From a virus, in the IMG/VR virus record IMGVR_UViG_3300038463_000401: a stretch of DNA of 64,000 bases; one strand, written 5' to 3'. The notes below the pieces were generated by a model. The model searched no databases and had not been told where the DNA came from. It saw only the letters and a program-made list of their open reading frames with translations. Below are positions 1-64,000 of this stretch, in pieces (position 1 is the first letter of the stretch; each line of letters opens with the position of its first letter). The position numbers were made by a program, and so were the translations under genes.

Positions 1-1
1 C

Positions 2-829
2 CGGCTGCACCAGAAGTACCCCGAGGCAGGCTTTCGTATCGTGCTTAGCGACTCCACAATAGGGCCCAACCCGAAGGTTGCAAATCTAGACAGGGCGTGG
101 TCTCTCGCGAAGTACGACGTGGTTCTTTGCAGTGATAGCAACGTCCGCGCTGACCGGAACTATCTCCGTGAAGCCATCCCGTTGTTGGTGGATGCCCCCA
201 ACACAGGAATCGTTACGGGGTTCGTGCAGTGTTTCGGCGCAGAGAACTTCGGTGGCAACCTCGAAGAGGCAACATGGAATACGTTCTACGCGCGGTGGGT
301 TAACATCGGTCGCAGCTTTGGTGTGGGTTTTGTAATCGGGAAGTCGATGCTGTTCAAGAGAAGCGTCGCGGCACGCTTCGGCGGCCTGTCGGCGTTTGCG
401 CATCATGTGGCGGAAGACTACATGATTGGCCGGGCGATGAACAGTCTGGGAAAGAGCGTGGACGTTCAGCATAAAGGCATACCCCAGTTCGTGGGCAAGC
501 GATCGCTGCGCGAGTACTGGCAGCGCGCCCTGAGATGGAATCTCCTTCAGAAGTACTCAGCGCCGGTGGCCTTCTTCGGAACGCCGACGCAATTCCCGGT
601 CGTGATCGGCGCACTAACTTGCTCGGTTAGATACGCTGAAGTTACTTTGTGCCTGTGGTTAGTAATGGACATGTTACTAATGACTGCGCTCGGCGGGCGG
701 CCGCGGCCGTTTACGTGGATGTTGTCCCAGATACTTGCTCCGTTGATCTGGGTGAATGCCTTGGTTAAAGACCACGTCGTGTGGCGCGGCAACACGATGC
801 GGATAGGCAAAGGCGGCTGGTTAAAGTAA
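2..829 (+). CDS. GT21 family glycosyltransferase (ceramide glucosyltransferase/HpnI-like), 5'-truncated by window edge
   Basis: Frame is open from base 2. Motifs GPNPKVANL, SDSNV, AEDY and RALRW match the GT21 D2/D3/(Q/R)xxRW signature; C-terminus is hydrophobic and ends VVWRG. Confidence 0.85.
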   Translation, partial: RLHQKYPEAGFRIVLSDSTIGPNPKVANLDRAWSLAKYDVVLCSDSNVRADRNYLREAIPLLVDAPNTGIVTGFVQCFGAENFGGNLEEATWNTFYARWVNIGRSFGVGFVIGKSMLFKRSVAARFGGLSAFAHHVAEDYMIGRAMNSLGKSVDVQHKGIPQFVGKRSLREYWQRALRWNLLQKYSAPVAFFGTPTQFPVVIGALTCSVRYAEVTLCLWLVMDMLLMTALGGRPRPFTWMLSQILAPLIWVNALVKDHVVWRGNTMRIGKGGWLK

Positions 830-890
830 CTTTCATCATTTAATCACCTATGCTAAGCTCGGGCGTCCGACTCACTTATCTGGGGGTTTT

Positions 891-1970
891 ATGAAGTTTT
901 TTCTGGTGCTAATGTGTTTCTTCGGTGGACTCGCGTCTGCTGCGGAGACACCCAAAGATCTTTCGGTCACAATCGACGGAGTAACCTACTACAAGGGCTT
1001 CATCAAGAAGCACAAGCGAGGTGCGGTTTACTATAAGCCGGCGCCGCGCACTGATCTACCCCCGTCCTACGACGCGCAAACAGCAGGAAAAGCTACGCCG
1101 ATCAAGATGCCTGGACAGGGAAGTTGTGGAGATTGTTGGGCATTTTCTAGAACCGGCGCACTGGAATCCGCATCCATTCTTGCAGGCACGCCCAGCCCGT
1201 TTCAAAGCCTTTCCGAAGAAGACACTACGGATAACGCGAGTGACGAAAACGGCTGTGGCGGCGGCTCAATGGATTTCAATTATGAAATCAGCCACGGTGT
1301 CGCTTCGCTGACGACATGTCCTTGGGAAGGAGGCGGTGGCGGTTGCAACTCTAATCCTGTTGCAGTTCAGGCCTATAAAATGGCTTATATCGGTGACACC
1401 AATGGCCCGACCGATGCTGAGATGCAGGCCGCGATTTACCAGTTCGGTGACGTTAGCGTGACCGTTGCTGCTGGTGGCAACTTCAATACCGACTCGGGCA
1501 GCGACCGGATGACGAGCTGCGGTGCGCGCGCTATTGACCACATGGTCAGTTTGACTGGGTACCGGCCGGTGGCCGGAGGCAGCGGCGTCGAATACAAAAT
1601 GAAGAACAGCTGGGGCACTAGCTGGGGCGCGAATGGCTATGCCTACATGGCCTTAGGCTGCGACAACATTGCATCCGGTGACCAGTCGGCAATGGTCGTC
1701 TACGTCCAATCGGTGAACCCGCCGCCCCCGGTGATCGACCTACAACTCCCGATCGAGATCCTCGCCGCGGCCGGCCAGGAAGTCCCGATCCAAGTGCCTG
1801 CGCCGTCGACTGGCAATGCAACTCTTGGTTGGTCTGACGGCGAAGCTGGGCCGGTTATCTGGGTTAAACCTACTCAGACGACTAGCTATACGCTTACCGC
1901 GGCGGATGCCAAAGGCAACAAAACATCGGCGACCGTAACGGTCATCGTTTCTTCTTCGACGAAAGGCTAA
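891..1970 (+). CDS. Secreted papain-family (C1A) cysteine protease with C-terminal Ig/PKD-like domain
   Basis: Signal peptide MKFFLVLMCFFGGLASA; QGSCGDCWAFS (catalytic Cys), IDHMVSLTGY (His), KNSWGTSWGANGY (Asn); Pro linker followed by a beta-rich tail. Confidence 0.92.
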   Translation: MKFFLVLMCFFGGLASAAETPKDLSVTIDGVTYYKGFIKKHKRGAVYYKPAPRTDLPPSYDAQTAGKATPIKMPGQGSCGDCWAFSRTGALESASILAGTPSPFQSLSEEDTTDNASDENGCGGGSMDFNYEISHGVASLTTCPWEGGGGGCNSNPVAVQAYKMAYIGDTNGPTDAEMQAAIYQFGDVSVTVAAGGNFNTDSGSDRMTSCGARAIDHMVSLTGYRPVAGGSGVEYKMKNSWGTSWGANGYAYMALGCDNIASGDQSAMVVYVQSVNPPPPVIDLQLPIEILAAAGQEVPIQVPAPSTGNATLGWSDGEAGPVIWVKPTQTTSYTLTAADAKGNKTSATVTVIVSSSTKG

Positions 1971-1976
1971 ACCACC

Positions 1977-2582
1977 ATGAAGTTACAAACATTGTTCGTT
2001 GCTATCGCAATCGCGCTAGCTGGTTGTCACCCGAAGCCGGCGCCGACACCGCCCACTACGTGCGACGGCCAGAACGTCGGGATCATCCGCAGCCTTGGCT
2101 GTCCGGTCGGGGACATTGGCCTCCATACCCAGGTCTGCCAGGCATCCGGTCAATGGGCCGACGCCGACAACACCTGCGTCATGGCCCCTGCGACTTGCAG
2201 CGGCATCTCCCAAGGCGTGATCGAGAACGTTGGCTGCCCTGCCGGCGAGACTGGCGATCATCACGCGATCTGCACAGCGAAGGGCTGGGCCGACGTGGAC
2301 AACACCTGCGCAGTTGTGCCGCCCCCGCCCCCGCCTCCTCCGCCGACACCGCCAGCTCCTCCGGCCGCTCCGTCGGTGAGCTTGCCGCAAGCATACCGCG
2401 TCCATAAGGGAGACAAGGTTGCCTTGCAGGTCCGTCCGGCGGACGGTGTGACCTACAAGTGGTCGACTGGGGACACGACTCCGCTGATCTGGGTATCGCC
2501 CGCGGCCGACAGCGTGTACACCGTAACTGCTACAGGCCCGGGCGGCAGCGCCTCTGCCTCTGTGTCTGTTGTGGTTGAGTAG
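1977..2582 (+). CDS. Lipoprotein with two Cys-rich repeats, poly-Pro linker and Ig-like domain
   Basis: Lipobox LAGC; two approx. 38-aa repeats C-x-G...GCP-x-G...C...W-A-D-x-DNTC; C-terminal YKWSTG...IWVSP...YTVTA. Confidence 0.8.
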   Translation: MKLQTLFVAIAIALAGCHPKPAPTPPTTCDGQNVGIIRSLGCPVGDIGLHTQVCQASGQWADADNTCVMAPATCSGISQGVIENVGCPAGETGDHHAICTAKGWADVDNTCAVVPPPPPPPPPTPPAPPAAPSVSLPQAYRVHKGDKVALQVRPADGVTYKWSTGDTTPLIWVSPAADSVYTVTATGPGGSASASVSVVVE

Positions 2583-2611
2583 TTCGTTTCACATTAAAGG
2601 GGGGTTTTATT

Positions 2612-3094
2612 ATGAAGCGTTTCTTGGTCGTAGCTCTGCTAGTGCTCAGTGCCTGTGGTCGCCCAGCTTCGGTGTCACACACCGCGGCCGACGCCCACGA
2701 GTTCAGCGCCACCGTCCTTAACGGGAACGGCGGCACGTACAATAGCACCGACGAGGCCGGCAAGGCTTTGGTGCTCGAGTTCTACTTCGACAGCTGCCCG
2801 TATTGCAATGAGAACGCGCCGAACGTCGATCCGCTAGCGACCGCTTACCCTGGTCAAGTTGTTGAAGTCACCGTCGACTGCCGCCAGTCGGAATGGAATG
2901 ACTGGATCAGCAACCACCACCCGGTGGCGCAGATGCTGAACGACTGCTCGAACACGCTCTCAAGCTACTATGGCGTGGACAGCTTCCCGACGGTGATCGC
3001 GCTCGACTCAACACATGCCCAGACGTTTAGCTACGTTGGGGTGTGGGACGAGTCGACGACGGATCAGCTGAAGGCGATCTTAGCTGGCCAGTAA
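2612..3094 (+). CDS. Thioredoxin-like (TlpA/ResA-type) lipoprotein
   Basis: Lipobox LSAC; LVLEFYFDSCPYC active site; YYGVDSFPT cis-Pro motif. Confidence 0.85.
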   Translation: MKRFLVVALLVLSACGRPASVSHTAADAHEFSATVLNGNGGTYNSTDEAGKALVLEFYFDSCPYCNENAPNVDPLATAYPGQVVEVTVDCRQSEWNDWISNHHPVAQMLNDCSNTLSSYYGVDSFPTVIALDSTHAQTFSYVGVWDESTTDQLKAILAGQ

Positions 3095-3143
3095 CACTCC
3101 GTGTTAAACTCTCCTTCTGGACACATCCAGGAGGAGAGTTTTT

Positions 3144-3926
3144 ATGCGAAAAGTCTTTATGTTATTCCTCTTGATCTTGCTTAGTTGCGGCCGCGCCGGG
3201 GATGTTGCCGTTGTGGGCGCTGGAGCTGCGCAGAGCGACAGCCAGTCGCAGTTCGACGGCCGCCCGACCAGGCACCGCATCGAGGCAGACTTGCGCGTGG
3301 AGAATAACGCCAAGCTGGCCGACGACGCCTTTGACGAGATGTTCCATGTCGCTTCGCAGGAGATGGCCGCTGTCGGTGACACCGCGCATGCGGCGCAGCT
3401 CCAGGCTGAATGGAACGGCATCTATAAGGGCATGCTGATCGCGCAAGCCAACGGGCTTATGGGGGACACTGGGGACCACGCGCCGCTTAGCGTGTGGGTG
3501 GAGCAGTGGTATTCAATCATTGCGCTTGTACTTGGCCCCACAGTCATGGAAAGAACGCACCTAGAGGATATCTGGGTTTTGAACTACACGATCCCGGTGG
3601 TGTTCCACCCGCAGCAGAACACGCTGTGGTGCTCGGAGACGCTGAACATGAATTTAGGGGATACTTGCGAGGCGGAGTACCGGAGGCACTTTGCCGGGAC
3701 AGAGTTCCAGATCCAACCAGATCCCTACGCCAAGCTCCCGCTGCACCAGGGCTTCAGCTCAGTAGTTACCTACTGGGGAGTAATGATCGGTTGCGAGATT
3801 GCCACATATGGAACGGGGTGGTTTGTGATCTGCTCACCTATAGCCACTATTGCGGAGGACGCGGTGGACCGCTTTTTGGCTCCCCGTCTTTCTGATGATA
3901 TCTGGATGAGACACAACCCGAGCTAA
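3144..3926 (+). CDS. Hypothetical lipoprotein
   Basis: Lipobox LLSC after a hydrophobic stretch; strong RBS (ggaggag). Confidence 0.7.
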   Translation: MRKVFMLFLLILLSCGRAGDVAVVGAGAAQSDSQSQFDGRPTRHRIEADLRVENNAKLADDAFDEMFHVASQEMAAVGDTAHAAQLQAEWNGIYKGMLIAQANGLMGDTGDHAPLSVWVEQWYSIIALVLGPTVMERTHLEDIWVLNYTIPVVFHPQQNTLWCSETLNMNLGDTCEAEYRRHFAGTEFQIQPDPYAKLPLHQGFSSVVTYWGVMIGCEIATYGTGWFVICSPIATIAEDAVDRFLAPRLSDDIWMRHNPS

Positions 3927-4285
3927 TCCTCTGGCCCATCCTCCTCTGGAATGGGCTGGAGCATCTCTATCCAAACAGGTTTGTTTAAACTAATCATACG
4001 GGCGACCAAGTCGCCCACTTCTTTACTTCTCCCGTCCCACCAAGCCAGCAGCCCGTCAGCGTAGTTTGCCATCTCTGCGTTGCGCTTTGGCTTCGTGGGG
4101 TCGGGATTGAATACCAGTAGCAGCAGATCATGCCGCCAGGCCCATTCCCTGCCAGCGGCGGATGCCCCAACTTCGCCGGATGAGACAACTTCCGTGATCT
4201 GAAAGCCGGCCTCTACCATTGAGAGGCCGATCTCTTCCGGTTCGGGAACGTGCCAGGCGGTACCAGCTATGATTATTTTAGACAT
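3923..4285 (-). CDS. SLOG-family protein (DUF2493/YspA-like)
   Basis: MSKIIIAG... and RNAEMANYADGLLAWWDGRSK resemble the DUF2493 consensus. Confidence 0.7.
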   Translation of the reverse strand: MSKIIIAGTAWHVPEPEEIGLSMVEAGFQITEVVSSGEVGASAAGREWAWRHDLLLLVFNPDPTKPKRNAEMANYADGLLAWWDGRSKEVGDLVARMISLNKPVWIEMLQPIPEEDGPED

Positions 4286-4639
4286 AGCCTAACCACCCCA
4301 GTTGGTCTCCGCGATGTGCTTGAGGCATCGCGCGCACAGCCTATTCTGCGGCCCGCGACTGGGGAAGAGCTTTTGGCAGCGCAGGCAAACGCGCGGCTTA
4401 GCTTGTTTCTTTTCAGCGACCATCGTAAGATGGACTCCTTCTAGAGGAGGACGCGTCATGATCACTCCAGCTAAGTTACCCTCAATCGCCTGCGGTTATT
4501 GTTTCTATTACTATCCCTGATCCCTAGCTCATCCACAAGTTATCAATGCGAGAAGTGCGGTTCTAAGTATGTGCTGCCAACGCTTGTTTGGGAGCCCGGC
4601 GAAGACCCGTATATATCGAAGACCGAGTGCCTAGTTTGC

Positions 4640-4729
4640 GGGGACGAGGCGGGATACGATTTGCCCCACCGGGCTGTAAACCCGGAGCGTGCCGAGCGCA
4701 TGTAGGTTTGAATCCTACCGGCCCCACCA
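4640..4729 (+). pseudogene. Degenerate tRNA-Tyr(GTA)-like element
   Basis: Anticodon arm CCGGG-CT-GTA-AA-CCCGG, long variable arm, T arm GTAGG-TTTGAAT-CCTAC, 3' CGGCCCC-A-CCA. 5' GGGGACG pairs at 6 of 7 positions; the D arm is non-canonical (no GG in the loop). Confidence 0.55.
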
Positions 4730-4731
4730 AC

Positions 4732-4760
4732 ATGTCGAAGAAATCGACTTTTTTCGACAT
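4732..4760. terminator. Hairpin between convergent units
   Basis: Inverted repeat ATGTCGAAGAAA...TTTTTTCGACAT. Confidence 0.45.
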
Positions 4761-4807
4761 ATCGACCACGTCATGTTAAATAAAACGAGTTTTTTCGACA
4801 CGTCGCT

Positions 4808-5428
4808 TTACGACTTGGTAGCTATTCTATCCGCCAGCCCATACGCGATCGCGTCCTTAGGATCATGGAAGTAGAGGCCCTCCATCACTGCGATGTCAAA
4901 GTCCCGCCTGGAGAGGCCTGGCTGCTTCTCTAAGACGCGTTCGTAGACCAGGCCGTCGACCATCTTGCTGTAGAAAACCTCGCACTCAGAAGCATTTTTG
5001 AACTCTTGGGACGGCTTCAGCACACCGGTCTGCCCGGAGTGGTACATGACGAGAGCGCCAGGCTCGAGCGCGCGGTCTTTGAAGGCCTGGAGGATCAAGC
5101 AGCCGGTTGAGCAGGCTTGGCCGGTGACCAGCGCGGTCATGGGAACTTTGCTTCGGCGCACCGCATTGAATATGGATAGGCCCGATACCAGGTCGCCCCC
5201 CGGAGTGTTGATCTCAACGATGATTGAGGTTTTGTCTTTATCTTCCACCATGGCATTGACCAGCGTGGCCATGTTCTTACGGAACTTCCTCGCCATCGCC
5301 ACAGTGACTTCGTTGTCGAGGTTGTGGTCGGAGTTGTCCTCCAGGTAGATCGTATTGATATCCAGATCGATGCTGTAATCGTGTACTTCTTTTAGGAGGT
5401 CTGAGTTCAGTTCTCGGCTTTCCGACAT
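4808..5428 (-). CDS. clpP: ClpP-like peptidase (S14 family)
   Basis: INTPGGDLVSGLSIFN, GQACSTG (catalytic Ser position), MYH (His). Start placed at ATG 5428 behind RBS aggag. Confidence 0.8.
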   Translation of the reverse strand: MSESRELNSDLLKEVHDYSIDLDINTIYLEDNSDHNLDNEVTVAMARKFRKNMATLVNAMVEDKDKTSIIVEINTPGGDLVSGLSIFNAVRRSKVPMTALVTGQACSTGCLILQAFKDRALEPGALVMYHSGQTGVLKPSQEFKNASECEVFYSKMVDGLVYERVLEKQPGLSRRDFDIAVMEGLYFHDPKDAIAYGLADRIATKS

Positions 5429-5438
5429 AAACGAGCTC

Positions 5439-5732
5439 CTATTGGTTGTGCTGCATAATAAGCCCAAACATCGTAGCCAGCGGTCCGTCGATCTTGTAGA
5501 TCAGCCAGTGCGGGATCTTGATCTTGTACTCAAACTCCACTGCGTGGAGGAACTCGTGGATAAAGGCCCGCAGGGTCTTGTGCCTGTTGAGCCCTTCCAA
5601 GATCTCTATCGTGCGTGTCTCCGTGTAACAGAAACCGTGACAGACCTTCCCGTCCTCCATCATGTCGATCTTGTCGACGAGCTCCACCGTCCAGCGACGG
5701 CCCTTGAGCGGGAAGGTATGCGGTAAATGCAT
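5439..5732 (-). CDS. Small zincin-like metallopeptidase protein
   Basis: FIHEFLHAVE (HExxH) motif. Confidence 0.6.
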   Translation of the reverse strand: MHLPHTFPLKGRRWTVELVDKIDMMEDGKVCHGFCYTETRTIEILEGLNRHKTLRAFIHEFLHAVEFEYKIKIPHWLIYKIDGPLATMFGLIMQHNQ

Positions 5733-5737
5733 AGCAA

Positions 5738-7456
5738 TTACCCCTTATCGTCGAGGGAGTACCGTCCTTGGATGACTGTTACGAGTTGCTTCTGTCCGCC
5801 TGGCCACACGACGCCCGCGGTGGATAACCAGCGGCTTGGGCCGCGGTTGTAGCCGTGGCGCTCGATGGATGAATGGCCTACCACCATGAGGCGACCAAGG
5901 ATCCGCGGCGCGTGCAAATGTCCGATCATGGCATCGCCGAAGGCCTTTTCAAGCTGGGCTGGGCTGCCGCGCGCGCCGTCGACACCCAAGTGGCCGTGGC
6001 TGCCCATCTGGACGCCCTCGACGTAGCGGTCATCCTCGCCCTTCAGCCACTCGAAGAAGCCTTTGGGGTCGAGCCGCTTCTGCAGCGGGTTAACCCCGTC
6101 CATCATCTCAACGACCATACGGTGCGCTAGGCCGAAGTTAGGGTCATCCTTGATGTACCGCCCCTGCTCCAGGTAGCCACGGTCGCCTACCAAGTGGTCG
6201 TGGTGGTTACTCTCGACGATGATGATCTTGGCGGGGCTGAACTTCTTTCTGAGGCTCTCGAGGAGTACGCAGTCGTAGTCCAGTTCAGCCTGAAGGGACT
6301 GAAAGCGCGGGAGTCGCTTTGACCGGGTGATACGCTGGTTTTCTGTGTGGTGGGAGATGGACGAGCCGTCAAAGACGTCTTCAGCGTAAACCTCCTCTGG
6401 CTTGATTGTCGCTGCGAGGCGTGTTTGCGCTTCGATGACGGACTCTTTCTCCATACCACCGTGGAGGTCTCCCATGCGCAGCGCTTTGGCTCTGACGTCG
6501 GTCACGCGGCCATCGGGGCGGTAGCGTTTGCCGTCGATGTCGCAGAAGGAACCGTCAGCTGCGAACTGCACTTGGCGCACCCAGAATTCGCCGTCGTCAA
6601 TCTCCACGATCAGGCCGCCCATGATGTGGGCTTCGTCAGCAATGCGGCCGATGCGTTCTTTGCGGTACTCGGGTAGCGTGATTGCGCCAGTTGTAAAGAG
6701 AATGCGGGCCATGGTCCCGTTGCCAGTAGCCACGGTTTCGAAGTCTTGCTTGGAGTGCGCGAAGATCAGGGATTGGTTGAAGCGGGTGGGCATCACCATC
6801 CCGTTCACGATGATTTGCGGTTGGCCGCCGCGGATGCGGTGCAGGCCGGTGAGTGGGTGGACTTGCTGTGGGTTGAGGTGCACATCGAGCGCGCGGAGGT
6901 TTTCGTTGAAGTGGAACTCGTTAGCAAACATGCTCTCAAATTCTTGCAACCGCGGGTCATAGTAACTTGGCTGCCCGTGCAGAGGCGGCATGTGCGCGCG
7001 CATAGGCAAGATCACGAGCTCACCCTTCTTCTCGCCAGCCCAGGTTTGCATGGCCTTGAATCCAGGCATGAATAGGTTGTGGCCGAGCGGCCTGCCGGAC
7101 TTCTTTTTGACTTCGGAGAAGGTGGAAATCGGAGAGGCCGCGGTTATGAACCAGCGGCCTCTTTCTTTCTTCGCGGCGCGGTGGACACCGGCGAAGTGGG
7201 AGTGCGTAAACCCGGTGAATGGGTGCGCCTCGACGTTTCCTTCGTTGTCCACTACTGCCGTGCTGGCATAGGAGCGGAAGGCATGGCGCATCTGTTCAGC
7301 AGTGCGCGTCCCTCCGTACTTCTTTGCAAAGGCTTTGGCGATGTCCTGGTATTCTTTGGCGCGAGTGAGTCTGGCTTCGAGGATGAACTGGATCTGCTTC
7401 TCGGTGTACCTTCTGCTGTGTGGAGCGTCTTCGGGTTGCCGTTTAGCATCCGCCAT
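5738..7456 (-). CDS. Calcineurin-like metallophosphoesterase with N-terminal HTH-like region
   Basis: MGDLHGG, EDVFDG, SNHHDH, SHGH and GHLH motifs in the order expected for metallophosphoesterases. Confidence 0.8.
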   Translation of the reverse strand: MADAKRQPEDAPHSRRYTEKQIQFILEARLTRAKEYQDIAKAFAKKYGGTRTAEQMRHAFRSYASTAVVDNEGNVEAHPFTGFTHSHFAGVHRAAKKERGRWFITAASPISTFSEVKKKSGRPLGHNLFMPGFKAMQTWAGEKKGELVILPMRAHMPPLHGQPSYYDPRLQEFESMFANEFHFNENLRALDVHLNPQQVHPLTGLHRIRGGQPQIIVNGMVMPTRFNQSLIFAHSKQDFETVATGNGTMARILFTTGAITLPEYRKERIGRIADEAHIMGGLIVEIDDGEFWVRQVQFAADGSFCDIDGKRYRPDGRVTDVRAKALRMGDLHGGMEKESVIEAQTRLAATIKPEEVYAEDVFDGSSISHHTENQRITRSKRLPRFQSLQAELDYDCVLLESLRKKFSPAKIIIVESNHHDHLVGDRGYLEQGRYIKDDPNFGLAHRMVVEMMDGVNPLQKRLDPKGFFEWLKGEDDRYVEGVQMGSHGHLGVDGARGSPAQLEKAFGDAMIGHLHAPRILGRLMVVGHSSIERHGYNRGPSRWLSTAGVVWPGGQKQLVTVIQGRYSLDDKG

Positions 7457-7562
7457 AGTCAGAACTCCTTGTATGTGTTTTGAACAGCATAGCAGAGTTG
7501 GTCGAAGGGCGTACGGGGAGCGGTGTTGGTGGGGTTACCAAATGTCAGGAATTGTCAGAATA

Positions 7563-7593
7563 GGTAAAGAAAAGGCGCCGGGTTAGGGCGCCT
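7563..7593 (-). terminator. Intrinsic terminator (copy 1 of an exact 31-bp repeat)
   Basis: Minus strand reads AGGCGCCCTAACCCGGCGCC-TTTTCTTTACC. Confidence 0.8.
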
Positions 7594-7599
7594 TATTGG

Positions 7600-8949
7600 C
7601 TAATCGTTGTCTGGGGCCATGTCCCCTTCAGCGTTGCGCTTGAGGAAGGTAACGTTCATCTGCTCTCTTAGCTTGTCAGCATACTTTTGGGGAAGCTTCG
7701 GTACCCAGAACTGGTATGCAGGTCTGGACGACAGCAGGGCGCTCTTGGCAACAACAAAGTTCAGTGGAGAGTCACCAAGCTTCTCTACGTTGAGTGGTGA
7801 GGTGAAATAATACCTAAGAGGGCTTTCCCGAACGAATGAGACGGTGGAATGAACATGGTCAATAGCTGCCTCTAACCCTTCACGCCTGAAAACCATGGTC
7901 ATGTGCACGTCGCCCTTCCCATCCTGAATCTCCACCTCGTCCCTTGGGTGACGCGCTTGCCGGAGCATTCGGCCAATAACGTGCCGGTCTACTGCCTGGT
8001 ATAGCCCATCCCGTAGAATATCCTGTGCGCTGATATGAGTGGGGGGAACGCCACTGATAGAGCGGACCGTGATGTTTTCCTGGACAAGCTTGTTAATCGC
8101 CGCGGGCGCGACTGCTAGTCTTAGGATAGCCACCTCTTGCTCTACCCTCTTAGTATCGCCCGTTCCTTGAACCACGAGTTGTGCCAGCATCTCTAGGATA
8201 CGATCTTGGGTTGTGCTAGTACCCTGACCACCCACAGCCTTTAGGGCCTTCAGCTCTGCGTCTTTGCGGTCGAACTCTCTGATGTATGCTTCCTTGATCT
8301 GAGCAGCGATCTTTCCGGTGAAACCCATGACCAGGAATAGGAAGCCATTCTTGGTGATGTAGCATTCCGGCTGAGGCTTACCTTGCGAGTCGAGGTAAGA
8401 GGTCAGCTCAAAGTTTAGCCGACTAAATTCCTCAGAGCACTCAAGCTCCCGTATTGACTTAAGAACATTCTTTGGGTCGCGTTTAAATGCGTCTGCGATT
8501 TCCCGCGAGGTCACATAAATCCGGTCCCCGTCCGCATGAACGAACGGAATCACCATCCGCACCCTCTCTTCCTCTGACTCAGGGGATGGCCGCGGTTCCT
8601 CCGTCTCCGCGGCCTTAGGTTCCTCCTCTGGCTCTGGCGGCTCGACCTTCTCTTCCTCTGGTGCCACGTCGAAGAGGCTCGGCGTCGGCGGCTCAACCGC
8701 GGCAGACACTTCGCCTGGCTCAACCAGAAGTTCTTCTGTGAGAACATTGTAGTACTTGGCGATCTCGGTGACCTGGTCCATGGTCGCCTCTTTGACACCT
8801 TTCTCTAGGTGGCACAGAACCGACTGAGATAAGCCTTTAACGCCAGACGCTAAGAGCTGCGCGGCCATATCTCGCTGGAGCACGCCCTTCTTCTCTCGAA
8901 GCTGCTTCAGTAACTCACTGCGAACCCTATAACGATTGGCTTTTGCCAT
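7600..8949 (-). CDS. XRE-type HTH + Rha family phage regulatory protein
   Basis: N-terminal HTH (QRDMAAQ...SQSVLCHLEKG); Rha domain TSREIADAFKRDPKNVLKSIRELECSEEF...YITKNGFLFLVMGFTG. Confidence 0.88.
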   Translation of the reverse strand: MAKANRYRVRSELLKQLREKKGVLQRDMAAQLLASGVKGLSQSVLCHLEKGVKEATMDQVTEIAKYYNVLTEELLVEPGEVSAAVEPPTPSLFDVAPEEEKVEPPEPEEEPKAAETEEPRPSPESEEERVRMVIPFVHADGDRIYVTSREIADAFKRDPKNVLKSIRELECSEEFSRLNFELTSYLDSQGKPQPECYITKNGFLFLVMGFTGKIAAQIKEAYIREFDRKDAELKALKAVGGQGTSTTQDRILEMLAQLVVQGTGDTKRVEQEVAILRLAVAPAAINKLVQENITVRSISGVPPTHISAQDILRDGLYQAVDRHVIGRMLRQARHPRDEVEIQDGKGDVHMTMVFRREGLEAAIDHVHSTVSFVRESPLRYYFTSPLNVEKLGDSPLNFVVAKSALLSSRPAYQFWVPKLPQKYADKLREQMNVTFLKRNAEGDMAPDND

Positions 8950-9009
8950 GGTATCCTCCGTGTTTGTCCCTCAGCTTATTCCCAGTATTCAGTGGGATCA
9001 AGCGCCAGT

Positions 9010-9040
9010 GGTAAAGAAAAGGCGCCGGGTTAGGGCGCCT
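9010..9040 (-). terminator. Intrinsic terminator (copy 2 of an exact 31-bp repeat)
   Basis: Identical to 7563-7593. Confidence 0.8.
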
Positions 9041-9044
9041 AGCT

Positions 9045-9356
9045 CTATAGCTCCGTACCGTCGCGATACACTGGATGGTCAGGCTGAGGTTTGTCTACGC
9101 CATCGCCAGAGCCATCTCCAAACGGAGATAGGCGCTGCGCCACGACTGCAGAGAAAGCAATTCCCAGCCCAAGACCTCTGGTGAACTCTTCGGTGAGGAC
9201 CAATTCTTTGGGGTATTCCGTCTTGCTTTTAAGATAAGTAAGAACATCGATTGCCACATGAGGAGCATCAGCCTCTATGTGGTCTATGATGTCGTTCAGT
9301 GAAGGGAACCCGTTACATTTAAGACACTTCCTGATTTCGTCGAAATACTGAGACAT
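9045..9356 (-). CDS. Hypothetical protein
   Basis: 103-aa ORF with RBS, lying between the receiver gene and a terminator. Confidence 0.55.
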   Translation of the reverse strand: MSQYFDEIRKCLKCNGFPSLNDIIDHIEADAPHVAIDVLTYLKSKTEYPKELVLTEEFTRGLGLGIAFSAVVAQRLSPFGDGSGDGVDKPQPDHPVYRDGTEL

Positions 9357-9380
9357 GTTGCACCCCTTGTTGAGAAAAGG

Positions 9381-9842
9381 CTAAGCGTCACCCCGCCACA
9401 TCTCGTAGCCGAGCGTCGTCCCGTCGAAGCTTCTATACTCAGCTACGAGCGGAACGATCTTCTTGGCCAGTCTGATTAGCTTTAGGCGAGTGTTGCCCTT
9501 GACTGACTTGGTGATATAGGCGTCGCAACCAGCCGCGGCTGCTTCCGCCATACTCGTCAGCCCTTCGCGCGCGGTCAACGCGACGATAGGCTTGGAGTAG
9601 TGGCGGCGTCGCAGCATCTTTACAGCCTCAAGCCCGTTTAGGATAGGCAGGCTGAGATCCATGAAGACGACGTCGTAGTTACCGGATAGCGCGCGCTCGA
9701 CTGCTTCGCTACCCGTGGTGACACCGACGACCTCGGCGGCGCCTGCGTGACAGAGAATCATTTGCGTAAGGCGACGACTGGCATCGTCATCCTCAGCGAC
9801 CAGGAACTTCATACCGGAAAGGGCCTTGACGTGAGCCATCAT
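9381..9842 (-). CDS. Stand-alone response regulator receiver (CheY-like)
   Basis: LVAEDD, VVFMDLSLPILNG (phosphoacceptor Asp), ALTA, YITK. Confidence 0.9.
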   Translation of the reverse strand: MMAHVKALSGMKFLVAEDDDASRRLTQMILCHAGAAEVVGVTTGSEAVERALSGNYDVVFMDLSLPILNGLEAVKMLRRRHYSKPIVALTAREGLTSMAEAAAAGCDAYITKSVKGNTRLKLIRLAKKIVPLVAEYRSFDGTTLGYEMWRGDA

Positions 9843-9871
9843 AGCTCGTACCTCGGGGATGGGTGGTGGGC

Positions 9872-10234
9872 TTAGTTCGGGTTGGCTAGTTGGGCGAGAA
9901 GTTGCTGGATGTCTGAAGGGCTGCCAGAAATCTTTGCGGTGGGGCCATCGTTGTACTGAATCTCGGCAACGACTATGCCGCCAGCTAGCTGGACAGGTGC
10001 CATACGACGGGCCTGCCGTTTCTTTTTCTTAGGCTTTGCTGAGCGCGCGTCCCGCATGGCATAGACAGAGCTGGAGCTTAGCCCAGTTTTTTCTGCTATT
10101 GCGGGGGCACTCATGCCGGACTCCATCAGGCCTCTCACACCAGATCGGACTTTCTCCGGATAGGGCTCGGTGACACTTTCCCTGTTTTTGATGTGGGCTT
10201 TGACCCCTTTTGCAACACTTGCTACCGTAGTCAT
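9872..10234 (-). CDS. Small HTH DNA-binding protein
   Basis: SGMSAPAIAEKTGLSSSSVYAMR. Confidence 0.65.
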   Translation of the reverse strand: MTTVASVAKGVKAHIKNRESVTEPYPEKVRSGVRGLMESGMSAPAIAEKTGLSSSSVYAMRDARSAKPKKKKRQARRMAPVQLAGGIVVAEIQYNDGPTAKISGSPSDIQQLLAQLANPN

Positions 10235-10857
10235 TTTCTCTCCTTGTGGGTTAGCATAAACAACATTTTCATGGTGTCCTTCCTGTGCGTGTACCTGATT
10301 GTTAGCCAGTTCCTCTTAGGCCCAAGAGCCTTGCGGATGGCACTGCTACGATCTTCTATGAAGCCTTGCCAGGACTTTCCGCACTCTTCGAAAGCCTTGG
10401 ACCCGCGGATGTATCCGACCTGGTCGTGAGCCTCGGCGAAGGTCATCGCCACAGCCGCGCCCGGGGCTAACTGATCTGACTTCATTAACTGGCGGATGGC
10501 ATCTTCCCTAGCGGCAGTGTAGTGGCCACAAAGGTCGATAAAGGCCAGCTGGAAGGGCACCTGCTTAGCAGGCCCGTTCGCGATGGCTGGGAGATACTCT
10601 TCGACCGTGGTCTTAAGAAGAGTGATACTCGGAAGATGGCCGACCTCCTTTCTTTGTTTCTCAAAGACTTGAGGCACTTTTTCCAAAGAGACTACCTGAA
10701 AACCCTTCTCAGCAAAAAGCTTCAGGTCTGAGCAGTCGGGGCCGCCAAGCGACAGGATCCTTCCAGTCTGCGGGCCATTTTTAGCTTCTCTAAGTAACAG
10801 ATGATGAATGCCCCGCTTGATGGGCGAGTCCACGTAGCTGTTGCGTCTCACCGCCAC
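10231..10857 (-). CDS. Putative class I SAM-dependent methyltransferase-fold protein
   Basis: ILSLGG (motif I-like), VVSLE, FQLAFIDLCG. Confidence 0.45.
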   Translation of the reverse strand: MAVRRNSYVDSPIKRGIHHLLLREAKNGPQTGRILSLGGPDCSDLKLFAEKGFQVVSLEKVPQVFEKQRKEVGHLPSITLLKTTVEEYLPAIANGPAKQVPFQLAFIDLCGHYTAAREDAIRQLMKSDQLAPGAAVAMTFAEAHDQVGYIRGSKAFEECGKSWQGFIEDRSSAIRKALGPKRNWLTIRYTHRKDTMKMLFMLTHKERK

Positions 10858-10909
10858 CCTCCTAAGTATAATTAAACTTTGTTTACATTTATCTTATACC
10901 AAAATAGTT

Positions 10910-10935
10910 AAAGAAAACGGGGAGGTTATCCCCGT
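10910..10935 (-). terminator. Intrinsic terminator
   Basis: Minus strand CGGGGA-TAACC-TCCCCG followed by TTTTCTTTA. Confidence 0.75.
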
Positions 10936-10940
10936 GTCCG

Positions 10941-11822
10941 TCACTTAGCTGATGCGACGTTTTCTTTACCGAGGTACTCGATCATCTTGATGATGATCGA
11001 GTGGTCTTCCTTCCTGCAGAAGACGAAGACGTCATGGACATAGTTGAAACCGAAGGCCTTCACCTTTAAAGCGTTCCCTTCTTCTCCGCAGTATTTTAGT
11101 TGGCCGTTCTTCCCAGCGCTGCAGCTACCGTACCCAGCGACAATAATCTTCTTCACTCCTTCCACGAGAGATAGCGTCCTGATCGTTTCGCGCACCTCTC
11201 CAGATCCGAGATGATCCAGGTTCTTGATCTCGGCTGCTACGGGGAGGGACTTGACGACGATTGGCTTTGGCCTGGCTATCGCGGTCGGGGCTGGCCTAGC
11301 CTCGACCGCTACCGGTTTTGGGTCGGGGAGTTTCCTCAGCTCTTCGAGGAGCATCATGTTAGCGTTCATGTACGCGGTCTGCTGCTCAGCCGCCAGCTTC
11401 CTCAGGTCGACAACCGCCGCGGCGAAGGATGCTGCGTTCTTTGTGCCTTCCTCCGCGACCTTGACGAGCGCGGCAGTGGCCCTGGCGATCACCTCGCGAA
11501 GAGATGGGACCTCGCCGTGCAGATTCTCTAGCGCAGTAGTTAACTCAACGATGACTTCTTCGCGCGTTGTAGGTGCCCTCGGCTTGGGGAGCTCCGCTAC
11601 CTTCTCAACTACATTGCGGACACGCTGTATCTTGTTCACCGGTGCCTTGGCCCTAATGCAGCCACAGTCATCAACCAAGAGAGGCGCGCCACCCTCTCTA
11701 AGAACCAAGTGCCGGAACTCATCCCCCGTCTCCAGAGTGCGGTCGTACTTGACCTTGATGCGTGCCTCGACGTGCTCGATCGGTTTAGTCCAATCAATAA
11801 CTGTCTTCTCAGCCTTTGCCAT
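10941..11822 (-). CDS. Hypothetical protein (coiled-coil middle region)
   Basis: 293-aa ORF with RBS aaggag. Confidence 0.7.
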   Translation of the reverse strand: MAKAEKTVIDWTKPIEHVEARIKVKYDRTLETGDEFRHLVLREGGAPLLVDDCGCIRAKAPVNKIQRVRNVVEKVAELPKPRAPTTREEVIVELTTALENLHGEVPSLREVIARATAALVKVAEEGTKNAASFAAAVVDLRKLAAEQQTAYMNANMMLLEELRKLPDPKPVAVEARPAPTAIARPKPIVVKSLPVAAEIKNLDHLGSGEVRETIRTLSLVEGVKKIIVAGYGSCSAGKNGQLKYCGEEGNALKVKAFGFNYVHDVFVFCRKEDHSIIIKMIEYLGKENVASAK

Positions 11823-11869
11823 GAACTCTCCTTAAGTATAAGTAACCTCACGGTACTTATACCAAGAAG

Positions 11870-11945
11870 TGGTGCCCCCGGTTGGACTCGAACCAACGAC
11901 GCCCGGCTCTTCAAGCCGGCGCTCTACCAACTGAGCTACAGGGGC
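11870..11945 (-). tRNA. tRNA-Phe(GAA)
   Basis: Full cloverleaf GCCCCTG...CCGGC-TT-GAA-GA-GCCGG...GTTCGAGT...GGGGGC-A-CCA. Confidence 0.95.
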
Positions 11946-11964
11946 ATAGAGTGCTTAGAGTGGG

Positions 11965-12040
11965 TGGTCGACACGGAACGAATTGCACGTCCGACCTTTC
12001 GCTTATCAGGCGAATGCTCTACTAGCTGAGCTACGTGTCG
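11965..12040 (-). tRNA. tRNA-Ile(GAT) with atypical D and T loops
   Basis: CGACACG/CGTGTCG acceptor stem; TTCGC-CT-GAT-AA-GCGAA; T loop TGCAATT; encoded CCA. Confidence 0.9.
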
Positions 12041-12041
12041 G

Positions 12042-12116
12042 TGGTTGCGGAGCTGGGATTTGAACCCAGACCTCGGGCTTATGAGGCCCGCGAGTTAACC
12101 GTTTCTCTACCCCGCA
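12042..12116 (-). tRNA. tRNA-Met(CAT); initiator-like body, class uncertain
   Basis: TGCGGGG...CGGGC-CT-CAT-AA-GCCCG...TTCAAAT...CTCCGCA-A-CCA. U1:A72 is paired and the G-C run is shifted by one position relative to the fMet 29-31/39-41 pairs. Confidence 0.88.
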
Positions 12117-12117
12117 A

Positions 12118-12158
12118 TAAAGAGAAGCCCCCGGTTGCTCTTGGCAGATCCGGGGGCT
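12118..12158 (-). terminator. Intrinsic terminator-like hairpin upstream of the tRNA cluster
   Basis: AGCCCCCGG...CCGGGGGCT followed by TCTCTTTA on the minus strand. Confidence 0.6.
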
Positions 12159-12321
12159 ACACAAACGTGCGACGGATCGGCCCTTACATGGCGAACTCCA
12201 TCGAAATGCTTTTGCGCTGCTTGGTCACTGTAAATAAGCCTCTTAGGAGTCTGGCTCTGCCGGTACCACTAACGCCGGACAGGCGCCTCATGACGGCCAC
12301 AAGCCAGACGAGTAAAGCCTA

Positions 12322-12564
12322 CTAGTGTTTGAAGATCCTGTCCAGGGGGGTCTTTGAAGTCGCTACTGGCGTCAGCGACGTTCCGCGCGGCCGGTGGTGC
12401 GAGTTGTGTTTGCGGCGAGGCTCATACTCTTCATCGGCCTTACGCACGGCCCCCGAAGGTGTTGTGGCCTTGCCGCACTCGTCGCAGTTTATCGTGCCGT
12501 AGCGCGTCTTGGTGACGTGGGTGCTTTGGCATTGGGGGCAGGTGAGGGGTGGGATGCGGGTCAT
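12322..12564 (-). CDS. Small Zn-ribbon protein
   Basis: CPQC...CDEC; RBS ggagaacac. Confidence 0.7.
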   Translation of the reverse strand: MTRIPPLTCPQCQSTHVTKTRYGTINCDECGKATTPSGAVRKADEEYEPRRKHNSHHRPRGTSLTPVATSKTPLDRIFKH

Positions 12565-12588
12565 ACGCGCTGTGTTCTCCGATAGTTA

Positions 12589-12953
12589 TGGACCTGGGCG
12601 GAGTCGAACCGCCGTCTTGTCCTCGATCCACTGCTAATCTACGTGCGTATCCGGTTCAGCTGCTTCACCCAACCGGCAAGATAGGGCGCTTGGTTCCCCA
12701 AGCCGCCTCCACCATCCTGGTTATGGATCCAGGCGTCCAAGTAGCACACTGTGCTAGAGCTTATTGAGATAGTGCCCCGGCGAACTATCCTCGCAGTTCT
12801 TAGGCTGCGAGCTTCATCGAACCGGCGCGAGCGCCGAAGTCGACTGCAATGACGTTGTTGTCATGTTCGGTTTGCCCCGTGGGTTAAGGAGTACGGAACA
12901 GCCTCCTGCACGCATAGCAGGTTCACAAGACCAATCGATACCGTGACAGGCCC
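12589..12953 (-). ncRNA. ssrA: tmRNA (one-piece, CCA not encoded)
   Basis: 5' GGGCCTG...GGTATCGA pairs with 3' CAGGTCC-A, giving G3:U70. T arm GGCGGTTCGACTCCGCC. Tag frame ends DNNVIAVDFGARAGSMKLAA-TAA (12862-12800), with the stop inside the CTCGCAG/CTGCGAG helix. Confidence 0.93.
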
Positions 12954-13003
12954 ACGGAAAGCCTAGGCCATCAGCGAGCTTTGCGCAACAGCTAAAAGAA
13001 AGC

Positions 13004-13270
13004 TCAGAGAGCCTTCTTAAACTCGCTGACCGGCGTGCCGCCTTGAGCGAGATGCTTCGCACGCTCTTCGAGAATTTGCTGTGGCGTCTTCTCTACGACG
13101 GCCATGGCTTTGGGCTTGGGGGCCTTCGCCATCGCCGCATAGTTGAATGTACCGCCGGATTTGGCACGCTTCTTCAAAAGCTCTGCTGCCTGCATTGCCT
13201 TGTAGTTCAACGCGGGGCCCGGCTTAATCGCCGCCTGCTTCTCGAAGGATGTCCAGAAGTGACCAGTCAT
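13004..13270 (-). CDS. Small protein with N-terminal FWxxFEKxA motif
   Basis: MTGHFWTSFEKQAA; internal LKKRA. Confidence 0.7.
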   Translation of the reverse strand: MTGHFWTSFEKQAAIKPGPALNYKAMQAAELLKKRAKSGGTFNYAAMAKAPKPKAMAVVEKTPQQILEERAKHLAQGGTPVSEFKKAL

Positions 13271-13274
13271 GGCA

Positions 13275-13595
13275 CTAGCTTAACTCGGCCTGGTCTTGGA
13301 GTCCATAGCGACGTGCGAGCCAGTGCTCGGTGGCTTTGATGGCTCCGCGCACGTAAAGAGCCTCGCTCACGCTCAGTGCCCCGGCTCTAGCCACCCGGTC
13401 AACCCACCCGCTGCAAGAGGAGAGCTGATCTAGCGTATGGCACGATTCAATAACCCGAAAGATTCTGTCGATATAGCAGTACTTAGGTGCCCTAGGCACT
13501 ACGATCTTCAGCCGCCCGCCGACGAGGCTGAGCGCGAGGCCGTCGGCGCGGCGCGGCGCAGCAAGAACAGACCGCAGCCAAGTGAGGAATACCAT
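13275..13595 (-). CDS. Hypothetical protein
   Basis: 106-aa ORF in the operon. Confidence 0.5.
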   Translation of the reverse strand: MVFLTWLRSVLAAPRRADGLALSLVGGRLKIVVPRAPKYCYIDRIFRVIESCHTLDQLSSCSGWVDRVARAGALSVSEALYVRGAIKATEHWLARRYGLQDQAELS

Positions 13596-13642
13596 AGAAC
13601 CGGACTCCTTTGCCGTTGCAGAACGAGCAGATTTGTTTCTTT

Positions 13643-13882
13643 TTAGCCAAGAGTTTCCACCTCCTTGATCGCCTCGCGGAGCAGGTACAACATCTCATTG
13701 AGGTCATATGGGCTAGTGACCCGCTGCGCAAGTTTCTTCAGGGACTCGTACTCTCCCCAGAGTTCTCCCCCTCTTGGGGATGCCAGTTGCAATCTGGTGA
13801 TGGCTTCCACAATGGCGGATTTAATGTCCAGTGCTGCGGGCTTATCTCCTTTGCCATCCGGGCTACTGTTACCTTGTGCCAA
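13643..13882 (-). CDS. Hypothetical protein
   Basis: TTG start with strong AAAGGAGG RBS; overlaps the 3' end of the RNase HII ORF. Confidence 0.55.
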   Translation of the reverse strand: MAQGNSSPDGKGDKPAALDIKSAIVEAITRLQLASPRGGELWGEYESLKKLAQRVTSPYDLNEMLYLLREAIKEVETLG

Positions 13883-14583
13883 CGCTGCCTCCTTTCACGC
13901 CAGTGGGCGCGCTCAGCCTCCGGGATGTCGGCGCGCTTGTATGATGGTTCCTGCATAAACGGCCAGTGCCGAAGGCGATGAATACCTGGCTGTACGCCGT
14001 ACCTGTCGAGCCCGTCTAGGTGGCGAGGGTCACGAGGATGGCCCTTGTTGGTGTTCCAAGCATAGTAGGGGAACGCCTCGTGTAATTTGAGCATGATCTC
14101 GTCGCGGTAAACCTTGGCGATAATGCTAGCACTTGCGACGCAGAGGCTCTTGCCGTCCCCGTCGCGAATCCGCGCCTGCTTGATCCTGATCGGCACGCGC
14201 ACGCGCCCGTCTAAGAGAAGAAAGTTGGGGCGGATAGGAGCACCGGTGCTGGGCGACTTGCACGCCATGATCGCGCGCAAGCCAGCCAACCCGATAGCAC
14301 TTGGTTTACTGAGGTAGTCGACTTCCGCCGGTGAGACTTCTCCGATGCCAATGCCAATGGCAGTCGACCAGATGATCTCGGCCAGCCCCTTGCGGTACTT
14401 CTCCGCGATCTTCTTACTGTCGTCTACCTGGAAGATCTTGAGGTCATCCCGTGCCAGATCTATCCTGGGTAAGATTACACAGGCAGCGACGAGCGGCCCA
14501 GCGATGTCAACGACACCTGATTCGTCGACACCGCCGAGCAGTCTGCCTTCGCTGTAGAACATACGGTCAAAACAGGTGTCCAT
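13738..14583 (-). CDS. rnhB: Ribonuclease HII
   Basis: GVDESG...AGPLVAACVIL, DDSKK, LLDG, GDGKSLCVASASIIAKVYRD, NKGH. Confidence 0.9.
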   Translation of the reverse strand: MDTCFDRMFYSEGRLLGGVDESGVVDIAGPLVAACVILPRIDLARDDLKIFQVDDSKKIAEKYRKGLAEIIWSTAIGIGIGEVSPAEVDYLSKPSAIGLAGLRAIMACKSPSTGAPIRPNFLLLDGRVRVPIRIKQARIRDGDGKSLCVASASIIAKVYRDEIMLKLHEAFPYYAWNTNKGHPRDPRHLDGLDRYGVQPGIHRLRHWPFMQEPSYKRADIPEAERAHWRERRQRWHKVTVARMAKEISPQHWTLNPPLWKPSPDCNWHPQEGENSGESTSP

Positions 14584-14604
14584 GTTGGGTTTTGACCCGA
14601 AGGG

Positions 14605-15243
14605 TCAACTCCTAATCGGTGCAACCAGTGCGCAGCTCTCCCAGTTATAGCCGAGCACCAGCGGTGTTTCCACGTCTACCCTGTTGAAGTGGTAGATGTG
14701 GCAACCATCGTAGCGCATCATTTCAACCAGTGCCAGCTTTAGGTTGTGCGGGTCCAAGATCAGTTCCGCGTTGCCCAGTGGCAGCTCGAAGCCGAAGCCG
14801 AAGTGCTCCCTTTTGTCAGAGGCCGATGCCGCGCCGTGCCTGGCCATGGGGATGAAACCGAACTTGTCGACAACGACGTTGACCTTCCTTTGTCGCATGA
14901 GTTCTAGGTAACGGATGAGGTTGCTGACCAACGCCGGCGGGACCTTCTCTGAAGGGATCATCCGCTCGAACGGCTGGTAGCATCCGAGGGGATCGGGGAA
15001 GCCTTGGAAGTGGTGCGGTTCTTGTAAAACCAGTTCGTTGCGCTCATTGAAGAGGTAGAACCCATCCTGAATGTGAAGCTGCGCGCGCAGCATCACTGCT
15101 CGAGAGCAGACCGTAGCCACCCCGCCAGCGACGCGGATCACGCGCCACCGGTGGTGGTTCTCCGGCTGGGCCATGACGGCTTTCCAATTGTCGCGGAGGT
15201 ACGGGGGTTCTTGTTGGAGGGTTGGTTTAGCTAAGGCGTTCAT
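14605..15243 (-). CDS. Hypothetical protein
   Basis: 212-aa ORF, translationally coupled to its neighbour. Confidence 0.65.
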   Translation of the reverse strand: MNALAKPTLQQEPPYLRDNWKAVMAQPENHHRWRVIRVAGGVATVCSRAVMLRAQLHIQDGFYLFNERNELVLQEPHHFQGFPDPLGCYQPFERMIPSEKVPPALVSNLIRYLELMRQRKVNVVVDKFGFIPMARHGAASASDKREHFGFGFELPLGNAELILDPHNLKLALVEMMRYDGCHIYHFNRVDVETPLVLGYNWESCALVAPIRS

Positions 15244-16022
15244 TAGTATCCTGCAAAGACAGTGTTGAAGACGCGTGCCACCCGGGTCAGCCTGGAGTGG
15301 CGGCCGGTGAAGGAGAGGCGAGGAGAGTTGTGGGTGATCTCATAAGTGGTGTGTTGTAGTAAGTCCCAAACGGAGTTGTTGCCCTTGTCGCACCCAGCGC
15401 ACCAAAGCTTGGTTACGCTATCGGCCGTCGCGTCGGGGAGGATCGAGCGGACCTTCTCGTTGTCGATAAAGCCTAGGCCATCATCGAGGGTGATCTTCTT
15501 CTCGCTATACGTCTGGAAGACTTGCTGGCTGCTGGTGAACGCCGTAAGCAGCTCGTTAGGATCCGGCAGGGTGAAGTTTAGGTTGTCGCCGACATGGCGG
15601 ACCGACGCGTCGAACACAGTTTTCTCGGTGATGATGCCGAGGTTGAGACACTCAAGAACGATGGTCGCCACCTGGATCTGTAGGGAGTGGCCTACCTTGT
15701 ATGCATTGCGGACAATGACTCGCAGTGCAACGTGGTTTGGGCCTACGTCTAGCTGCCTGTCACGGAAGAGGTATTCTGCGGTGAACCTTGCGCCCTTGCC
15801 CTCGACGTGCAGTCTACGCTCGGGGGTTCCGAGTTCCTGCATGTAGGGGCCGATCTTCTCCATCACGGCGCCGTGCGTGATGATCTTGTAGCGGTCACTG
15901 ACCGTCGAGATAGCCTCGCCGGTGTCCGTGCGGATCACCGCGCGGGATCTTGGTACCGGCGTGCCATCTACTGTTTGAAGTTCTTTCAGAGCAACGGGAA
16001 AATCATAAGCTTCAGCTAACAT
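15243..16022 (-). CDS. DUF932-like phage protein
   Basis: AVIRTDTGEAISTVSDRYKII...NAYK...C-x-N...VRHVG pattern. Confidence 0.7.
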   Translation of the reverse strand: MLAEAYDFPVALKELQTVDGTPVPRSRAVIRTDTGEAISTVSDRYKIITHGAVMEKIGPYMQELGTPERRLHVEGKGARFTAEYLFRDRQLDVGPNHVALRVIVRNAYKVGHSLQIQVATIVLECLNLGIITEKTVFDASVRHVGDNLNFTLPDPNELLTAFTSSQQVFQTYSEKKITLDDGLGFIDNEKVRSILPDATADSVTKLWCAGCDKGNNSVWDLLQHTTYEITHNSPRLSFTGRHSRLTRVARVFNTVFAGY

Positions 16023-16024
16023 TG

Positions 16025-16288
16025 CTAGTATCTCCTGTAGGGCTGACGAGTCTGGTTATGCGCGCCGGGTCCGGGGCATGGCATTGATAGAACCATCTCT
16101 ACCTGCTCGACCGGAATGCAAATCATCTTCAGCATCGCCCCTTTACGAGATGGTGCCGGGAGTTTTGTTGATTCTATTCTGGGGTCTGCTATGACTCGGG
16201 TGAGTCGGTAACGGTAGGGGATGTGATTCGCTTCGCAAATGGCCTTCAGTGGTACCCACCGTCGGCCTCCGTGGGTGATTTCAACCAA
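16025..16288 (-). CDS. Small antirepressor-like DNA-binding protein
   Basis: WVPLKAICEA...MICIP resembles the P22 Ant N-terminal region. Confidence 0.45.
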   Translation of the reverse strand: MVEITHGGRRWVPLKAICEANHIPYRYRLTRVIADPRIESTKLPAPSRKGAMLKMICIPVEQVEMVLSMPCPGPGAHNQTRQPYRRY

Positions 16289-16509
16289 TCAGCCTCTTCC
16301 TTTCTTTATCTTCGACAAATGTGCGAGCTTCGACTTCATCTTTGAACTTATGGCAGAACGTGTCTCCTTCCGGGGTTACGAAGCCCCAATAGCCTGGGGA
16401 TAGCTGGCGAAAGTCCCACTTCGCTGTGGCAGCGGCCACGCGCTCGTCGTAAGCCGCCTTGATGGTTTCTCCAACGTTCAACTTCGCGTGGCGGTCTTTC
16501 TTACTCATC

Positions 16510-16920
16510 TTATACCTCAAGGCTTCCAAGGATTTTCTGTAGACCTTTGACGGCGACGGTGCTCTTAGCGATGTCTCGCCGGAACTTGCCAATCCTACGC
16601 TCCAGCTTCCACTTTAGCGGAATGTGCAGCAGGCGCTCCCACTTGTTAAGCTCGACATGCTGCTGGTGCATCGCAATTTCTACCGTATCGTCAGGGCCCA
16701 GTGCCATAGTCTGCGCGAGGTGGCCTAGGTTCGCATCCTTGAATTTGACGACCTTTACCCACATGATCTCGATGCCTCTGCCACAGATTTCCGCGCGAAA
16801 GTGCAAGGTCATACCGCTAACGTCGATGTCGTGCTTGGACTTGCCCGAGCCTCCTCGCGCTTTGCGGATGTCCGTCACAACGGCTAGCTTAGTCTCCGCG
16901 TCGTCTCCTGAGTGCTGCAA
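16510..16920 (-). CDS. Hypothetical protein
   Basis: 136-aa ORF in a dense minus-strand operon. Confidence 0.55.
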   Translation of the reverse strand: MQHSGDDAETKLAVVTDIRKARGGSGKSKHDIDVSGMTLHFRAEICGRGIEIMWVKVVKFKDANLGHLAQTMALGPDDTVEIAMHQQHVELNKWERLLHIPLKWKLERRIGKFRRDIAKSTVAVKGLQKILGSLEV

Positions 16921-17266
16921 TGCGGCGTTCCTTTCTATTGCGCGGCGGCGGTATGCGCTGTGGGGTGTGCGTGAGCTTCACCGGTTTAGGCGTCGTCCTT
17001 CCAACGAACACCACATTCGGGTCGACCTCCTTCATCTTGCCTGGGTCTAGCTCATGTGCAAAGAACTTATAGTCGTTGCCGTGTGTCGCTGGTTTCCCAT
17101 CAGCGGTTCGAGCATAGAGGAACTGTGCCTTAGAGCGGTCAAAGCCCTCGATATCCTCCTCGCGGATCTGGCGCTTAATGGGTTGCGCGTTAGCGTCAAC
17201 CAGCTTGGGCTTTGCGGGCTCTTTCGAAGAAATAGGGCGGCCGTCGGGGCCATAGAGCAAACTCAT
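16889..17266 (-). CDS. Hypothetical protein
   Basis: 125-aa ORF coupled to its neighbours. Confidence 0.55.
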   Translation of the reverse strand: MSLLYGPDGRPISSKEPAKPKLVDANAQPIKRQIREEDIEGFDRSKAQFLYARTADGKPATHGNDYKFFAHELDPGKMKEVDPNVVFVGRTTPKPVKLTHTPQRIPPPRNRKERRIAALRRRRGD

Positions 17267-17502
17267 GGTGTTCCCTTACAGGCAGCGGGTGTGCCGTCGT
17301 CGTTGAGTTTTGGTGCAATAGACTCGATGTTCATCCAGTCGTGCGACTGAATACTCGTTACCGAATAATAGACATGCCCCTCCAGGCAGATCTGAGAGTA
17401 GCGCCCGGCGACCTTCTCGCCAACTAGCGGTCGGCTCGGGTCCATGCAGCCTGTCAGGATCAGTGCTATTGACGTAGCCAATAGAATGGACTTAGTGATC
17501 AT
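17263..17502 (-). CDS. Small putative lipoprotein
   Basis: [19 protein letters not shown] lipobox; ATGA overlap with the thyA stop. Confidence 0.6.
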
Positions 17503-18338
17503 ACCGCCACCTCCCCTTTGATTGCTGGATGACAATCGTAGTCATGTAGTCCTATGTGTTCGTACCGGAGATCGAAGATGCTCTTGGGCGCGTCCCGCGT
17601 GAACGCGACATAGGGCAGCCTGAGCGGCTCTCTCTTTAGCTGCTCCTTTACTTGTGGAATATGGTTTTCGTAAATGTGCGCATCCCCGAAGGTGTGAACG
17701 AAGTCCCCCACCCCAAGGTCGCAATCCCGCGCCACCATGTGGGTCAGTAGCGCATAACTTGCGATGTTAAACGGCACGCCGAGAAAGAGATCTGCGCTGC
17801 GCTGGTAAAGTTGGCAACTGAGTTTCCCGTCTTGAACGTAGAACTGGAAGAGGCAGTGGCAGGGCGGGAGCGCCATGTCGGGGATATCGGCGGGGTTCCA
17901 GGCGGAGACGATCAGGCGACGGCAGTCGGGCTTATCCTTGATGCGCTGGACGACATTGGCAAGCTGATCAATCTCGATCGGCTTGTACGTTGAACCCCCC
18001 TCAAAGCACCATCCCGCGTCTTCGAAAGATTCCCACTGCCGCCATTGTCGTCCGTACACCGGCCCAAGCTCGCCCGTCTCCTTGTCTGCCCACTGATCCC
18101 AGATGTGCACGCCCTGGGCCTGCAGCGTTTTGGCGTTGGTGTCGCCGCTGATGAACCAGAGCAGCTCCGCAGCGATGCCCTTCCAAAACATCTTCTTCGT
18201 TGTAACGAGTGGAAATCCCCTCCTTAGGTCAAAGCGCATCTGTGCGCCGAAGATTCCGATCGTATCAACGCCTGTTCGGTTGGGGCGGCGACTGCCATGT
18301 TCTAGAACTTGGCGGAGGAGATCTAGGTATTGTTGCAT
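17499..18338 (-). CDS. thyA: Thymidylate synthase
   Basis: [58 protein letters not shown]. Confidence 0.98.
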
Positions 18339-18533
18339 TAGTTTTTAACTCCTCCCTCGGCGCGCCACTCCACCGTCTTCCAACCCCAGTAGTCGGGAGT
18401 TTCCGATGATTCATGGTTACCGGGCCAGCCTGGGTTAAGCCGCCACTCTTCGACCTCAAAGTACGTCTCGAGCCATACGTACGTATCCCCGATCCTCACC
18501 GGGAATAATGCGAAGTGCTCACGTGTGCGGCGG

Positions 18534-18926
18534 TCACCCTCTTTGACCTTCGGCTTGGCTTTCCATTGCATGTTTCTCCACCTCCATCTTTCTTATTCCC
18601 CGAAAGCCACGCACTTTTCGCTGGTCCGCCTCTGCCAGATGATGGAATTCTCCGCTGCGGCCAATGTAGTTTCCGGCAGGCCACACGGCACCAGTTGTGG
18701 TGCAGGTGAAGGAATGGTCGCTAGTGCGCACGCAGGTTACGTACATAAACCCGCGCACCAAGTCCCGCCAGGTTATGTACAGCTTGTCCCCAATTTCTAG
18801 CTCCTTGGGAATGCGTGGCACGCGATACCACATGACCTGGCTATAGTCTCGAACAGCGTCAAGCTCCTTCTGATAATCCCCCCAAGTCACACTTCTGGGG
18901 AGGGTCACTAGCCAGCTGTGTTTCAT
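18534..18926 (-). CDS. Hypothetical protein (possibly PUA/ASCH-like)
   Basis: 130-aa ORF; fold call is weak. Confidence 0.45.
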   Translation of the reverse strand: MKHSWLVTLPRSVTWGDYQKELDAVRDYSQVMWYRVPRIPKELEIGDKLYITWRDLVRGFMYVTCVRTSDHSFTCTTTGAVWPAGNYIGRSGEFHHLAEADQRKVRGFRGIRKMEVEKHAMESQAEGQRG

Positions 18927-19055
18927 ACGCCTGCCATAGAAGGGTCAACGACGACGACCGGGATGTTCTCGACCACAAACGACGATATACCAGACCACGG
19001 CGCAAGCAAGACTAAAGAGGTGATCTGTGCTTCTTCTGCGTAGCGCTTCACTTGT

Positions 19056-19421
19056 CTATATACCTCCTGGCGCCATCGTCAGCGCCATAGGCGATAGCCT
19101 AAAGCTGGTGTCGAGGTGAGCATCTGCCGTTGCTGCCAAGATGGCATCGTATTCAGCTGCGCCCGCGATTAGTTCTGACCAGAGGTCAGGTTCAACCGCA
19201 AGCGGGTACCGGTCGCAGATCCAGATCAAATCCTTCGCTGTCGCTTTGGTATCCGACAGTGACACAGGATTGTGCGTATGAAGGCCAAAGCCTTGATGGC
19301 GCTGAGTGCTGTTGTCAAAAAGCTGCCTAATCCGCATCATGACATGCGGGTCGGCATCAATGATCAGCCTCCCCGCTTCGCGGAAGATGCGGCCTTGCGG
19401 TTTCAACGACTCGCCCTCCAA
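19056..19421 (-). pseudogene. Probable N-terminal remnant of a phage SNF2-type helicase
   Basis: DPHVMMRIRQLF...SDT...KDLIWICDRYPL resembles, from recall, the N-terminus of phage SNF2 proteins; the ORF stops before any helicase motif. Confidence 0.4.
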
Positions 19422-19726
19422 ATCTTGTTAGGATTCTCTCTTGCGGATTCGAGCAGGCTTTTTAGCCAGTCTACGAATCCGTCATAGCTTCCCCAGCCGT
19501 TCTTGGGGTTCATGGCCCTGAATCTCTCTGGCTCGGCCACCAATCCTCTTATAGCCGTCTCAAGTTTTGGAATAGAGGCCGCGCCCGTCATGCCGTCGAT
19601 ATCGACCATGCTGGAATCTTCTGGGCAGACAGCACGCCACATCGGGCCGACATTGTACGTAAAGTTGAAACTGCTGCCTGAGCGCTCTTCGCAAGTTGGG
19701 CATGCTAGCCATAGGTCAAGGCTCAT
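19403..19726 (-). CDS. Conserved phage hypothetical protein
   Basis: NFTYNV...NPKNGWGSYDG; RBS ggagg before ATG 19726. Confidence 0.65.
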   Translation of the reverse strand: MSLDLWLACPTCEERSGSSFNFTYNVGPMWRAVCPEDSSMVDIDGMTGAASIPKLETAIRGLVAEPERFRAMNPKNGWGSYDGFVDWLKSLLESARENPNKIWRASR

Positions 19727-19727
19727 G

Positions 19728-19952
19728 TCACCTCCTACGTGTGTTCCAGGACAAGACGGCCTCCTTCTTGACTCGGTACCTTCGGGTGAACGGCTGAAGG
19801 AAACATGAAGCCATAAGGGATTCGCACTGCACAAACCACATAACGTCGCCGGGGCCGTAGCGGTAAGAGCCAAGGCGGCCGGGACCGCCGCAGAAGGGGC
19901 ACGGTTTTACTTTGGCTGTTGCCGTTTCCACTTTATGAATTTTCCTAGCCAT
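19728..19952 (-). CDS. Lar-like restriction alleviation Zn-finger protein
   Basis: KPCPFCGG...WFVQC...C...AVLSWNTR. Confidence 0.7.
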   Translation of the reverse strand: MARKIHKVETATAKVKPCPFCGGPGRLGSYRYGPGDVMWFVQCESLMASCFLQPFTRRYRVKKEAVLSWNTRRR

Positions 19953-20128
19953 TCGTGTAATCTCTCCGCGTCTTCGAGCGTCCAGCCCACATGGGCGAGC
20001 ATGGCGCTACCAGATGAGTCGACTTGTGCCATCCAAAAGGGCTTGCCGAAACCAGCCCAGTTAAGGATCTTCCATGCCCTTGGCTTCCTATGCTTTGCCA
20101 TTAAGTCACAACCTCCGTGACATACTAG

Positions 20129-20701
20129 TTACTTCGTCCAATACGGAAGAACGTGGCCTTCCACCTGCATCGGGACTGGCTGCTTGCCAGAGTCCCCAGA
20201 CAAATACTTCTCCGCCTTAGCAATCATGATCTGCCGCTTCACTGCAGAAACCTCCTGCGAGCACGACTTTGTCGACTCCGTCACAAGTTCGTCATAGACG
20301 TTAATCAGGATTTCCATCGGCACGCGGTTTGCCTTCTTCCAGTTGCGTAGCTCGATCATCGACTCCTTGGTCATCTCGACATTGGTTGACTGCATTGGGA
20401 AGTTACCTCCTTCGCGGTGGATATTCCCTAGTTTCATCTGGTACATCGGGTCGTTCTTGCCAAGAGGGAACGACGCGCGGTCATCAGGATTGGGCCTAAG
20501 CCAGTAGCGACGACGACCAGCGCCATTGACTAGGTAGCCTTGCTCAGCGGCGAGCCGGCCTATGCCGCGTATCCAACCTACGCCGACGTTGATCTCTTTT
20601 TCATAGTTGCGGAAAAGAGTCTTCGTCTCGTCGAATGCGATCTTGGTGCCTCCACCGTTTAAGTCCATGTAAAGTTTTCCTGGTCCCATGCCATAAGCTA
20701 T
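20129..20701 (-). CDS. polA: Family A DNA polymerase, exon 2
   Basis: Begins IAYGMG (end of motif B); contains REGGNFPMQST and INVYDE (motif C). Confidence 0.92.
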   Translation of the reverse strand: MAYGMGPGKLYMDLNGGGTKIAFDETKTLFRNYEKEINVGVGWIRGIGRLAAEQGYLVNGAGRRRYWLRPNPDDRASFPLGKNDPMYQMKLGNIHREGGNFPMQSTNVEMTKESMIELRNWKKANRVPMEILINVYDELVTESTKSCSQEVSAVKRQIMIAKAEKYLSGDSGKQPVPMQVEGHVLPYWTK

Positions 20702-20943
20702 CAATTTTGCTTAAGTTTTCACTTAAGATTAGACTATACCTTGCAGTGGGCTAGCCCACCACCCCACCGTATTTATGCCGTAGCATACCCAGACCGCGGG
20801 CGTTCTGTCCGCGCTGTGAGTCGTTGCACGCTTCCGTTGTTCCCAACGGATTCGCTCAGGATTGCCGTACAGACTGCTTATACCAGCCTGGTTAGGGTTC
20901 CCTGAATTGAGTGGGTTTTCCTTCGGCATAACGCTTAATGTCC
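20702..20943 (-). mobile_element. Group I self-splicing intron, 242 nt, no ORF
   Basis: 5' exon ends in U; P1 CTTCGGT pairs with GCCGAAG (U.G at the splice site). Core elements P AATTCAGGGAA, Q AATCCTGAGC, R GTGCAACGACT, S AAGGTATAGTCT; P9 CTTAAG-TGAAAA-CTTAAG; terminal G. Splicing restores KSLNFG-IAYGMG in frame. Confidence 0.95.
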
Positions 20944-22254
20944 ACCGAAGTTTAGCGATTTGACCCCTGTACGTCGCGGATCCTTCTTTGTTACTGTTTC
21001 CCCATATAGCTTCGTTGCTACGTGGCAGTGAACGTCGATCCCGCGGATGAAGGCATCTAGCAGGAACGGATCTTGAGACAGGTACGCCCAGATGCGAAGT
21101 TCGCAGCCCGAATAGTCGTCGGTTTGTACTTCGCAGGCGTCGTCGGTCTCGAAGCACTGACGGACTTCTGGCTCATGCGGGATATTGAGGAAGTTAACTG
21201 GGCTGTCTCCGGCGGAAGCCGGTCTTCCCGTGGTGGTTCCGACTTGGTGGAACTGCGGATGGATGCGGCCCGTTTTCGGGTGGATGGCGTCGATGAAGTT
21301 TTGTCCATAGGTGCTGATCCTCTTGGTATAGCCGCGGTACTCCTGTAACAGAGTCACAAAGGGATAGTTGGATAGCTTTTGCAGCGTGCGGTCGTTGGTG
21401 TCCTCGATCGGCCCTTCGACCTCTTGGCCTTTGACGATACTCTTAACGCGCACGCGCATGCCCTTGAGCAGCTTCAAGACTTGCTCGGGCGAGTCGAAGT
21501 TGATGTCAACGTTGCCAAAGAGATCAGACCTGAAGAGATGCGGAAACTCTGAGGCGTAGGGCGCCATCGCTATGCGTACCCGCTCGGCGTTAGCGATGTT
21601 CCTCTGAAGGATGGCTTGCCACTTAGGCACATTGAGTTTAACGCCACGAAACTCCATGTCCCCGAAGCACGGGACGCAATCGCTCTCCATCTGCCACACG
21701 CCGAGCTGTCCATCCTGGTTCAGATAGCTCGCCATCTTCTTTGCCAAAGGGCATAGCCAAAGCACGTCCTTAGCTGCGTACTGAAGCTGCTCCGGCGAGT
21801 AGTCGCCCACATGGCCAATAAAGGACTTCTGAAGGGACTTGTCGATATCGACATCGAGCCAAGACTTAGCAACGTCATCGAGCGCGAAGCCCCTGTCCTT
21901 CCTACCGTTGTGGTAGATCTTATCCGCCAGCATCGTATCGCGCAGTCCTTCGACCTCAATGCCATGCGTGCCCTTCATCATCTTGTAGTCGAACTTAGCA
22001 TTGTGCGCGATCTTGCGGATGCCCCCATTCTCGAAAAAGGGCCTTAGGCCCTGTACCGAAACTCGGCGGGAGTCCATCACGTACTGGTCTTCTTCGTTGC
22101 CGATCTGCACCAACGTCACTTTGTTGGAGTGACAATCAAGACCCGATGTTTCCGTATCAAAACCCCACACTGGCTGACTCATCAGAATCGGGAGCAGCGC
22201 TTCCACCTCCTGAATGGTCTTTAGCACGTGTACCGTCATAGTCCGCTCCATCAC
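20944..22254 (-). CDS. polA: Family A DNA polymerase, exon 1 (3'-5' exonuclease plus polymerase motifs A and B)
   Basis: FDTETSG, HNAKFD, YAAKD, TTTGRPAS, DYSGCELR, KSLNFG. Confidence 0.95.
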
Positions 22255-22439
22255 TGGTTTTTGGTTCCATAGGACTTATACCAGCATCGCCCTGCTTCCG
22301 CAGCATGATGATGGCAACCAAAAGAGCCCAGAGACAGACGATCTGTTCGGTGGTCATAGGTAAACTATTTATGAAAGATTTGTTGGGGACTGCTACCCTC
22401 TTAGAGTAGCGGCCCCCAACGGACTTTGCAATAGTTTCA

Positions 22440-23399
22440 CTAGAGAAAAGAGACGCGCGGCGTGCCGCCTTCGGCAGCGACTAACACTTGTCTAACGAAC
22501 GCGTCGTATGTCCAGTTTCCCAGGCGATCGAGGCCGCGGAAGCCGGTAGCTATCAGATCGTTCCCTCTATCCTTGTAGTAGAGAAGCTTTTCTACGAGTT
22601 CGTCTAATGAGCTATACCAAATGAAGTGCTCATCATCTTCTCCGAAGATGTCAGTGAAGCCGCTTACTCTGTCGCAGAACATCGCCTGACCCGTCGACAC
22701 GATCTGAAAGAACCGTTCGTTGAAGTACAGCTTATCCTTATTATAGGCGTGGTTGCTGATGTTCATCCGTGTAGCGTGGATGGCCTCGGGCAGCGTATCT
22801 TCCCACTGCACCTGTCCGCGGCACGCAGGCTTGGCTTCGATCTCCGGGTTGAACCCGTAGAGCGCGAACTGTTCTCCGAACGTAGCTGTCAGCCGGTCGA
22901 TCATCTCGCCGCGGTCGAGGAAGTTGTCCGGGTATACCCGGCGGGGGTATAGGTTAGTGCAGATGAATGAGGTCAAGTGGCGTTCAGCCACCTGTAGGTG
23001 GCCGTAGACAGCCACGTCCATCGCCGGAGGCATGAAGAACGCCTTCATCCCCTGGACGTTGTACGTGTCCACGCTTTCTAGACAACTCGTCAGGCAGATG
23101 TCGTGCTCGCGCGCCCACCTGACTTCGTCAGATGACGCGTGGTACTTGATCCAGTGCGGGTCGTCAAAGGACCAGAAGATCTTGGTCTTGATCGGCAGAT
23201 TTTTTATATAACCTGCCGGCACGTTGCCCAGCCCGATCTTGAACGTGAAAAGCAGGTCGACATCGTCGAACCATGGCATGAACGCCGGGAACGTCTGCAC
23301 ATGCCTGACGTCATGCCCCGCGCGCTGAAACGCTCGATACACCGCGCCAACGCTTTGCTTGGGGCCGTAGCCGCCTAGGATTGCGATCTTCATCTGCAC
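22440..23399 (-). CDS. CgeB/YkvP-like glycosyltransferase
   Basis: FWSFDDP, NISN...YFNERFFQI...FCD...YSSLDELVEKLLYY. Confidence 0.8.
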   Translation of the reverse strand: MQMKIAILGGYGPKQSVGAVYRAFQRAGHDVRHVQTFPAFMPWFDDVDLLFTFKIGLGNVPAGYIKNLPIKTKIFWSFDDPHWIKYHASSDEVRWAREHDICLTSCLESVDTYNVQGMKAFFMPPAMDVAVYGHLQVAERHLTSFICTNLYPRRVYPDNFLDRGEMIDRLTATFGEQFALYGFNPEIEAKPACRGQVQWEDTLPEAIHATRMNISNHAYNKDKLYFNERFFQIVSTGQAMFCDRVSGFTDIFGEDDEHFIWYSSLDELVEKLLYYKDRGNDLIATGFRGLDRLGNWTYDAFVRQVLVAAEGGTPRVSFL

Positions 23400-23929
23400 C
23401 TCTTACAGTCGTCATCGTCTGGGTGAGTATTTTCCAAGCTGAAGAACCTGCCACAGTGCTTGCACTTGCCAGCATCCGGCTTGCGCCGTGCCCGCCGCTG
23501 AGGCATCTTCTTCCGATCAAGAAACGGCGCGAAGCCCCGGCCGCGCAGTGTCTCAATGCTGACAGCAGGGTTCTGACAGTGCTCGACGTGTTCCTTTGCC
23601 CAGGCCACTTCCTCCCCGCGGCAGTCAACTATCCCCTTTGCTTCCTCTGCTGTATAAAGCCCCGCCTCGGCGAGGTTGTGGGTGTAGCCGGCGCTGCCTT
23701 TTCGCCACCACAAAATGTAGTCATAGGCATAGTTGCTGGTGCATTGGATGTAGTAGAGCGGCTCTTTACTAGTAAAGCGAGGTCTGTCCTTATCGTACCT
23801 GCGCAGAGCATCTCGCTCCTTAATGACTTTGTCTAGCGCAGCGACCACCTTGCCATAGGATGGCCGGTCGTTGTCGCTATATCTGGCACGGCTTAGTACA
23901 AATTCTGGGTCGCTCCAGTTAACCGCCAT
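23390..23929 (-). CDS. Hypothetical phage protein
   Basis: LWWRKGSAGYTHNL..AGLYT motif; C-terminal CKHC. Confidence 0.6.
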   Translation of the reverse strand: MAVNWSDPEFVLSRARYSDNDRPSYGKVVAALDKVIKERDALRRYDKDRPRFTSKEPLYYIQCTSNYAYDYILWWRKGSAGYTHNLAEAGLYTAEEAKGIVDCRGEEVAWAKEHVEHCQNPAVSIETLRGRGFAPFLDRKKMPQRRARRKPDAGKCKHCGRFFSLENTHPDDDDCKRCR

Positions 23930-24074
23930 CCGCATCCTCCGCCGCAGCCGCCAGCGCCTCCGAATACCCAGCCCAGTTGTCCACGCCAGCGACCATCAAC
24001 GCGTTGAGCATAACGCTGTCGTCGACGAGGCGGTCGTACTCTTTCTTAGGGATTGAAATCATTTCGATGCTCAT
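23919..24074 (-). CDS. 51-aa conserved phage protein (below ORF-track length cutoff)
   Basis: MSIEMISIPKKEYDRLVDDSVMLNALMVAGVDNWAGYSEAL; RBS ggagaacac. Confidence 0.7.
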   Translation of the reverse strand: MSIEMISIPKKEYDRLVDDSVMLNALMVAGVDNWAGYSEALAAAAEDADGG

Positions 24075-26050
24075 GTGTTCTCCCAATGGTTAAGGACTTC
24101 TTGGCAGATCTCTCGGTTCTTAGCGTTTACGCTAAGCATGTGCTTCTTCAAGATTTGCCCCATTTCGTCGGCCCTTTCTAGCAAGAGGGTTAGCCGGGCG
24201 ACTAGAGTCGATGGGTCTTCAAAATGCGGCGTCACGCACCAGTCGACATTCTGTGCGATGGATGTGATCGACCCCGTCAAGACTGGGGTGCCCAGTAAGA
24301 AACTCTCCGCCGTCAGGTAGCTGTACACCTCCGATAGCGACACGCACATGTTCACGTGCATGCCGCCGAGTAGTTCATAATACTCCTTGTCTGACAAGGT
24401 CTTAGTGTGAACCACGATGCGTCCAAGGATACCAAGCGCGCGCAGCACCTCCGGGTGTTTCAGTTCTTGGACGTGAATCGAGGAGTTCTCGATCATCGCC
24501 GCGGCAACGATCTGGCACTCCATGTTCTTCCAGGACTGCCCCGAGCCTAGGATGCCGATGTGCGGGCCGTCGATGAGCTTGGTCGGGGCTACGCCACCAA
24601 GATCCTCGTCGATGACGTTCGGGAAGTACGCTGTCGGGAACCCGAAATGAGCCCACGACTCGGCCAGTCCCTTGTGCGGCGTGGCCAAGAAGTCTATGTG
24701 CTTTGCACGATAGGCATCGAGAGTCTCAGCCATCCACACCCTGTTGATGTGATCGAACTCGTTTAAGATATAGGACGCGTGCCACGTAACTGCGACCTTC
24801 GCCCCAACTGAGCGCGCCGCGGCGCAGATAGGCTGCCATGCCTTCTGGTAGCAGCCTAGTATCACCAGGCCAGGCCGTTCTTTTTTTATCAAATGAACGG
24901 CCTCTTCTGGCGATGCGTAGGAGTCGCAGCACCCAGCGAGCGCGCGGACGACGCCGTACCAGCCGCGTGGCGTCACACCAAGCGCCTTATGTGGATACAT
25001 AGGGCGGTTGGCGACCGGCTTGAAGATCTTCGCCGCCTGTGTTGGGATAACCCCCGCCGCAGGTTTGCTACGCGGGACTATCGGCGTGGAAACCAGCACC
25101 GGCTCGCGGTAGAGGTCGAGGTAAGAGGAGGCCATGGTTTCAGCGGAGAAGCCCAGCGCTTCTGGGCGTAGAATAGCGCCGTACTGGATGATATTTTCGA
25201 CACAGTCTACAAGCCCTTGCGGGGAGTCGACGATGAATCCGTGCTCGCCGTCCTTAAGGTAGGACGTGATCCCTCCGCAGTCGAGCATCACCGGAGGGCA
25301 TGCGCACGCCATCGCCTCCGCAATGGCCAGCCCAAAGCTCTCATGCGGAGACGCCGAGATGAATGCCCACCACCTCCTGTAGAAGTCTTCTGGTCGGTCA
25401 GTCTGCCCATAAACGTCAATGTTGGGATGGGCGCCGGCGTACCCGCAAAAATCCTGCCCCACGAGCTCCATGCGGCAAGGGATCTGCCCCGCAATCTCGA
25501 TCAGGGTGTCGATGCCCTTGTCTTTGCAGAGCCTGCCGGCGAAGCCGATCACTGGCGTCTTTGACCTTGCCTCTGCAATGGGGAAGAACTGCTCATGGTC
25601 GACGCCATTGGCGATTACCTTGGTGCTCAGCCCAGGGCAATGACCCTGAATGAACGACTCGGCGTCAGGGCTGACGCATACCGCGACCTGCGTGTACTCG
25701 TGCCCATAGGACGTCGCGTCTCCATGAAACTGGTTCTTGTTATGAATGACTTCGATGACTCGCGGCCTTTTTTGTAAATAAGGCAGCGCGCGCGCCATCA
25801 GCGGGCTTGTATAGAACTGAATGAGATCTGGGGCTGCGGCGTCGAGAGCGTTGATCAGCCGCTTCCTGTCACTGGCAAGCACGGTGTAGGGGACTTCCAG
25901 TTTTTGTAAAAACGGGAAGATGGCGGGATGTTCGTAGGTAAGCGAGATGGCTAGGGTAGGATCTAGTCTACGCAGATATTTGATCAGATAACGTAACTGT
26001 TGCTCCGCGCCGCCTATGAAGGCAGCCGGGCAGTGGAAGTGAAGCTTCAT
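24071..26050 (-). CDS. Two-domain GT4-like (GT-B) glycosyltransferase
   Basis: GGAEQ, IANGVD, FAGRL...KG, ESFGLAIAEAMAC; second GT-B unit with SEVYSYLTAESFLLGTPVL. Confidence 0.85.
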   Translation of the reverse strand: MKLHFHCPAAFIGGAEQQLRYLIKYLRRLDPTLAISLTYEHPAIFPFLQKLEVPYTVLASDRKRLINALDAAAPDLIQFYTSPLMARALPYLQKRPRVIEVIHNKNQFHGDATSYGHEYTQVAVCVSPDAESFIQGHCPGLSTKVIANGVDHEQFFPIAEARSKTPVIGFAGRLCKDKGIDTLIEIAGQIPCRMELVGQDFCGYAGAHPNIDVYGQTDRPEDFYRRWWAFISASPHESFGLAIAEAMACACPPVMLDCGGITSYLKDGEHGFIVDSPQGLVDCVENIIQYGAILRPEALGFSAETMASSYLDLYREPVLVSTPIVPRSKPAAGVIPTQAAKIFKPVANRPMYPHKALGVTPRGWYGVVRALAGCCDSYASPEEAVHLIKKERPGLVILGCYQKAWQPICAAARSVGAKVAVTWHASYILNEFDHINRVWMAETLDAYRAKHIDFLATPHKGLAESWAHFGFPTAYFPNVIDEDLGGVAPTKLIDGPHIGILGSGQSWKNMECQIVAAAMIENSSIHVQELKHPEVLRALGILGRIVVHTKTLSDKEYYELLGGMHVNMCVSLSEVYSYLTAESFLLGTPVLTGSITSIAQNVDWCVTPHFEDPSTLVARLTLLLERADEMGQILKKHMLSVNAKNREICQEVLNHWENT

Positions 26051-26058
26051 GTGTTCTC

Positions 26059-27006
26059 CTAGAGGTCTTCGTACATCTCAACGTATTGCTTAACCAGAAA
26101 CTCCGGATTCCAAAACCGCTCCATCCACTGGCGGCTCTGCAGACCAAGCGTCTGCCAAGACCGCTCCTTGATAACTCGGTCGAGCTCCGTTTTGAACGTT
26201 GCTGGGTTAGCGATCAGCCAGGGCAGCCTATCGCAGCCGGTCATCTTCTTCAGGACTTCGTGGGTGAGCTTGTCCACATTGGCAAACACCGGAATGCCCA
26301 TCGCTAAGAACTCTAGCGAGCTGAGGTGGTAGCTTCCCGTCGAGATTTCGTCGACCCCGATGTCCGCATTGCGCTTCATCTCGATCATCTTCTCGTAAGG
26401 CTGCTGCCAGATCAGCTGGTAGTAGATCTCCTGCGCCAGCGCTTTGCGCTTTAGCAAAGGGCTTACCACCCCATAGGATTTGTCGTCCCATCCCTTGCCC
26501 GTTGCGTTCGACGGCGAGTAGCTCACGACTGGCATCGGGCGCAGCGGCGGCACATCACGCTTAAACTCGTCGTGGTTAATGTCCACGACGTTCGGCACGA
26601 TATAGGTCAGCTCGTTTAGCCACTGGCGGGGATGGTACTGAGCGACGATCGCCAGCGGTACGCCGCTCTCGATCTCTTGGGAGAAGTCCTCGGACTCTCG
26701 AGGGGAGTGGATCTGAATGACCTCCTTCTTTACAGAAGTAAATCCTGCGTGCTTGAAGATCTCCTGCCGCTTCCACCGGTTGTGATAGTGGATCACATCC
26801 GCCCAGTTCAGCCAGTAGACCAGCTCTGCTTGCTGCATGACGCTGCCGACCATGTCGTTGCGGTACCGTCTCCATGGCTGCTTCCGAGGCACGTTGTCCC
26901 ACACGATGTGCCTGGCCTCTACGCCGTCGGCGTATTTGTTCAGGAGCTCGACGATGCGAATTGGCGCCCCGCTTAACGGACTATCTGAGAGATGAAGGAC
27001 TTTCAA
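26059..27006 (-). CDS. GT4-like glycosyltransferase
   Basis: MKVLHL...GAP, ADIGVDE...GSYHLSSLEFLAMGIPV. Confidence 0.75.
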   Translation of the reverse strand: MKVLHLSDSPLSGAPIRIVELLNKYADGVEARHIVWDNVPRKQPWRRYRNDMVGSVMQQAELVYWLNWADVIHYHNRWKRQEIFKHAGFTSVKKEVIQIHSPRESEDFSQEIESGVPLAIVAQYHPRQWLNELTYIVPNVVDINHDEFKRDVPPLRPMPVVSYSPSNATGKGWDDKSYGVVSPLLKRKALAQEIYYQLIWQQPYEKMIEMKRNADIGVDEISTGSYHLSSLEFLAMGIPVFANVDKLTHEVLKKMTGCDRLPWLIANPATFKTELDRVIKERSWQTLGLQSRQWMERFWNPEFLVKQYVEMYEDL

Positions 27007-27164
27007 GGGCTCTCCGCTTAAAGTAATAGTAATTGATCACCGCCGCATTGATGGCCAGCACCGCCGCTGGCACCATACGCCAGCTTGGGTGGCCAAGATC
27101 CCGCTGCCAGATCGCTCCCGCAATGAAGATCGTTACATAGTGGCAAACGGGGATCCACCCTAGC

Positions 27165-27626
27165 TTAACGGCCCTCGTACACCATTCCAAGAAGCTTAGG
27201 CTGGTAACGGACCCACGCCGAGGTGATCTTATCCGAATCAAAGCCGACAAGGGCCCCATCCTTAGCTTGAAATTTGACATAGCCTGCTTTCTCCAGGGCG
27301 CGCAGCCCGTCAATGCTTAGCTTCTGCGGGATCGGCGGCGTCGCCTGCTCAAAGCCCCAACAGAGGTCTCCGATCATCCCCTCCTTGACTGCCCCTTGCT
27401 TGGAGAAGCAGTCAAAGAGGAGCTTCAAAACAATCTGCCCCTGGGCACTGAGGTCGCCCGGGATTAGGAGGGAGGCTGCGAAGAAGCTGCGCAACTTGCG
27501 TAGCTCCTGTGGTTTGTTGACCACAGTAGCTTCGAGGTTCATCACGGACTTCGCCCCAGCCTGAGGCTTCGTCTTATGGTGCTTGATCCGCGGCTTGGCG
27601 CCGAGGGTCTTTTCTAGATCAGACAT
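27165..27626 (-). CDS. Hypothetical protein (possible winged helix)
   Basis: 153-aa ORF coupled to the HD nuclease gene. Confidence 0.55.
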   Translation of the reverse strand: MSDLEKTLGAKPRIKHHKTKPQAGAKSVMNLEATVVNKPQELRKLRSFFAASLLIPGDLSAQGQIVLKLLFDCFSKQGAVKEGMIGDLCWGFEQATPPIPQKLSIDGLRALEKAGYVKFQAKDGALVGFDSDKITSAWVRYQPKLLGMVYEGR

Positions 27627-28630
27627 TAGCCCTCCGGGTATTGCATGAAGCTGACACGCTCGATGAACGACTTCTCGCTGAACCCAGCAACTGGGCCAGC
27701 CTTGCCGAGCACGTAGTCCATGGCATGCATCATCTTGGCATCGGTGTTATCCAGGTGGTGGACTAGGATGGCTTCGAGGGTAGCCGGCTGTACCGGGCTG
27801 CCCCACTCGACGCGGCCGTGGTGCGCGGCACAGAGGTGCATGAGCTGCGCGCGCTCGAGCTTGAACTGCGCTGCGCTGAGCGTAGACCAAGCTTTGCCCC
27901 CACCGGCGGCCTCCTGACTACGTAGCCACTTATTCGCCGCCTCAAATACCCACGCCGGCCCGAGCACCATGTGGTTCGCCAAGATGCCCAGCCCCGTCGT
28001 GCTGAACGCCGGCGTCTTATAGTCGTACTCAATGATCTTGCCAGCATCGTGGATCATCAGCCCGAAGAGCACCTTGTCACGACTGATCTTCGGGCAGTAG
28101 TTACGCCGGTAGTGGTCCACCAGCAGCTCGCCCATTTGGCAGAGCGACCAGACATGCTCTAACAGCCCGTTATACCAGGCATTATGTACGCCGCGCGCCG
28201 CCGGTGCCAACTTGAACGCCTCGGTGACTTCGGGGTGGTTGAGAAGGATCTCCTCCGCGACGTACTTGGTGAGCGGCTCCTGAAAGCTCGCAACCTTGTC
28301 CACGAGGTACGACCACATCGTTTCAACATCGAACTTAGTCCGTTTCGCGAACAGCCCCGGGTCTTTGTCGCTCGGCATGATCATGGCGTACTTCATCTGA
28401 AGCGCGCCCTGGTAGCTACTCACGTCCCCGTTGATCTCTACGACCACGCCCTCTTTGAGCCAGCCGTTCGACGAGTAATCCCACATCACCCCGGCAATGC
28501 TCCCAGACTCATCCCTTATGGTTAGCCTTAGATACGGCTTTCCCGCCTTTGTTGCCGAGACTTCTAGCTTTTCTACCAGGCCGTGAATGCCCTCTACGCT
28601 CGTACCTTCGGTCAGCTCTTTGATCTGCAT
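27626..28630 (-). CDS. OB-fold + HD-domain 3'-5' exonuclease (YhaM/Cbf1 family)
   Basis: TKAGKPYL...D-x-SG, HNAWYNGLLEH, IHDAGK, HHG-x-x-EWGSP, LDNTDAK. Confidence 0.9.
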   Translation of the reverse strand: MQIKELTEGTSVEGIHGLVEKLEVSATKAGKPYLRLTIRDESGSIAGVMWDYSSNGWLKEGVVVEINGDVSSYQGALQMKYAMIMPSDKDPGLFAKRTKFDVETMWSYLVDKVASFQEPLTKYVAEEILLNHPEVTEAFKLAPAARGVHNAWYNGLLEHVWSLCQMGELLVDHYRRNYCPKISRDKVLFGLMIHDAGKIIEYDYKTPAFSTTGLGILANHMVLGPAWVFEAANKWLRSQEAAGGGKAWSTLSAAQFKLERAQLMHLCAAHHGRVEWGSPVQPATLEAILVHHLDNTDAKMMHAMDYVLGKAGPVAGFSEKSFIERVSFMQYPEG

Positions 28631-28959
28631 GTGTGTTCTCCTTCAGCACTCTTATACCGGCTTTATGCTCGGGGCACCCGCCCATCGTGCCAGGGATCAT
28701 TAGCCCCGTCCAGCAGCACTTAGGGCAATCTCCAAAGTAGGCCTCGCCCAGATCTGACGCGGCAACGAACTCATAGTGGTCGCTGTGCGGAATGCCCTTC
28801 CGATCGACGACAAGCTTGCCGCAGTGGCAGCTTCCCGCCCCCATAACGATGTCTTCGCAGCCGAGGCACTTGATCACTGTTGGCCCCCACCCTAGGTTTT
28901 CGGTTGACATTGTTCGTGCCAGCATCCTAACCTCCGACTAAGCAACTAAAGGAGAACAC

Positions 28960-29187
28960 ATGAGCATCACTCCAGTTTCGAACGTCCACCCCCTTAAGCC
29001 CCATCACGGCATCTTCCCGGATCATCTGCGCCGCCGGCTCGAAGAGAGCGTGAAGCCGCACACCGAGAAGCCCGACCAAGCCATCAGCTCGGTTGAGCAA
29101 GCCCTGTGCGTATTTCTCGTCGAAGTGGCGCGTAAGACCGCTATTGCGCTGGGTAAGAAGCTGTCGCAGGTTATGTCAGGCAAATAG
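28960..29187 (+). CDS. Hypothetical protein
   Basis: RBS aaaggagaacac directly before ATG. Confidence 0.6.
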   Translation: MSITPVSNVHPLKPHHGIFPDHLRRRLEESVKPHTEKPDQAISSVEQALCVFLVEVARKTAIALGKKLSQVMSGK

Positions 29188-29301
29188 TCTCTCCGCGGGC
29201 CCGTGTTCAGTTTAGCACGGGCCCCGGCGCCCATTGAAAGCCTTGGCGTTTCACCCTCATATGGTCTACCATATAGCTGTCCCACCACTCGGGGAGTCAG
29301 C

Positions 29302-30204
29302 ATGTTTTTAGATCCCAGTTCATTCGCTGAAACGAAAGTGTCGATGGAGCACTTCCGTGAATGGGCGAATAGTATCGCGTCGTCGTACCTGACTAGCGGG
29401 ACGGAGCCGACCACGTCTCTTTGTAAGATCGCGCAGTCTGAGGAGCTAACCCCTCATCAGATCGCGTTGGTTGCCGGCGAGGCGAATAAGCTTATCCACC
29501 AGCAGAAGTATGCAGCCGCCGCGGATAAGTACTTCGCCGCGGACTTCCCGCATGCCGACGCGCGCGCTGCAATTGCTTCGTTGCAAAATGGCGGCTCGTT
29601 GAAGGTTGCTGCTGTCTTGGCTTCGCCGACAGCGGAAGTCCCCGACGACTACGACCCATTCGGCATGGGCCCGCAAGGCGAGGTCAAGACCGCTGAGCTG
29701 AAGCACCAGTTCAAGCACACGATCCTGAAGACGGCCAACCTCCAAGAGAAACTGCGCGACCGCGCTATTCTCACGAAGGAAGCTGCGGACAACGCTGAGC
29801 GCGCGTTCATCAAGGAAGCTCGCCAGGCGGTCCTTAGCGACAGCAACTCTGCTGAGCGCATGAAGACGTTGGGTGGCATCGACCACTTCGCCAAGTGCGC
29901 CGGCCTGGATGCCAAGCGCCAGCTCGCCAAGCTGGCCTACGTGCTGAGCCGCGAGGGCTTGCTGACCCAGTCCCATGCCAAGACTGCGCTGAGTTACTTC
30001 ATGTCCAAGGAAGCCGACTGCAAGGCCCCCGAGGAGCTGATCAGCGAATGGTTGCCGGCGCGCGTCGTTAACGGCACGCACCCGCTTTACATCACGCTAA
30101 AGACGTTCCACGACCACCAAGGCCGGATGGATGATAACCGCGGCCGCTCGTCGATCGTCGACGACAAGCTCCAAATCCTCCGTCAGAAAGTCCGCGCGCT
30201 ATGA
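29302..30204 (+). CDS. Virion head-associated protein with K-x-A motifs
   Basis: First gene of the + strand structural module; LKVAA, VKTAE, LKTAN, AKTAL. Start placed at ATG 29302. Confidence 0.65.
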   Translation: MFLDPSSFAETKVSMEHFREWANSIASSYLTSGTEPTTSLCKIAQSEELTPHQIALVAGEANKLIHQQKYAAAADKYFAADFPHADARAAIASLQNGGSLKVAAVLASPTAEVPDDYDPFGMGPQGEVKTAELKHQFKHTILKTANLQEKLRDRAILTKEAADNAERAFIKEARQAVLSDSNSAERMKTLGGIDHFAKCAGLDAKRQLAKLAYVLSREGLLTQSHAKTALSYFMSKEADCKAPEELISEWLPARVVNGTHPLYITLKTFHDHQGRMDDNRGRSSIVDDKLQILRQKVRAL

Positions 30205-30434
30205 TGGAACGTTTGTTCGACAAAGTCGCACAGCGTCACGACGAGATCGTCAAGGCGGCCTTTATTGGCACCATTCTTGGTGCTGCCGGCAAGGCTATGC
30301 TTAGGAACCCGCTCAGAACCCTAGGCGGCGTCTTTGATGCTCAGCAAGCTGGTTCTGTCGCGCGCAGCTCGGCTAAGAATATGGCCGGCCAGGGTATACA
30401 GGCAGCAGCACCCGCACTCGCAAACACCTTTTGA
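30201..30434 (+). CDS. Small virion-associated protein
   Basis: MMERLFDKVAQ...VKAA; overlapping stop/start junctions. Confidence 0.55.
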   Translation: MMERLFDKVAQRHDEIVKAAFIGTILGAAGKAMLRNPLRTLGGVFDAQQAGSVARSSAKNMAGQGIQAAAPALANTF

Positions 30435-30441
30435 GGTAGTC

Positions 30442-31614
30442 ATGCAATTCCCCTGGCTCGAAGAGCTCGTAAAGAAAGGCCACGTTACCGAGGCCGATCG
30501 TAACAGCATCTATGCGGACTGCTCTGCGGTGGTTAAGACTGCTGCGTCTGATGCCCAGAAGGCAGCGGAGATCCACGCACTGGCCGTGAAGATGCAGGGC
30601 GGGATGATGAGTGCCATGAAGGTGCCACTGTTCGTCGGCGCGCTGGCCCTCCCCATTGTGCTGAACAAAGTCCTGGGTAAGATGGGAGAGAACGCGGAGA
30701 TCAAGACCACGCTTGCGGCGATTAGCAAGAATCGGGCGGATCTTTTGGCGAAGCCTGAGTTCGCGCAGCACGCGCAGAAGGCGGGGGCTCGCTTTGATGA
30801 AATCGCCGGACTAGCCCCCACCGTTGCAAGAAACCCCGCGTTGGTCGGCAGACTCCTGGAGGAGAAGCTGCACACGGGTCTTACCGCAGAAGACGTGAAC
30901 AGCCTTGCAATCATCCAGGCGTCCTACACGCCGAAGTATTCCTACCAGGAGAAGCTGACGAAGCACGCCGCGGAAGAGAAGCTCGGCGAGACCGCTGCGG
31001 ACATGCTGCTGATCTGCGCCGAAGCAGGCCTTATCAAGCAAGCTGCTGGCGGCAAGATGGGCATCTTTGGCGTCCCCAGTGGGCTGAGCAAAGTCCTCTC
31101 CCACTCCCTTATGATGACTGCAGGTCCGATCCTTTTCGGTTTGGGCCGCGGCGCAGTCGATCATCTGTCCGAAATACGCAACAAGACGGTGCGCGAGAAG
31201 CGGCTGACAGAGTCCTTCCAGGCTGCGCTTGACTCCCCGGAAGGAGAGTCCCTGCGCGATCAGCCTGAGAAGGCCCGCCAAGCGTTTCAAACACTCGCTC
31301 ACTTCTCTCCGAACGTTGCGATGCAGCCAGTGGCCGCGCGCAGCTTCATGAAGAAGCTCATCGACTACAAGGGTGATGTGCACTCCGGCGATATCCGCGA
31401 CCTCACGGATATCGAAGCCAAGATGCGCAGCGCGGGCCCCTCGCCGTTCCTCAAAGGATTCCGCGAGGGCGCCGATGCCGCGGGCTTCAAGGATGCCTTC
31501 AAGGGCAGCCTAGCCCCCATTACCGGACCATACTCCAGGCAGCTAGAGACAGAGCTAGCAACCAGCCTCGGAGTGAGCTCGAAGAGCCGACCAGTGGAGG
31601 CCTCCGCTGGATAA
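30442..31614 (+). CDS. Virion head-associated protein with K-x-A motifs
   Basis: VKTAA, TKHAA, IKQAA; RBS gaggt before ATG 30442. Confidence 0.65.
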   Translation: MQFPWLEELVKKGHVTEADRNSIYADCSAVVKTAASDAQKAAEIHALAVKMQGGMMSAMKVPLFVGALALPIVLNKVLGKMGENAEIKTTLAAISKNRADLLAKPEFAQHAQKAGARFDEIAGLAPTVARNPALVGRLLEEKLHTGLTAEDVNSLAIIQASYTPKYSYQEKLTKHAAEEKLGETAADMLLICAEAGLIKQAAGGKMGIFGVPSGLSKVLSHSLMMTAGPILFGLGRGAVDHLSEIRNKTVREKRLTESFQAALDSPEGESLRDQPEKARQAFQTLAHFSPNVAMQPVAARSFMKKLIDYKGDVHSGDIRDLTDIEAKMRSAGPSPFLKGFREGADAAGFKDAFKGSLAPITGPYSRQLETELATSLGVSSKSRPVEASAG

Positions 31615-33583
31615 GCTAGTCATACTCGAAGGCAAGTCTGACCGCGGCATCTTCACTTATGTGATTGATGCTGAGCGCAGCTATCTCGAGAAGACGGCGT
31701 CCGCGTACCACCCAGCCATTGGTGCCTACATCAACTCGGCCAAGCCGATCAAGGGCAAGACGCAAATCCTCCTGACTGCGCTCGGCGCCGGCGAATGGTG
31801 GGGCCATAACGTCAACGGCGACTACTTCCCGGAAGCAGCGCTGTCGCATGAAGGACCGGACTACGGCTTCAAGACGTTTGAGCTCTATGCCAACGTCTAC
31901 AAGCACCACTTGAACCGCCCGCATGAAGGCCACCAGATCTATGGCAAGGTTGCGCTGTCGGTCTACAACCCCCTATTCCATAGGGTAGAGCTGATCGTCC
32001 ACATCGACAACGCCGCGGCGCCGGACATTGTCGACCGCATTGAGCATGGCGATTACCCGGACTGGTCGATGGGCACGAAGGTTCCTTACGACGTCTGCAA
32101 CCTTTGCCTGAACAAGGCACCGACACGCAAGCAATACTGCGAGCACCTCAAATATTACATGGGCCGCATCCCGCCCGGCTATGACCGCGTGGCCTATGCG
32201 ATCAACGACTTCCCGCGCTTCTTCGACATCAGCCAAGTGCTGATCGGCGCCGACCGCATTGCCAAGACGCATATGAAGGTCGCGCACGCGCGCAGCCCAT
32301 ACCTTCATATCAGCTCCGCTGCGCTTGCCGATAAGCTCGCCGAGGCCAAGGCCGCCGCGGAGAAGAAGGTCGCAGTCATGGACAAAGAGGTGCCCGCCAA
32401 TGCACCGCCTGCGTCCGTAAGCTCCCTGAGAGACCTTCTCAGCGCGATCCCGGAAGTGAAGTCCCGCGAGATGCCGCTGCCCACCGAGGTCCTCAACCGC
32501 CTCGGCGCCGCCGGCATGCCGGCCGCATCGTCAACCCTTGCCTCTTTGGGGATACTCCCCAAGCCGCAGGAGTTCCAACGCATCGTCCTCATCAGCATGG
32601 GCCAGCGCGCCGCGGCCGACGCTCTTGACCAGCGGAACATGTGCTTTGACCCTATGGACGGGGAGGAGTCTCCGGAAGCTGAGGCTAGGCTGGGGCTAAG
32701 CGCCACGCGCTTTGACCCTGCTATCATGCAGCTTCTCTTGCCGTTTATGTCAGAGAGAAGCTATGCCGCGCCGCACCTCGGGCCGCGGCTCGTCATTATG
32801 GTCAAGCGCGCCGCCGCGGCCCCGCTTCCAACTTTCATAAAATTAGGTAATGATAACGATGAACGCAAGCCAATCGGGATCCTTCCTATGCTTGCATTGG
32901 CGGCGGGTATGTACGCTGTCTTTGCAAGGAAGGCCCCTCCCGAAGCAGTGAAAGGGATCGACAAACTCGTTGCGTCGCATCCTGGGTTAGCCGCTGCTTT
33001 TGGGCTTGGACTTTACGCAACTTTCAATGAGTTGGTAAAGCCTACGCAAAAAGGAAATGCAGTGCCCGGCGAGCATTATGTAAACCCCGATACTGTCGAT
33101 GTGTTCAAGCGCATCGAAGAGCAGAAATCTAAGCCGTACACCAAGGTGGCCTTTCAAGTGGGCCCCGCGGCAAAACGGCTGTTCATTGGTATTCCTGCCG
33201 CCTATATGGCATCGGGTGTTCTGCAGAAGCATAAAGAGTTCAACCCTTCAGACGAAGAAGGCCGAATGAAATCATTCGTTCGGCGCAACCCTGACGTTTT
33301 GAGCGGTGCTCTCATTGCGGATGCTCTGCTGTCTCTTCATGGCAAAGGAACCCACGGACTCGTTAAACGCTTCGCCAAAAGCGCAGCGCTTGCTAACGAG
33401 ATCATGGGTGACGACGTCCTGTCGAAAACAGCATCGGCTCAGGAGTTTCTTACCAACGCTGTGATTCCTGCACTGGCGTTAGGGAAGGTCAACTTACCTG
33501 GGAGGATCGTCGGGGGCCTCTTCGATCAAGCGGCTTTGGAAGTATCGAAGAAGTTTCTAGATAGAAATTCAGGGGCGACCTAA
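31607..33583 (+). CDS. Putative prohead (capsid maturation) protease
   Basis: YKHHLN and DWSMG resemble the His/Ser motifs of HK97-type prohead proteases; Cys cluster C-x-x-C...C-x-H; located upstream of scaffold and capsid genes. Probable CTG start at 31607. Confidence 0.65.
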   Translation: MDKLVILEGKSDRGIFTYVIDAERSYLEKTASAYHPAIGAYINSAKPIKGKTQILLTALGAGEWWGHNVNGDYFPEAALSHEGPDYGFKTFELYANVYKHHLNRPHEGHQIYGKVALSVYNPLFHRVELIVHIDNAAAPDIVDRIEHGDYPDWSMGTKVPYDVCNLCLNKAPTRKQYCEHLKYYMGRIPPGYDRVAYAINDFPRFFDISQVLIGADRIAKTHMKVAHARSPYLHISSAALADKLAEAKAAAEKKVAVMDKEVPANAPPASVSSLRDLLSAIPEVKSREMPLPTEVLNRLGAAGMPAASSTLASLGILPKPQEFQRIVLISMGQRAAADALDQRNMCFDPMDGEESPEAEARLGLSATRFDPAIMQLLLPFMSERSYAAPHLGPRLVIMVKRAAAAPLPTFIKLGNDNDERKPIGILPMLALAAGMYAVFARKAPPEAVKGIDKLVASHPGLAAAFGLGLYATFNELVKPTQKGNAVPGEHYVNPDTVDVFKRIEEQKSKPYTKVAFQVGPAAKRLFIGIPAAYMASGVLQKHKEFNPSDEEGRMKSFVRRNPDVLSGALIADALLSLHGKGTHGLVKRFAKSAALANEIMGDDVLSKTASAQEFLTNAVIPALALGKVNLPGRIVGGLFDQAALEVSKKFLDRNSGAT

Positions 33584-33598
33584 ACACTTTAAGGAGCT

Positions 33599-34231
33599 AT
33601 GAACATGCCTACATTGCAAGAATTGTTGATGAGCGACGTCATGGGTTCGACCCAGACCAAGACAGCGGCTGCTGCCCCGGCGCAAGCCGGTGATGATGCT
33701 AGCCTTGAGAAGATCGCGATGGAGCTCGGCCTCTTTAGCGATAGCGAAGCTGCCCCGGCGGCCAAGACCGCTGCGGCGACCACTTCGGAAGTGTTAGCTG
33801 CTGCGGAAGCGGCTGCTGCCCCTGCCGAGAAGGTTGCTTCGGAAGGCTTCGGCGGCCTGTACGAATCCCTGTTCCCCGACGACTCCCTGGGCGGATCGGT
33901 CAAGACCGCGGAAGAAGAAAAAATCGCGGCGGAAGAAGCCCTAGGCGCCCGCACCTGGGATCATTTCGCTGCGCGCTTCGACGCCCGCATCGAAAAGCTG
34001 GCATACGCCGCGTTGTCGGGCTCGGCCCACAAAGGGGACACCGAAGCCCCGAACCACATTCCGAACAACAAGGGCCAACGCGACGCCGGTGGCGGCGCGA
34101 TCAACACGACCCCGTCTGTCGAAGACTCGGTCAAGGACCTTCATCCGGAAGGCGGCGTCGGCAAGTATGAGCACGGCCACAAAACGGCCGCGGTGCGGAA
34201 GCAAATGCTTCTCGCCATGCTCGACGGCTAA
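33599..34231 (+). CDS. Scaffold/internal head protein, acidic and Ala-rich
   Basis: Seven K-x-A motifs (TKTAA, EKIAM, AKTAA, EKVAS, VKTAE, EKLAY, HKTAA). Confidence 0.65.
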   Translation: MNMPTLQELLMSDVMGSTQTKTAAAAPAQAGDDASLEKIAMELGLFSDSEAAPAAKTAAATTSEVLAAAEAAAAPAEKVASEGFGGLYESLFPDDSLGGSVKTAEEEKIAAEEALGARTWDHFAARFDARIEKLAYAALSGSAHKGDTEAPNHIPNNKGQRDAGGGAINTTPSVEDSVKDLHPEGGVGKYEHGHKTAAVRKQMLLAMLDG

Positions 34232-34276
34232 ATCGCCCTGTTAGGGCAACCAAAACAAACTTTAAGGAGTTACAAC

Positions 34277-34996
34277 ATGCGTTTCGAAGATTTGAGCCCT
34301 GCCGACCAGGCGTTGGTCAACACCGATTTCGGCACCATGGACAAGGTCGCCGAAGAAATGGTGAAAGAAGCGTCTGAGTGCTACGAACGCGGCTTCGAGA
34401 AGACCGCCCTTGAAATCGCCGACGGCCTGGACAAGGCTGCTAGCGAAGAAAAAGAAGACAAGGAAGAAGAAGGCAAGCACGACGAAGAAAGCGAAAAGAA
34501 GGCGGAGCAATTGGCCTCCTTCTATGAGCGCGGCGTGTTTGACGGCCTCGCGAAGTTGGGTGCGGCGCGCCACGGCGACGAAATGCACTACTTCTGGCCG
34601 TTCGTCGAAGAGAAGGTCGCGGCTGAAGGCGCCCAAGCTGCGCTGGTCAAGCTCGGCAAAGTGATGGAATTCCTCGCGAACGCCGGCAAGAGCATGTCCC
34701 CGAAAGCCGTCTTTAGCCACGCGCGCAAGGCTGCGGTTGGCGAGCGCACCGTCGGCGCTAAGGCTGCTGGCAAAGCGGCTGAAAAGAAGATCCTCGCTAG
34801 AGCGGGCGACTCTGGCAACTTGAACGACGCCCAAGGCAAGCTCCTTGAGCGCGCGCGCAAGCTGCAAAAGACGACCCATCTGGGCAAAGGCGAGCGCGCC
34901 GCTGAAGCGGGCAAAGCTCTCGGCAAGGGTGCCGTGTATGCCGGCGCTGCCGGTGGCGCCGCGGCAGCGGCGCACCACGCTGCCAAGAAAGACTGA
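34277..34996 (+). CDS. Scaffold/internal head protein
   Basis: DKVAE, VKEAS, RGFEKTA, DKAAS, EKVAA; Gly/Ala-rich C-terminus. Confidence 0.65.
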   Translation: MRFEDLSPADQALVNTDFGTMDKVAEEMVKEASECYERGFEKTALEIADGLDKAASEEKEDKEEEGKHDEESEKKAEQLASFYERGVFDGLAKLGAARHGDEMHYFWPFVEEKVAAEGAQAALVKLGKVMEFLANAGKSMSPKAVFSHARKAAVGERTVGAKAAGKAAEKKILARAGDSGNLNDAQGKLLERARKLQKTTHLGKGERAAEAGKALGKGAVYAGAAGGAAAAAHHAAKKD

Positions 34997-35002
34997 TCCA
35001 AC

Positions 35003-35032
35003 GCGGGGCGGAGCTTGTGGCTTCCGCCCCGC
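35003..35032 (+). terminator. Stem-loop after internal head genes
   Basis: GCGGGGCGGA...TCCGCCCCGC. Confidence 0.55.
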
Positions 35033-35055
35033 ACCCTCTTCTTAAGGAATCACCC

Positions 35056-35424
35056 ATGCCAACAGTGAATGATATCTTGGCCGACTTCGACCGGCTGACC
35101 GAGAAGAGAGCGGCTGCTGCCCCGCGGCGTGACCCAGCCGAGCAGGCTGACGACGTGGTCAAGCTTGCTGAGCGCTTGGTTCGCAATGACCAAGTCAAGG
35201 TAGCTGCGCCGTCTCGCGATGAGGGCTCGCTGATCGCCAAGCTCGCTAGCAGCCTTGCGCTTACCGATACCCTGCTCAACTTGGGCACCCTGTCCAAGAT
35301 CGCCGAGGTTGAGGAAAGGGCGCGTGCGGCGGGGGCCAGCGATGCCACGATCGACCAATTCTTCGAGAAGAACGCTTCGTCATTTCAGATGGTTAGCGTA
35401 CTTCAGTTAATGCCCTGGCTCTGA
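35056..35424 (+). CDS. Small head-associated protein
   Basis: EKRAA, VKLAE, VKVAA, AKLAS, SKIAE. Confidence 0.65.
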   Translation: MPTVNDILADFDRLTEKRAAAAPRRDPAEQADDVVKLAERLVRNDQVKVAAPSRDEGSLIAKLASSLALTDTLLNLGTLSKIAEVEERARAAGASDATIDQFFEKNASSFQMVSVLQLMPWL

Positions 35425-35431
35425 GGTATGC

Positions 35432-36349
35432 GTGGACGAGTCGCTTGAAAAAGCCGCAGTCAGTGCGGCCACCCGGACCGCATTAAGCCATGCGGCCAGA
35501 GGCGTCTCTTCCGTTCGCGCAAAGCTTCAGCGTCTTCTCAAGAAGGGGCGAACGCCGCGTCCGCTTGGCACGCCTAAGCGTCGTGCAGATGGCGTAGGTC
35601 TGAAAGTCCCCAAGCGTTTCGCCTCTGGCATTAGCGAGAAGGACAAAGAAAAGGCCTACCGCGGCTACCGGGCGCAGGCGATGCGGTCAGGGGAGGATTC
35701 CCTCGTCGGCTACTTCCCTAAGATGCTTGCCGAGAAACTCCTGGGCAAGAAGCGGGTAGGTAAGGCACTGTGGAAGGGAATACACGAGCCTGCTCTCAGG
35801 GCGGATACCGCGATCGGCGACGTTCTTGCCAAAATGCCAGGCGTCGGCGGCCTCTTTAAGTCCAAGGAACAGATCCCGTGGGGCAAGGGCCTCCACAAAG
35901 ATGTCACCCGCTCGTCGGCGCTGGGCCCCCTGACCAAGCTTCGAGATGTAGCAGAACCAATCGCTCTTGGTGTAGGATTGGAGCGTGGCATCCACAAAGT
36001 CAAAGAGATCACGGGGAGAAACCACGAGAACAGCATGGATGACTTTGAACTGCGAAAGGAAGCGGCTTCAACCATGCTCCGTCTCCATCAGGAGAATAAG
36101 GAGCATACGAAGCGGGCGCACGCTCTTCGGCTGTTGTATAAACAGGCGGAGCTCGGCCAATCAGTATTACCGCAGACCCTCAGTGAGCTCGAAGAAAAGC
36201 TTGCCTCACTAGTCAACCAAGATCTCGTAGTGTTTGAGAAGGCACTGGAATTAGCTGGCGGTTCAATGAAGCTGGGTGAGCTTAGCCGAGATGAGGCAAG
36301 GCCATTTAGCGCCGAAGAACAATTCCGGGCCTCCGTCCTTAGTGATTAA
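35432..36349 (+). CDS. Head assembly/scaffold-like protein
   Basis: EKAAV, RKEAA, YKQAE, EKLAS; helical C-terminus directly upstream of the decoration and capsid genes. Confidence 0.6.
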   Translation: MDESLEKAAVSAATRTALSHAARGVSSVRAKLQRLLKKGRTPRPLGTPKRRADGVGLKVPKRFASGISEKDKEKAYRGYRAQAMRSGEDSLVGYFPKMLAEKLLGKKRVGKALWKGIHEPALRADTAIGDVLAKMPGVGGLFKSKEQIPWGKGLHKDVTRSSALGPLTKLRDVAEPIALGVGLERGIHKVKEITGRNHENSMDDFELRKEAASTMLRLHQENKEHTKRAHALRLLYKQAELGQSVLPQTLSELEEKLASLVNQDLVVFEKALELAGGSMKLGELSRDEARPFSAEEQFRASVLSD

Positions 36350-36372
36350 GAAAACTTTTGGAGGAAGAGAAG

Positions 36373-36855
36373 ATGACTCAGTTAGTGGTTGCGATTGGCC
36401 AAGCTTCGATCGTTCCGGTCCAACAAGACCTGACGACGCAGTATGCGCCTCTCGAGATCCTTCGCGGTTTCGAGCAGATGAAGCGGGTGGACTACCCGAT
36501 GACGCCCGGCGTCGCCTTGAACAAGGGTGAATGGGGCTGTCTCAATGACAGCGGCGTCGTTACCCGCCCGACGGGTACCGCTGTGCAGGCGACGTACCTG
36601 TGCTTTGCGGGCACGGAACAGTTTGACTCCGCCGCCACCGGCGCGGTCACCCTGCTCCCGAACTCCTTGGTGCGCATCCAAACGTCGATGTACAACACTG
36701 CTGGTACCTACCACGTCGGCACGCCGCTGACCGTGAAGGATACCGGCGGTGGAGTCGCGGTCGTCACGCCGGCCGCGGGCGGTGACCCCGTCCTGGCTCG
36801 TTGCGTGGTCGTTCCGACGAGTGGTTCGATCGTGTACGACACGGTCTGCACCTAA
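36373..36855 (+). CDS. Putative head decoration/cement protein
   Basis: Small beta-rich protein immediately upstream of the major capsid gene. Confidence 0.6.
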   Translation: MTQLVVAIGQASIVPVQQDLTTQYAPLEILRGFEQMKRVDYPMTPGVALNKGEWGCLNDSGVVTRPTGTAVQATYLCFAGTEQFDSAATGAVTLLPNSLVRIQTSMYNTAGTYHVGTPLTVKDTGGGVAVVTPAAGGDPVLARCVVVPTSGSIVYDTVCT

Positions 36856-36899
36856 CACCTGGCTTCAAGCCTTAAACTAAAGAAAGAGGAGAGATACTC

Positions 36900-37823
36900 A
36901 TGGAAGGTTTGGACGCCCAGACATTCAACAACCTCTTCATCGAGAGGTTGGACACGACGGAAGGGATCCAGAAGACCGCGGCTGGCGGCGCTGCTTTCGT
37001 CCGTGCGAAGATTCGTGAAATTGGCTTCGGCCGGCGCATCTTGCCGCCGGAATCCGTCACCCGCGCGGACCTGACGCGCTCCACCGATCACGACACGCTG
37101 ATCAAAATCGTGGACATCGAACACGATTCGACGGCGCTCGCGGTCAACTTCGCTTCCGAAGCGAACGAGCGCTACCTGCAAGGCAAGCGCTACGCGTTGC
37201 CGTTCTTCAAGATCGAGTCGGACAAGTTCATCAAGTCCGAAGGCGAGCTCTTGGCCTATGATTACCCGATCACGAAAGTGATCGAAGAAAACTCGGTCAA
37301 GGACATCCAACGCGTTGAAGACATCCAGTTCATCAACTACGCGGACGCTGCGATTGCCGTCACCGGCAAACTGCTCGTCTCGGCCGCCACCGCGGTTGAT
37401 CGCGTCCAGATGAACAGCCTGTTCAAGATGATCGACTTTGACAAGTTGACCGTCGGCTGCGCTTTGATGAACACCGTCGACTACGACGACTGGATGGTCC
37501 AACCGGCCACCGACGTCGGCTCGCCGCTCGCTTCCGAAATGACGGTCGAAGGGTACAAGTACCAGACCATCATGAACCGTAAGCTGGTCGTGACCAACAA
37601 GACGGACATCATCATCCCGGGCGAGATCTACGCCTTCACCGAGCCCGCATATCTCGGCAACTTCTTCATCCTGAACGACGTCAAGTTCTGGATCAAGAAA
37701 GAAGCCGACCTTGTGATCTGGAAGACGTGGGAATACATTGCCGAAGGCTTCGGCAATATCAAGTCGATCGCCAAGATCGAACTGCAAGTCCCGACGCCGC
37801 TCCCGGTCAACGGCACTGTCTAA
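36900..37823 (+). CDS. Major capsid protein (HK97-fold, inferred)
   Basis: 307 aa, strong RBS, strongly biased codon use, followed by a terminator; N-terminal IQKTA-AGG; REIGFGRRILPP. Confidence 0.8.
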   Translation: MEGLDAQTFNNLFIERLDTTEGIQKTAAGGAAFVRAKIREIGFGRRILPPESVTRADLTRSTDHDTLIKIVDIEHDSTALAVNFASEANERYLQGKRYALPFFKIESDKFIKSEGELLAYDYPITKVIEENSVKDIQRVEDIQFINYADAAIAVTGKLLVSAATAVDRVQMNSLFKMIDFDKLTVGCALMNTVDYDDWMVQPATDVGSPLASEMTVEGYKYQTIMNRKLVVTNKTDIIIPGEIYAFTEPAYLGNFFILNDVKFWIKKEADLVIWKTWEYIAEGFGNIKSIAKIELQVPTPLPVNGTV

Positions 37824-37835
37824 GCATTAGCTCCT

Positions 37836-37867
37836 AGCAGGGGCCCAGTGGTTGGGCCCCTGCTTTG
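37836..37867 (+). terminator. Terminator after the capsid gene
   Basis: AGCAGGGGCCCA-GTGGT-TGGGCCCCTGCT followed by TTT. Confidence 0.7.
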
Positions 37868-37893
37868 AGGCTTCCAGTTTCTTGGAGAACACA

Positions 37894-38451
37894 ATGGCTC
37901 AGCATCAAGACCAAAAAAAGTATCTAGTCTATAATGAGACCCGCAAAGAAGCTCCGAAGTCCGGTCGTGATACCAGGACCACGGCGCAAAAGGTCGGGCA
38001 CTCATTGTCCTTCGTCGACCATACCGGTGTGAACCGGATACTAGTCGCTGGCGGCCGCCCCGTCATGGTTGATAAGGTCCCTCCGGGCCTCTTCGCTCTG
38101 GCGATGCCAGACGAGAACGGTGACGTCCATGTGCGCATCCGCGAAGTGGACAACATCGTCGAGGCGCTCAAAGAACACGCGGCCCCGGTACGTCAAGTCC
38201 CGGTGCGCCAAAAGGCATTCCCCGAGGGAGTGCCGCCAGTGGGCGTTAACCCACGGTCGCAGCCTGTCGGAGAACGTCAGGCGAAGGCTGTTGAAATGGG
38301 CCAAGATACGCACCAACAGCGTGGAGGCTCCGAACATGAAGGTGCAGTCAACCCGGACGGGGATCCGAACTTCCTAGTTCGCGCGCCGTCCGGTAACCAA
38401 CATGGCCGCCGCAGCCGTAAAAAGGATGGGGCGGTCAACCTGCAAGGATGA
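37894..38451 (+). CDS. Hypothetical protein of the head/neck region
   Basis: RBS ggagaacac before ATG 37894. Confidence 0.6.
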   Translation: MAQHQDQKKYLVYNETRKEAPKSGRDTRTTAQKVGHSLSFVDHTGVNRILVAGGRPVMVDKVPPGLFALAMPDENGDVHVRIREVDNIVEALKEHAAPVRQVPVRQKAFPEGVPPVGVNPRSQPVGERQAKAVEMGQDTHQQRGGSEHEGAVNPDGDPNFLVRAPSGNQHGRRSRKKDGAVNLQG

Positions 38452-38454
38452 TCG

Positions 38455-38922
38455 ATGTTCCAGGATGAACATGCCCGTAAGCGCAACGAGAAGGCGAAGA
38501 GATATCTTCGCCTTTTTATGCGAGACACGCCCGCAACCAACCGACTAATCCGCAGGGAAGAGTCGGATGACGATATGATGCAGTTCGCTATCGACATGGC
38601 GATCTCCGACTGGAATGCCACGACACCGCCTATTCAACCGGTAACGATCGGCAACTTCCCCAGCCTCTACCTGCTTTTGCATGGCGCGGCCGTCCAGCTC
38701 TTAAAGAGTGAAGGCCTCGTGCAGTCGCGCAACGAGCTGAACTACTCCGCCGGCGGGTCGTCGTTCATTCGTTCGAACAAGACTAACTACTACATGCAGT
38801 GGATGACGAACTTTGCGAACGAGTGGGAGACGAAGAAGCGGAATCTCAAGATCGCGCAGAACATTGGGCGCGGCTGGGGCGGCGTGAGTTCGGAATATGA
38901 CCAGCTCGGCTATAGTTGGTGA
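38455..38922 (+). CDS. Putative head-tail adaptor (neck) protein
   Basis: AIDMAISDWNATTPP...LLLHGA...SRNELNYS; position between capsid and tail genes. Confidence 0.65.
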   Translation: MFQDEHARKRNEKAKRYLRLFMRDTPATNRLIRREESDDDMMQFAIDMAISDWNATTPPIQPVTIGNFPSLYLLLHGAAVQLLKSEGLVQSRNELNYSAGGSSFIRSNKTNYYMQWMTNFANEWETKKRNLKIAQNIGRGWGGVSSEYDQLGYSW

Positions 38923-38929
38923 GATATCA

Positions 38930-39538
38930 ATGAGTTATAGACAAAGAGGCAGAGCAAGTTACAACGGCCGCGGGCGCAGTCCTACGGGCTGCCCCCGCTG
39001 CGAGGGCTCTGCGCCTATGACTGAAACCTTGTATAAGGCCAATCTAGGGGTGTTAAAGCCGTGCTGCACAGAGTGCGAACCAGAAGTTTTAGCCAAGAAG
39101 CAGCGGGATGTGGCTCGGGTAGCCGCATGGCGAAAGAAGAAAGAAGATCTGAAAGAATATCGAGCCGCTGAAGCGAGAAAGTACAGGGCAGATCATCCTG
39201 AAACGGTTCAGGCTTATCAGCGGGAGTGGGCCGAGAAAAATAAAGACAAGCTGCGTGCATGCAGTCGGGACTGGCGCAAAGCCAATCCCTGGGCAGGTCG
39301 CGCAGCTGCCGCGCACCACCGCGCTCTAATCCGCCAGCGCACTGTAAAGTGGGCAGACAGGGAGGCTCTCAAAGCCTTTTACAAAGCTTGCCCCGAAGGT
39401 ATGGTTGTCGACCACATCATCCCGCTCAAAGGTAAAAATGTTTGCGGTCTCCATGTAGTCAACAACCTGCAATACTTGACCTTTGAAGATAACGGTAAGA
39501 AGAGCAACCACTTCGACCAAGAAAAGATCCGCGCATGA
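38930..39538 (+). CDS. Free-standing HNH endonuclease
   Basis: VDHIIPLKGKNVCGLHVVNNLQYL...N..KSN; N-terminal Cys pairs. Confidence 0.9.
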   Translation: MSYRQRGRASYNGRGRSPTGCPRCEGSAPMTETLYKANLGVLKPCCTECEPEVLAKKQRDVARVAAWRKKKEDLKEYRAAEARKYRADHPETVQAYQREWAEKNKDKLRACSRDWRKANPWAGRAAAAHHRALIRQRTVKWADREALKAFYKACPEGMVVDHIIPLKGKNVCGLHVVNNLQYLTFEDNGKKSNHFDQEKIRA

Positions 39539-39774
39539 CCCTCGACCTCCATTTCTGGCGCGGCTTCACCAAAAGAGCCGAGATCCTCTCGGACTTCTCC
39601 GGCGATGGCAACGACCGCTGCTCTGAGCTTAAGTCCCACCACCCCTTGACCAGCATGATGTTTCGCACCGACGACGGCCCGGATCTTGGCAAGAGGTTTG
39701 TGACAACCGGAGGGCCTAGACTGGATGCGTTGACGATCCACGACCGCGAGCACCCGACTGGAGGTATGGCATGA
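39535..39774 (+). CDS. Small FWxGFxKxA-motif protein
   Basis: MTLDLHFWRGFTKRAE. Confidence 0.7.
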   Translation: MTLDLHFWRGFTKRAEILSDFSGDGNDRCSELKSHHPLTSMMFRTDDGPDLGKRFVTTGGPRLDALTIHDREHPTGGMA

Positions 39775-39962
39775 GCAGCTTCTGGGCAGGCTTCGAGAAA
39801 CGCGCCGCCGAGGTCATGGACGACACCTCGTTCTCCCAAACACCGATCACTCCGCGCCAGACTACCTTCATGACCGACATGGGCACGGCTTCCAAGAAGC
39901 GCAGCAGCGAGCATATAAAGTACGAAGACAACTACAGCACCACTGGTGCTTTTGGGTACTAA
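39771..39962 (+). CDS. Small FWxGFEKxA-motif protein
   Basis: MSSFWAGFEKRAAE. Confidence 0.7.
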   Translation: MSSFWAGFEKRAAEVMDDTSFSQTPITPRQTTFMTDMGTASKKRSSEHIKYEDNYSTTGAFGY

Positions 39963-40829
39963 ATGGCGGGTAAGCTAAAAGACATTCGTTTCGAACCGCT
40001 CAGCGTGCAAGTGCTGAGCATTCAGCACGTCTCGCGTGTGCTCATCGAATGGAACATCCGCAGGACTGCCCAGAACCTGAATAATCTCGTCTATTTCATA
40101 GACAGAGGCGAGAGCCCTTCAGAGATGAAGCAGCTCAACACCGTAGGCATCGGTGGCTACGCCATCTACCAGTTCGTTGACTACACGGCACAGCTCTTCG
40201 ATCTCTCAAAGGTCTATTACTACCGCGTGCGTGCCGTGGAGATGCAGTCCGGCGTCCCCGTGCAGACGTTCTACTCGGAGCACTCCACCTGGCAGGGTAA
40301 CCTTGACCTGGTCGGCCTGTATGTGGTCGAGGAGCACCTGTTCCTTGAACGGTTCGTGGCCGGCGTCCCCGTCATGATCTTCAAGAAGCGGCGCGAGGGC
40401 GCTAAGTGCCCTGAGTGCTGGGATCCTATCCTGCATAGGGTGACCAAGAGCAGCTGCACGACCTGCTACGGCACGGGGAAGTTGGGGGGCTACTACCCGC
40501 CGATCGAAGGCTGGATGCTTGTCGAGCCGGATCCTAAGATGGCCCAGGTTGCCGAGTGGGGCCGCTCTCAGCCCAACCAGACAGATCTCCAGTTCACAAA
40601 CTACCCGCTCCTAGTGGATGATGACGTTATCGTCGAGATGAAGTCCGACAAGCGGTGGAAGATATCGAACACGCGCAAGGCGGAGAAGAACCGGTCGACG
40701 ATGCTGCAGATCTTCCGGGTGTCCGCGGTGAACCCGACGGACATTGAATACAAGGTTTATGTACCTGAGGATCGGCGCGCGGAACTGGTCAAAGAGCTTG
40801 AGGAGCGTAACCGTGAGCGGGAGTTCTAA
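39963..40829 (+). CDS. Putative head-closure/neck protein with Zn-finger
   Basis: CPECWD...CTTCYGTGKLGGY; N-terminal Fn3-like YYYRVRAV. Confidence 0.65.
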   Translation: MAGKLKDIRFEPLSVQVLSIQHVSRVLIEWNIRRTAQNLNNLVYFIDRGESPSEMKQLNTVGIGGYAIYQFVDYTAQLFDLSKVYYYRVRAVEMQSGVPVQTFYSEHSTWQGNLDLVGLYVVEEHLFLERFVAGVPVMIFKKRREGAKCPECWDPILHRVTKSSCTTCYGTGKLGGYYPPIEGWMLVEPDPKMAQVAEWGRSQPNQTDLQFTNYPLLVDDDVIVEMKSDKRWKISNTRKAEKNRSTMLQIFRVSAVNPTDIEYKVYVPEDRRAELVKELEERNREREF

Positions 40830-41097
40830 CTTCTGGGCAGGCTTCGAGAAGCGCGCTGCTAGCATGTCCGGCATTCCGGGTATGCAGTCCGGCGCGTCTC
40901 GCCTGGGTACCACCACGGTGCCTAAGCCCGGGATCACGTCCGTGCCCAAGGCCGCCAAGCTAGCTCTGCCAACACCTAAGCCCATCGCGCCCACGACCAC
41001 GGCCGCCGTATTGCCGAAGGCCCCTTCCCCAACGAAGGTGCATGTCCCCAAGCCGACGGTGCAAGCTGGCGCTGGCGTGTCGAGCATGGCTATATGA
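40813..41097 (+). CDS. Small FWxGFEKxA-motif Pro-rich protein
   Basis: GTG start behind gaggag; MSGSSNFWAGFEKRAAS. Confidence 0.65.
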   Translation: MSGSSNFWAGFEKRAASMSGIPGMQSGASRLGTTTVPKPGITSVPKAAKLALPTPKPIAPTTTAAVLPKAPSPTKVHVPKPTVQAGAGVSSMAI

Positions 41098-41246
41098 GTA
41101 AGACCAGTGATATTGTAAAAGAATTGCCTGGGGTGGTTGTCCATAAGTCCGTCAAAGACGCGTTTCGCGCTATCTCGGGCGAGCTTGAAAAGAAACACAT
41201 TGCCGTCCTGAAGGCGAACAAGAATGGGCAAAAGCGGCGGAAGTGA
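41094..41246 (+). CDS. 50-aa basic protein (below ORF-track length cutoff)
   Basis: MSKTSDIVKELPGVVVHKSVKDAFRAISGELEKKH; overlaps at both ends. Confidence 0.5.
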   Translation: MSKTSDIVKELPGVVVHKSVKDAFRAISGELEKKHIAVLKANKNGQKRRK

Positions 41247-41889
41247 CATCGTAAACGGGGTCTATGGCGGTGGCGCCATCCGGCGGCGCTCTATAGACAA
41301 GGGCGAGCTGATCCCCAATGCCGCTATCTTTCTGAAGCGAACCACGTTAGAATTCCTCCAGATTATTTTTTCTACGAGAGCCCCCGGCTCACTCCATTAC
41401 GATGGAACGGATGACACAAGCAGCGAGATCCAGATCACCGATGTCCATGCAGTTGACCTAGACACCGCGAGTGCTAGGCCTGCAATCATCGCTGTTAGGG
41501 GTCCACTCAGTTGGCAAGGACTCGGTCTGGGGGGCGGCGCTGTAGAGCACCGCGAAATGTCAACTGGGAAGCACACTTTCAACGACCTGCTCACCGGATC
41601 AGTGGCTTTCTCTTGCATTAGTCGTGAAGGCATCGAAGCGGAACAGATTGGGCACCTAGTGTTCAACTCGTTCAAGTTCTTTCGACCCACCCTTCAAAAA
41701 GCTGGTTTCTTTACTATCAAAAGCCTAAGCATCGGTGCAGAAGCGTTGATCGAACAGGAAGGATCGGATGACCGCACAACGGTTGTACCGGTCTTTTTGA
41801 CCGCGCAGATCCAGGATCGATGGACCCTGAATGACGAGGCGGCAAAGAAGCTGAAGAACATTGTAATCTCGATCATGACCAACCCTTAG
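41224..41889 (+). CDS. Putative tail terminator/completion protein
   Basis: Directly upstream of the sheath gene; RPAIIAVRGP...SVAFSCIS...EAEQI. Confidence 0.6.
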   Translation: MGKSGGSDIVNGVYGGGAIRRRSIDKGELIPNAAIFLKRTTLEFLQIIFSTRAPGSLHYDGTDDTSSEIQITDVHAVDLDTASARPAIIAVRGPLSWQGLGLGGGAVEHREMSTGKHTFNDLLTGSVAFSCISREGIEAEQIGHLVFNSFKFFRPTLQKAGFFTIKSLSIGAEALIEQEGSDDRTTVVPVFLTAQIQDRWTLNDEAAKKLKNIVISIMTNP

Positions 41890-41899
41890 GAGCGAACCG

Positions 41900-44365
41900 A
41901 TGGCTTACCGGAGACCCGGGGTAACTGTTACCCAACAATTTGCGAACTTGGCGCCGGCGCTTGCTGCGTTCAGCTTGCCTAGCGTTACTGTCGGCCCGGC
42001 CTACCAGCTTGTCGCTAACGACGCGATGGGCAGCTACGCCGCGGCGCTGCATACCTACGGCTACCCGTCGCTTCTCGGCGGCGCGACGGTCGACACCGCG
42101 CTGGCCAACCCGAACGAGCCATTCCCGGCCACCAAGTTGCCGATCCAAGTCACATTGGGCAATGCGGTTGCCCAGATCGTCGCCCCTGCGACCACCGGTG
42201 CTGGCAGCGGCATGGCGTTCAGCGACGCGACGTCGAACATCTTCCAGTACGTGCTGCCGGGTGACCTCGTCGTCATCACCGAGGCCACGGGCGTCTCCAT
42301 CGTGGCCGCGCAAACCAATGGCCAGTCGTTCATGACTGCGGGCCTCCAGAATCGCTTGCAAGCGGGCACGCCTGGTCAATTCGCCAACGTGCAAGTTGGT
42401 GACAGTGTCGTTGTGACTGGCGCATCGCCGGCCGTTGCTGGCACCGTCACCGTTACGGCGAAGGCGCCGAACGACCTCTTGCTGCTCAGCGCCAACATCA
42501 ATGACGGCACAGCGGATTCGTCCGCGGTCAACTATTCCATCACTGGCACGCGCGGCGCGACCAATGCCGGCTCATATACCGTTAAGACGGTGACCGACGC
42601 CAATGACCTCGTGTTCACGAGCCCGCTGCCGCAAGCGCAAGAAGCGCCGCTCAGCTACTCTGTCAACCGCAGCGTCGGCTCCGTCGTTCTGAATCCGCTG
42701 GCCTCGCCAGGCAACGGTTTTACGGCGACGACCTCCGGCGTTACACTGCCGGCCGACCTAACTGTGACGCTTGGCCTCAACACCTTCCCGCTCGTCTCCG
42801 GCGCGGTGTCCGCGAACTACCGCGCGCTCCGCACAGATATGGCCGCGAATGTGAGGGAGTACACGGACCTAGCCGACATCACGGCCGCCTTTGGCCAAAA
42901 CCAGATCACCCCGCAAAACCCGCTGGCCTACGGCTTGTCGATCATGTTGCAAAACACGGTCACGCCCGTAAACGGTCTTGGCCTTGACGCCAATGCGGTC
43001 ACGAACGAGACGCTATCCTACACGAACGCGTCGGAAGTCCTGGGCCTCACCCAGATGTACGCGATTGCGCTGCTCTCGCAAACGCCGACGGTCCACCAAC
43101 TCTTCCACACCCACGTGGACCAGTTCTCTGCCCCCGCGATGGGCCTGGAGCGGGTGGCAATCTTCAACTCGCAGCTGCAAACCATCGCCATCCTCCAAGC
43201 GGAAGAGACCACGGTCCTTACGCTCAACGGATCGCGTATCCTCGTCAACACCCAGGTTGACGGCGTGGCCGCGTTTGCCAGCCCAACGCACCTCAATGAC
43301 CCTACATCGGGCCAGTTCACCAATGTGCAACCTGGCGACTCGGTCGTGGTCCAAGCGGGCACGAATTCAATCCCCGGCACGTACACAGTGGTGACGAAGA
43401 CTGACAACAACAACTTGGTGTTGTCGGGCAGCATCATCTCGTCGGGCTCGTCGGCGGACTTCCAGTACTACATCGTCCGTCTTGACGGCCTTGGCGCCGA
43501 CGGCATAACGCTGTATGACCGCAACGCGGCATTCCTCGACAACGGCGTGGCCGCTGGTCACTATGTGACGATCGAGGCTGGCACATACAACGGCCGGTAC
43601 CCTGTCGGCTCAGTGGTGTCCAACACCGAGCTCTTGCTAGGAACCGCGATCCCCGGCGTGGCCTCGCTCGTCACGGCGGTCGACTACCAAGTTGACCGTA
43701 ACCTGCAAAAGAACGAACAAGCGGCGTTGGTCGCTGGCTATAGCTCGAGCTTCGCGGATCGCCGCATGGTCCATGTCTGGCCGGACGTCCTCCAAGTCCC
43801 GTCAGGCCAAAACATCGTGAACGTCCCCGGCTTCTATGCGGCTTGCGCAATCGCGGCGTTGACCACGGGCCTCCCGACCCAGCAGGGCTTCACGAACCTG
43901 TCGTTCTCCGGCTTCCTCGGCCTGCTGCACAGCACGGGTTATTTCAGCCCGACCGACCTCGATACGATCGCGGGCGGCGGTACGATGATCATGGCTCAAG
44001 ACGGCCCGCAGCAAGCGCTGTACGTCCGCCACGAACTCACGACCGACACCTCGTCGATCAAGTTCCAAGAGTACATGGTCACGAAGAACGTCGACTTCAT
44101 CGCGAAGTTCCTTCGCACCACGTTCAAGCCGTACATCGGCTTGTACAACATCGTCCAGTCGACGCTGGACACGCTCAAGACGACCGCGCAGGCTGCGCTC
44201 AAGTTCCTCAACGGCAACCCGTTGCCGAAGATCGGAAGCGTTATCATCAGCGGCACGCTGACGAGCATCGCCCAGGACTCAACGCAGATCGATACGGTCG
44301 ACATGGTGTTCACCTTGAACATCCCGATTCCGCTCAACGATCTTGACATCACTATCAACGTCTAA
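41900..44365 (+). CDS. Contractile tail sheath protein
   Basis: 821 aa; MAYRRPGVTV start; sheath-like C-terminus (QALYVRHELTTD...VTKNVDFIAKFLR...PLNDLDITI). Confidence 0.88.
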   Translation: MAYRRPGVTVTQQFANLAPALAAFSLPSVTVGPAYQLVANDAMGSYAAALHTYGYPSLLGGATVDTALANPNEPFPATKLPIQVTLGNAVAQIVAPATTGAGSGMAFSDATSNIFQYVLPGDLVVITEATGVSIVAAQTNGQSFMTAGLQNRLQAGTPGQFANVQVGDSVVVTGASPAVAGTVTVTAKAPNDLLLLSANINDGTADSSAVNYSITGTRGATNAGSYTVKTVTDANDLVFTSPLPQAQEAPLSYSVNRSVGSVVLNPLASPGNGFTATTSGVTLPADLTVTLGLNTFPLVSGAVSANYRALRTDMAANVREYTDLADITAAFGQNQITPQNPLAYGLSIMLQNTVTPVNGLGLDANAVTNETLSYTNASEVLGLTQMYAIALLSQTPTVHQLFHTHVDQFSAPAMGLERVAIFNSQLQTIAILQAEETTVLTLNGSRILVNTQVDGVAAFASPTHLNDPTSGQFTNVQPGDSVVVQAGTNSIPGTYTVVTKTDNNNLVLSGSIISSGSSADFQYYIVRLDGLGADGITLYDRNAAFLDNGVAAGHYVTIEAGTYNGRYPVGSVVSNTELLLGTAIPGVASLVTAVDYQVDRNLQKNEQAALVAGYSSSFADRRMVHVWPDVLQVPSGQNIVNVPGFYAACAIAALTTGLPTQQGFTNLSFSGFLGLLHSTGYFSPTDLDTIAGGGTMIMAQDGPQQALYVRHELTTDTSSIKFQEYMVTKNVDFIAKFLRTTFKPYIGLYNIVQSTLDTLKTTAQAALKFLNGNPLPKIGSVIISGTLTSIAQDSTQIDTVDMVFTLNIPIPLNDLDITINV

Positions 44366-44376
44366 GGGGTGAACTA

Positions 44377-45102
44377 ATGGCAGGGACAACCGACTTCACG
44401 ACGTGGGACTTTCACAACTACCACGTTCAGCAAGAGCTGACCGGCGGACAGTTTGTGAGCGCAGAAACCACGCTTATCGCGGCGGGCCCACCCGAGTTGT
44501 CCGATATCGGCGCTGGCGGCGCCGCGGGTGCTGGCACGGTTTACCCGATCGGTCTTTTGGAGTCCGTGGGCCTGCAGCAGAATAAGCAGCTCCAACGGAT
44601 CTTTGAAATCGGCTCAAGCCGCAGCTACTTCGTCCCCGGACGGAACATTGGCTCGCTGTCGATCGGCCGGACGTTTTACTTCGGCCCGTCGCTACTTCGC
44701 GTACTCTATGCCTACTATGCACAGAACGCGGCGTCGTCTCAGACCGGTGCGGACAACTTCGTCCTTGGTGGGGCGGCCGCGACGGCGATCACTGAAGACG
44801 GGAACACCCTCACCCCGAATCCTTATGACGTCCTGCTGCCTGGCTATGGTTCTGGCCTGCACACCGTCGTCCGCTCGCCAGGCGAAGGCTACTTCTGGAT
44901 CGACCTGGCGTCGGACATCTTCGCCCAGCCTACGGGTATGGCGATATACTTCAAGGACTCGAACGACCTCAGCCTTGGCGCGGTGTACCTGGAAAACTGC
45001 TATGTCCAGGGCCACCAGATGAACATCTCGAGCGGTTCTGTGCTTGTCATGGAAGGCGCGTCGATGCAGTATGATCAGCTGAGGCCGATCAAGGTCCTCT
45101 GA
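44377..45102 (+). CDS. Tail tube protein
   Basis: Follows the sheath gene; QQNKQLQRIFEIGS..SYFVPGR..GSLSIGR, YLENCY. Confidence 0.8.
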   Translation: MAGTTDFTTWDFHNYHVQQELTGGQFVSAETTLIAAGPPELSDIGAGGAAGAGTVYPIGLLESVGLQQNKQLQRIFEIGSSRSYFVPGRNIGSLSIGRTFYFGPSLLRVLYAYYAQNAASSQTGADNFVLGGAAATAITEDGNTLTPNPYDVLLPGYGSGLHTVVRSPGEGYFWIDLASDIFAQPTGMAIYFKDSNDLSLGAVYLENCYVQGHQMNISSGSVLVMEGASMQYDQLRPIKVL

Positions 45103-45113
45103 GGTAACCCAGA

Positions 45114-45296
45114 ATGACCGGTTCTTTCTGGAATGGATTTGAGAAGCGGGCTAGTGCGGTGACAGAAGGCGTAAAAGCCTTCGGCCGCAAAGCCCGTCTT
45201 TTTAGTCAAGGAGCCCTCACCGGAGCCGCGGCGGTAGGCGCTGGCGTGGGGCTCCATCATGCTGCCCAGACGCCTACCATGCAGCCAGTGGGTTGA
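45114..45296 (+). CDS. Small FWxGFEKxA-motif protein with Gly/Ala hydrophobic tail
   Basis: MTGSFWNGFEKRAS...GAAAVGAGVGL. Confidence 0.7.
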   Translation: MTGSFWNGFEKRASAVTEGVKAFGRKARLFSQGALTGAAAVGAGVGLHHAAQTPTMQPVG

Positions 45297-45298
45297 CC

Positions 45299-46732
45299 GT
45301 GGATAGCTTCTGGTCGGGGTTTGAGAAGGCCGCGGCTCTGAGAGCTACGACGGCCCTCGAACCGCACCAGGAGCGTGTTAAGCGTCGGCTGGAGAAGAAG
45401 CCAGGGCTGCTTGTTTACCATGGGCTTGGCTCGGGCAAGACTCTATCGAGTCTGGCCGCGACGCAGGGCATGAAGACTGACGTGGTCGTTCCGGCGAGCT
45501 TGCGTAACAACTACCGCAAGGAAGTTGAGAAGCATACGACGGGCTTCAAGCCGAACGTCATGAGCTACGAAGGCGCCACCAAGACAGGGCCAACACCTGG
45601 CAGCAAGGCGCTCGTCGTGGACGAAGCGCATAACCTAGGGGATACCCAGTCCAAGAGGACACAGGCAATGCTTGCGCAGGCGCCCGCATATCAGCGGCGT
45701 ATGCTCCTGACTGGGACGCCTATCAAAAACCGGCCGAGCGAGCTCGCGCCGCTTTTGCGGATGGTTCGCGGGGACAGCGCAGTCCCGCTAGACCCTAAAG
45801 CGTTTGACGCTCGCTTCGTAGAAGAGAGAGCCCATAAGCCAGGGTTCTTCGCTAAAGTGCTGCATGGCGCAAAGCCAGGCGTTACCTACCACATGAAGAA
45901 CAAGAAGGAATTCTCAGACCTCGTCAAAGGCTATGTGGATTTTTACGAACCGGATAAAGCGCACTTCCCCTCAGTCAGCCATGAGACGATTGAGGTGCCT
46001 CTTAATAAAGAGCAAAACGAGTACAACTCGTATCTTTTAGGTAAAGCCGGGCCTGCGCTGCGGTGGAAGATCAAGTCGGGGATGCCGCCATCTAAGCGCG
46101 AGGCTGCTCAACTTAACGCCTTCCTTAGCGGTGCCCGACAAGTTGGCAACTCAACTAAAGCCTTTGGCGGTAGTGGAGTTTCCCCCAAGTTTCAGCGAGC
46201 TCTGACCGAGTTGGAAGAACGTAATAATCAAAACCCGAATTTTAGAGGCCTAGTCTATTCAAATTATTTGGGCTCAGGTGTCAAGCAGTATGCTGAGGAA
46301 CTAGACAAACGCGGCATCAGTAATCGTTTGTTCACCGGCTCTCTTTCTGACAAAGAGAGAAGGCAGGCAGTAGAAGACTATAACAATGGCAAGGTGAAAG
46401 TCCTTCTTATCTCTGGGGCAGGCGCGCATGGCTTGGACCTCAAGGGCACTCGCTTAGTCCAGCTCATGGAGAGTGCATGGCACCAACCAAAGCTAGAACA
46501 GGCCGCCGGGCGCGCGATTAGGTTCAAGTCACACGAGCATCTACCGCCAGATCAGAGGCATGTAGAAGTACAACAGTACCTGTCCTCCCAGCCAAAGACG
46601 TTGATGAACAAGTTGTTGAAGACAAAACAAGACTTGAGCGCTGATCAGTATTTGAATAGGCTTAGCCAAGAGAAAGCCCGCACCAACGAAGAGTTCCTGA
46701 GTGTGTTGCGGGCGGAGGGGCAGCGTGAGTAG
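45299..46732 (+). CDS. SNF2/NPH-I-like superfamily 2 helicase with N-terminal FWxGFEKxA tag
   Basis: MDSFWSGFEKAAA; HGLGSGKT, VVDEAHN, LTGTPIKN, GAHGLDLKG, QAAGRAIR. Confidence 0.9.
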   Translation: MDSFWSGFEKAAALRATTALEPHQERVKRRLEKKPGLLVYHGLGSGKTLSSLAATQGMKTDVVVPASLRNNYRKEVEKHTTGFKPNVMSYEGATKTGPTPGSKALVVDEAHNLGDTQSKRTQAMLAQAPAYQRRMLLTGTPIKNRPSELAPLLRMVRGDSAVPLDPKAFDARFVEERAHKPGFFAKVLHGAKPGVTYHMKNKKEFSDLVKGYVDFYEPDKAHFPSVSHETIEVPLNKEQNEYNSYLLGKAGPALRWKIKSGMPPSKREAAQLNAFLSGARQVGNSTKAFGGSGVSPKFQRALTELEERNNQNPNFRGLVYSNYLGSGVKQYAEELDKRGISNRLFTGSLSDKERRQAVEDYNNGKVKVLLISGAGAHGLDLKGTRLVQLMESAWHQPKLEQAAGRAIRFKSHEHLPPDQRHVEVQQYLSSQPKTLMNKLLKTKQDLSADQYLNRLSQEKARTNEEFLSVLRAEGQRE

Positions 46733-47504
46733 AGAGATTCCGCTTACGCAGGGTAAAGTCGCTATTGTAGATGATTGCGACTATCCGCGAGCATCCAAAT
46801 TTAATTGGTCTCTAGCAGAGCGACGCGGCAAGCTTTACGCTATACGCACAACAGCTGCAGAAGGAAAAACCGAACGAGTTTATCTTCACCGCTATTTATT
46901 GGACGCGGCCCAAGGCGCTCAAGTAGATCACCGAGATGGGGACGGTCTTAATAATAGACGAGACAATATTAGATTAGCCACCCCACTTCAAAACGTCCGC
47001 AATCGTCGCAAAGGCGACAGTGGCTGTACAGCCAGCAGGTATAAAGGCGTCTTTCTACAAGCAAGGCACAAGCATCTAAATAAACCATGGTTTGCTCGGA
47101 TTGGCCTGGAAGGGGGTCACCTCAATTTAGGGAGTTACCACTCCCAGGAAGAGGCAGCTCTCGCCTATAATGCTGCGGCGATCAAGTACTTTGGTGAGTT
47201 TGCCTGCCTTAACGTTGTCTACGGACCTCCCAAGCCCTACATCCCCGAAAATCTCCATATAGCCGGTATCTGGGGGCAGGGTAAACGTCGCCTTAACCAG
47301 ACCAGCTCATCCTATAAGGGTGTTTCTTTTGTAAAAATATCCAAAGCACGCCCGTGGATGAGCTATCTTAACTGCAGGGGCAAGAGATATTTACTGGGCC
47401 GATACGCTACTGAAGTTGAAGCCGCTTTAGCGTACAATGAAGCTGCTAAGAAGCATTTCGGCGAGTTTGCTCGCCTCAACATCATCGAGGGGGTGTCACC
47501 ATGA
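46725..47504 (+). CDS. HNH endonuclease with two AP2 DNA-binding domains
   Basis: YLHR...VDHRDGDGLNNRRDNIR; two YKGV...W.A...LG.Y...EAALAYN..A.K.FGEFA.LN repeats. Confidence 0.92.
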   Translation: MSREIPLTQGKVAIVDDCDYPRASKFNWSLAERRGKLYAIRTTAAEGKTERVYLHRYLLDAAQGAQVDHRDGDGLNNRRDNIRLATPLQNVRNRRKGDSGCTASRYKGVFLQARHKHLNKPWFARIGLEGGHLNLGSYHSQEEAALAYNAAAIKYFGEFACLNVVYGPPKPYIPENLHIAGIWGQGKRRLNQTSSSYKGVSFVKISKARPWMSYLNCRGKRYLLGRYATEVEAALAYNEAAKKHFGEFARLNIIEGVSP

Positions 47505-47692
47505 GTTTTAAAGTTTGCTGGGACTCGACAAGAAACTGGCGCTGCGTGGCCATCCAACTGTTGGATGCCAACGCCAACGTCGTTATGCAAACACACATGT
47601 TTGCGGGCCCGTTCCTGAAATGGCACATCCCGATGCGTAAGCGCTGGATGACACGTAAGTACGCGGTGCTCGCCGCGGCGAATGCTCAATGA
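47501..47692 (+). CDS. Hypothetical protein
   Basis: 63-aa ORF with overlapping junctions. Confidence 0.5.
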   Translation: MSFKVCWDSTRNWRCVAIQLLDANANVVMQTHMFAGPFLKWHIPMRKRWMTRKYAVLAAANAQ

Positions 47693-48750
47693 CACCTGCC
47701 TTCTGGGACGGCATAGAAAAACAGGCGCTTAACGCGGCCAAGGCGAGAGCTTTGGCCGCAAAGCATGGCCTTGTTCCGGAAGGGGCGTGGAAGTGGGGGC
47801 TACGGCAGCTGCGCAAAGGCAAGACTAAAGAGCAGCTAGGCCAGGCGCCTGCCGGTCTAATAAATGCTTCTAAGAGATTAGGGTCGGAAAATGAGGCCGG
47901 TGCTCTATGGGGCAAGGGCGTTAAGGGAACCAGAGGTAAACTCCACGTCGGCAACGAGGGCACTACAGATATCGGCGGGGAGAGAAAAGCGTTATTTGCT
48001 GCGATAAAGAAAGACTATAAAAATCAGCTTGCGCAGCACGAATCCATGAATGCAGACCCACGAGCTGCATTGAAGGCACAGGGTTATGCTAATGCACTCA
48101 ATATGCAGCTAATGAAACCAACTGCGGGTATGAATACGCTTCACACCCATCCAGCGCATATTGAGCCCCAAGTCCGTGCACAGGAAAAATCTATGATAGA
48201 GGGACTTCGCAACGTAAAACCAACTGACTATGGCAGCCATCCTCTCGCACACAGGTTAAACAAGCTGGAGGGTAGAGAGTTCTCCAATATAAGAAGAGAC
48301 CTTGATGCCCGTCAGAAAAGCAGCCATTTCTTATTGCATCCCAGTGGGTTTAGAAGCGGAATACCCAATAACCCGATGGCTACCGATGTGGGACGGTTCC
48401 TTAAATCAGACGTAGGCACCCACCACAACATAGTCTCCCCAGGGGTCGGCGTTGGTGTGCATACGATCCGTCCAGATAAACAGGGCGGGGGGAAAAAGCT
48501 CCGCTCCCTGCTCTTCAAAGATGATTCGATGCCAGAGAAAAAACAGGCTACGCTCGACCAGCTGTTTCATCGCCAGTTCAAGAAATCTGCAGCGGCAGAC
48601 TCGCCGTCGATCCTTAGCGACTGGTTCCAGGAGGGCGAAGACGAGCAGCGCAAAGCCAAAGAAGATAGTAAGGTAGACACGCGGGTCAGCCCGCGAGACC
48701 TTAGCGAATGGCAAGGCCCGGAAGCTTGGTACAGATTTGGGAGTCCGTAA
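47689..48750 (+). CDS. FWxGxEKxA-tagged protein with possible JAB/MPN-like HxH site
   Basis: MTPAFWDGIEKQA; TLHTHP; later PMATD. Confidence 0.65.
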   Translation: MTPAFWDGIEKQALNAAKARALAAKHGLVPEGAWKWGLRQLRKGKTKEQLGQAPAGLINASKRLGSENEAGALWGKGVKGTRGKLHVGNEGTTDIGGERKALFAAIKKDYKNQLAQHESMNADPRAALKAQGYANALNMQLMKPTAGMNTLHTHPAHIEPQVRAQEKSMIEGLRNVKPTDYGSHPLAHRLNKLEGREFSNIRRDLDARQKSSHFLLHPSGFRSGIPNNPMATDVGRFLKSDVGTHHNIVSPGVGVGVHTIRPDKQGGGKKLRSLLFKDDSMPEKKQATLDQLFHRQFKKSAAADSPSILSDWFQEGEDEQRKAKEDSKVDTRVSPRDLSEWQGPEAWYRFGSP

Positions 48751-49196
48751 TGAACGAGGCATTCTGGGGCGGTTTTGAGAAGCAGGCAGGCCTACTCCAA
48801 GCCGTAGGCTCCGTTGGCGGCCTCGCTCGTGGATCCGTTCAGCGGGCGGGCACTGCTCTCAGAACTGGCAGTTCGGCTGCCGGAGAGGCGATCACGCGCG
48901 GCGCCATCCAAGCGCGGCAGGGAGTATCTTCTGGATACCGCGCCGGCCAGCGCAAAGCATTGGGTATGAGCCCGAAGCAATATGGGGAAATGCGCCGCGG
49001 GCCGACGGCCGTGGCTAAGGCAGCTCCGGCGGCAGCCGCGGCGGCGCCCGCTGCCGCACCAGGACTTGCGCAGCGCGGCCTAGCTGCGGCGCGCGCTAAC
49101 CCACTTGTCACTGCAGGCGCCGTTGGCGCGGCGGGCGTTGGCGCGGGTATTCTCGCGGGTCACCGCCCACAGCCGCAACAGGGGCAAGCCATTTGA
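48750..49196 (+). CDS. FWxGFEKxA-tagged Gly/Ala-rich protein
   Basis: MNEAFWGGFEKQAG; C-terminal AGAVGAAGVGAGILAG. Confidence 0.7.
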   Translation: MNEAFWGGFEKQAGLLQAVGSVGGLARGSVQRAGTALRTGSSAAGEAITRGAIQARQGVSSGYRAGQRKALGMSPKQYGEMRRGPTAVAKAAPAAAAAAPAAAPGLAQRGLAAARANPLVTAGAVGAAGVGAGILAGHRPQPQQGQAI

Positions 49197-49885
49197 AACG
49201 GGTTGCCACAGTCGCAGTGATCTATGACGGCAAACTCCTCATGGGGAAGCGGCGCGACAACGGTCGTTGGACTTGCCCAGGCGGCCATCTTAACGAAGGG
49301 GAAGAGCCGCTTGCTGGCGGCGTGCGCGAGCTCTACGAGGAGTCTGGGATCGCGGCGCCGGCGCGCGAGCTCAAGCAGATCGGCTTCAACAAGGTGACCA
49401 AGCCAGACGGCGGGAAGCTGGAAGTCACCGCTTACAAGTACGAGCCGAAGGCCCGGCCGTCCACCTCGATGCGCGCCGACCCCGATCTGGAAGTCCACCG
49501 GTGGCGGTGGATTGATGTTTCACGTGGAACACTTCCTCCGCACATCGCAGACCATTTGCACGTGCCACTTGATCGCAACGTCCTCCTGAAAGGATTGGGT
49601 ATCAAAGCTATGGAAAAGACCGCGTTCTGGAACGGCTTCGACAAACAAGCAATGGTGCCGTCGCTCAACCCTCTAGGCGCGCTCGCCGCTGGTGCGAAGA
49701 GCTTGGTCGGTAAAGCCGTGGCTTCGCCCTTAGCAGGCAAAGCGATGAACGCTGGTGTGCGTGCCGCTGAAGTGGCAAAGGCTCACCCGAAGACTGCGCT
49801 TGGCCTCGGCGCGGCTGGTGCGGCTGGCGTGGGTTACATGGCTGGGCGGCCGTCTGCTCCTGCTGGGCCGCGCTACCCATACTAG
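49193..49885 (+). CDS. Nudix hydrolase fused to an FWxGFxKxA/Gly-Ala module
   Basis: Nudix box GGHLNEGEEPLAGGVRELYEESG; internal MEKTAFWNGFDKQAM. Confidence 0.9.
   Translation: MKRVATVAVIYDGKLLMGKRRDNGRWTCPGGHLNEGEEPLAGGVRELYEESGIAAPARELKQIGFNKVTKPDGGKLEVTAYKYEPKARPSTSMRADPDLEVHRWRWIDVSRGTLPPHIADHLHVPLDRNVLLKGLGIKAMEKTAFWNGFDKQAMVPSLNPLGALAAGAKSLVGKAVASPLAGKAMNAGVRAAEVAKAHPKTALGLGAAGAAGVGYMAGRPSAPAGPRYPY
49516..49531. promoter_or_regulatory. parS: parS centromere-like site (chromosomal ParB type)
   Basis: TGTTTCACGTGGAACA; its reverse complement TGTTCCACGTGAAACA is a canonical chromosomal parS 16-mer. Confidence 0.7.
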
Positions 49886-49972
49886 GCACCAGTCGTGGTA
49901 AAATGTGGCATACCCTCGGTATGCCCATCCACACTAGCCTCGCGTTGCCCCACCACATTTTAGAAGACCCAC

Positions 49973-50599
49973 CTAGCGGATGCTCACGTTCACCAGATGC
50001 AACCCCGTCGTCGACTGCACCTTCACCGTAAAATAATCCTCGCCGGCGGCGCTGCGCAGCGCGGTGACCGCGGTTAGCGGATCGCTGAGGGCGACCCCGT
50101 CAATTTCCATCACGATGTCCCCGTCGTTAAGACCGACCTGGTCGAAGATGCTGCCGGGGTCGATGTCGGTCAGCCTAAAGCCCACGCCGGGCACGAGGGT
50201 GGCTGCGGCCTGCATCATGACCTTAGCGAGGCCAGGGCCGGCGATATCGTTGCGCAGGGCCGTGCTCAGCGTCACCTCGTCGTCATGCCGCTCGACCTCC
50301 GGCGCCGCCGGCGAGGGCTCAGGTGTCTCTGGGCTGTCTCCGGCCTCGAGCCAAAAGCGACGCTTACCGTCACTTACCAGAGCTCGGCGGGGCTCGACCT
50401 TAACGACCGTCCAGCCGTGGAAGGTACTACCCTCTTCAGCGGTTACCGTCGGCGGCGGGTCGTAGTCGGCGCCCGCATAATATTCGTCGTCAGTGTGATG
50501 GACCTCTCGGCCGCGGTCGGCGATCTGGAAGGTGGCGTAGCTCGTCTTCGTTGAAACGATCGTCCCGACGAGGATGAGGTTTGCTATAAGAGTAAGCAT
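49973..50599 (-). CDS. GspC-like protein (HR domain + PDZ)
   Basis: LVGTIV...ATF...VVKVEPRRALV...L; PDZ GFRLTDIDPGSIFDQVGLNDGDIVMEIDG. Start placed at ATG 50599. Confidence 0.7.
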   Translation of the reverse strand: MLTLIANLILVGTIVSTKTSYATFQIADRGREVHHTDDEYYAGADYDPPPTVTAEEGSTFHGWTVVKVEPRRALVSDGKRRFWLEAGDSPETPEPSPAAPEVERHDDEVTLSTALRNDIAGPGLAKVMMQAAATLVPGVGFRLTDIDPGSIFDQVGLNDGDIVMEIDGVALSDPLTAVTALRSAAGEDYFTVKVQSTTGLHLVNVSIR

Positions 50600-50712
50600 C
50601 CTTCGATTGTAATTGACTTTGGCTGCGCGGCCAAATATGGTCGGGGAAACACGAACTATGTGGCGGGGCGGACGGGGTGGTAAGCTTAGGCTTACCATAT
50701 CTGGAGGTGCCC

Positions 50713-51486
50713 ATGTATCAGGCCAAGTACGCTTACGGCTGTAAACCGTCACGTCATCACGTCGGCGATATGCACTATGCCTGCGCGGGGCTTGCCCCGA
50801 CTCAGCCGGTGCTTAGCTGGCGCGCGCAGTGCTCAGCGCCGTTCAACCAGCTCCAGACTTCGTCCTGCACGGGGAACGCCTCGGCGAAAGCGCTACAGCT
50901 GCGCCGTACGCTTGAGGGCAAGCCGGCCATGGTCAGCAATCCGTCCAGGGACTTCCTCTATTATAACGGCCGCGCGCGCGAGGGCACCACTGGCCAAGAT
51001 GGCGGCGCAACGATCCGCGACGTCGGTATCGGAGCGACCGAGCAGGGTTTCTGCGACGAGACGCTTTGGGAGTTTACCGATGCCAACCTATTGGTGAAAC
51101 CCAATCAAGCCGCCTACCAGGCCGCGGTGAAGGAAGAGGGCGCGCAATTCATGTGGGTGCCACAATCGGGCGGTGCTCTTTTAATTGCATTAAAAACAGC
51201 CCTGGCCGCGAAAGACCCGATCTTCTTTGGCATTACGGTCTACGAGAGCTTTGAGTCCGCACAGACGGCAAAGACCGGCCGCGTGCCTATGCCGCAGTCG
51301 TGGGAGCAGATCCTCGGCGGCCACGCGGTTTGCATGATCGGCTGGAACGACCACATCAAATGCTTTGAGTGCGCTAACTCCTGGGGCTCTGGCTGGGGAG
51401 ACCATGGCTATTTTTGGCTACCCTACTCTTTCGTAGAAGACCAGAACCTGGCATCGGACTTCGGCGCGATCAAGGTTGTAGCCTAA
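50713..51486 (+). CDS. Papain-family (C1A, xylellain-like) cysteine protease, no signal peptide
   Basis: NQLQTSSCTGNA, GGHAVCMIGW, ANSWGSGWGDHGYFWLPY; RBS ggaggt. Confidence 0.92.
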   Translation: MYQAKYAYGCKPSRHHVGDMHYACAGLAPTQPVLSWRAQCSAPFNQLQTSSCTGNASAKALQLRRTLEGKPAMVSNPSRDFLYYNGRAREGTTGQDGGATIRDVGIGATEQGFCDETLWEFTDANLLVKPNQAAYQAAVKEEGAQFMWVPQSGGALLIALKTALAAKDPIFFGITVYESFESAQTAKTGRVPMPQSWEQILGGHAVCMIGWNDHIKCFECANSWGSGWGDHGYFWLPYSFVEDQNLASDFGAIKVVA

Positions 51487-51516
51487 TAGCCAACCGCGCT
51501 AGCCAATCGCGATAGC

Positions 51517-51540
51517 TAAAGAAAAGCGGCTTAGGCCGCT
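51517..51540 (-). terminator. Intrinsic terminator
   Basis: Minus strand AGCGGC-CTAA-GCCGCT followed by TTTCTTTA. Confidence 0.75.
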
Positions 51541-51546
51541 CTCCTA

Positions 51547-52071
51547 TTAGGTCACCATGCGCAGATGCTTCGTACGCTTTTGCAGCGCCAACATGCTGCC
51601 TGCATGCGAAGCTGCTTCTTTCACAGCGGGTGCTGCGAGCAGAGCTGACTCTGCAAGGGCTTTGAACTCCATCAGCTCGCCGCGCAGCTGGTTGAACTCT
51701 TCGTAGCTGACGCTTTCAATCTTGGCATGCTGCTTGATGAACTGGATGAACTGCTTACGATAGCATGAGGCTGCTGGGCTCTTAGCGTGGAAAGCAAAGG
51801 TCAGCATGTCCACATCTGACCATAAGTGCATGTCCTTGCGAACACGCTTAATGCCGAATTCTACTCGATTTTGTTGAAGGAATTCCTTAGCGTCCGAATT
51901 TCCGACGCTAAGCCCACCAAACTCTAGCCGGTGCACGTTATATATCTCCCGAAACGTGCTTTCGTTGATCGCCAGCGCCTCGCAAATAGACTTACTCGTG
52001 CAGTAGAGATCCCCGCGGATATCTACCATCGGTACACATAACCCCTGAAACGACCACCTAACTAGCTTCAT
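51547..52071 (-). CDS. Antirepressor-like DNA-binding protein
   Basis: LYCTSKSICEAL...F...EF...MHLW pattern (ORF6N/Bro-like). Confidence 0.5.
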   Translation of the reverse strand: MKLVRWSFQGLCVPMVDIRGDLYCTSKSICEALAINESTFREIYNVHRLEFGGLSVGNSDAKEFLQQNRVEFGIKRVRKDMHLWSDVDMLTFAFHAKSPAASCYRKQFIQFIKQHAKIESVSYEEFNQLRGELMEFKALAESALLAAPAVKEAASHAGSMLALQKRTKHLRMVT

Positions 52072-52104
52072 GTGTTCTCCAAATTTAGTTATCTTATAAA
52101 AGAC

Positions 52105-52431
52105 TTATACCGTTGCCTCCTCCGCCTCTTCATAATGAAAAATCCCGTCCTGGTCGATGTGATGAAGCTCGCAGCAGACCTTCTGCGGCGCGAACTCGAC
52201 GACCATTACCTGCGCAGCATCGTTACGGTCGAGTTCCATCTCAAAGAGCGATCCATCTTTGAGAAGGAACATCGCCGTGACGACGGACTTGTAGGACTTG
52301 ACCTTGCCGGCGGGTAGGGAGCCTTTGCCCTTGCAGATACCGCATTTGCGAAAATTATCGCCTACGGCGGCAAGACGGCTCGGTCCGTTATGCCCGCGAC
52401 CCTTGCAAGTTGGACACCACTTTCGCGCCAT
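52105..52431 (-). CDS. Hypothetical protein with DnaJ-type CxxCxGxG motifs
   Basis: CPTCKGRG...CGICKGKG. Confidence 0.6.
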   Translation of the reverse strand: MARKWCPTCKGRGHNGPSRLAAVGDNFRKCGICKGKGSLPAGKVKSYKSVVTAMFLLKDGSLFEMELDRNDAAQVMVVEFAPQKVCCELHHIDQDGIFHYEEAEEATV

Positions 52432-52707
52432 CTTTCAACCTAAGCGAGCTTTGAGCTTCCTGATCTCGGTTTCCGCCTCGGCAGGCGCGCACGCGCCCTC
52501 ATCCAAGCTATCCAAGATGGAATGAAGTTTGACAAGAACAGGGTCCTCATTTAAAGCCTTAGCCAGGCGTGTCTTGGAGCAATGAATCATCATAGGCGAC
52601 ACGGCCTTACCAAGCCAGTCCCGCATGACTTCGCGGGTGACGTAATCAGTACGTTCCTTTACGACGGCGTACACGAGATCGTCGAGCATGCGGAGGTACC
52701 TCCTCCA

Positions 52708-53169
52708 TCATGATACCTTAACAGGGGTCTTGATCACATTGAACGCCGGAAGAGACTTCTTTAGCTCCTGGTAATGATCTATACGAGCCTTCTGTTTAGA
52801 AATCTCACCAGTTGCTATCTTGACGAAGCCATCGAGCTTGACAGCCAGCTCCTTCTTAGCGTCCTCAACGCTGTGCCAATATTTGGTGCGAGGGCATTTA
52901 TCTCCGCCAAAGGACAGCGTCACCTCGCAACCATTAGCGCAGCGAATACGTACGTTGCGGTACTGATAGTTCACCTGTATGACTCGGTGCGCGGTTATTG
53001 AAAACTTTTGCTCGTCGAGCTCCATTTTGCTGGAATAGCGCCCATCCACAAGGTCTGTCTCATAGAGAACATCATTGAGTTGAATAGGCTGCTGCGAGGC
53101 AGACATCATCGCAGGGCCGCTTCCGATAACCGCGAGATCTTGCTTCAAGAACTGACGTGTCTTAGCCAT
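52708..53169 (-). CDS. Hypothetical protein
   Basis: 153-aa ORF. Confidence 0.6.
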   Translation of the reverse strand: MAKTRQFLKQDLAVIGSGPAMMSASQQPIQLNDVLYETDLVDGRYSSKMELDEQKFSITAHRVIQVNYQYRNVRIRCANGCEVTLSFGGDKCPRTKYWHSVEDAKKELAVKLDGFVKIATGEISKQKARIDHYQELKKSLPAFNVIKTPVKVS

Positions 53170-53181
53170 TTGATTAACCTT

Positions 53182-54411
53182 TCAGCTAAATAGTTTTCTG
53201 TGAAACTCCGTCACCGCCGGGTGACTCTTAATCGACGTCCTATCCCACCCCATGATGTAGAGACCCTCTGGGCTGCGCACGCGGGACAATGCCACATAGG
53301 CTTGCCCCGCGTCCCACAAATCGCTTAGGTCGACCGCCATCTTATCCAGAGTGCATCCCTGGCTTTTATGAATCGTTGTTGCCCAAGCGAGATTGATCGG
53401 AAAGTTGGTGGCCGATGCGACGTCGTCCCCGTGTCCGTCTTTCATAGTGAACGTCGTTTCCTCGATAACCACGGTGCTGCCTGTAGCCAGCTCGACTACC
53501 ACTTCGATAGCACCGAGCTGCCTCACCCAGCCTAGGCTTCCGTTCACGTAAGCAAAGTCTGGGTCGTTTGCCCGCAACATAATGAGGGAACCGGTCTTTA
53601 ACCTAAGCATCCCGGGGACTGGTGCATTCCTTTTGATCTGCTCCTCGTAAGATTCGGTTTTGCCCCAGTAGAGTGTGCGGTAGACACGTTCTTCCCCCGC
53701 TAGCTCTGCGAGCTTGCCGAGGTTGTAGCCCTCGACATCCCCGCGCCTCCCGAAGAGACGCGGCACGTCATCTGGGACAAAGAGCATTCTGCTGCGTAGG
53801 AAGGCCTCGACTTCCGATGTGACCTGCCCCACACGCACTCGGTTGAGCACTTCAAGGAAGGCGGGATCGGTCGACCGCATTGGAGTCTTCAGCATGACGG
53901 GGTAGAAGTCTGACTTCTTCCATGCCTTGCTGTTAAAGCACCAGTCCGGCGGTCCATATTGGTTGACTGGCGGCAGTTGTCGGAAGTCTCCGACAACGAC
54001 GACTTGGAGACCGCCCCACGGCTTACTCGCTCCGCGAACGAGACGGGCAATCTGCTCGGCAGCATCGAGCGCATCACCGGGGATCATCGAGATCTCGTCG
54101 ATCAGCACGCCCTTAGCCGCGCGTAGGCGGTTCACCACCTTATCCTTGGTCAAGGCCTCCGCTACTACCCGCTCGATGCTGCCCGCCATCGTCCCCAGCC
54201 CAAAGAAACTATGGAACGTCCGCCCCCCGATCAATAGCGCCGCGGCGCCGGTCGAGGCCACGACTGGGAAGGAGGATCTCCCCCTTCCTTTTAGGAAGTG
54301 CCTCGTGAGGTGAGATTTGCCCGTGCCTGCGGCACCAGTGAGGAATACATTCCTTCCGCTTGCCAAAGCGCCCATGGCCTTAGCTTGGCATTCGTTGAGT
54401 TGGTCGGCCAT
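53182..54411 (-). CDS. Pif1-family (SF1B) DNA helicase
   Basis: TGAAGTGKS, IDEISM, GGLQVVVVGDFRQLPPV, TIHKSQG, GQAYVALSRVR. Confidence 0.95.
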   Translation of the reverse strand: MADQLNECQAKAMGALASGRNVFLTGAAGTGKSHLTRHFLKGRGRSSFPVVASTGAAALLIGGRTFHSFFGLGTMAGSIERVVAEALTKDKVVNRLRAAKGVLIDEISMIPGDALDAAEQIARLVRGASKPWGGLQVVVVGDFRQLPPVNQYGPPDWCFNSKAWKKSDFYPVMLKTPMRSTDPAFLEVLNRVRVGQVTSEVEAFLRSRMLFVPDDVPRLFGRRGDVEGYNLGKLAELAGEERVYRTLYWGKTESYEEQIKRNAPVPGMLRLKTGSLIMLRANDPDFAYVNGSLGWVRQLGAIEVVVELATGSTVVIEETTFTMKDGHGDDVASATNFPINLAWATTIHKSQGCTLDKMAVDLSDLWDAGQAYVALSRVRSPEGLYIMGWDRTSIKSHPAVTEFHRKLFS

Positions 54412-54943
54412 TGCACTTTGTGTTCTCCGTTAAACAGTAATTGTAATGTCGATGTGGTTTATCGGTTGTACAGGGTGCATATCGTGGTGAACCACATCTC
54501 CCACGAAATGAACGTTGGTGACATGGCCAACCACCTTCCCGTCTAGATCTAGAAGGCGCCCATCCCGATAAATGAGCTCGTACCCCTGTGCAGCATAGAA
54601 GCGAGCCAGGGCGAACCACGCCTCCTCGCCCTTCTCTAATTTCTCGAAGATGCGGTTCAGGGCCTGTTGCCACTCCGCGTCAGGCAACCCTAGAGTTTCT
54701 CTGCCGCCCATTCTTCCCTCGCCCATCTCAGCTTAAACGGCGCCTTCTTCATTTCGAGAGAAACCTCGACGAAGCTGTTGCGCCAAGTCCGCGAGCCTAC
54801 CGGCTTTAGCTCCTCTTTGCAACGTTTAGCAAACGTCGCGACGATGTCCTTCATGGACTCTTCTGCAAGCTCAATGCGGGTTGCGCCCACAGGATGCTGA
54901 ACAAGACGATCACGCAAACGAGTGAGTTTGACCACATAGAGCT

Positions 54944-55447
54944 TCATCTCCCCTCCCTTATTGATCTGGCCACAAACGGCAGCCACCACCAGTATCGCCA
55001 GATGTGAAAGCCGTCTGCACGCATCCTGCTGTAGGCATCATAGACTGTTTTGTGTCTAACCCAAACATCGTAGGCCCAAAAGACAGCCCCAGATCTGTCC
55101 CGCCCCTCGGCGCAATGTACGTAAATGGGGAGCTTGCGCTCCTGCATCTCCTGTATGATGTCCACCGCGATTGTCAACGATTTATGCGAAGGCGGCCAGA
55201 TCACGCTCAGAGATTCATGGTAAAAAGCCATGTCCGGGTAGAACATACGCAGCGTCCGCACCCACGACTGCTCTAGGTCAATGTCATCATCTTCGAGGAC
55301 GTCGCTTTGCAGGCTCAGAATACACTCGATGCCGTGCTCCTTGTGCAGCCATGCGACCTCGTCTCGCGACTGCGGGCGAGGGCCGCGAAAGACGCCGGGG
55401 CTGTCTTCGATGATGTTAAGTGCCACGTAGTGGTCCTCCCTCTCCAT
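54944..55447 (-). CDS. Cys-based (CX5R) tyrosine/dual-specificity phosphatase
   Basis: VFRGPRP...YVHCAEGRDRSG. Confidence 0.9.
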   Translation of the reverse strand: MEREDHYVALNIIEDSPGVFRGPRPQSRDEVAWLHKEHGIECILSLQSDVLEDDDIDLEQSWVRTLRMFYPDMAFYHESLSVIWPPSHKSLTIAVDIIQEMQERKLPIYVHCAEGRDRSGAVFWAYDVWVRHKTVYDAYSRMRADGFHIWRYWWWLPFVARSIREGR

Positions 55448-56192
55448 GCGCTTCTTTGTACGTTTGATCGTGGAAATAGCCGCACTTGTTGCAGAAACGG
55501 TTATCTACGCTAACTTGATAGTTGCACCCTGGACGCCAAATCTTATCCTCATACTGCCCGCACAGCGCCTCGCCGACGTCATCCAACTTGATGTCCCAGA
55601 ACCTCTGAAATTCCCCGTGCAGCCACTTGCGGTGTTTGCTGTCACCATGGGCGACGTGCACGAAGAACATCCTGAGGCGTTCGCGCAGGGCGTCGTCGTT
55701 CATGCGAACTTATCCCTTAGCTTGGCAAACTTTTCGCGAAGCTTCTCCAAAGCTTTGATGTAGCCCCGGTGGTGCTCTAGCTCTTTGTCAATGTCATCAC
55801 ACATCTTGTTGAAGACCGCACTCTTGTTCAGGAAGAATATGCGGCCAAGGTCCGACCCATTGCATTGGCGCGGGTAACGATCGTCGCTGAACTTTATACG
55901 ACCCTTCGTTACTCCAGAGACCGCTCTGCCGCTAGCATCATCGTGATAGTTGCGAAAGAACACCTGCTGGCCTGGCTTAATTAACTGTGTTAAATCGATA
56001 CTCATGCTGTCCTCCGCCTCTTCGGCACCCGCACAGGTTTGTGGAGATCTTCGATCTCACCGCGCAATACGTCGATCGTCGAAAGCAGCCTCTGGGTAAT
56101 GTCCTCCCACGGCGTGTCGATGTAAACAAGGGTGCCGTTCTCGTCATTAAGTAATTCAATGGCGCGGCCCTTGACGCTTCTCTCCAATGGAC

Positions 56193-56948
56193 TCAACGTT
56201 TGCTCCTACGTTCACGTTTAGCTATTGCTTTGGCAAGCTTTGCCTGTTCTTGCGCGGCCCAGCGAACTTTGTCCTCTTTGCTGACAACACGGGGTTCGGG
56301 TTCGGGGCGCGAGCGCCGCGGCTCGTGGGCAAAACCCGTAGCAGCTAGAGCCATGCCTGCGGCCATAGCGGCAAACGTATTGCCTCGCGCATGCTTCGCC
56401 CGACGCAGCTCCTTCGCATCCTCAAGCTCCCTGTTCAGCTTCACTGCGTCCGCGGCGAACTTAACCATGACCGCCCGGCGATCTCCTTCGCTCGGGGTTA
56501 GATGTTCTGGCACCTTCTTCAGGCCTTCGAGCATGATCCCAACATGCTTCAGGTATCTCTGACACTCCGCAGTGTTAGACGGACGGGGCAGCCGGTCGTC
56601 CATTCGTACGTAATAGCGCGGTAGCGTCAGCGCCTCCTCCGCCGGCAGCGCATACTTGTCGACGTCAGTATCTAGGGTTTCGATGTGGGCGAGGTTGCCG
56701 TCTTCGTTGGTATGGAAGAGGCCTTTGGGCAAGAACAACCGCGCGAACTTGCCGTGCCATTGGCCATCGCCGCGGGGATTGCATGCCGAGCAGTAATGTC
56801 CCCACGGTTGGCCTTCCGCGAGGCCGAGCTTGTCGCGGTAGCTCTGGTATTCGGGCTTGCCTTTTATGTACTCGTTCCCTGTCCAGTAACCTTCGGTAAG
56901 GCTCGTGTTTTCGAGGCACCCGCATTTATCGCACTGGAAGAGGCTCAT
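56193..56948 (-). CDS. Conserved phage hypothetical protein
   Basis: MSLFQCDKCGCLENT...CSAC...WHGKF. Confidence 0.65.
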   Translation of the reverse strand: MSLFQCDKCGCLENTSLTEGYWTGNEYIKGKPEYQSYRDKLGLAEGQPWGHYCSACNPRGDGQWHGKFARLFLPKGLFHTNEDGNLAHIETLDTDVDKYALPAEEALTLPRYYVRMDDRLPRPSNTAECQRYLKHVGIMLEGLKKVPEHLTPSEGDRRAVMVKFAADAVKLNRELEDAKELRRAKHARGNTFAAMAAGMALAATGFAHEPRRSRPEPEPRVVSKEDKVRWAAQEQAKLAKAIAKRERRSKR

Positions 56949-57350
56949 AGATCACCCACCTCCTTCAGCCACTTCTTATAGCAATCCACGTAGCCATCGT
57001 CCGGCACTGCCTCGACCCCCGTCGAGTAGAACCACACGGGCACGCCAGCCTCCGCCTCCTTCACATAGACTTGATCGCCAGGTTTGTGTCCGCAGACTCG
57101 GACAGCCTGCATGGTGCTAATCGCCAGACCACTACCATTAACCGGTACAGGAGTGGGCTGGTATTGTTGATAGTTGACGCAGCCCCTCTCGTCTGCCCTG
57201 AAGGTATGCCGCTGCCGCTCCTGGGCTTCATCGGCGCGCTTTTCCTCGTCAACAATGCAGGCCTTGATGCTGTCAACGCACCTTAGCTTGCCGGCCGCAC
57301 TATAATGCCCTGTCAGGCCACAGAGAGCGATGGCTAGCTGTACGTTCATA

Positions 57351-57788
57351 TTACCCCCAATAACTCGCAAGTTCCCACCTGGACTCTTGCCATTTGATTC
57401 CCATGAGTTCGCAGAAATCCTTTAGCTGCTTGATCTCGGCCTTAGTCGGCTCAACCAGCCTCACCTCTTCTGGGTAGCCGCGGCGCGCGCAAATCTTCGT
57501 GCGCTTCAAAGCAACGAACCACATTGAGGAGTCGATGTAGCAGTGCGTATCTATAGTACAAGGACAGGCCTCTACAGCGGCTCTGGCCTTGTCCCAATAG
57601 GCATGGTACGCCGCCTTCGTGCTGTCACTGAACTCTTCGTCCGGGGCCAAGATGCCCCCAGCGCGCGCGGCGTATACTCTCTCCCAGTTATGGTCTTCGC
57701 CCTCCAGCCAACCGGGAGCGCCTTCTCCGTCTTCCTCGCTGTAGAAGGTGAAACCGAAATATAGATAAGCGTTAGTCGAAGTGCCCAT
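57351..57788 (-). CDS. Hypothetical phage protein
   Basis: 145-aa ORF (MGTSTNAYLYFGF). Confidence 0.6.
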   Translation of the reverse strand: MGTSTNAYLYFGFTFYSEEDGEGAPGWLEGEDHNWERVYAARAGGILAPDEEFSDSTKAAYHAYWDKARAAVEACPCTIDTHCYIDSSMWFVALKRTKICARRGYPEEVRLVEPTKAEIKQLKDFCELMGIKWQESRWELASYWG

Positions 57789-58515
57789 GGTTCCTCAGTA
57801 GTGATTGGGTTCCTTGGCGTTAGCCTCATGTAGCGTACGCTGCGCGTACTCAGCACTGGCGGTTCTGCCCTCCGCGATGACCCCAAGTGCGTATTCGAAG
57901 TCATCTGCAGCATTCAACTTTGCCGCTGTCTTCTGTGCCATCTCTGGCGATGGGCACACACAGATATGCTTGAGGACGGGGCCAACCCCATCGTGGTGGT
58001 CTTTGACTACGGATAGGCCCTCCGCGTGGTAGTACTTACGTGCCACTAACAAACTCCATAACCTCGCCCTTAACTGGCGAGTCCCAGGGCTCGATTTCAA
58101 ACTTCCCCTGCAATCCAGCCTCCGCGAGCGACCGCATTGCAAAGCCCAATGCGCGGGATGGTGTACGCCCATAAGCCATTAGGCCATAGTCCCCAAGCCA
58201 GATCTTGGCCGAATACCACAGCTCCCCGTGATAGGTGCACTGCTCCAGGCGGAACTCAAACCCGCCGTCGCGCATGACTACTTCGTCTGAAGACACGCGA
58301 TTGCCTCCTTCGCTATTGTTATCCAGAACGTCCTGATAGCCTCGCGGTTCTCCCAGTCGGCGTCGATCTCCACCTGATCCGCTGGCGGCCGCTTCATAAT
58401 CTCCGTTTGCTTGGCCCAGCCGGCTCGGTGCAGGGCGCGGGCCAGTTCTGGGGCACCCATAACTGACCTGGGTTTCTTCATGATGGGAGTTCCTCCAGAG
58501 CGCTTATACCTAAAA

Positions 58516-59025
58516 TTAAACGAGCGCGTTGAGAACCTTGAAGAGGCTGAGGTTCAACCTGTTCAGGTCGTCCTGGGTGACGTTCCACCGCTCCTTGAGG
58601 CCGATGGCTTTGAATGTGAACACCTTGACTTCCCAGTCCGCATAGGGACGGAAGATCTTCACGAAGATGTCGTCTGGGATCACATCCTTCATCGTCTTCG
58701 CCGCGGCGTATATGGCCCGGTCTACGGAGGGGTTCCACTTGCGCTTATTGGCAGGCTCGATGTGCCAGACGTAGTCATCCCCGTCCCAGCCGTGCTGGAT
58801 TTGGATGTTGCCCGCCATCTGCGTAAGGAAAACCGCGGGCGTCATCTGGGCTGTGGCCCCTGCCCCCGCCAGGTTTTTACGCTGGCGGGAAGCGGGCGCG
58901 TCCTTTTCTGCGTTGGCAGCCATCATCCCAACGAAGTATTTAACCTCCTTCTCCGGGCGGTTAAACACATCATCGAGGAGTGACCTTACCGTGGCGTTAG
59001 GGGGCTTCTTCCGATACGACGACAT
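58516..59025 (-). CDS. Hypothetical protein
   Basis: 169-aa ORF. Confidence 0.6.
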   Translation of the reverse strand: MSSYRKKPPNATVRSLLDDVFNRPEKEVKYFVGMMAANAEKDAPASRQRKNLAGAGATAQMTPAVFLTQMAGNIQIQHGWDGDDYVWHIEPANKRKWNPSVDRAIYAAAKTMKDVIPDDIFVKIFRPYADWEVKVFTFKAIGLKERWNVTQDDLNRLNLSLFKVLNALV

Positions 59026-59480
59026 AATCCATCCTCTACTTCGTATTCGAATAAAATATCGACTAGCCCAGCGACGTCGTCGAAATCAAAAACGTGCCCA
59101 CCGGAAAACACAACGCTCTCCAGGCCAGCCGCGGTCCATGTGCCGTCTGGTGGAATTAGGTTAGCAGGCAGTAGCAACATGTCTCGAATGTCGTCCACCC
59201 CAATCAAACCGAATGCCGGAACTCCCGCGCGCATCATAGTTTGAAGGAATGTCTGCTGCGGCCCCGTAAACGGGTGCTTGAGCAGTGAGGCCTTTGATGC
59301 AGGCTTTCCGAAAGATTTGATCAGCTTCGATTCAACAACCACACTCCTGCCGCCCTTCCAGAGGCAGAAGTCCGGTATCCCAACATGGTACTTCTCCGCC
59401 ATCTTCAGTTTGGCAATCTCCGGGCTGAAGGCGTTGAGCTTCTTGCTTAGGTAGGCGTTGAACGCGTCTTCGTTACGCAT
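58986..59480 (-). CDS. PD-(D/E)XK nuclease (VRR-NUC/resolvase-like)
   Basis: GIPDF...VVESK...TGPQQTF. Confidence 0.75.
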   Translation of the reverse strand: MRNEDAFNAYLSKKLNAFSPEIAKLKMAEKYHVGIPDFCLWKGGRSVVVESKLIKSFGKPASKASLLKHPFTGPQQTFLQTMMRAGVPAFGLIGVDDIRDMLLLPANLIPPDGTWTAAGLESVVFSGGHVFDFDDVAGLVDILFEYEVEDGLCRRIGRSPLTPR

Positions 59481-59984
59481 GTTTCCTCCATGTTGTAAAA
59501 CTCAGGGGTACGCCCCAGTGTCTTCAATACCGCAACCCATCCTTCTTCTGGCTCCCCCAGTTCGTAGCTGGTGTTACGCGTCTTGGCGACCCGGTTGCCA
59601 ACATCAAGCATTAGTATCTTCGAGGTCACGATGCGGTGCCCATCCTCGCACTTTGGGTGGCCGGTGACCGTACCCAACAAGGATGCTGAGGACCCACTGA
59701 AATAAAGGGTAAGAGACCAGTCATCTAGTCTAGGCATGTTCAGTCCTTTGGCCAGCAAGAGGGGGCAGCCAGCGACCTCGAGTAGCAGACCGCCTCTTTA
59801 TTTTCACACCTAAACATGAAGTGCTCGTTGTTAACCTCCTCGCAGGCCATCTCCCACTTAGACGCTGGGGTCGGCGGCGGGTGCATCTCCGACTTGTCCG
59901 CTAGAGCAGGTGGGAGGTGAAAGCACACCCATAGGATAAGAGCTAGCCCGCCGAGGATAGCTACGAGGGATAAAGCTGCGGTCT

Positions 59985-60617
59985 TCACTTCATGGTCTCC
60001 ACATCAAATAGCGGCGCCGTCCAGTCATTGACCGCGCCAGCTGTGTTACAAAGAAACGGTTTCTGCTTCAGGTAGCTAGCGTTGGGTGTACTGGCAAAGA
60101 TCTTCATCGACGGCTCTGCCTGCTTTTCTAAGAACATGCGCTTGGCCTGAGCGGGGTATTGCCTGAGCACATGCAGCTCATCGGCGTCAAACACAACCGT
60201 CCCCTCTTGGGCCATTGCCATCCAAGGGTAGATATAGCGCGGTACCCACAGCATCGGTGTTCCCTCGACGCTCATCTTCAGATACGTCTTGCAGAACTTG
60301 AACCAGTTCGTGCCCTGCTCATCTATGAGATCCAGCAGCTGTTGGGGGCCAACCTGCTTGTAGTCCCAGAGGTGGTCAGCCACCATGGCTTCATAAAGGT
60401 GGATCATCGCCGTTTGGTGCTGGTCGACGAGCCGCCGGTAAGCCACTAGGCGCCCCTCGCGTATTGCTGCCTTGATTTCTTCTACCTTAGCCGACAGCCA
60501 GTCATACACAGGCTGCCCGTCTCGCGTGCGTATCTGCTTGGCGTACCAGCTGCCCTCATCAAGCGCATCCCGCAGTACCGATTTACGGTATGCGTCAAAG
60601 TGCTTCGCTAAGTCCAT
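59985..60617 (-). CDS. Hypothetical protein
   Basis: 210-aa ORF; RBS ggagaacac. Confidence 0.65.
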   Translation of the reverse strand: MDLAKHFDAYRKSVLRDALDEGSWYAKQIRTRDGQPVYDWLSAKVEEIKAAIREGRLVAYRRLVDQHQTAMIHLYEAMVADHLWDYKQVGPQQLLDLIDEQGTNWFKFCKTYLKMSVEGTPMLWVPRYIYPWMAMAQEGTVVFDADELHVLRQYPAQAKRMFLEKQAEPSMKIFASTPNASYLKQKPFLCNTAGAVNDWTAPLFDVETMK

Positions 60618-60625
60618 GTGTTCTC

Positions 60626-61036
60626 CTACGGATTAAGTAGCCGCTTCAACTCCTCCATCGCTGCGGCTTTATCCCGACTGCGCTCGAGGATCTCCAATGC
60701 CTGTTTCAGACCCTCCGCATATACGATTGACTCGTCTGATTCCTCTTTAACGATGGCGAACGTGCGTATCCGCACCAGGCCGTCGTCGCTGCGTATATAG
60801 CCCTCAATGACATAGCGGCCGCCCTCACGCACCTTGTCGCGCGCGAGCTCGGCCGCTCTACCTAAGCTTTCTATTCTAATAATGTTGGTTTTAAGGCAGG
60901 GGTGGCCAGTGCGGTTGTTGAACCGTTCATTCACGTGGAAGTCGAACGTCGTCAGGGGGGTACGTGGCGGTAGCATTGTATAAAGAGGTTGGCTCGCGGC
61001 GCGTCCACTAAGCCAAACCTTGTTGATATCGGCCAT
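60626..61036 (-). CDS. ssb: Single-stranded DNA-binding protein (OB fold)
   Basis: MADINKVWLSGR...F...NERF...G.AAE...KVREG..YVIEGYIR. Confidence 0.8.
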   Translation of the reverse strand: MADINKVWLSGRAASQPLYTMLPPRTPLTTFDFHVNERFNNRTGHPCLKTNIIRIESLGRAAELARDKVREGGRYVIEGYIRSDDGLVRIRTFAIVKEESDESIVYAEGLKQALEILERSRDKAAAMEELKRLLNP

Positions 61037-61072
61037 TGCTGTGTTCTCCGGTGGGGCAAATGACCCCACTGG

Positions 61073-62134
61073 CTAACGTAGCATAGGCCTCATCTCCCCG
61101 TGAAGCCTTAGATCGGAGTGGTGCTGGACCATTATGGCCAACTGCCCGTCCCTCGCCATGCTGGCATGCATGCCAGCCTGCCCCATGTGGGCGAAGGGGT
61201 GATGCTGACAGAGCGAGTTCTTGCAGAACTTGGTCCCGCAGTTGGCATAGCCAGCCGGCGGCATCCCCTGGTTGAGGCATGCTTCGCAGATTAGCGCCGT
61301 GGTCGCCCCCAGCATCGTGTGCTCTACACACCAGACTTGCTCCCCGCACCGGTGGCAGGACTGCGGCGGCCGGTTGTGCTTGGTGTAGTAGATCGGCGCC
61401 GTGATGGTCCCGTCTACCAGGATGCACTCACCGTACTCGAGCGCGCAGCCTATGATGTCGTGCTTCTGCCGACGATACTCGCGGCCGAGCGGCCCTGCCA
61501 GCCAGATAAACCCCGCCCAGGCTGAGAGCTCGAAGTAGGCCATCATTCGGCGGGGGTCGGGCCTATCCCCGCCAGGCGCGGTACACATCGCCCTCAAGGC
61601 CAGCTCCGTCTCAGAGTCGAGAGTATCCCATGCCTCCTCGCCATGCCCCTCTAGGACCTCGAAAATCATCTCCCCGATCATATTTGGCAGCGCCTTGAGC
61701 CCCGGCCGGGAAAGCATCTCGTGGAACTTAGCCTCGCACTGGCCTGGGATAAACCTAAAAGTTTCCATGTACTGCGGGTCCGCTTCCCGGCTTTGCGGGC
61801 TGCCGTCCGCGTCATGGATCTCGTAGGTGATCTTCGACCAATCGTCAGTCACATCCACGTCGCTTGTACCGCGGAAGAGGGCGTAGGGGTCCACCACATC
61901 CGAGTAGTAGAAGGCCGACGACGCGCCGGCGACCAGCACAGAGATCAGCTCGCTAGGCATGGGTACGTTGAACCGGGAGAACTGTTGCAGGCAGAAGTCG
62001 ATGCACTCGTCGGGTATCTCCCCGAACTCGAAGTTCATCAACCCGCCGTTGCCGTTACTCACCCAGTCCCAGATCTGGTCTTCCTTACCGTCGTCGTAAT
62101 ACTGCACGGGTTCCTTGATCGCGGCTGACCTCAT
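61073..62134 (-). CDS. Hypothetical protein with C-terminal Cys/His cluster
   Basis: 353-aa ORF; CHRC, CEAC, C...C..C.HH. Confidence 0.65.
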   Translation of the reverse strand: MRSAAIKEPVQYYDDGKEDQIWDWVSNGNGGLMNFEFGEIPDECIDFCLQQFSRFNVPMPSELISVLVAGASSAFYYSDVVDPYALFRGTSDVDVTDDWSKITYEIHDADGSPQSREADPQYMETFRFIPGQCEAKFHEMLSRPGLKALPNMIGEMIFEVLEGHGEEAWDTLDSETELALRAMCTAPGGDRPDPRRMMAYFELSAWAGFIWLAGPLGREYRRQKHDIIGCALEYGECILVDGTITAPIYYTKHNRPPQSCHRCGEQVWCVEHTMLGATTALICEACLNQGMPPAGYANCGTKFCKNSLCQHHPFAHMGQAGMHASMARDGQLAIMVQHHSDLRLHGEMRPMLR

Positions 62135-62467
62135 CTACTCTCCTCCAAAGTTGGCCGACTTCTAGCGGCCTGTGCGTAATACCGGCGATCCGCCCACGAC
62201 TCTTGTGCGTCTTCACCCACTTGTCGCTATAAGCGAACGTCGGCATCCCGTCCTTCGGCTTGAACCTACAAATGAAATGCAGCGGCGGCTTCTTGCCCCA
62301 CTGGGTCAATGTCCAGCTAGGTGATACGAACCGGTCCCAGCCGCGGCCGAGCCACCGCATCGACGACACCCGACCATCAGGCGTCTCAAGCGTGCGGTAT
62401 CTCGGCACGAGAAAACGAAGTTTCATTAAGCCTCCAAATGTTGTCTCATCTTAAAGGCTTATGCCAA

Positions 62468-62701
62468 TTATTTGACGGCTACTACAAGGCAGGTCTTAGA
62501 CTCGGTATCGATTTCGACGGTGAGATACTCATCGTGCTCGAACCATGCGTTGCACAGCTCTCTGATTTTTTCCCTGCGCACCTCGGCTAAAGCAGCGTGC
62601 TCCTCCTCGTCCAGTTCGATTTTATTTAGCTCAGTGTCAACCGCGTCACTGATCGCATCATGCAGGGTGTCCGGATCCTTCATCACTACGCGGAACTTCA
62701 T
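62468..62701 (-). CDS. Small acidic phage protein
   Basis: MKDPD...WFEHDEYLTVEIDT. Confidence 0.6.
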   Translation of the reverse strand: MKFRVVMKDPDTLHDAISDAVDTELNKIELDEEEHAALAEVRREKIRELCNAWFEHDEYLTVEIDTESKTCLVVAVK

Positions 62702-62736
62702 AATGGGTCCTTTGTTTGGTTCGCAAAGCGAAGCTT

Positions 62737-62771
62737 TAAAAAGAATGCCCCGGTGGGTGGTCCACCGGGGC
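62737..62771 (-). terminator. Intrinsic terminator
   Basis: GCCCCGGTGG...CCACCGGGGC followed by ATTCTTTTT on the minus strand. Confidence 0.75.
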
Positions 62772-63020
62772 TAAAGGAGGTGTCACGGGACAGGAGTTAC
62801 AGGAGCTCGTAGCCGAGCCACAGGTTCCAGAAACGAATGGGTTTGACAATGAACGTGGCACCCACAGGGCAGTGCTCGTTCACCAAGTGTCTAGCAGCGT
62901 GCACGCGGTGCTTACGTACCCGGTAGGTAATAGTGTTCTTGTGGAGCTCTTCCTTGATGAGCACAGTGCTGATCTGGTGCCGAGCTAGCAGCGCCCGAAT
63001 GTTCCCTCTTGTTGGCGCCA

Positions 63021-63410
63021 TCAGGTCAACTCGAACTTAACGATCTTCATCGACGGTGTGCCGTTCTGATCCAGCTCGTCTTCGAACTTTAGATCGAACA
63101 CGCTGGTCTGCTTCTCGAACGCCTTGTCCGTCGCAATCTCGCGCAGGAAGTACGTGATGCTCCCGCGTGCGGTGTAGTTGTTATTTTGGTACTTCTTCTT
63201 AAGAAGGTCACCCTTTTTGCTCGAAGTGAAGTCGTCGACGACGGGGTTCCCCACTACGGCGGGGCTGAACCCTTTCTCTTTGAGATGAAGCGCTAGTGCG
63301 TACTTCACCGCAATCGGAATCTTTTCGCTTGGCGCGTACTCGACGATGTTGCCGCGAACACCTTTGGCCTTGAGAACACCCTTAACTCGGCTCGATAGTG
63401 GCAGTGTCAT
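63021..63410 (-). CDS. Hypothetical protein
   Basis: 129-aa ORF. Confidence 0.6.
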   Translation of the reverse strand: MTLPLSSRVKGVLKAKGVRGNIVEYAPSEKIPIAVKYALALHLKEKGFSPAVVGNPVVDDFTSSKKGDLLKKKYQNNNYTARGSITYFLREIATDKAFEKQTSVFDLKFEDELDQNGTPSMKIVKFELT

Positions 63411-63889
63411 TTCATTTCCTCGACGGTGATTGGTTTTACTGAGCCTGCCGGCACCTTGCGGACCTTCTCGTTGACATACGACTCTTGAAGTAGGTCTTGG
63501 CGACCGGTCTTCCGCAAGTGCTCCTGGTAGGCCGGGGTGTACGCTGGCTTGATCTTAGCGCACGCGGCCTTCTCCGTCGCGGGGTCAATGTCACCGCGGC
63601 CGAAGGATTCCAGGTAGTCGTACTTGGTTTTGGAAATGCGGGTGACCTTGCCATTGGGCATGCGCATCTCGTAGTAGTAGCGGCCGTTCTGCTCTCCGAG
63701 TACTTTGCCAGTCATGCCGAGTTGGATCGGCGCGAAGCCGACATATTCGGCCGGGCTGTCACATTCGTGGCAGCGTGCATCCGCGCGGATGACCTCGTCC
63801 GGCGTGCTGTGCGGCATCCGGTAGAGGCTAAGGTGGCCTTGTGCACACTGATACTTGAAGTCGCGTTCGAGTTCGTTTAGCCAGCTCAT
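63407..63889 (-). CDS. FmdB-like Zn-ribbon protein
   Basis: YQCAQGH...CHECDS. Confidence 0.55.
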   Translation of the reverse strand: MSWLNELERDFKYQCAQGHLSLYRMPHSTPDEVIRADARCHECDSPAEYVGFAPIQLGMTGKVLGEQNGRYYYEMRMPNGKVTRISKTKYDYLESFGRGDIDPATEKAACAKIKPAYTPAYQEHLRKTGRQDLLQESYVNEKVRKVPAGSVKPITVEEMK

Positions 63890-64000
63890 GACTTGTACCC
63901 CCTAAACTCCGTTTCCCGTGTCCTCGGAAAGATCGCCGACAGTTCTTTCAGAAGAGCTTCGCTCTCGCACATCCACACCGTCTTCGAGAAGGTCTGACTG

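Follow-up and report, generated by a model that had tools for sequence, protein, structure and literature searches.

A nine-residue tag on dissimilar proteins of an uncultured tailed phage and its candidate role in prohead loading

Why would nine reading frames of a single phage genome, whose products range from a helicase to short Gly/Ala-rich peptides, carry the same aromatic nonapeptide? The frames belong to an 83,937-bp (~84 kb) record from an uncultured phage, of which a stretch of 64,000 nucleotides (hereafter, the window) had received a first-pass annotation. This had reported the motif FWxGFEKxA near the N-terminus of eight ORFs and within a ninth, a Nudix ORF, and had proposed that it acts as a portable tag for loading proteins into the prohead, where it is cut at K-x-A. 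The proposal fits all the computational tests described below, with three of its details changed, and we treat it here as a prediction from sequence.

The motif in the genome

Both the window and the whole record were scanned in six frames with the regular expression FW.[GSA][FILMV].K.A. Exactly nine matches, of the form FW-x-[G/S]-[F/I]-x-K-x-A, occur in the 83,937 bp, versus a mean of 0.02 in fifty shuffles of the genome, and they are those already listed by the first-pass annotation (Table 1). With a position matrix whose training set consisted of relatives only, these copies score 23.7-40.8 bits, and no other site reaches 10 bits in the window or in the reversed sequence; the nine copies are a discrete class. 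Our literature search found no paper describing the FWxGFEKxA motif. Eight of the nine tags begin 3-6 residues past a plausible start codon (ATG in six ORFs, GTG at 40813, and TTG 45293 or GTG 45299 for the helicase), with a Shine-Dalgarno-like GGAG 5' of several tagged ORFs. The remaining copy occupies residues 145-153 of the 230-aa Nudix ORF, which reads as Nudix domain, A-M-E-K-T-A, tag immediately after it, and a Gly/Ala-rich tail.

The identities first assigned to the cargo stand, those of the SNF2 helicase and the Nudix hydrolase by Pfam and those of the Pro-rich and Gly/Ala-rich peptides by eye. The cargo had also been called otherwise unrelated, to which one pair among the nine is a small exception: the cargo part of the ORF at 48750 and the tail after 49625 have a common Gly/Ala-rich low-complexity similarity. 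The Pro-rich cargo of copy 3 (cargo cluster 1) is kept in the same slot in 11 relatives. The 353-aa protein, which has no match in Pfam, PHROG or Atlas, contains a degenerate second tag, FHRQFKKSA (48565-48591), ahead of a C-terminal module that relatives encode as a tagged ORF of its own, with 56-63 aa. The copy on the reverse strand lies outside any recognised virion module, among genes without functional assignment, and its cargo (cluster 4) is common to 5 relatives.

Table 1. Coordinates of the tagged ORFs and of the head and virion genes discussed in the text. Positions are those of the window; the first base of copy 9 on its own strand is 13258.
Feature	Coordinates	Strand	Evidence and remarks
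88-aa ORF, tag copy 9 FWTSFEKQA at 13232-13258	13004..13270	-	outside late operon
First late-operon gene, directly 5' of protease	30334..31614	+	synteny; conserved V-V-K-T-A at 30529-30543
Prohead protease with helical scaffold-like C-terminal domain, 640 aa	31661..33583	+	phrog_18299 (head maturation protease), 1.6e-6
Candidate N-terminal self-cleavage site Y-L-E-K-T-A, residues 8-13	31682..31699	+	L9, K11, A13 invariant in 46 sequences
Candidate release site H-M-K-V-A ending the protease domain, residues 204-208	32270..32284	+	K206, A208 invariant
Candidate maturation site L-S-K-T-A, residues 587-591	33419..33433	+	K589 invariant; low-pLDDT region
Ala/Glu-rich head-module protein	33599..34231	+	8 K-x-A observed vs 2.6 expected, P=0.0025
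Scaffold-like acidic/helical protein	34277..34996	+	two tag-like motifs; alignment of 21 homologues
Small head-module protein	35017..35424	+	F-F-E-K-N-A at 35359-35376 in 16/16 homologues
Conserved head-module protein	35432..36349	+	alignment of 34 homologues
Major capsid protein	36900..37823	+	phrog_2522, 1.2e-12; 33% identity to Arash major capsid protein
Tag copy 1 FWRGFTKRA	39553..39579	+	ORF 39535-39774, 79 aa; ORF start overlaps preceding stop (ATGA)
Tag copy 2 FWAGFEKRA	39780..39806	+	ORF 39771-39962, 63 aa; GGAGG upstream; 40.8 bits
Tag copy 3 FWAGFEKRA	40831..40857	+	Pro-rich ORF, probable GTG start 40813, end 41097
Two conserved virion genes, 821 aa and 241 aa, 5' of main tag array	41900..45102	+	homologues of Arash gp236, gp237
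Tag copy 4 FWNGFEKRA	45126..45152	+	ORF 45114-45296, 60 aa, Gly/Ala-rich tail
SNF2-family helicase, tag copy 5 FWSGFEKAA at 45308-45334	45293..46732	+	Pfam SNF2-rel_dom, Helicase_C
HNH_3 + AP2 homing-endonuclease-like gene, untagged, within tag array	46701..47504	+	Pfam
353-aa tagged protein, tag copy 6 FWDGIEKQA at 47701-47727	47689..48750	+	cargo cluster 3
Basic Gly/Ala-rich protein, 148 aa, tag copy 7 FWGGFEKQA at 48762-48788	48750..49196	+	cargo cluster 0
Nudix hydrolase, tag copy 8 FWNGFDKQA at 49625-49651	49193..49885	+	Pfam NUDIX, 5.5e-14; intact Nudix box 49283-49348

Cargo turnover and selection among relatives

The tag characterises an extensive clade of tailed phages without cultured members. 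Every capsid-anchored locus of at least 13 kb bears two to eight tags, and the matches on viral contigs are multi-copy and lie on the same contigs as a capsid gene of 73-86% identity. The 113 tagged ORFs of the relatives fall into 57 sequence clusters (at least 57 unrelated cargo types), mostly without Pfam match, within variable slots of a conserved late operon. The motif is not equally common in cellular proteins: a search of 596 Gb of cellular genomes gave 120 matches, each occurring singly, away from the N-terminus and without adjoining phage genes, and these look like chance. Only Arash and Vibrio D69 among cultured phages have a related capsid gene, and the FW tag is absent from both of these closest cultured relatives.

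The tag had been described as near-N-terminal on eight ORFs, which holds here, but among relatives the Nudix cargo carries it at the N-terminus, at the C-terminus, at both of these or in the interior. A K-x-A stands directly 5' of most truly internal tags, which gives K-x-A on both sides. ORFs end at K-x-A no more often than by chance. In an unbiased sample of 53 tags, K7 is kept in 51, A9 in 49 and E6 in 30, and G4 is near-invariant, like K7 and A9. At the DNA level, the sequences flanking the tags are only 26-29% identical, the codons of conserved tag residues agree in 48% of third bases vs 91% of the first two, and 112 tag instances use all synonymous codons; selection acts on the tag protein and not on its DNA. 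A repeated mobile or regulatory DNA element is ruled out by these flanks at random identity and freely varying synonymous sites. The same applies to a Sec or Tat signal peptide, which would have a positive n-region, a hydrophobic core of 10-15 residues and an A-x-A site, since the leader has 12-15 residues in total and no hydrophobic core, and the tag is also found internally and at C-termini.

K-x-A sites of the head module and the helicase leader

In the AF2 model of the prohead protease, the protease domain (approximately residues 1-195; N-domain pLDDT ~85-94) has T4 gp21 as its best structural match (5jbl_A, Z 10.1, rmsd 2.8 A, 132 aa), followed by the VZV protease (1vzv_A, Z 7.3, rmsd 3.1 A over 110 aa); the modelled domain adopts the fold of T4 gp21 and herpes assemblin. 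Its homologues form 540 clusters, none of them named, and the invariant S136, H82 and H83 can be compared, from the alignment, with a Ser-His-His triad. The homologues of Arash, Vibrio D69 and phage G, at 31-40% identity, retain G-L-x-K-x-A in the matching N-terminal place (Arash gp222, Vibrio D69, phage G gp19) as well as x-K-V-A at the domain end, which here falls in a low-pLDDT linker (residues 196-219). The candidate maturation site is found ~49 residues before the C-terminus, a place analogous to that of the herpesvirus M-site (PMC4498786). K-x-A thus flanks the protease domain in the absence of the aromatic part, even in phage G, which speaks against the improbable alternative that the tag is never cleaved and that the whole motif, K and A included, is a ligand of some virion component and is retained by the mature protein. 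In such a label, K7 and A9 might just as well make contacts, and C-terminal tag copies do occur. However, a label of this kind does not account for the K-x-A on both sides of internal tags or for the tag-joined modules of one phage being separate tagged ORFs in another, and the fold relatives of the protease cut after Ala.

Tag-like motifs extend to the proteins encoded between the protease and capsid genes. The weaker variants that had been noticed in scaffold-like proteins were recovered: the 34277 protein contains YERGFEKTA (34382-34408) and VFDGLAKLG (34535-34561), together with a Gly/Ala-rich C-terminal tail resembling those of the tagged small proteins, and the 35432 protein has a tag-like N-terminus in relatives, K-E-A-F-[L/F]-x-G-F-x-K-x-A, which is degenerate here (S-L-E-K-A-A, 35441-35458). 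This second protein also has a conserved L-R-K-E-A-A (36050-36067), and in its two-ORF versions the C-terminal part begins a few residues 5' of K-x-A. Several K-x-A sites of the 33599 protein, such as T-K-T-A (33650-33667) and V-K-T-A (33893-33910), are kept in 13-18 of 18 homologues. K-x-A is more frequent than expected in the 35017 protein (6 observed vs 1.15) and in the 34277 protein (10 vs 5.6), as in the 33599 protein, though such enrichment alone is weak evidence because the motif has low information and Lys/Ala-rich helices raise its frequency. The capsid protein carries E-G-I-Q-K-T-A at residues 21-27 (36960-36980), with the K-x-A present in 28 of 29 relatives, a conservation that is weak by itself since much of the protein is conserved, and Arash and D69 have G-L-x-K-E-A at the equivalent place. 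The product of the first late-operon gene, without match in Pfam or PHROG, is possibly the portal.

Gene order could suggest another destination, namely the tail lumen or the baseplate, into or onto which payloads would be loaded, as by the N-terminal signals of extracellular contractile injection systems, instead of the capsid. The main tag array closes the operon and follows the genes homologous to gp236 and gp237 of Arash, a myovirus in which both are listed as 'structural proteins' (PMC10585845), and in a 108-kb relative three tagged ORFs come after a baseplate wedge gene. PDB profile searches for a sheath or tube identity of the 821-aa and 241-aa virion proteins gave no matches. We nevertheless consider tail or baseplate loading as the sole function very improbable: tag-like motifs and K-x-A are concentrated between the protease and capsid genes, neither of the two virion genes preceding the array contains a K-x-A, the prohead protease acts within the head, and in phages the position of a gene offers little guidance. 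The internal-protein genes of T4 are also dispersed. Tagged genes do lie next to tail and baseplate genes, the latter in larger relatives, so that loading into the tail keeps a small probability.

The helicase, 38% identical to Arash gp217 across residues 22-476, allows the leader to be followed across lineages. K-x-A stands just 5' of the helicase body in 91 of 118 homologue clusters (77%) and K-x-[A/S] in 107 (91%), over a background of 3.9%, on a leader with a median of 12 aa that takes the FW form in only 45 of the 118 and is lacking on the Arash helicase. The element FWxGFEKxA put forward initially is valid within the clade, but what it has in common with other lineages is G-hydrophobic-x-K-x-A, the F-W pair being clade-specific. 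In three other lineages, the neighbouring cargo bears the same lineage-specific leader variant as the helicase, a co-variation predicted if the cargo has a co-evolving common receptor. These data bear on the possibility, in our opinion an unlikely one, that the nonapeptide is a propeptide only, that is, an extended head-protease site whose removal would, for example, activate enzymes or time their release, the cargo entering the prohead by other means. Such a role agrees with the retention of K-x-A without the FW pair in distant helicase homologues and with the presence of the core G-hydrophobic-x-K-x-A at the protease's own site and at the capsid site. Yet these two sites do without F-W, so that the pair is unnecessary for protease recognition, and F-W is nevertheless near-invariant on the clade's cargo and varies in concert among the cargo proteins of any one genome. 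Moreover, C-terminal tags would lose just 1-2 residues if K-x-A were their sole function, and the small unrelated proteins have no other common feature able to target them.

Purified Arash virions were found to contain the helicase homologue, within a proteome of 116 'virion' proteins that may be over-inclusive (PMC10585845). Its presence there lends indirect support to packaging, though that homologue has no leader, and counts against a role of the tag outside the virion, either as an amphipathic membrane helix or as a label for a chaperone, a modifying enzyme, compartment import or other phage or host machine. F-W-x-x-F with K/R does resemble amphipathic membrane-targeting helices, and many cargo proteins have Gly-zipper-like hydrophobic tails, but the near-invariance of G4, K7 and A9 implies specific protein recognition, the tagged genes belong to late morphogenesis operons, and related motifs are found in head-core proteins. 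We regard this as the least probable of the explanations.

Proposed mechanism and comparison with known systems

The reading that we favour, and hold to be probable with moderate confidence, is that the tag combines a docking anchor with a protease cut site and would load cargo for injection. The comparisons above establish the motif, its restriction to the clade, selection at the protein level, the diversity of cargo, the gene positions, the protease fold, the conserved K-x-A sites and the co-variation of labels by lineage; docking and its partner, the cut after Ala, the stay in the capsid and the injection are inferred from them. The aromatic front, F-W-x-G-F, would be the anchor holding the protein to a conserved component of the prohead core, for which the protease-scaffold fusion, the scaffold-like proteins bearing tag-like motifs and the inner face of the capsid protein are candidates. 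The back part, K-x-A (more widely, G-hydrophobic-x-K-x-A), would be the site recognised and cut by the prohead protease of gp21/assemblin fold. Once activated in the closed prohead, this enzyme would trim itself, the scaffold-like proteins and the N-terminus of the capsid protein, and would also remove the label from the cargo, or cut both flanks of an internal label, in each case after Ala. The freed cargo, comprising the SNF2 helicase, the Nudix hydrolase, small basic proteins rich in Gly/Ala and numerous proteins without assigned function, would stay in the capsid and exit with the DNA at infection. A short label able to work at the N- or C-terminus as well as between two domains would explain the fast turnover of cargo genes in their slots. 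More tentatively, and with some doubt on our part, the very large and mostly uncultured group defined by this protease family, in which this clade is joined by the Arash-like phages and the relatives of phage G, may use G-hydrophobic-x-K-x-A as a universal cut code, combined with a short lineage-specific anchor (here F-W) for docking in the prohead. In that case the proteins injected by any such phage would be directly predictable from its sequence, and the label would be a natural packaging tag of nine residues, independent of position and potentially transferable to foreign proteins.

Several known systems resemble parts of this scheme. In the giant phages phiKZ, 201phi2-1 and SPN3US (gp245), a gp21-like protease strips N-terminal propeptides from numerous head-internal proteins that are later ejected (PMC10052503). 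These propeptides are mostly 111-254 residues long and cut at small-x-Glu motifs, unlike a common portable nonapeptide. Herpesvirus assemblins, which also have a protease-scaffold layout, cut after Ala at release (R) and maturation (M) sites (PMC4498786). As in pUL26-type proteins, an N-terminal protease of assemblin fold is followed here by a helical scaffold-like part in one chain, and the candidate sites likewise end in Ala and lie at a domain boundary and ~50 residues from the C-terminus. K206-V-A208 and K589-T-A591 occupy these positions, although both the scaffold role and the cleavage are predicted. The herpesvirus consensus, however, is Y-[V/L]-[K/Q]-A or V-x-A instead of K-x-A, and no set of unrelated cargo proteins with a common tag is known from herpesviruses. 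In extracellular contractile injection systems, diverse payload genes that close the structural operon encode transferable N-terminal signals of ~50 disordered residues, which direct loading into the tail tube and are left uncut. The tag is similarly transferable among diverse payloads, but it has nine residues and is tied to head-protease sites.

The closest parallel is offered by T4, whose capsid-targeting sequence (CTS) of 10 residues combines one portion for targeting with another for processing (PMC9026906). Like this sequence, which gp21 removes from IPI-III and Alt, the tag is a leader of ~10 residues on otherwise unrelated proteins, with putative targeting and processing parts, and in both phages the protease, of the same fold, has a motif of the cleavage type close to its own N-terminus. 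Cargo genes turn over quickly among relatives in both cases (PMC9026906 for T4). The two differ in that gp21 cuts after Glu (L/I-x-E) whereas the putative cut here follows Ala (K-x-A), in that the tag can also be C-terminal or lie where two domains meet, between two K-x-A, and in that the protease here is fused to a helical domain of 400 residues and belongs to a different phage lineage. The function of the CTS has been proven experimentally in T4, whereas that of the tag is predicted from sequence. Homology between the two leaders is ruled out, since they have no sequence similarity and E6 is present in only 30 of 53 tags; by analogy, the tag system would be CTS-like in its working but not homologous to it. 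It would resemble T4 capsid targeting but use another peptide and another cut site.

Copies, conservation and distribution of the tag

In reverse complement, the window corresponds to bases 16858-80857 of an 83,937-bp IMG/VR record rated complete. A six-frame scan of this entire genome recovered nine matches to FW-x-[G/S/A]-[hydrophobic]-x-K-x-A, all of them within the window, against an expectation of 0.02 in shuffled genomes. This bears out the number of copies given by the first-pass annotation, as well as its division into eight N-terminal copies and one internal to the Nudix ORF: eight begin 3-6 residues past a start codon, preceded in several cases by a GGAG-like ribosome site, and the ninth lies C-terminal to the Nudix domain, directly preceded by A-M-E-K-T-A. 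Scored with a position matrix trained on relatives only, the nine copies reach 23.7-40.8 bits and the rest of the window stays below 10 bits; they therefore stand apart as a class of their own and are not the extreme of a continuous distribution. Identity between copies in their 30-base flanks is 26-29% on either side, the third bases of conserved tag codons are 48% identical versus 91% for the first two, and every synonymous codon is in use among 112 distinct instances. The tag is conserved at the protein level. Chance and a DNA repeat, considered as origins, are ruled out by the shuffles, codon use, bit scores and flank identity. Separately, comparison with the public record G000 shows 17 differing bases in the window, grouped in two short patches of which the second is within the Nudix gene; they reflect either strain variation or an assembly variant.

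We numbered the tag from F1 to A9 and measured its conservation on every FW-x-G-F in capsid-anchored loci (n=53), a sample unselected for the second half of the motif. K7 is present in 51 of these 53 instances and A9 in 49, compared with only 30 for E6; R, Q or K predominate at position 8, and the residue at position -1 is small. Directly before most truly internal tags stands another K-x-A (E-K-T-A, K-K-A or K-Q-A, for example), so the same tripeptide brackets an internal tag on both sides. We also weighed a T4-like cut after Glu and hold it to be less likely, given the poor conservation of position 6. The best-supported reading is that of a two-part label, with an aromatic anchor for docking and K-x-A for cutting. 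ORFs ending exactly at K-x-A, for which we looked, are not enriched, a result that speaks against this reading. A docking label without cleavage seems rather improbable.

A degenerate DNA pattern for the tag matched 62 stretches of viral contigs, many with 2-5 copies, whose translation yielded 127 tags, mostly as M-x-x-F-W. With the capsid gene of the window as an independent query, we obtained 30 loci (73-86% identity), most of them on the tag-matched contigs, and each capsid-anchored locus of at least 13 kb carries 2-8 tags (62 tags in 290 kb in total), so that motif and capsid family do co-occur in relatives, the check that the first-pass annotation had proposed. In 596 Gb of bacterial and archaeal genomes, the same DNA pattern gave at least 120 matches, those listed being single, without N-terminal preference and at the level expected by chance, and window-like genes were not found beside them. 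The only cultured phages with related capsid, protease and virion genes are Salmonella phage Arash and Vibrio phages D69, D181 and D148 (32-40% identity); no tag was found in Arash and D69 with one mismatch tolerated. Literature searches found no paper containing the tag when made with motif strings, and nothing relevant on K-x-A protease specificity.

The protease and the head module

The late operon, whose synteny is kept among relatives, comprises in order a first gene, the protease fusion, four small Ala/Glu/Lys-rich proteins, the capsid protein and a pair of small conserved genes, followed by three slots occupied by tagged ORFs. One gene (288 aa) separates slot 1 from slot 2, and three genes (221, 821 and 241 aa, in this order) separate slot 2 from slot 3 (the coordinates of individual features are listed in the table).

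Features of the window and of related loci
Feature	Location	Strand	Size or remark
First patch of differences from G000	4990-5059		
Protease	31661-33583	+	640 aa
Cys/His pattern of protease domain	32096-32146		residues 146-162
Scaffold-like protein	34277-34996		
Gly/Ala-rich C-terminal segment	34850-34996		in scaffold-like protein
ORF with tag-like start in relatives	35432-36349		
Capsid protein	36900-37823	+	
HNH-like ORF	38897-39538		
Two conserved virion genes	41900-45102	+	821 and 241 aa; homologues of Arash gp236/gp237
821-aa gene	41900-44365		
Gly/Ala-rich C-terminal segment	45230-45296		
Helicase	45293-46732	+	
HNH_3 + AP2 gene	46701-47504		
Gly/Ala-rich C-terminal segment	49080-49196		
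Nudix ORF	49193-49885	+	
Second patch of differences from G000	49392-49413		
Gly/Ala-rich C-terminal segment	49780-49885		
PDZ-domain protein	49973-50752	-	
Peptidase_C1 gene	50677-51486	+	
Protease gene with intein	L090:3536-6613		relative
Protease gene with intein	L093:3329-6532		relative
Fused RNA polymerase gene	L219:3270-9299		2009 residues; 120-kb relative

The protease belongs to a family of 540 metagenome clusters, all unnamed. Its N-terminal domain, which precedes a helical part of ~400 residues, gave a predicted model with pLDDT of about 85-94. In the VIA wide search against 48,161 chains, this model matched best the T4 prohead protease gp21 (Z 10.1, rmsd 2.8 A over 132 residues), followed by the varicella-zoster virus protease (Z 7.3). 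Plain Foldseek with the whole 640-aa model produced no clear match, T4 gp21 appearing at rank 20 only, and a single-sequence PDB search was empty. In 46 homologues L9, K11 and A13 are invariant, with further invariant residues at the end of the protease domain (K206 and A208) and near the C-terminus (K589), two sites that fall in low-confidence linkers of the model. The motifs G-L-x-K-x-A before and x-K-V-A after the domain also occur in Arash gp222, Vibrio D69 and Bacillus phage G gp19 (31-40% identity), the latter annotated as a head maturation protease in a multi-omics paper in which cleavage data were not found (PMC12484599). From the predicted fold and the conserved K-x-A sites, this layout appears to be like that of herpesvirus pUL26 and of T4 gp21, in which a cleavage-type motif lies at residue 9 (PMC9026906).

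Some relatives carry a LAGLIDADG intein of ~400 residues in the protease gene. It interrupts the protease domain at about residue 152, close to the invariant Ser136 and to a Cys cluster, and several database homologues of 1025-1074 aa have the same insertion. The cluster includes the invariant C146, C149 and C160 in a C-x2-C ... C-x-H pattern, present likewise in the Arash, Vibrio D69 and phage G homologues, which looks like a zinc site; we know of no zinc site in T4 gp21.

Candidate sites extend to other head proteins. Residues 22-27 of the capsid protein are G-I-Q-K-T-A, with G-L-x-K-E-A at the same place in Arash and D69, and the small proteins encoded between the protease and capsid genes are enriched in conserved K-x-A (8 versus 2.6 expected, 6 versus 1.15 and 10 versus 5.6). 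The scaffold-like protein contains two conserved tag-like motifs and a Gly/Ala-rich tail like that of the tagged small proteins, and the family of ORF 35432-36349 starts in relatives with K-E-A-F-[L/F]-x-G-F-x-K-x-A. None of the three genes directly ahead of slot 3 (the 221-aa gene and the two virion genes) contains K-x-A, an absence made statistically weak by low Lys content, and avoidance of K-x-A in mature virion proteins is not significant because these are poor in Lys. In the 821-residue protein, just 12 residues (1.5%) are Lys and 95 are Ala; its 241-residue neighbour is similarly low with 3 Lys. Since PDB profile searches with both proteins were empty and the AF2 model of the smaller one was unusable (pLDDT 35), we do not name them sheath and tube.

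Diversity of the tagged cargo

The content of the slots and the number of tagged ORFs vary between phages with ~80% identical capsid proteins, slot 3 holding 3-7 tagged ORFs per phage. The unrelatedness of the sequences downstream of the tag, already noticed in the window, extends to relatives, where 113 tagged ORFs form 57 similarity clusters. Only about a dozen of 45 longer cargo sequences have a Pfam match, the families being SNF2 helicase, Nudix, DUF5661, DUF6582, DUF5754, Gly-zipper and DnaJ. Across phages, the tag of the Nudix cargo is N-terminal, C-terminal, at both ends or internal. The C-terminal module of the 353-aa cargo of the window, before which stands a degenerate tag, is a separate tagged ORF of 56-63 aa in other phages; this cargo gives the impression of carrying JAB-like H-x-H motifs, and searches against Pfam, PHROG and Atlas returned nothing usable and detected no relatives of known function. 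In a 108-kb relative (L053), three tagged ORFs follow a baseplate wedge gene. Such a setting would suit a tag that loads cargo into the tail, an explanation that we consider improbable.

Several other genes surround the slots. A homing-endonuclease-like gene with HNH_3 and AP2 lies within the tag array and a second ORF, HNH-like by eye and without Pfam match, ahead of the first slot; HNH-type elements at these places may help to shuffle cargo genes. Just beyond the end of the late operon are an untagged papain-family gene (Peptidase_C1) and, on the opposite strand, a gene for a PDZ-domain protein. The scaffold-like protein and three tagged proteins have Gly/Ala-rich, glycine-zipper-like hydrophobic C-terminal segments, with a short basic or Pro-rich tail behind each, and one relative matches Pfam Gly-zipper_YMGG. 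They could be membrane-inserting ejection proteins or core-packing elements.

Helicase leaders and comparison with known systems

The tagged helicase has 748 homologue clusters, and we analysed the leaders of the best 120, 118 of which have a recognisable Walker A. Among these 118, the canonical FW tag is found in 45. The last 14 residues ahead of the helicase body contain K-x-A in 91 and K-x-[A/S] in 107, compared with 3.9% of windows of equal length taken from within helicase bodies; leaders have a median length of 12 residues. More distant homologues bear other leaders, such as F-L-x-G-F-x-K-x-A or sequences ending in G-L-I-K-F-A or E-K-I-A, and some have an extra domain attached via K-x-A. 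Neighbouring genes were inspected for three homologues with other leaders. L220, with the same synteny as the window, has five tagged genes, all with [F/L/I]-[L/I/Q]-x-G-F-[I/L]-K-x-A; the four tags of L219 are F-[L/I]-x-G-F-x-K-x-A; and in the more distant L217 the leaders of the neighbours end in G-I-E-K-T-A and G-L-T-K-S-A. Within one genome, the cargo therefore shares its changes at the variable positions, with K-x-A remaining fixed, as would be expected if one co-evolving receptor read all cargo and one conserved protease cut it. A cleavage site without a targeting role would also have a fixed K-x-A; set beside the joint shift of the other positions it is unlikely, even as the most probable of the alternatives to a two-part label.

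A helicase homologue without leader, Arash gp217 (38% identity), was detected in purified virions together with the RNA polymerase subunits encoded beside it, in a virion proteome of 116 proteins that may be generous (PMC10585845). A non-virion role of the tag is the least probable explanation given the place of the tagged ORFs in the late operon. In L219, which represents another lineage, a tagged Gly-zipper protein and the tagged helicase are encoded immediately downstream of a gene for a fused beta/beta-prime-like RNA polymerase. The arrangement recalls Arash, in which RNA polymerase and helicase genes are likewise neighbours and the polymerase subunits are abundant in virions.

Under the two-part reading, the aromatic anchor would dock the cargo to a component of the head core during prohead assembly, the gp21/assemblin-fold protease would cut at K-x-A, and the cargo, thus set free inside the capsid, would be injected. 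Because injected phage proteins act ahead of any phage gene expression, counter-defence and host takeover are roles for which they are prime candidates; they are usually found only via virion proteomics of cultured phages. If the label means 'packaged', dozens of candidate injected proteins can be named in uncultured phages from sequence alone, including a conserved SNF2 helicase, a Nudix hydrolase and many proteins without known family. A label so short and flexible in position would also be of interest for protein delivery by phage particles.

As far as sequences and models indicate, the tag would work like the T4 capsid targeting sequence and with a protease of the same fold, but the two are not homologous: they have different peptides and probably different cut sites, and our label is shorter and more flexibly placed. 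Its candidate site would probably be cut after Ala, as in herpesviruses; if the label does mean 'packaged', T4-style targeting would be a general, evolvable strategy with a second chemistry.
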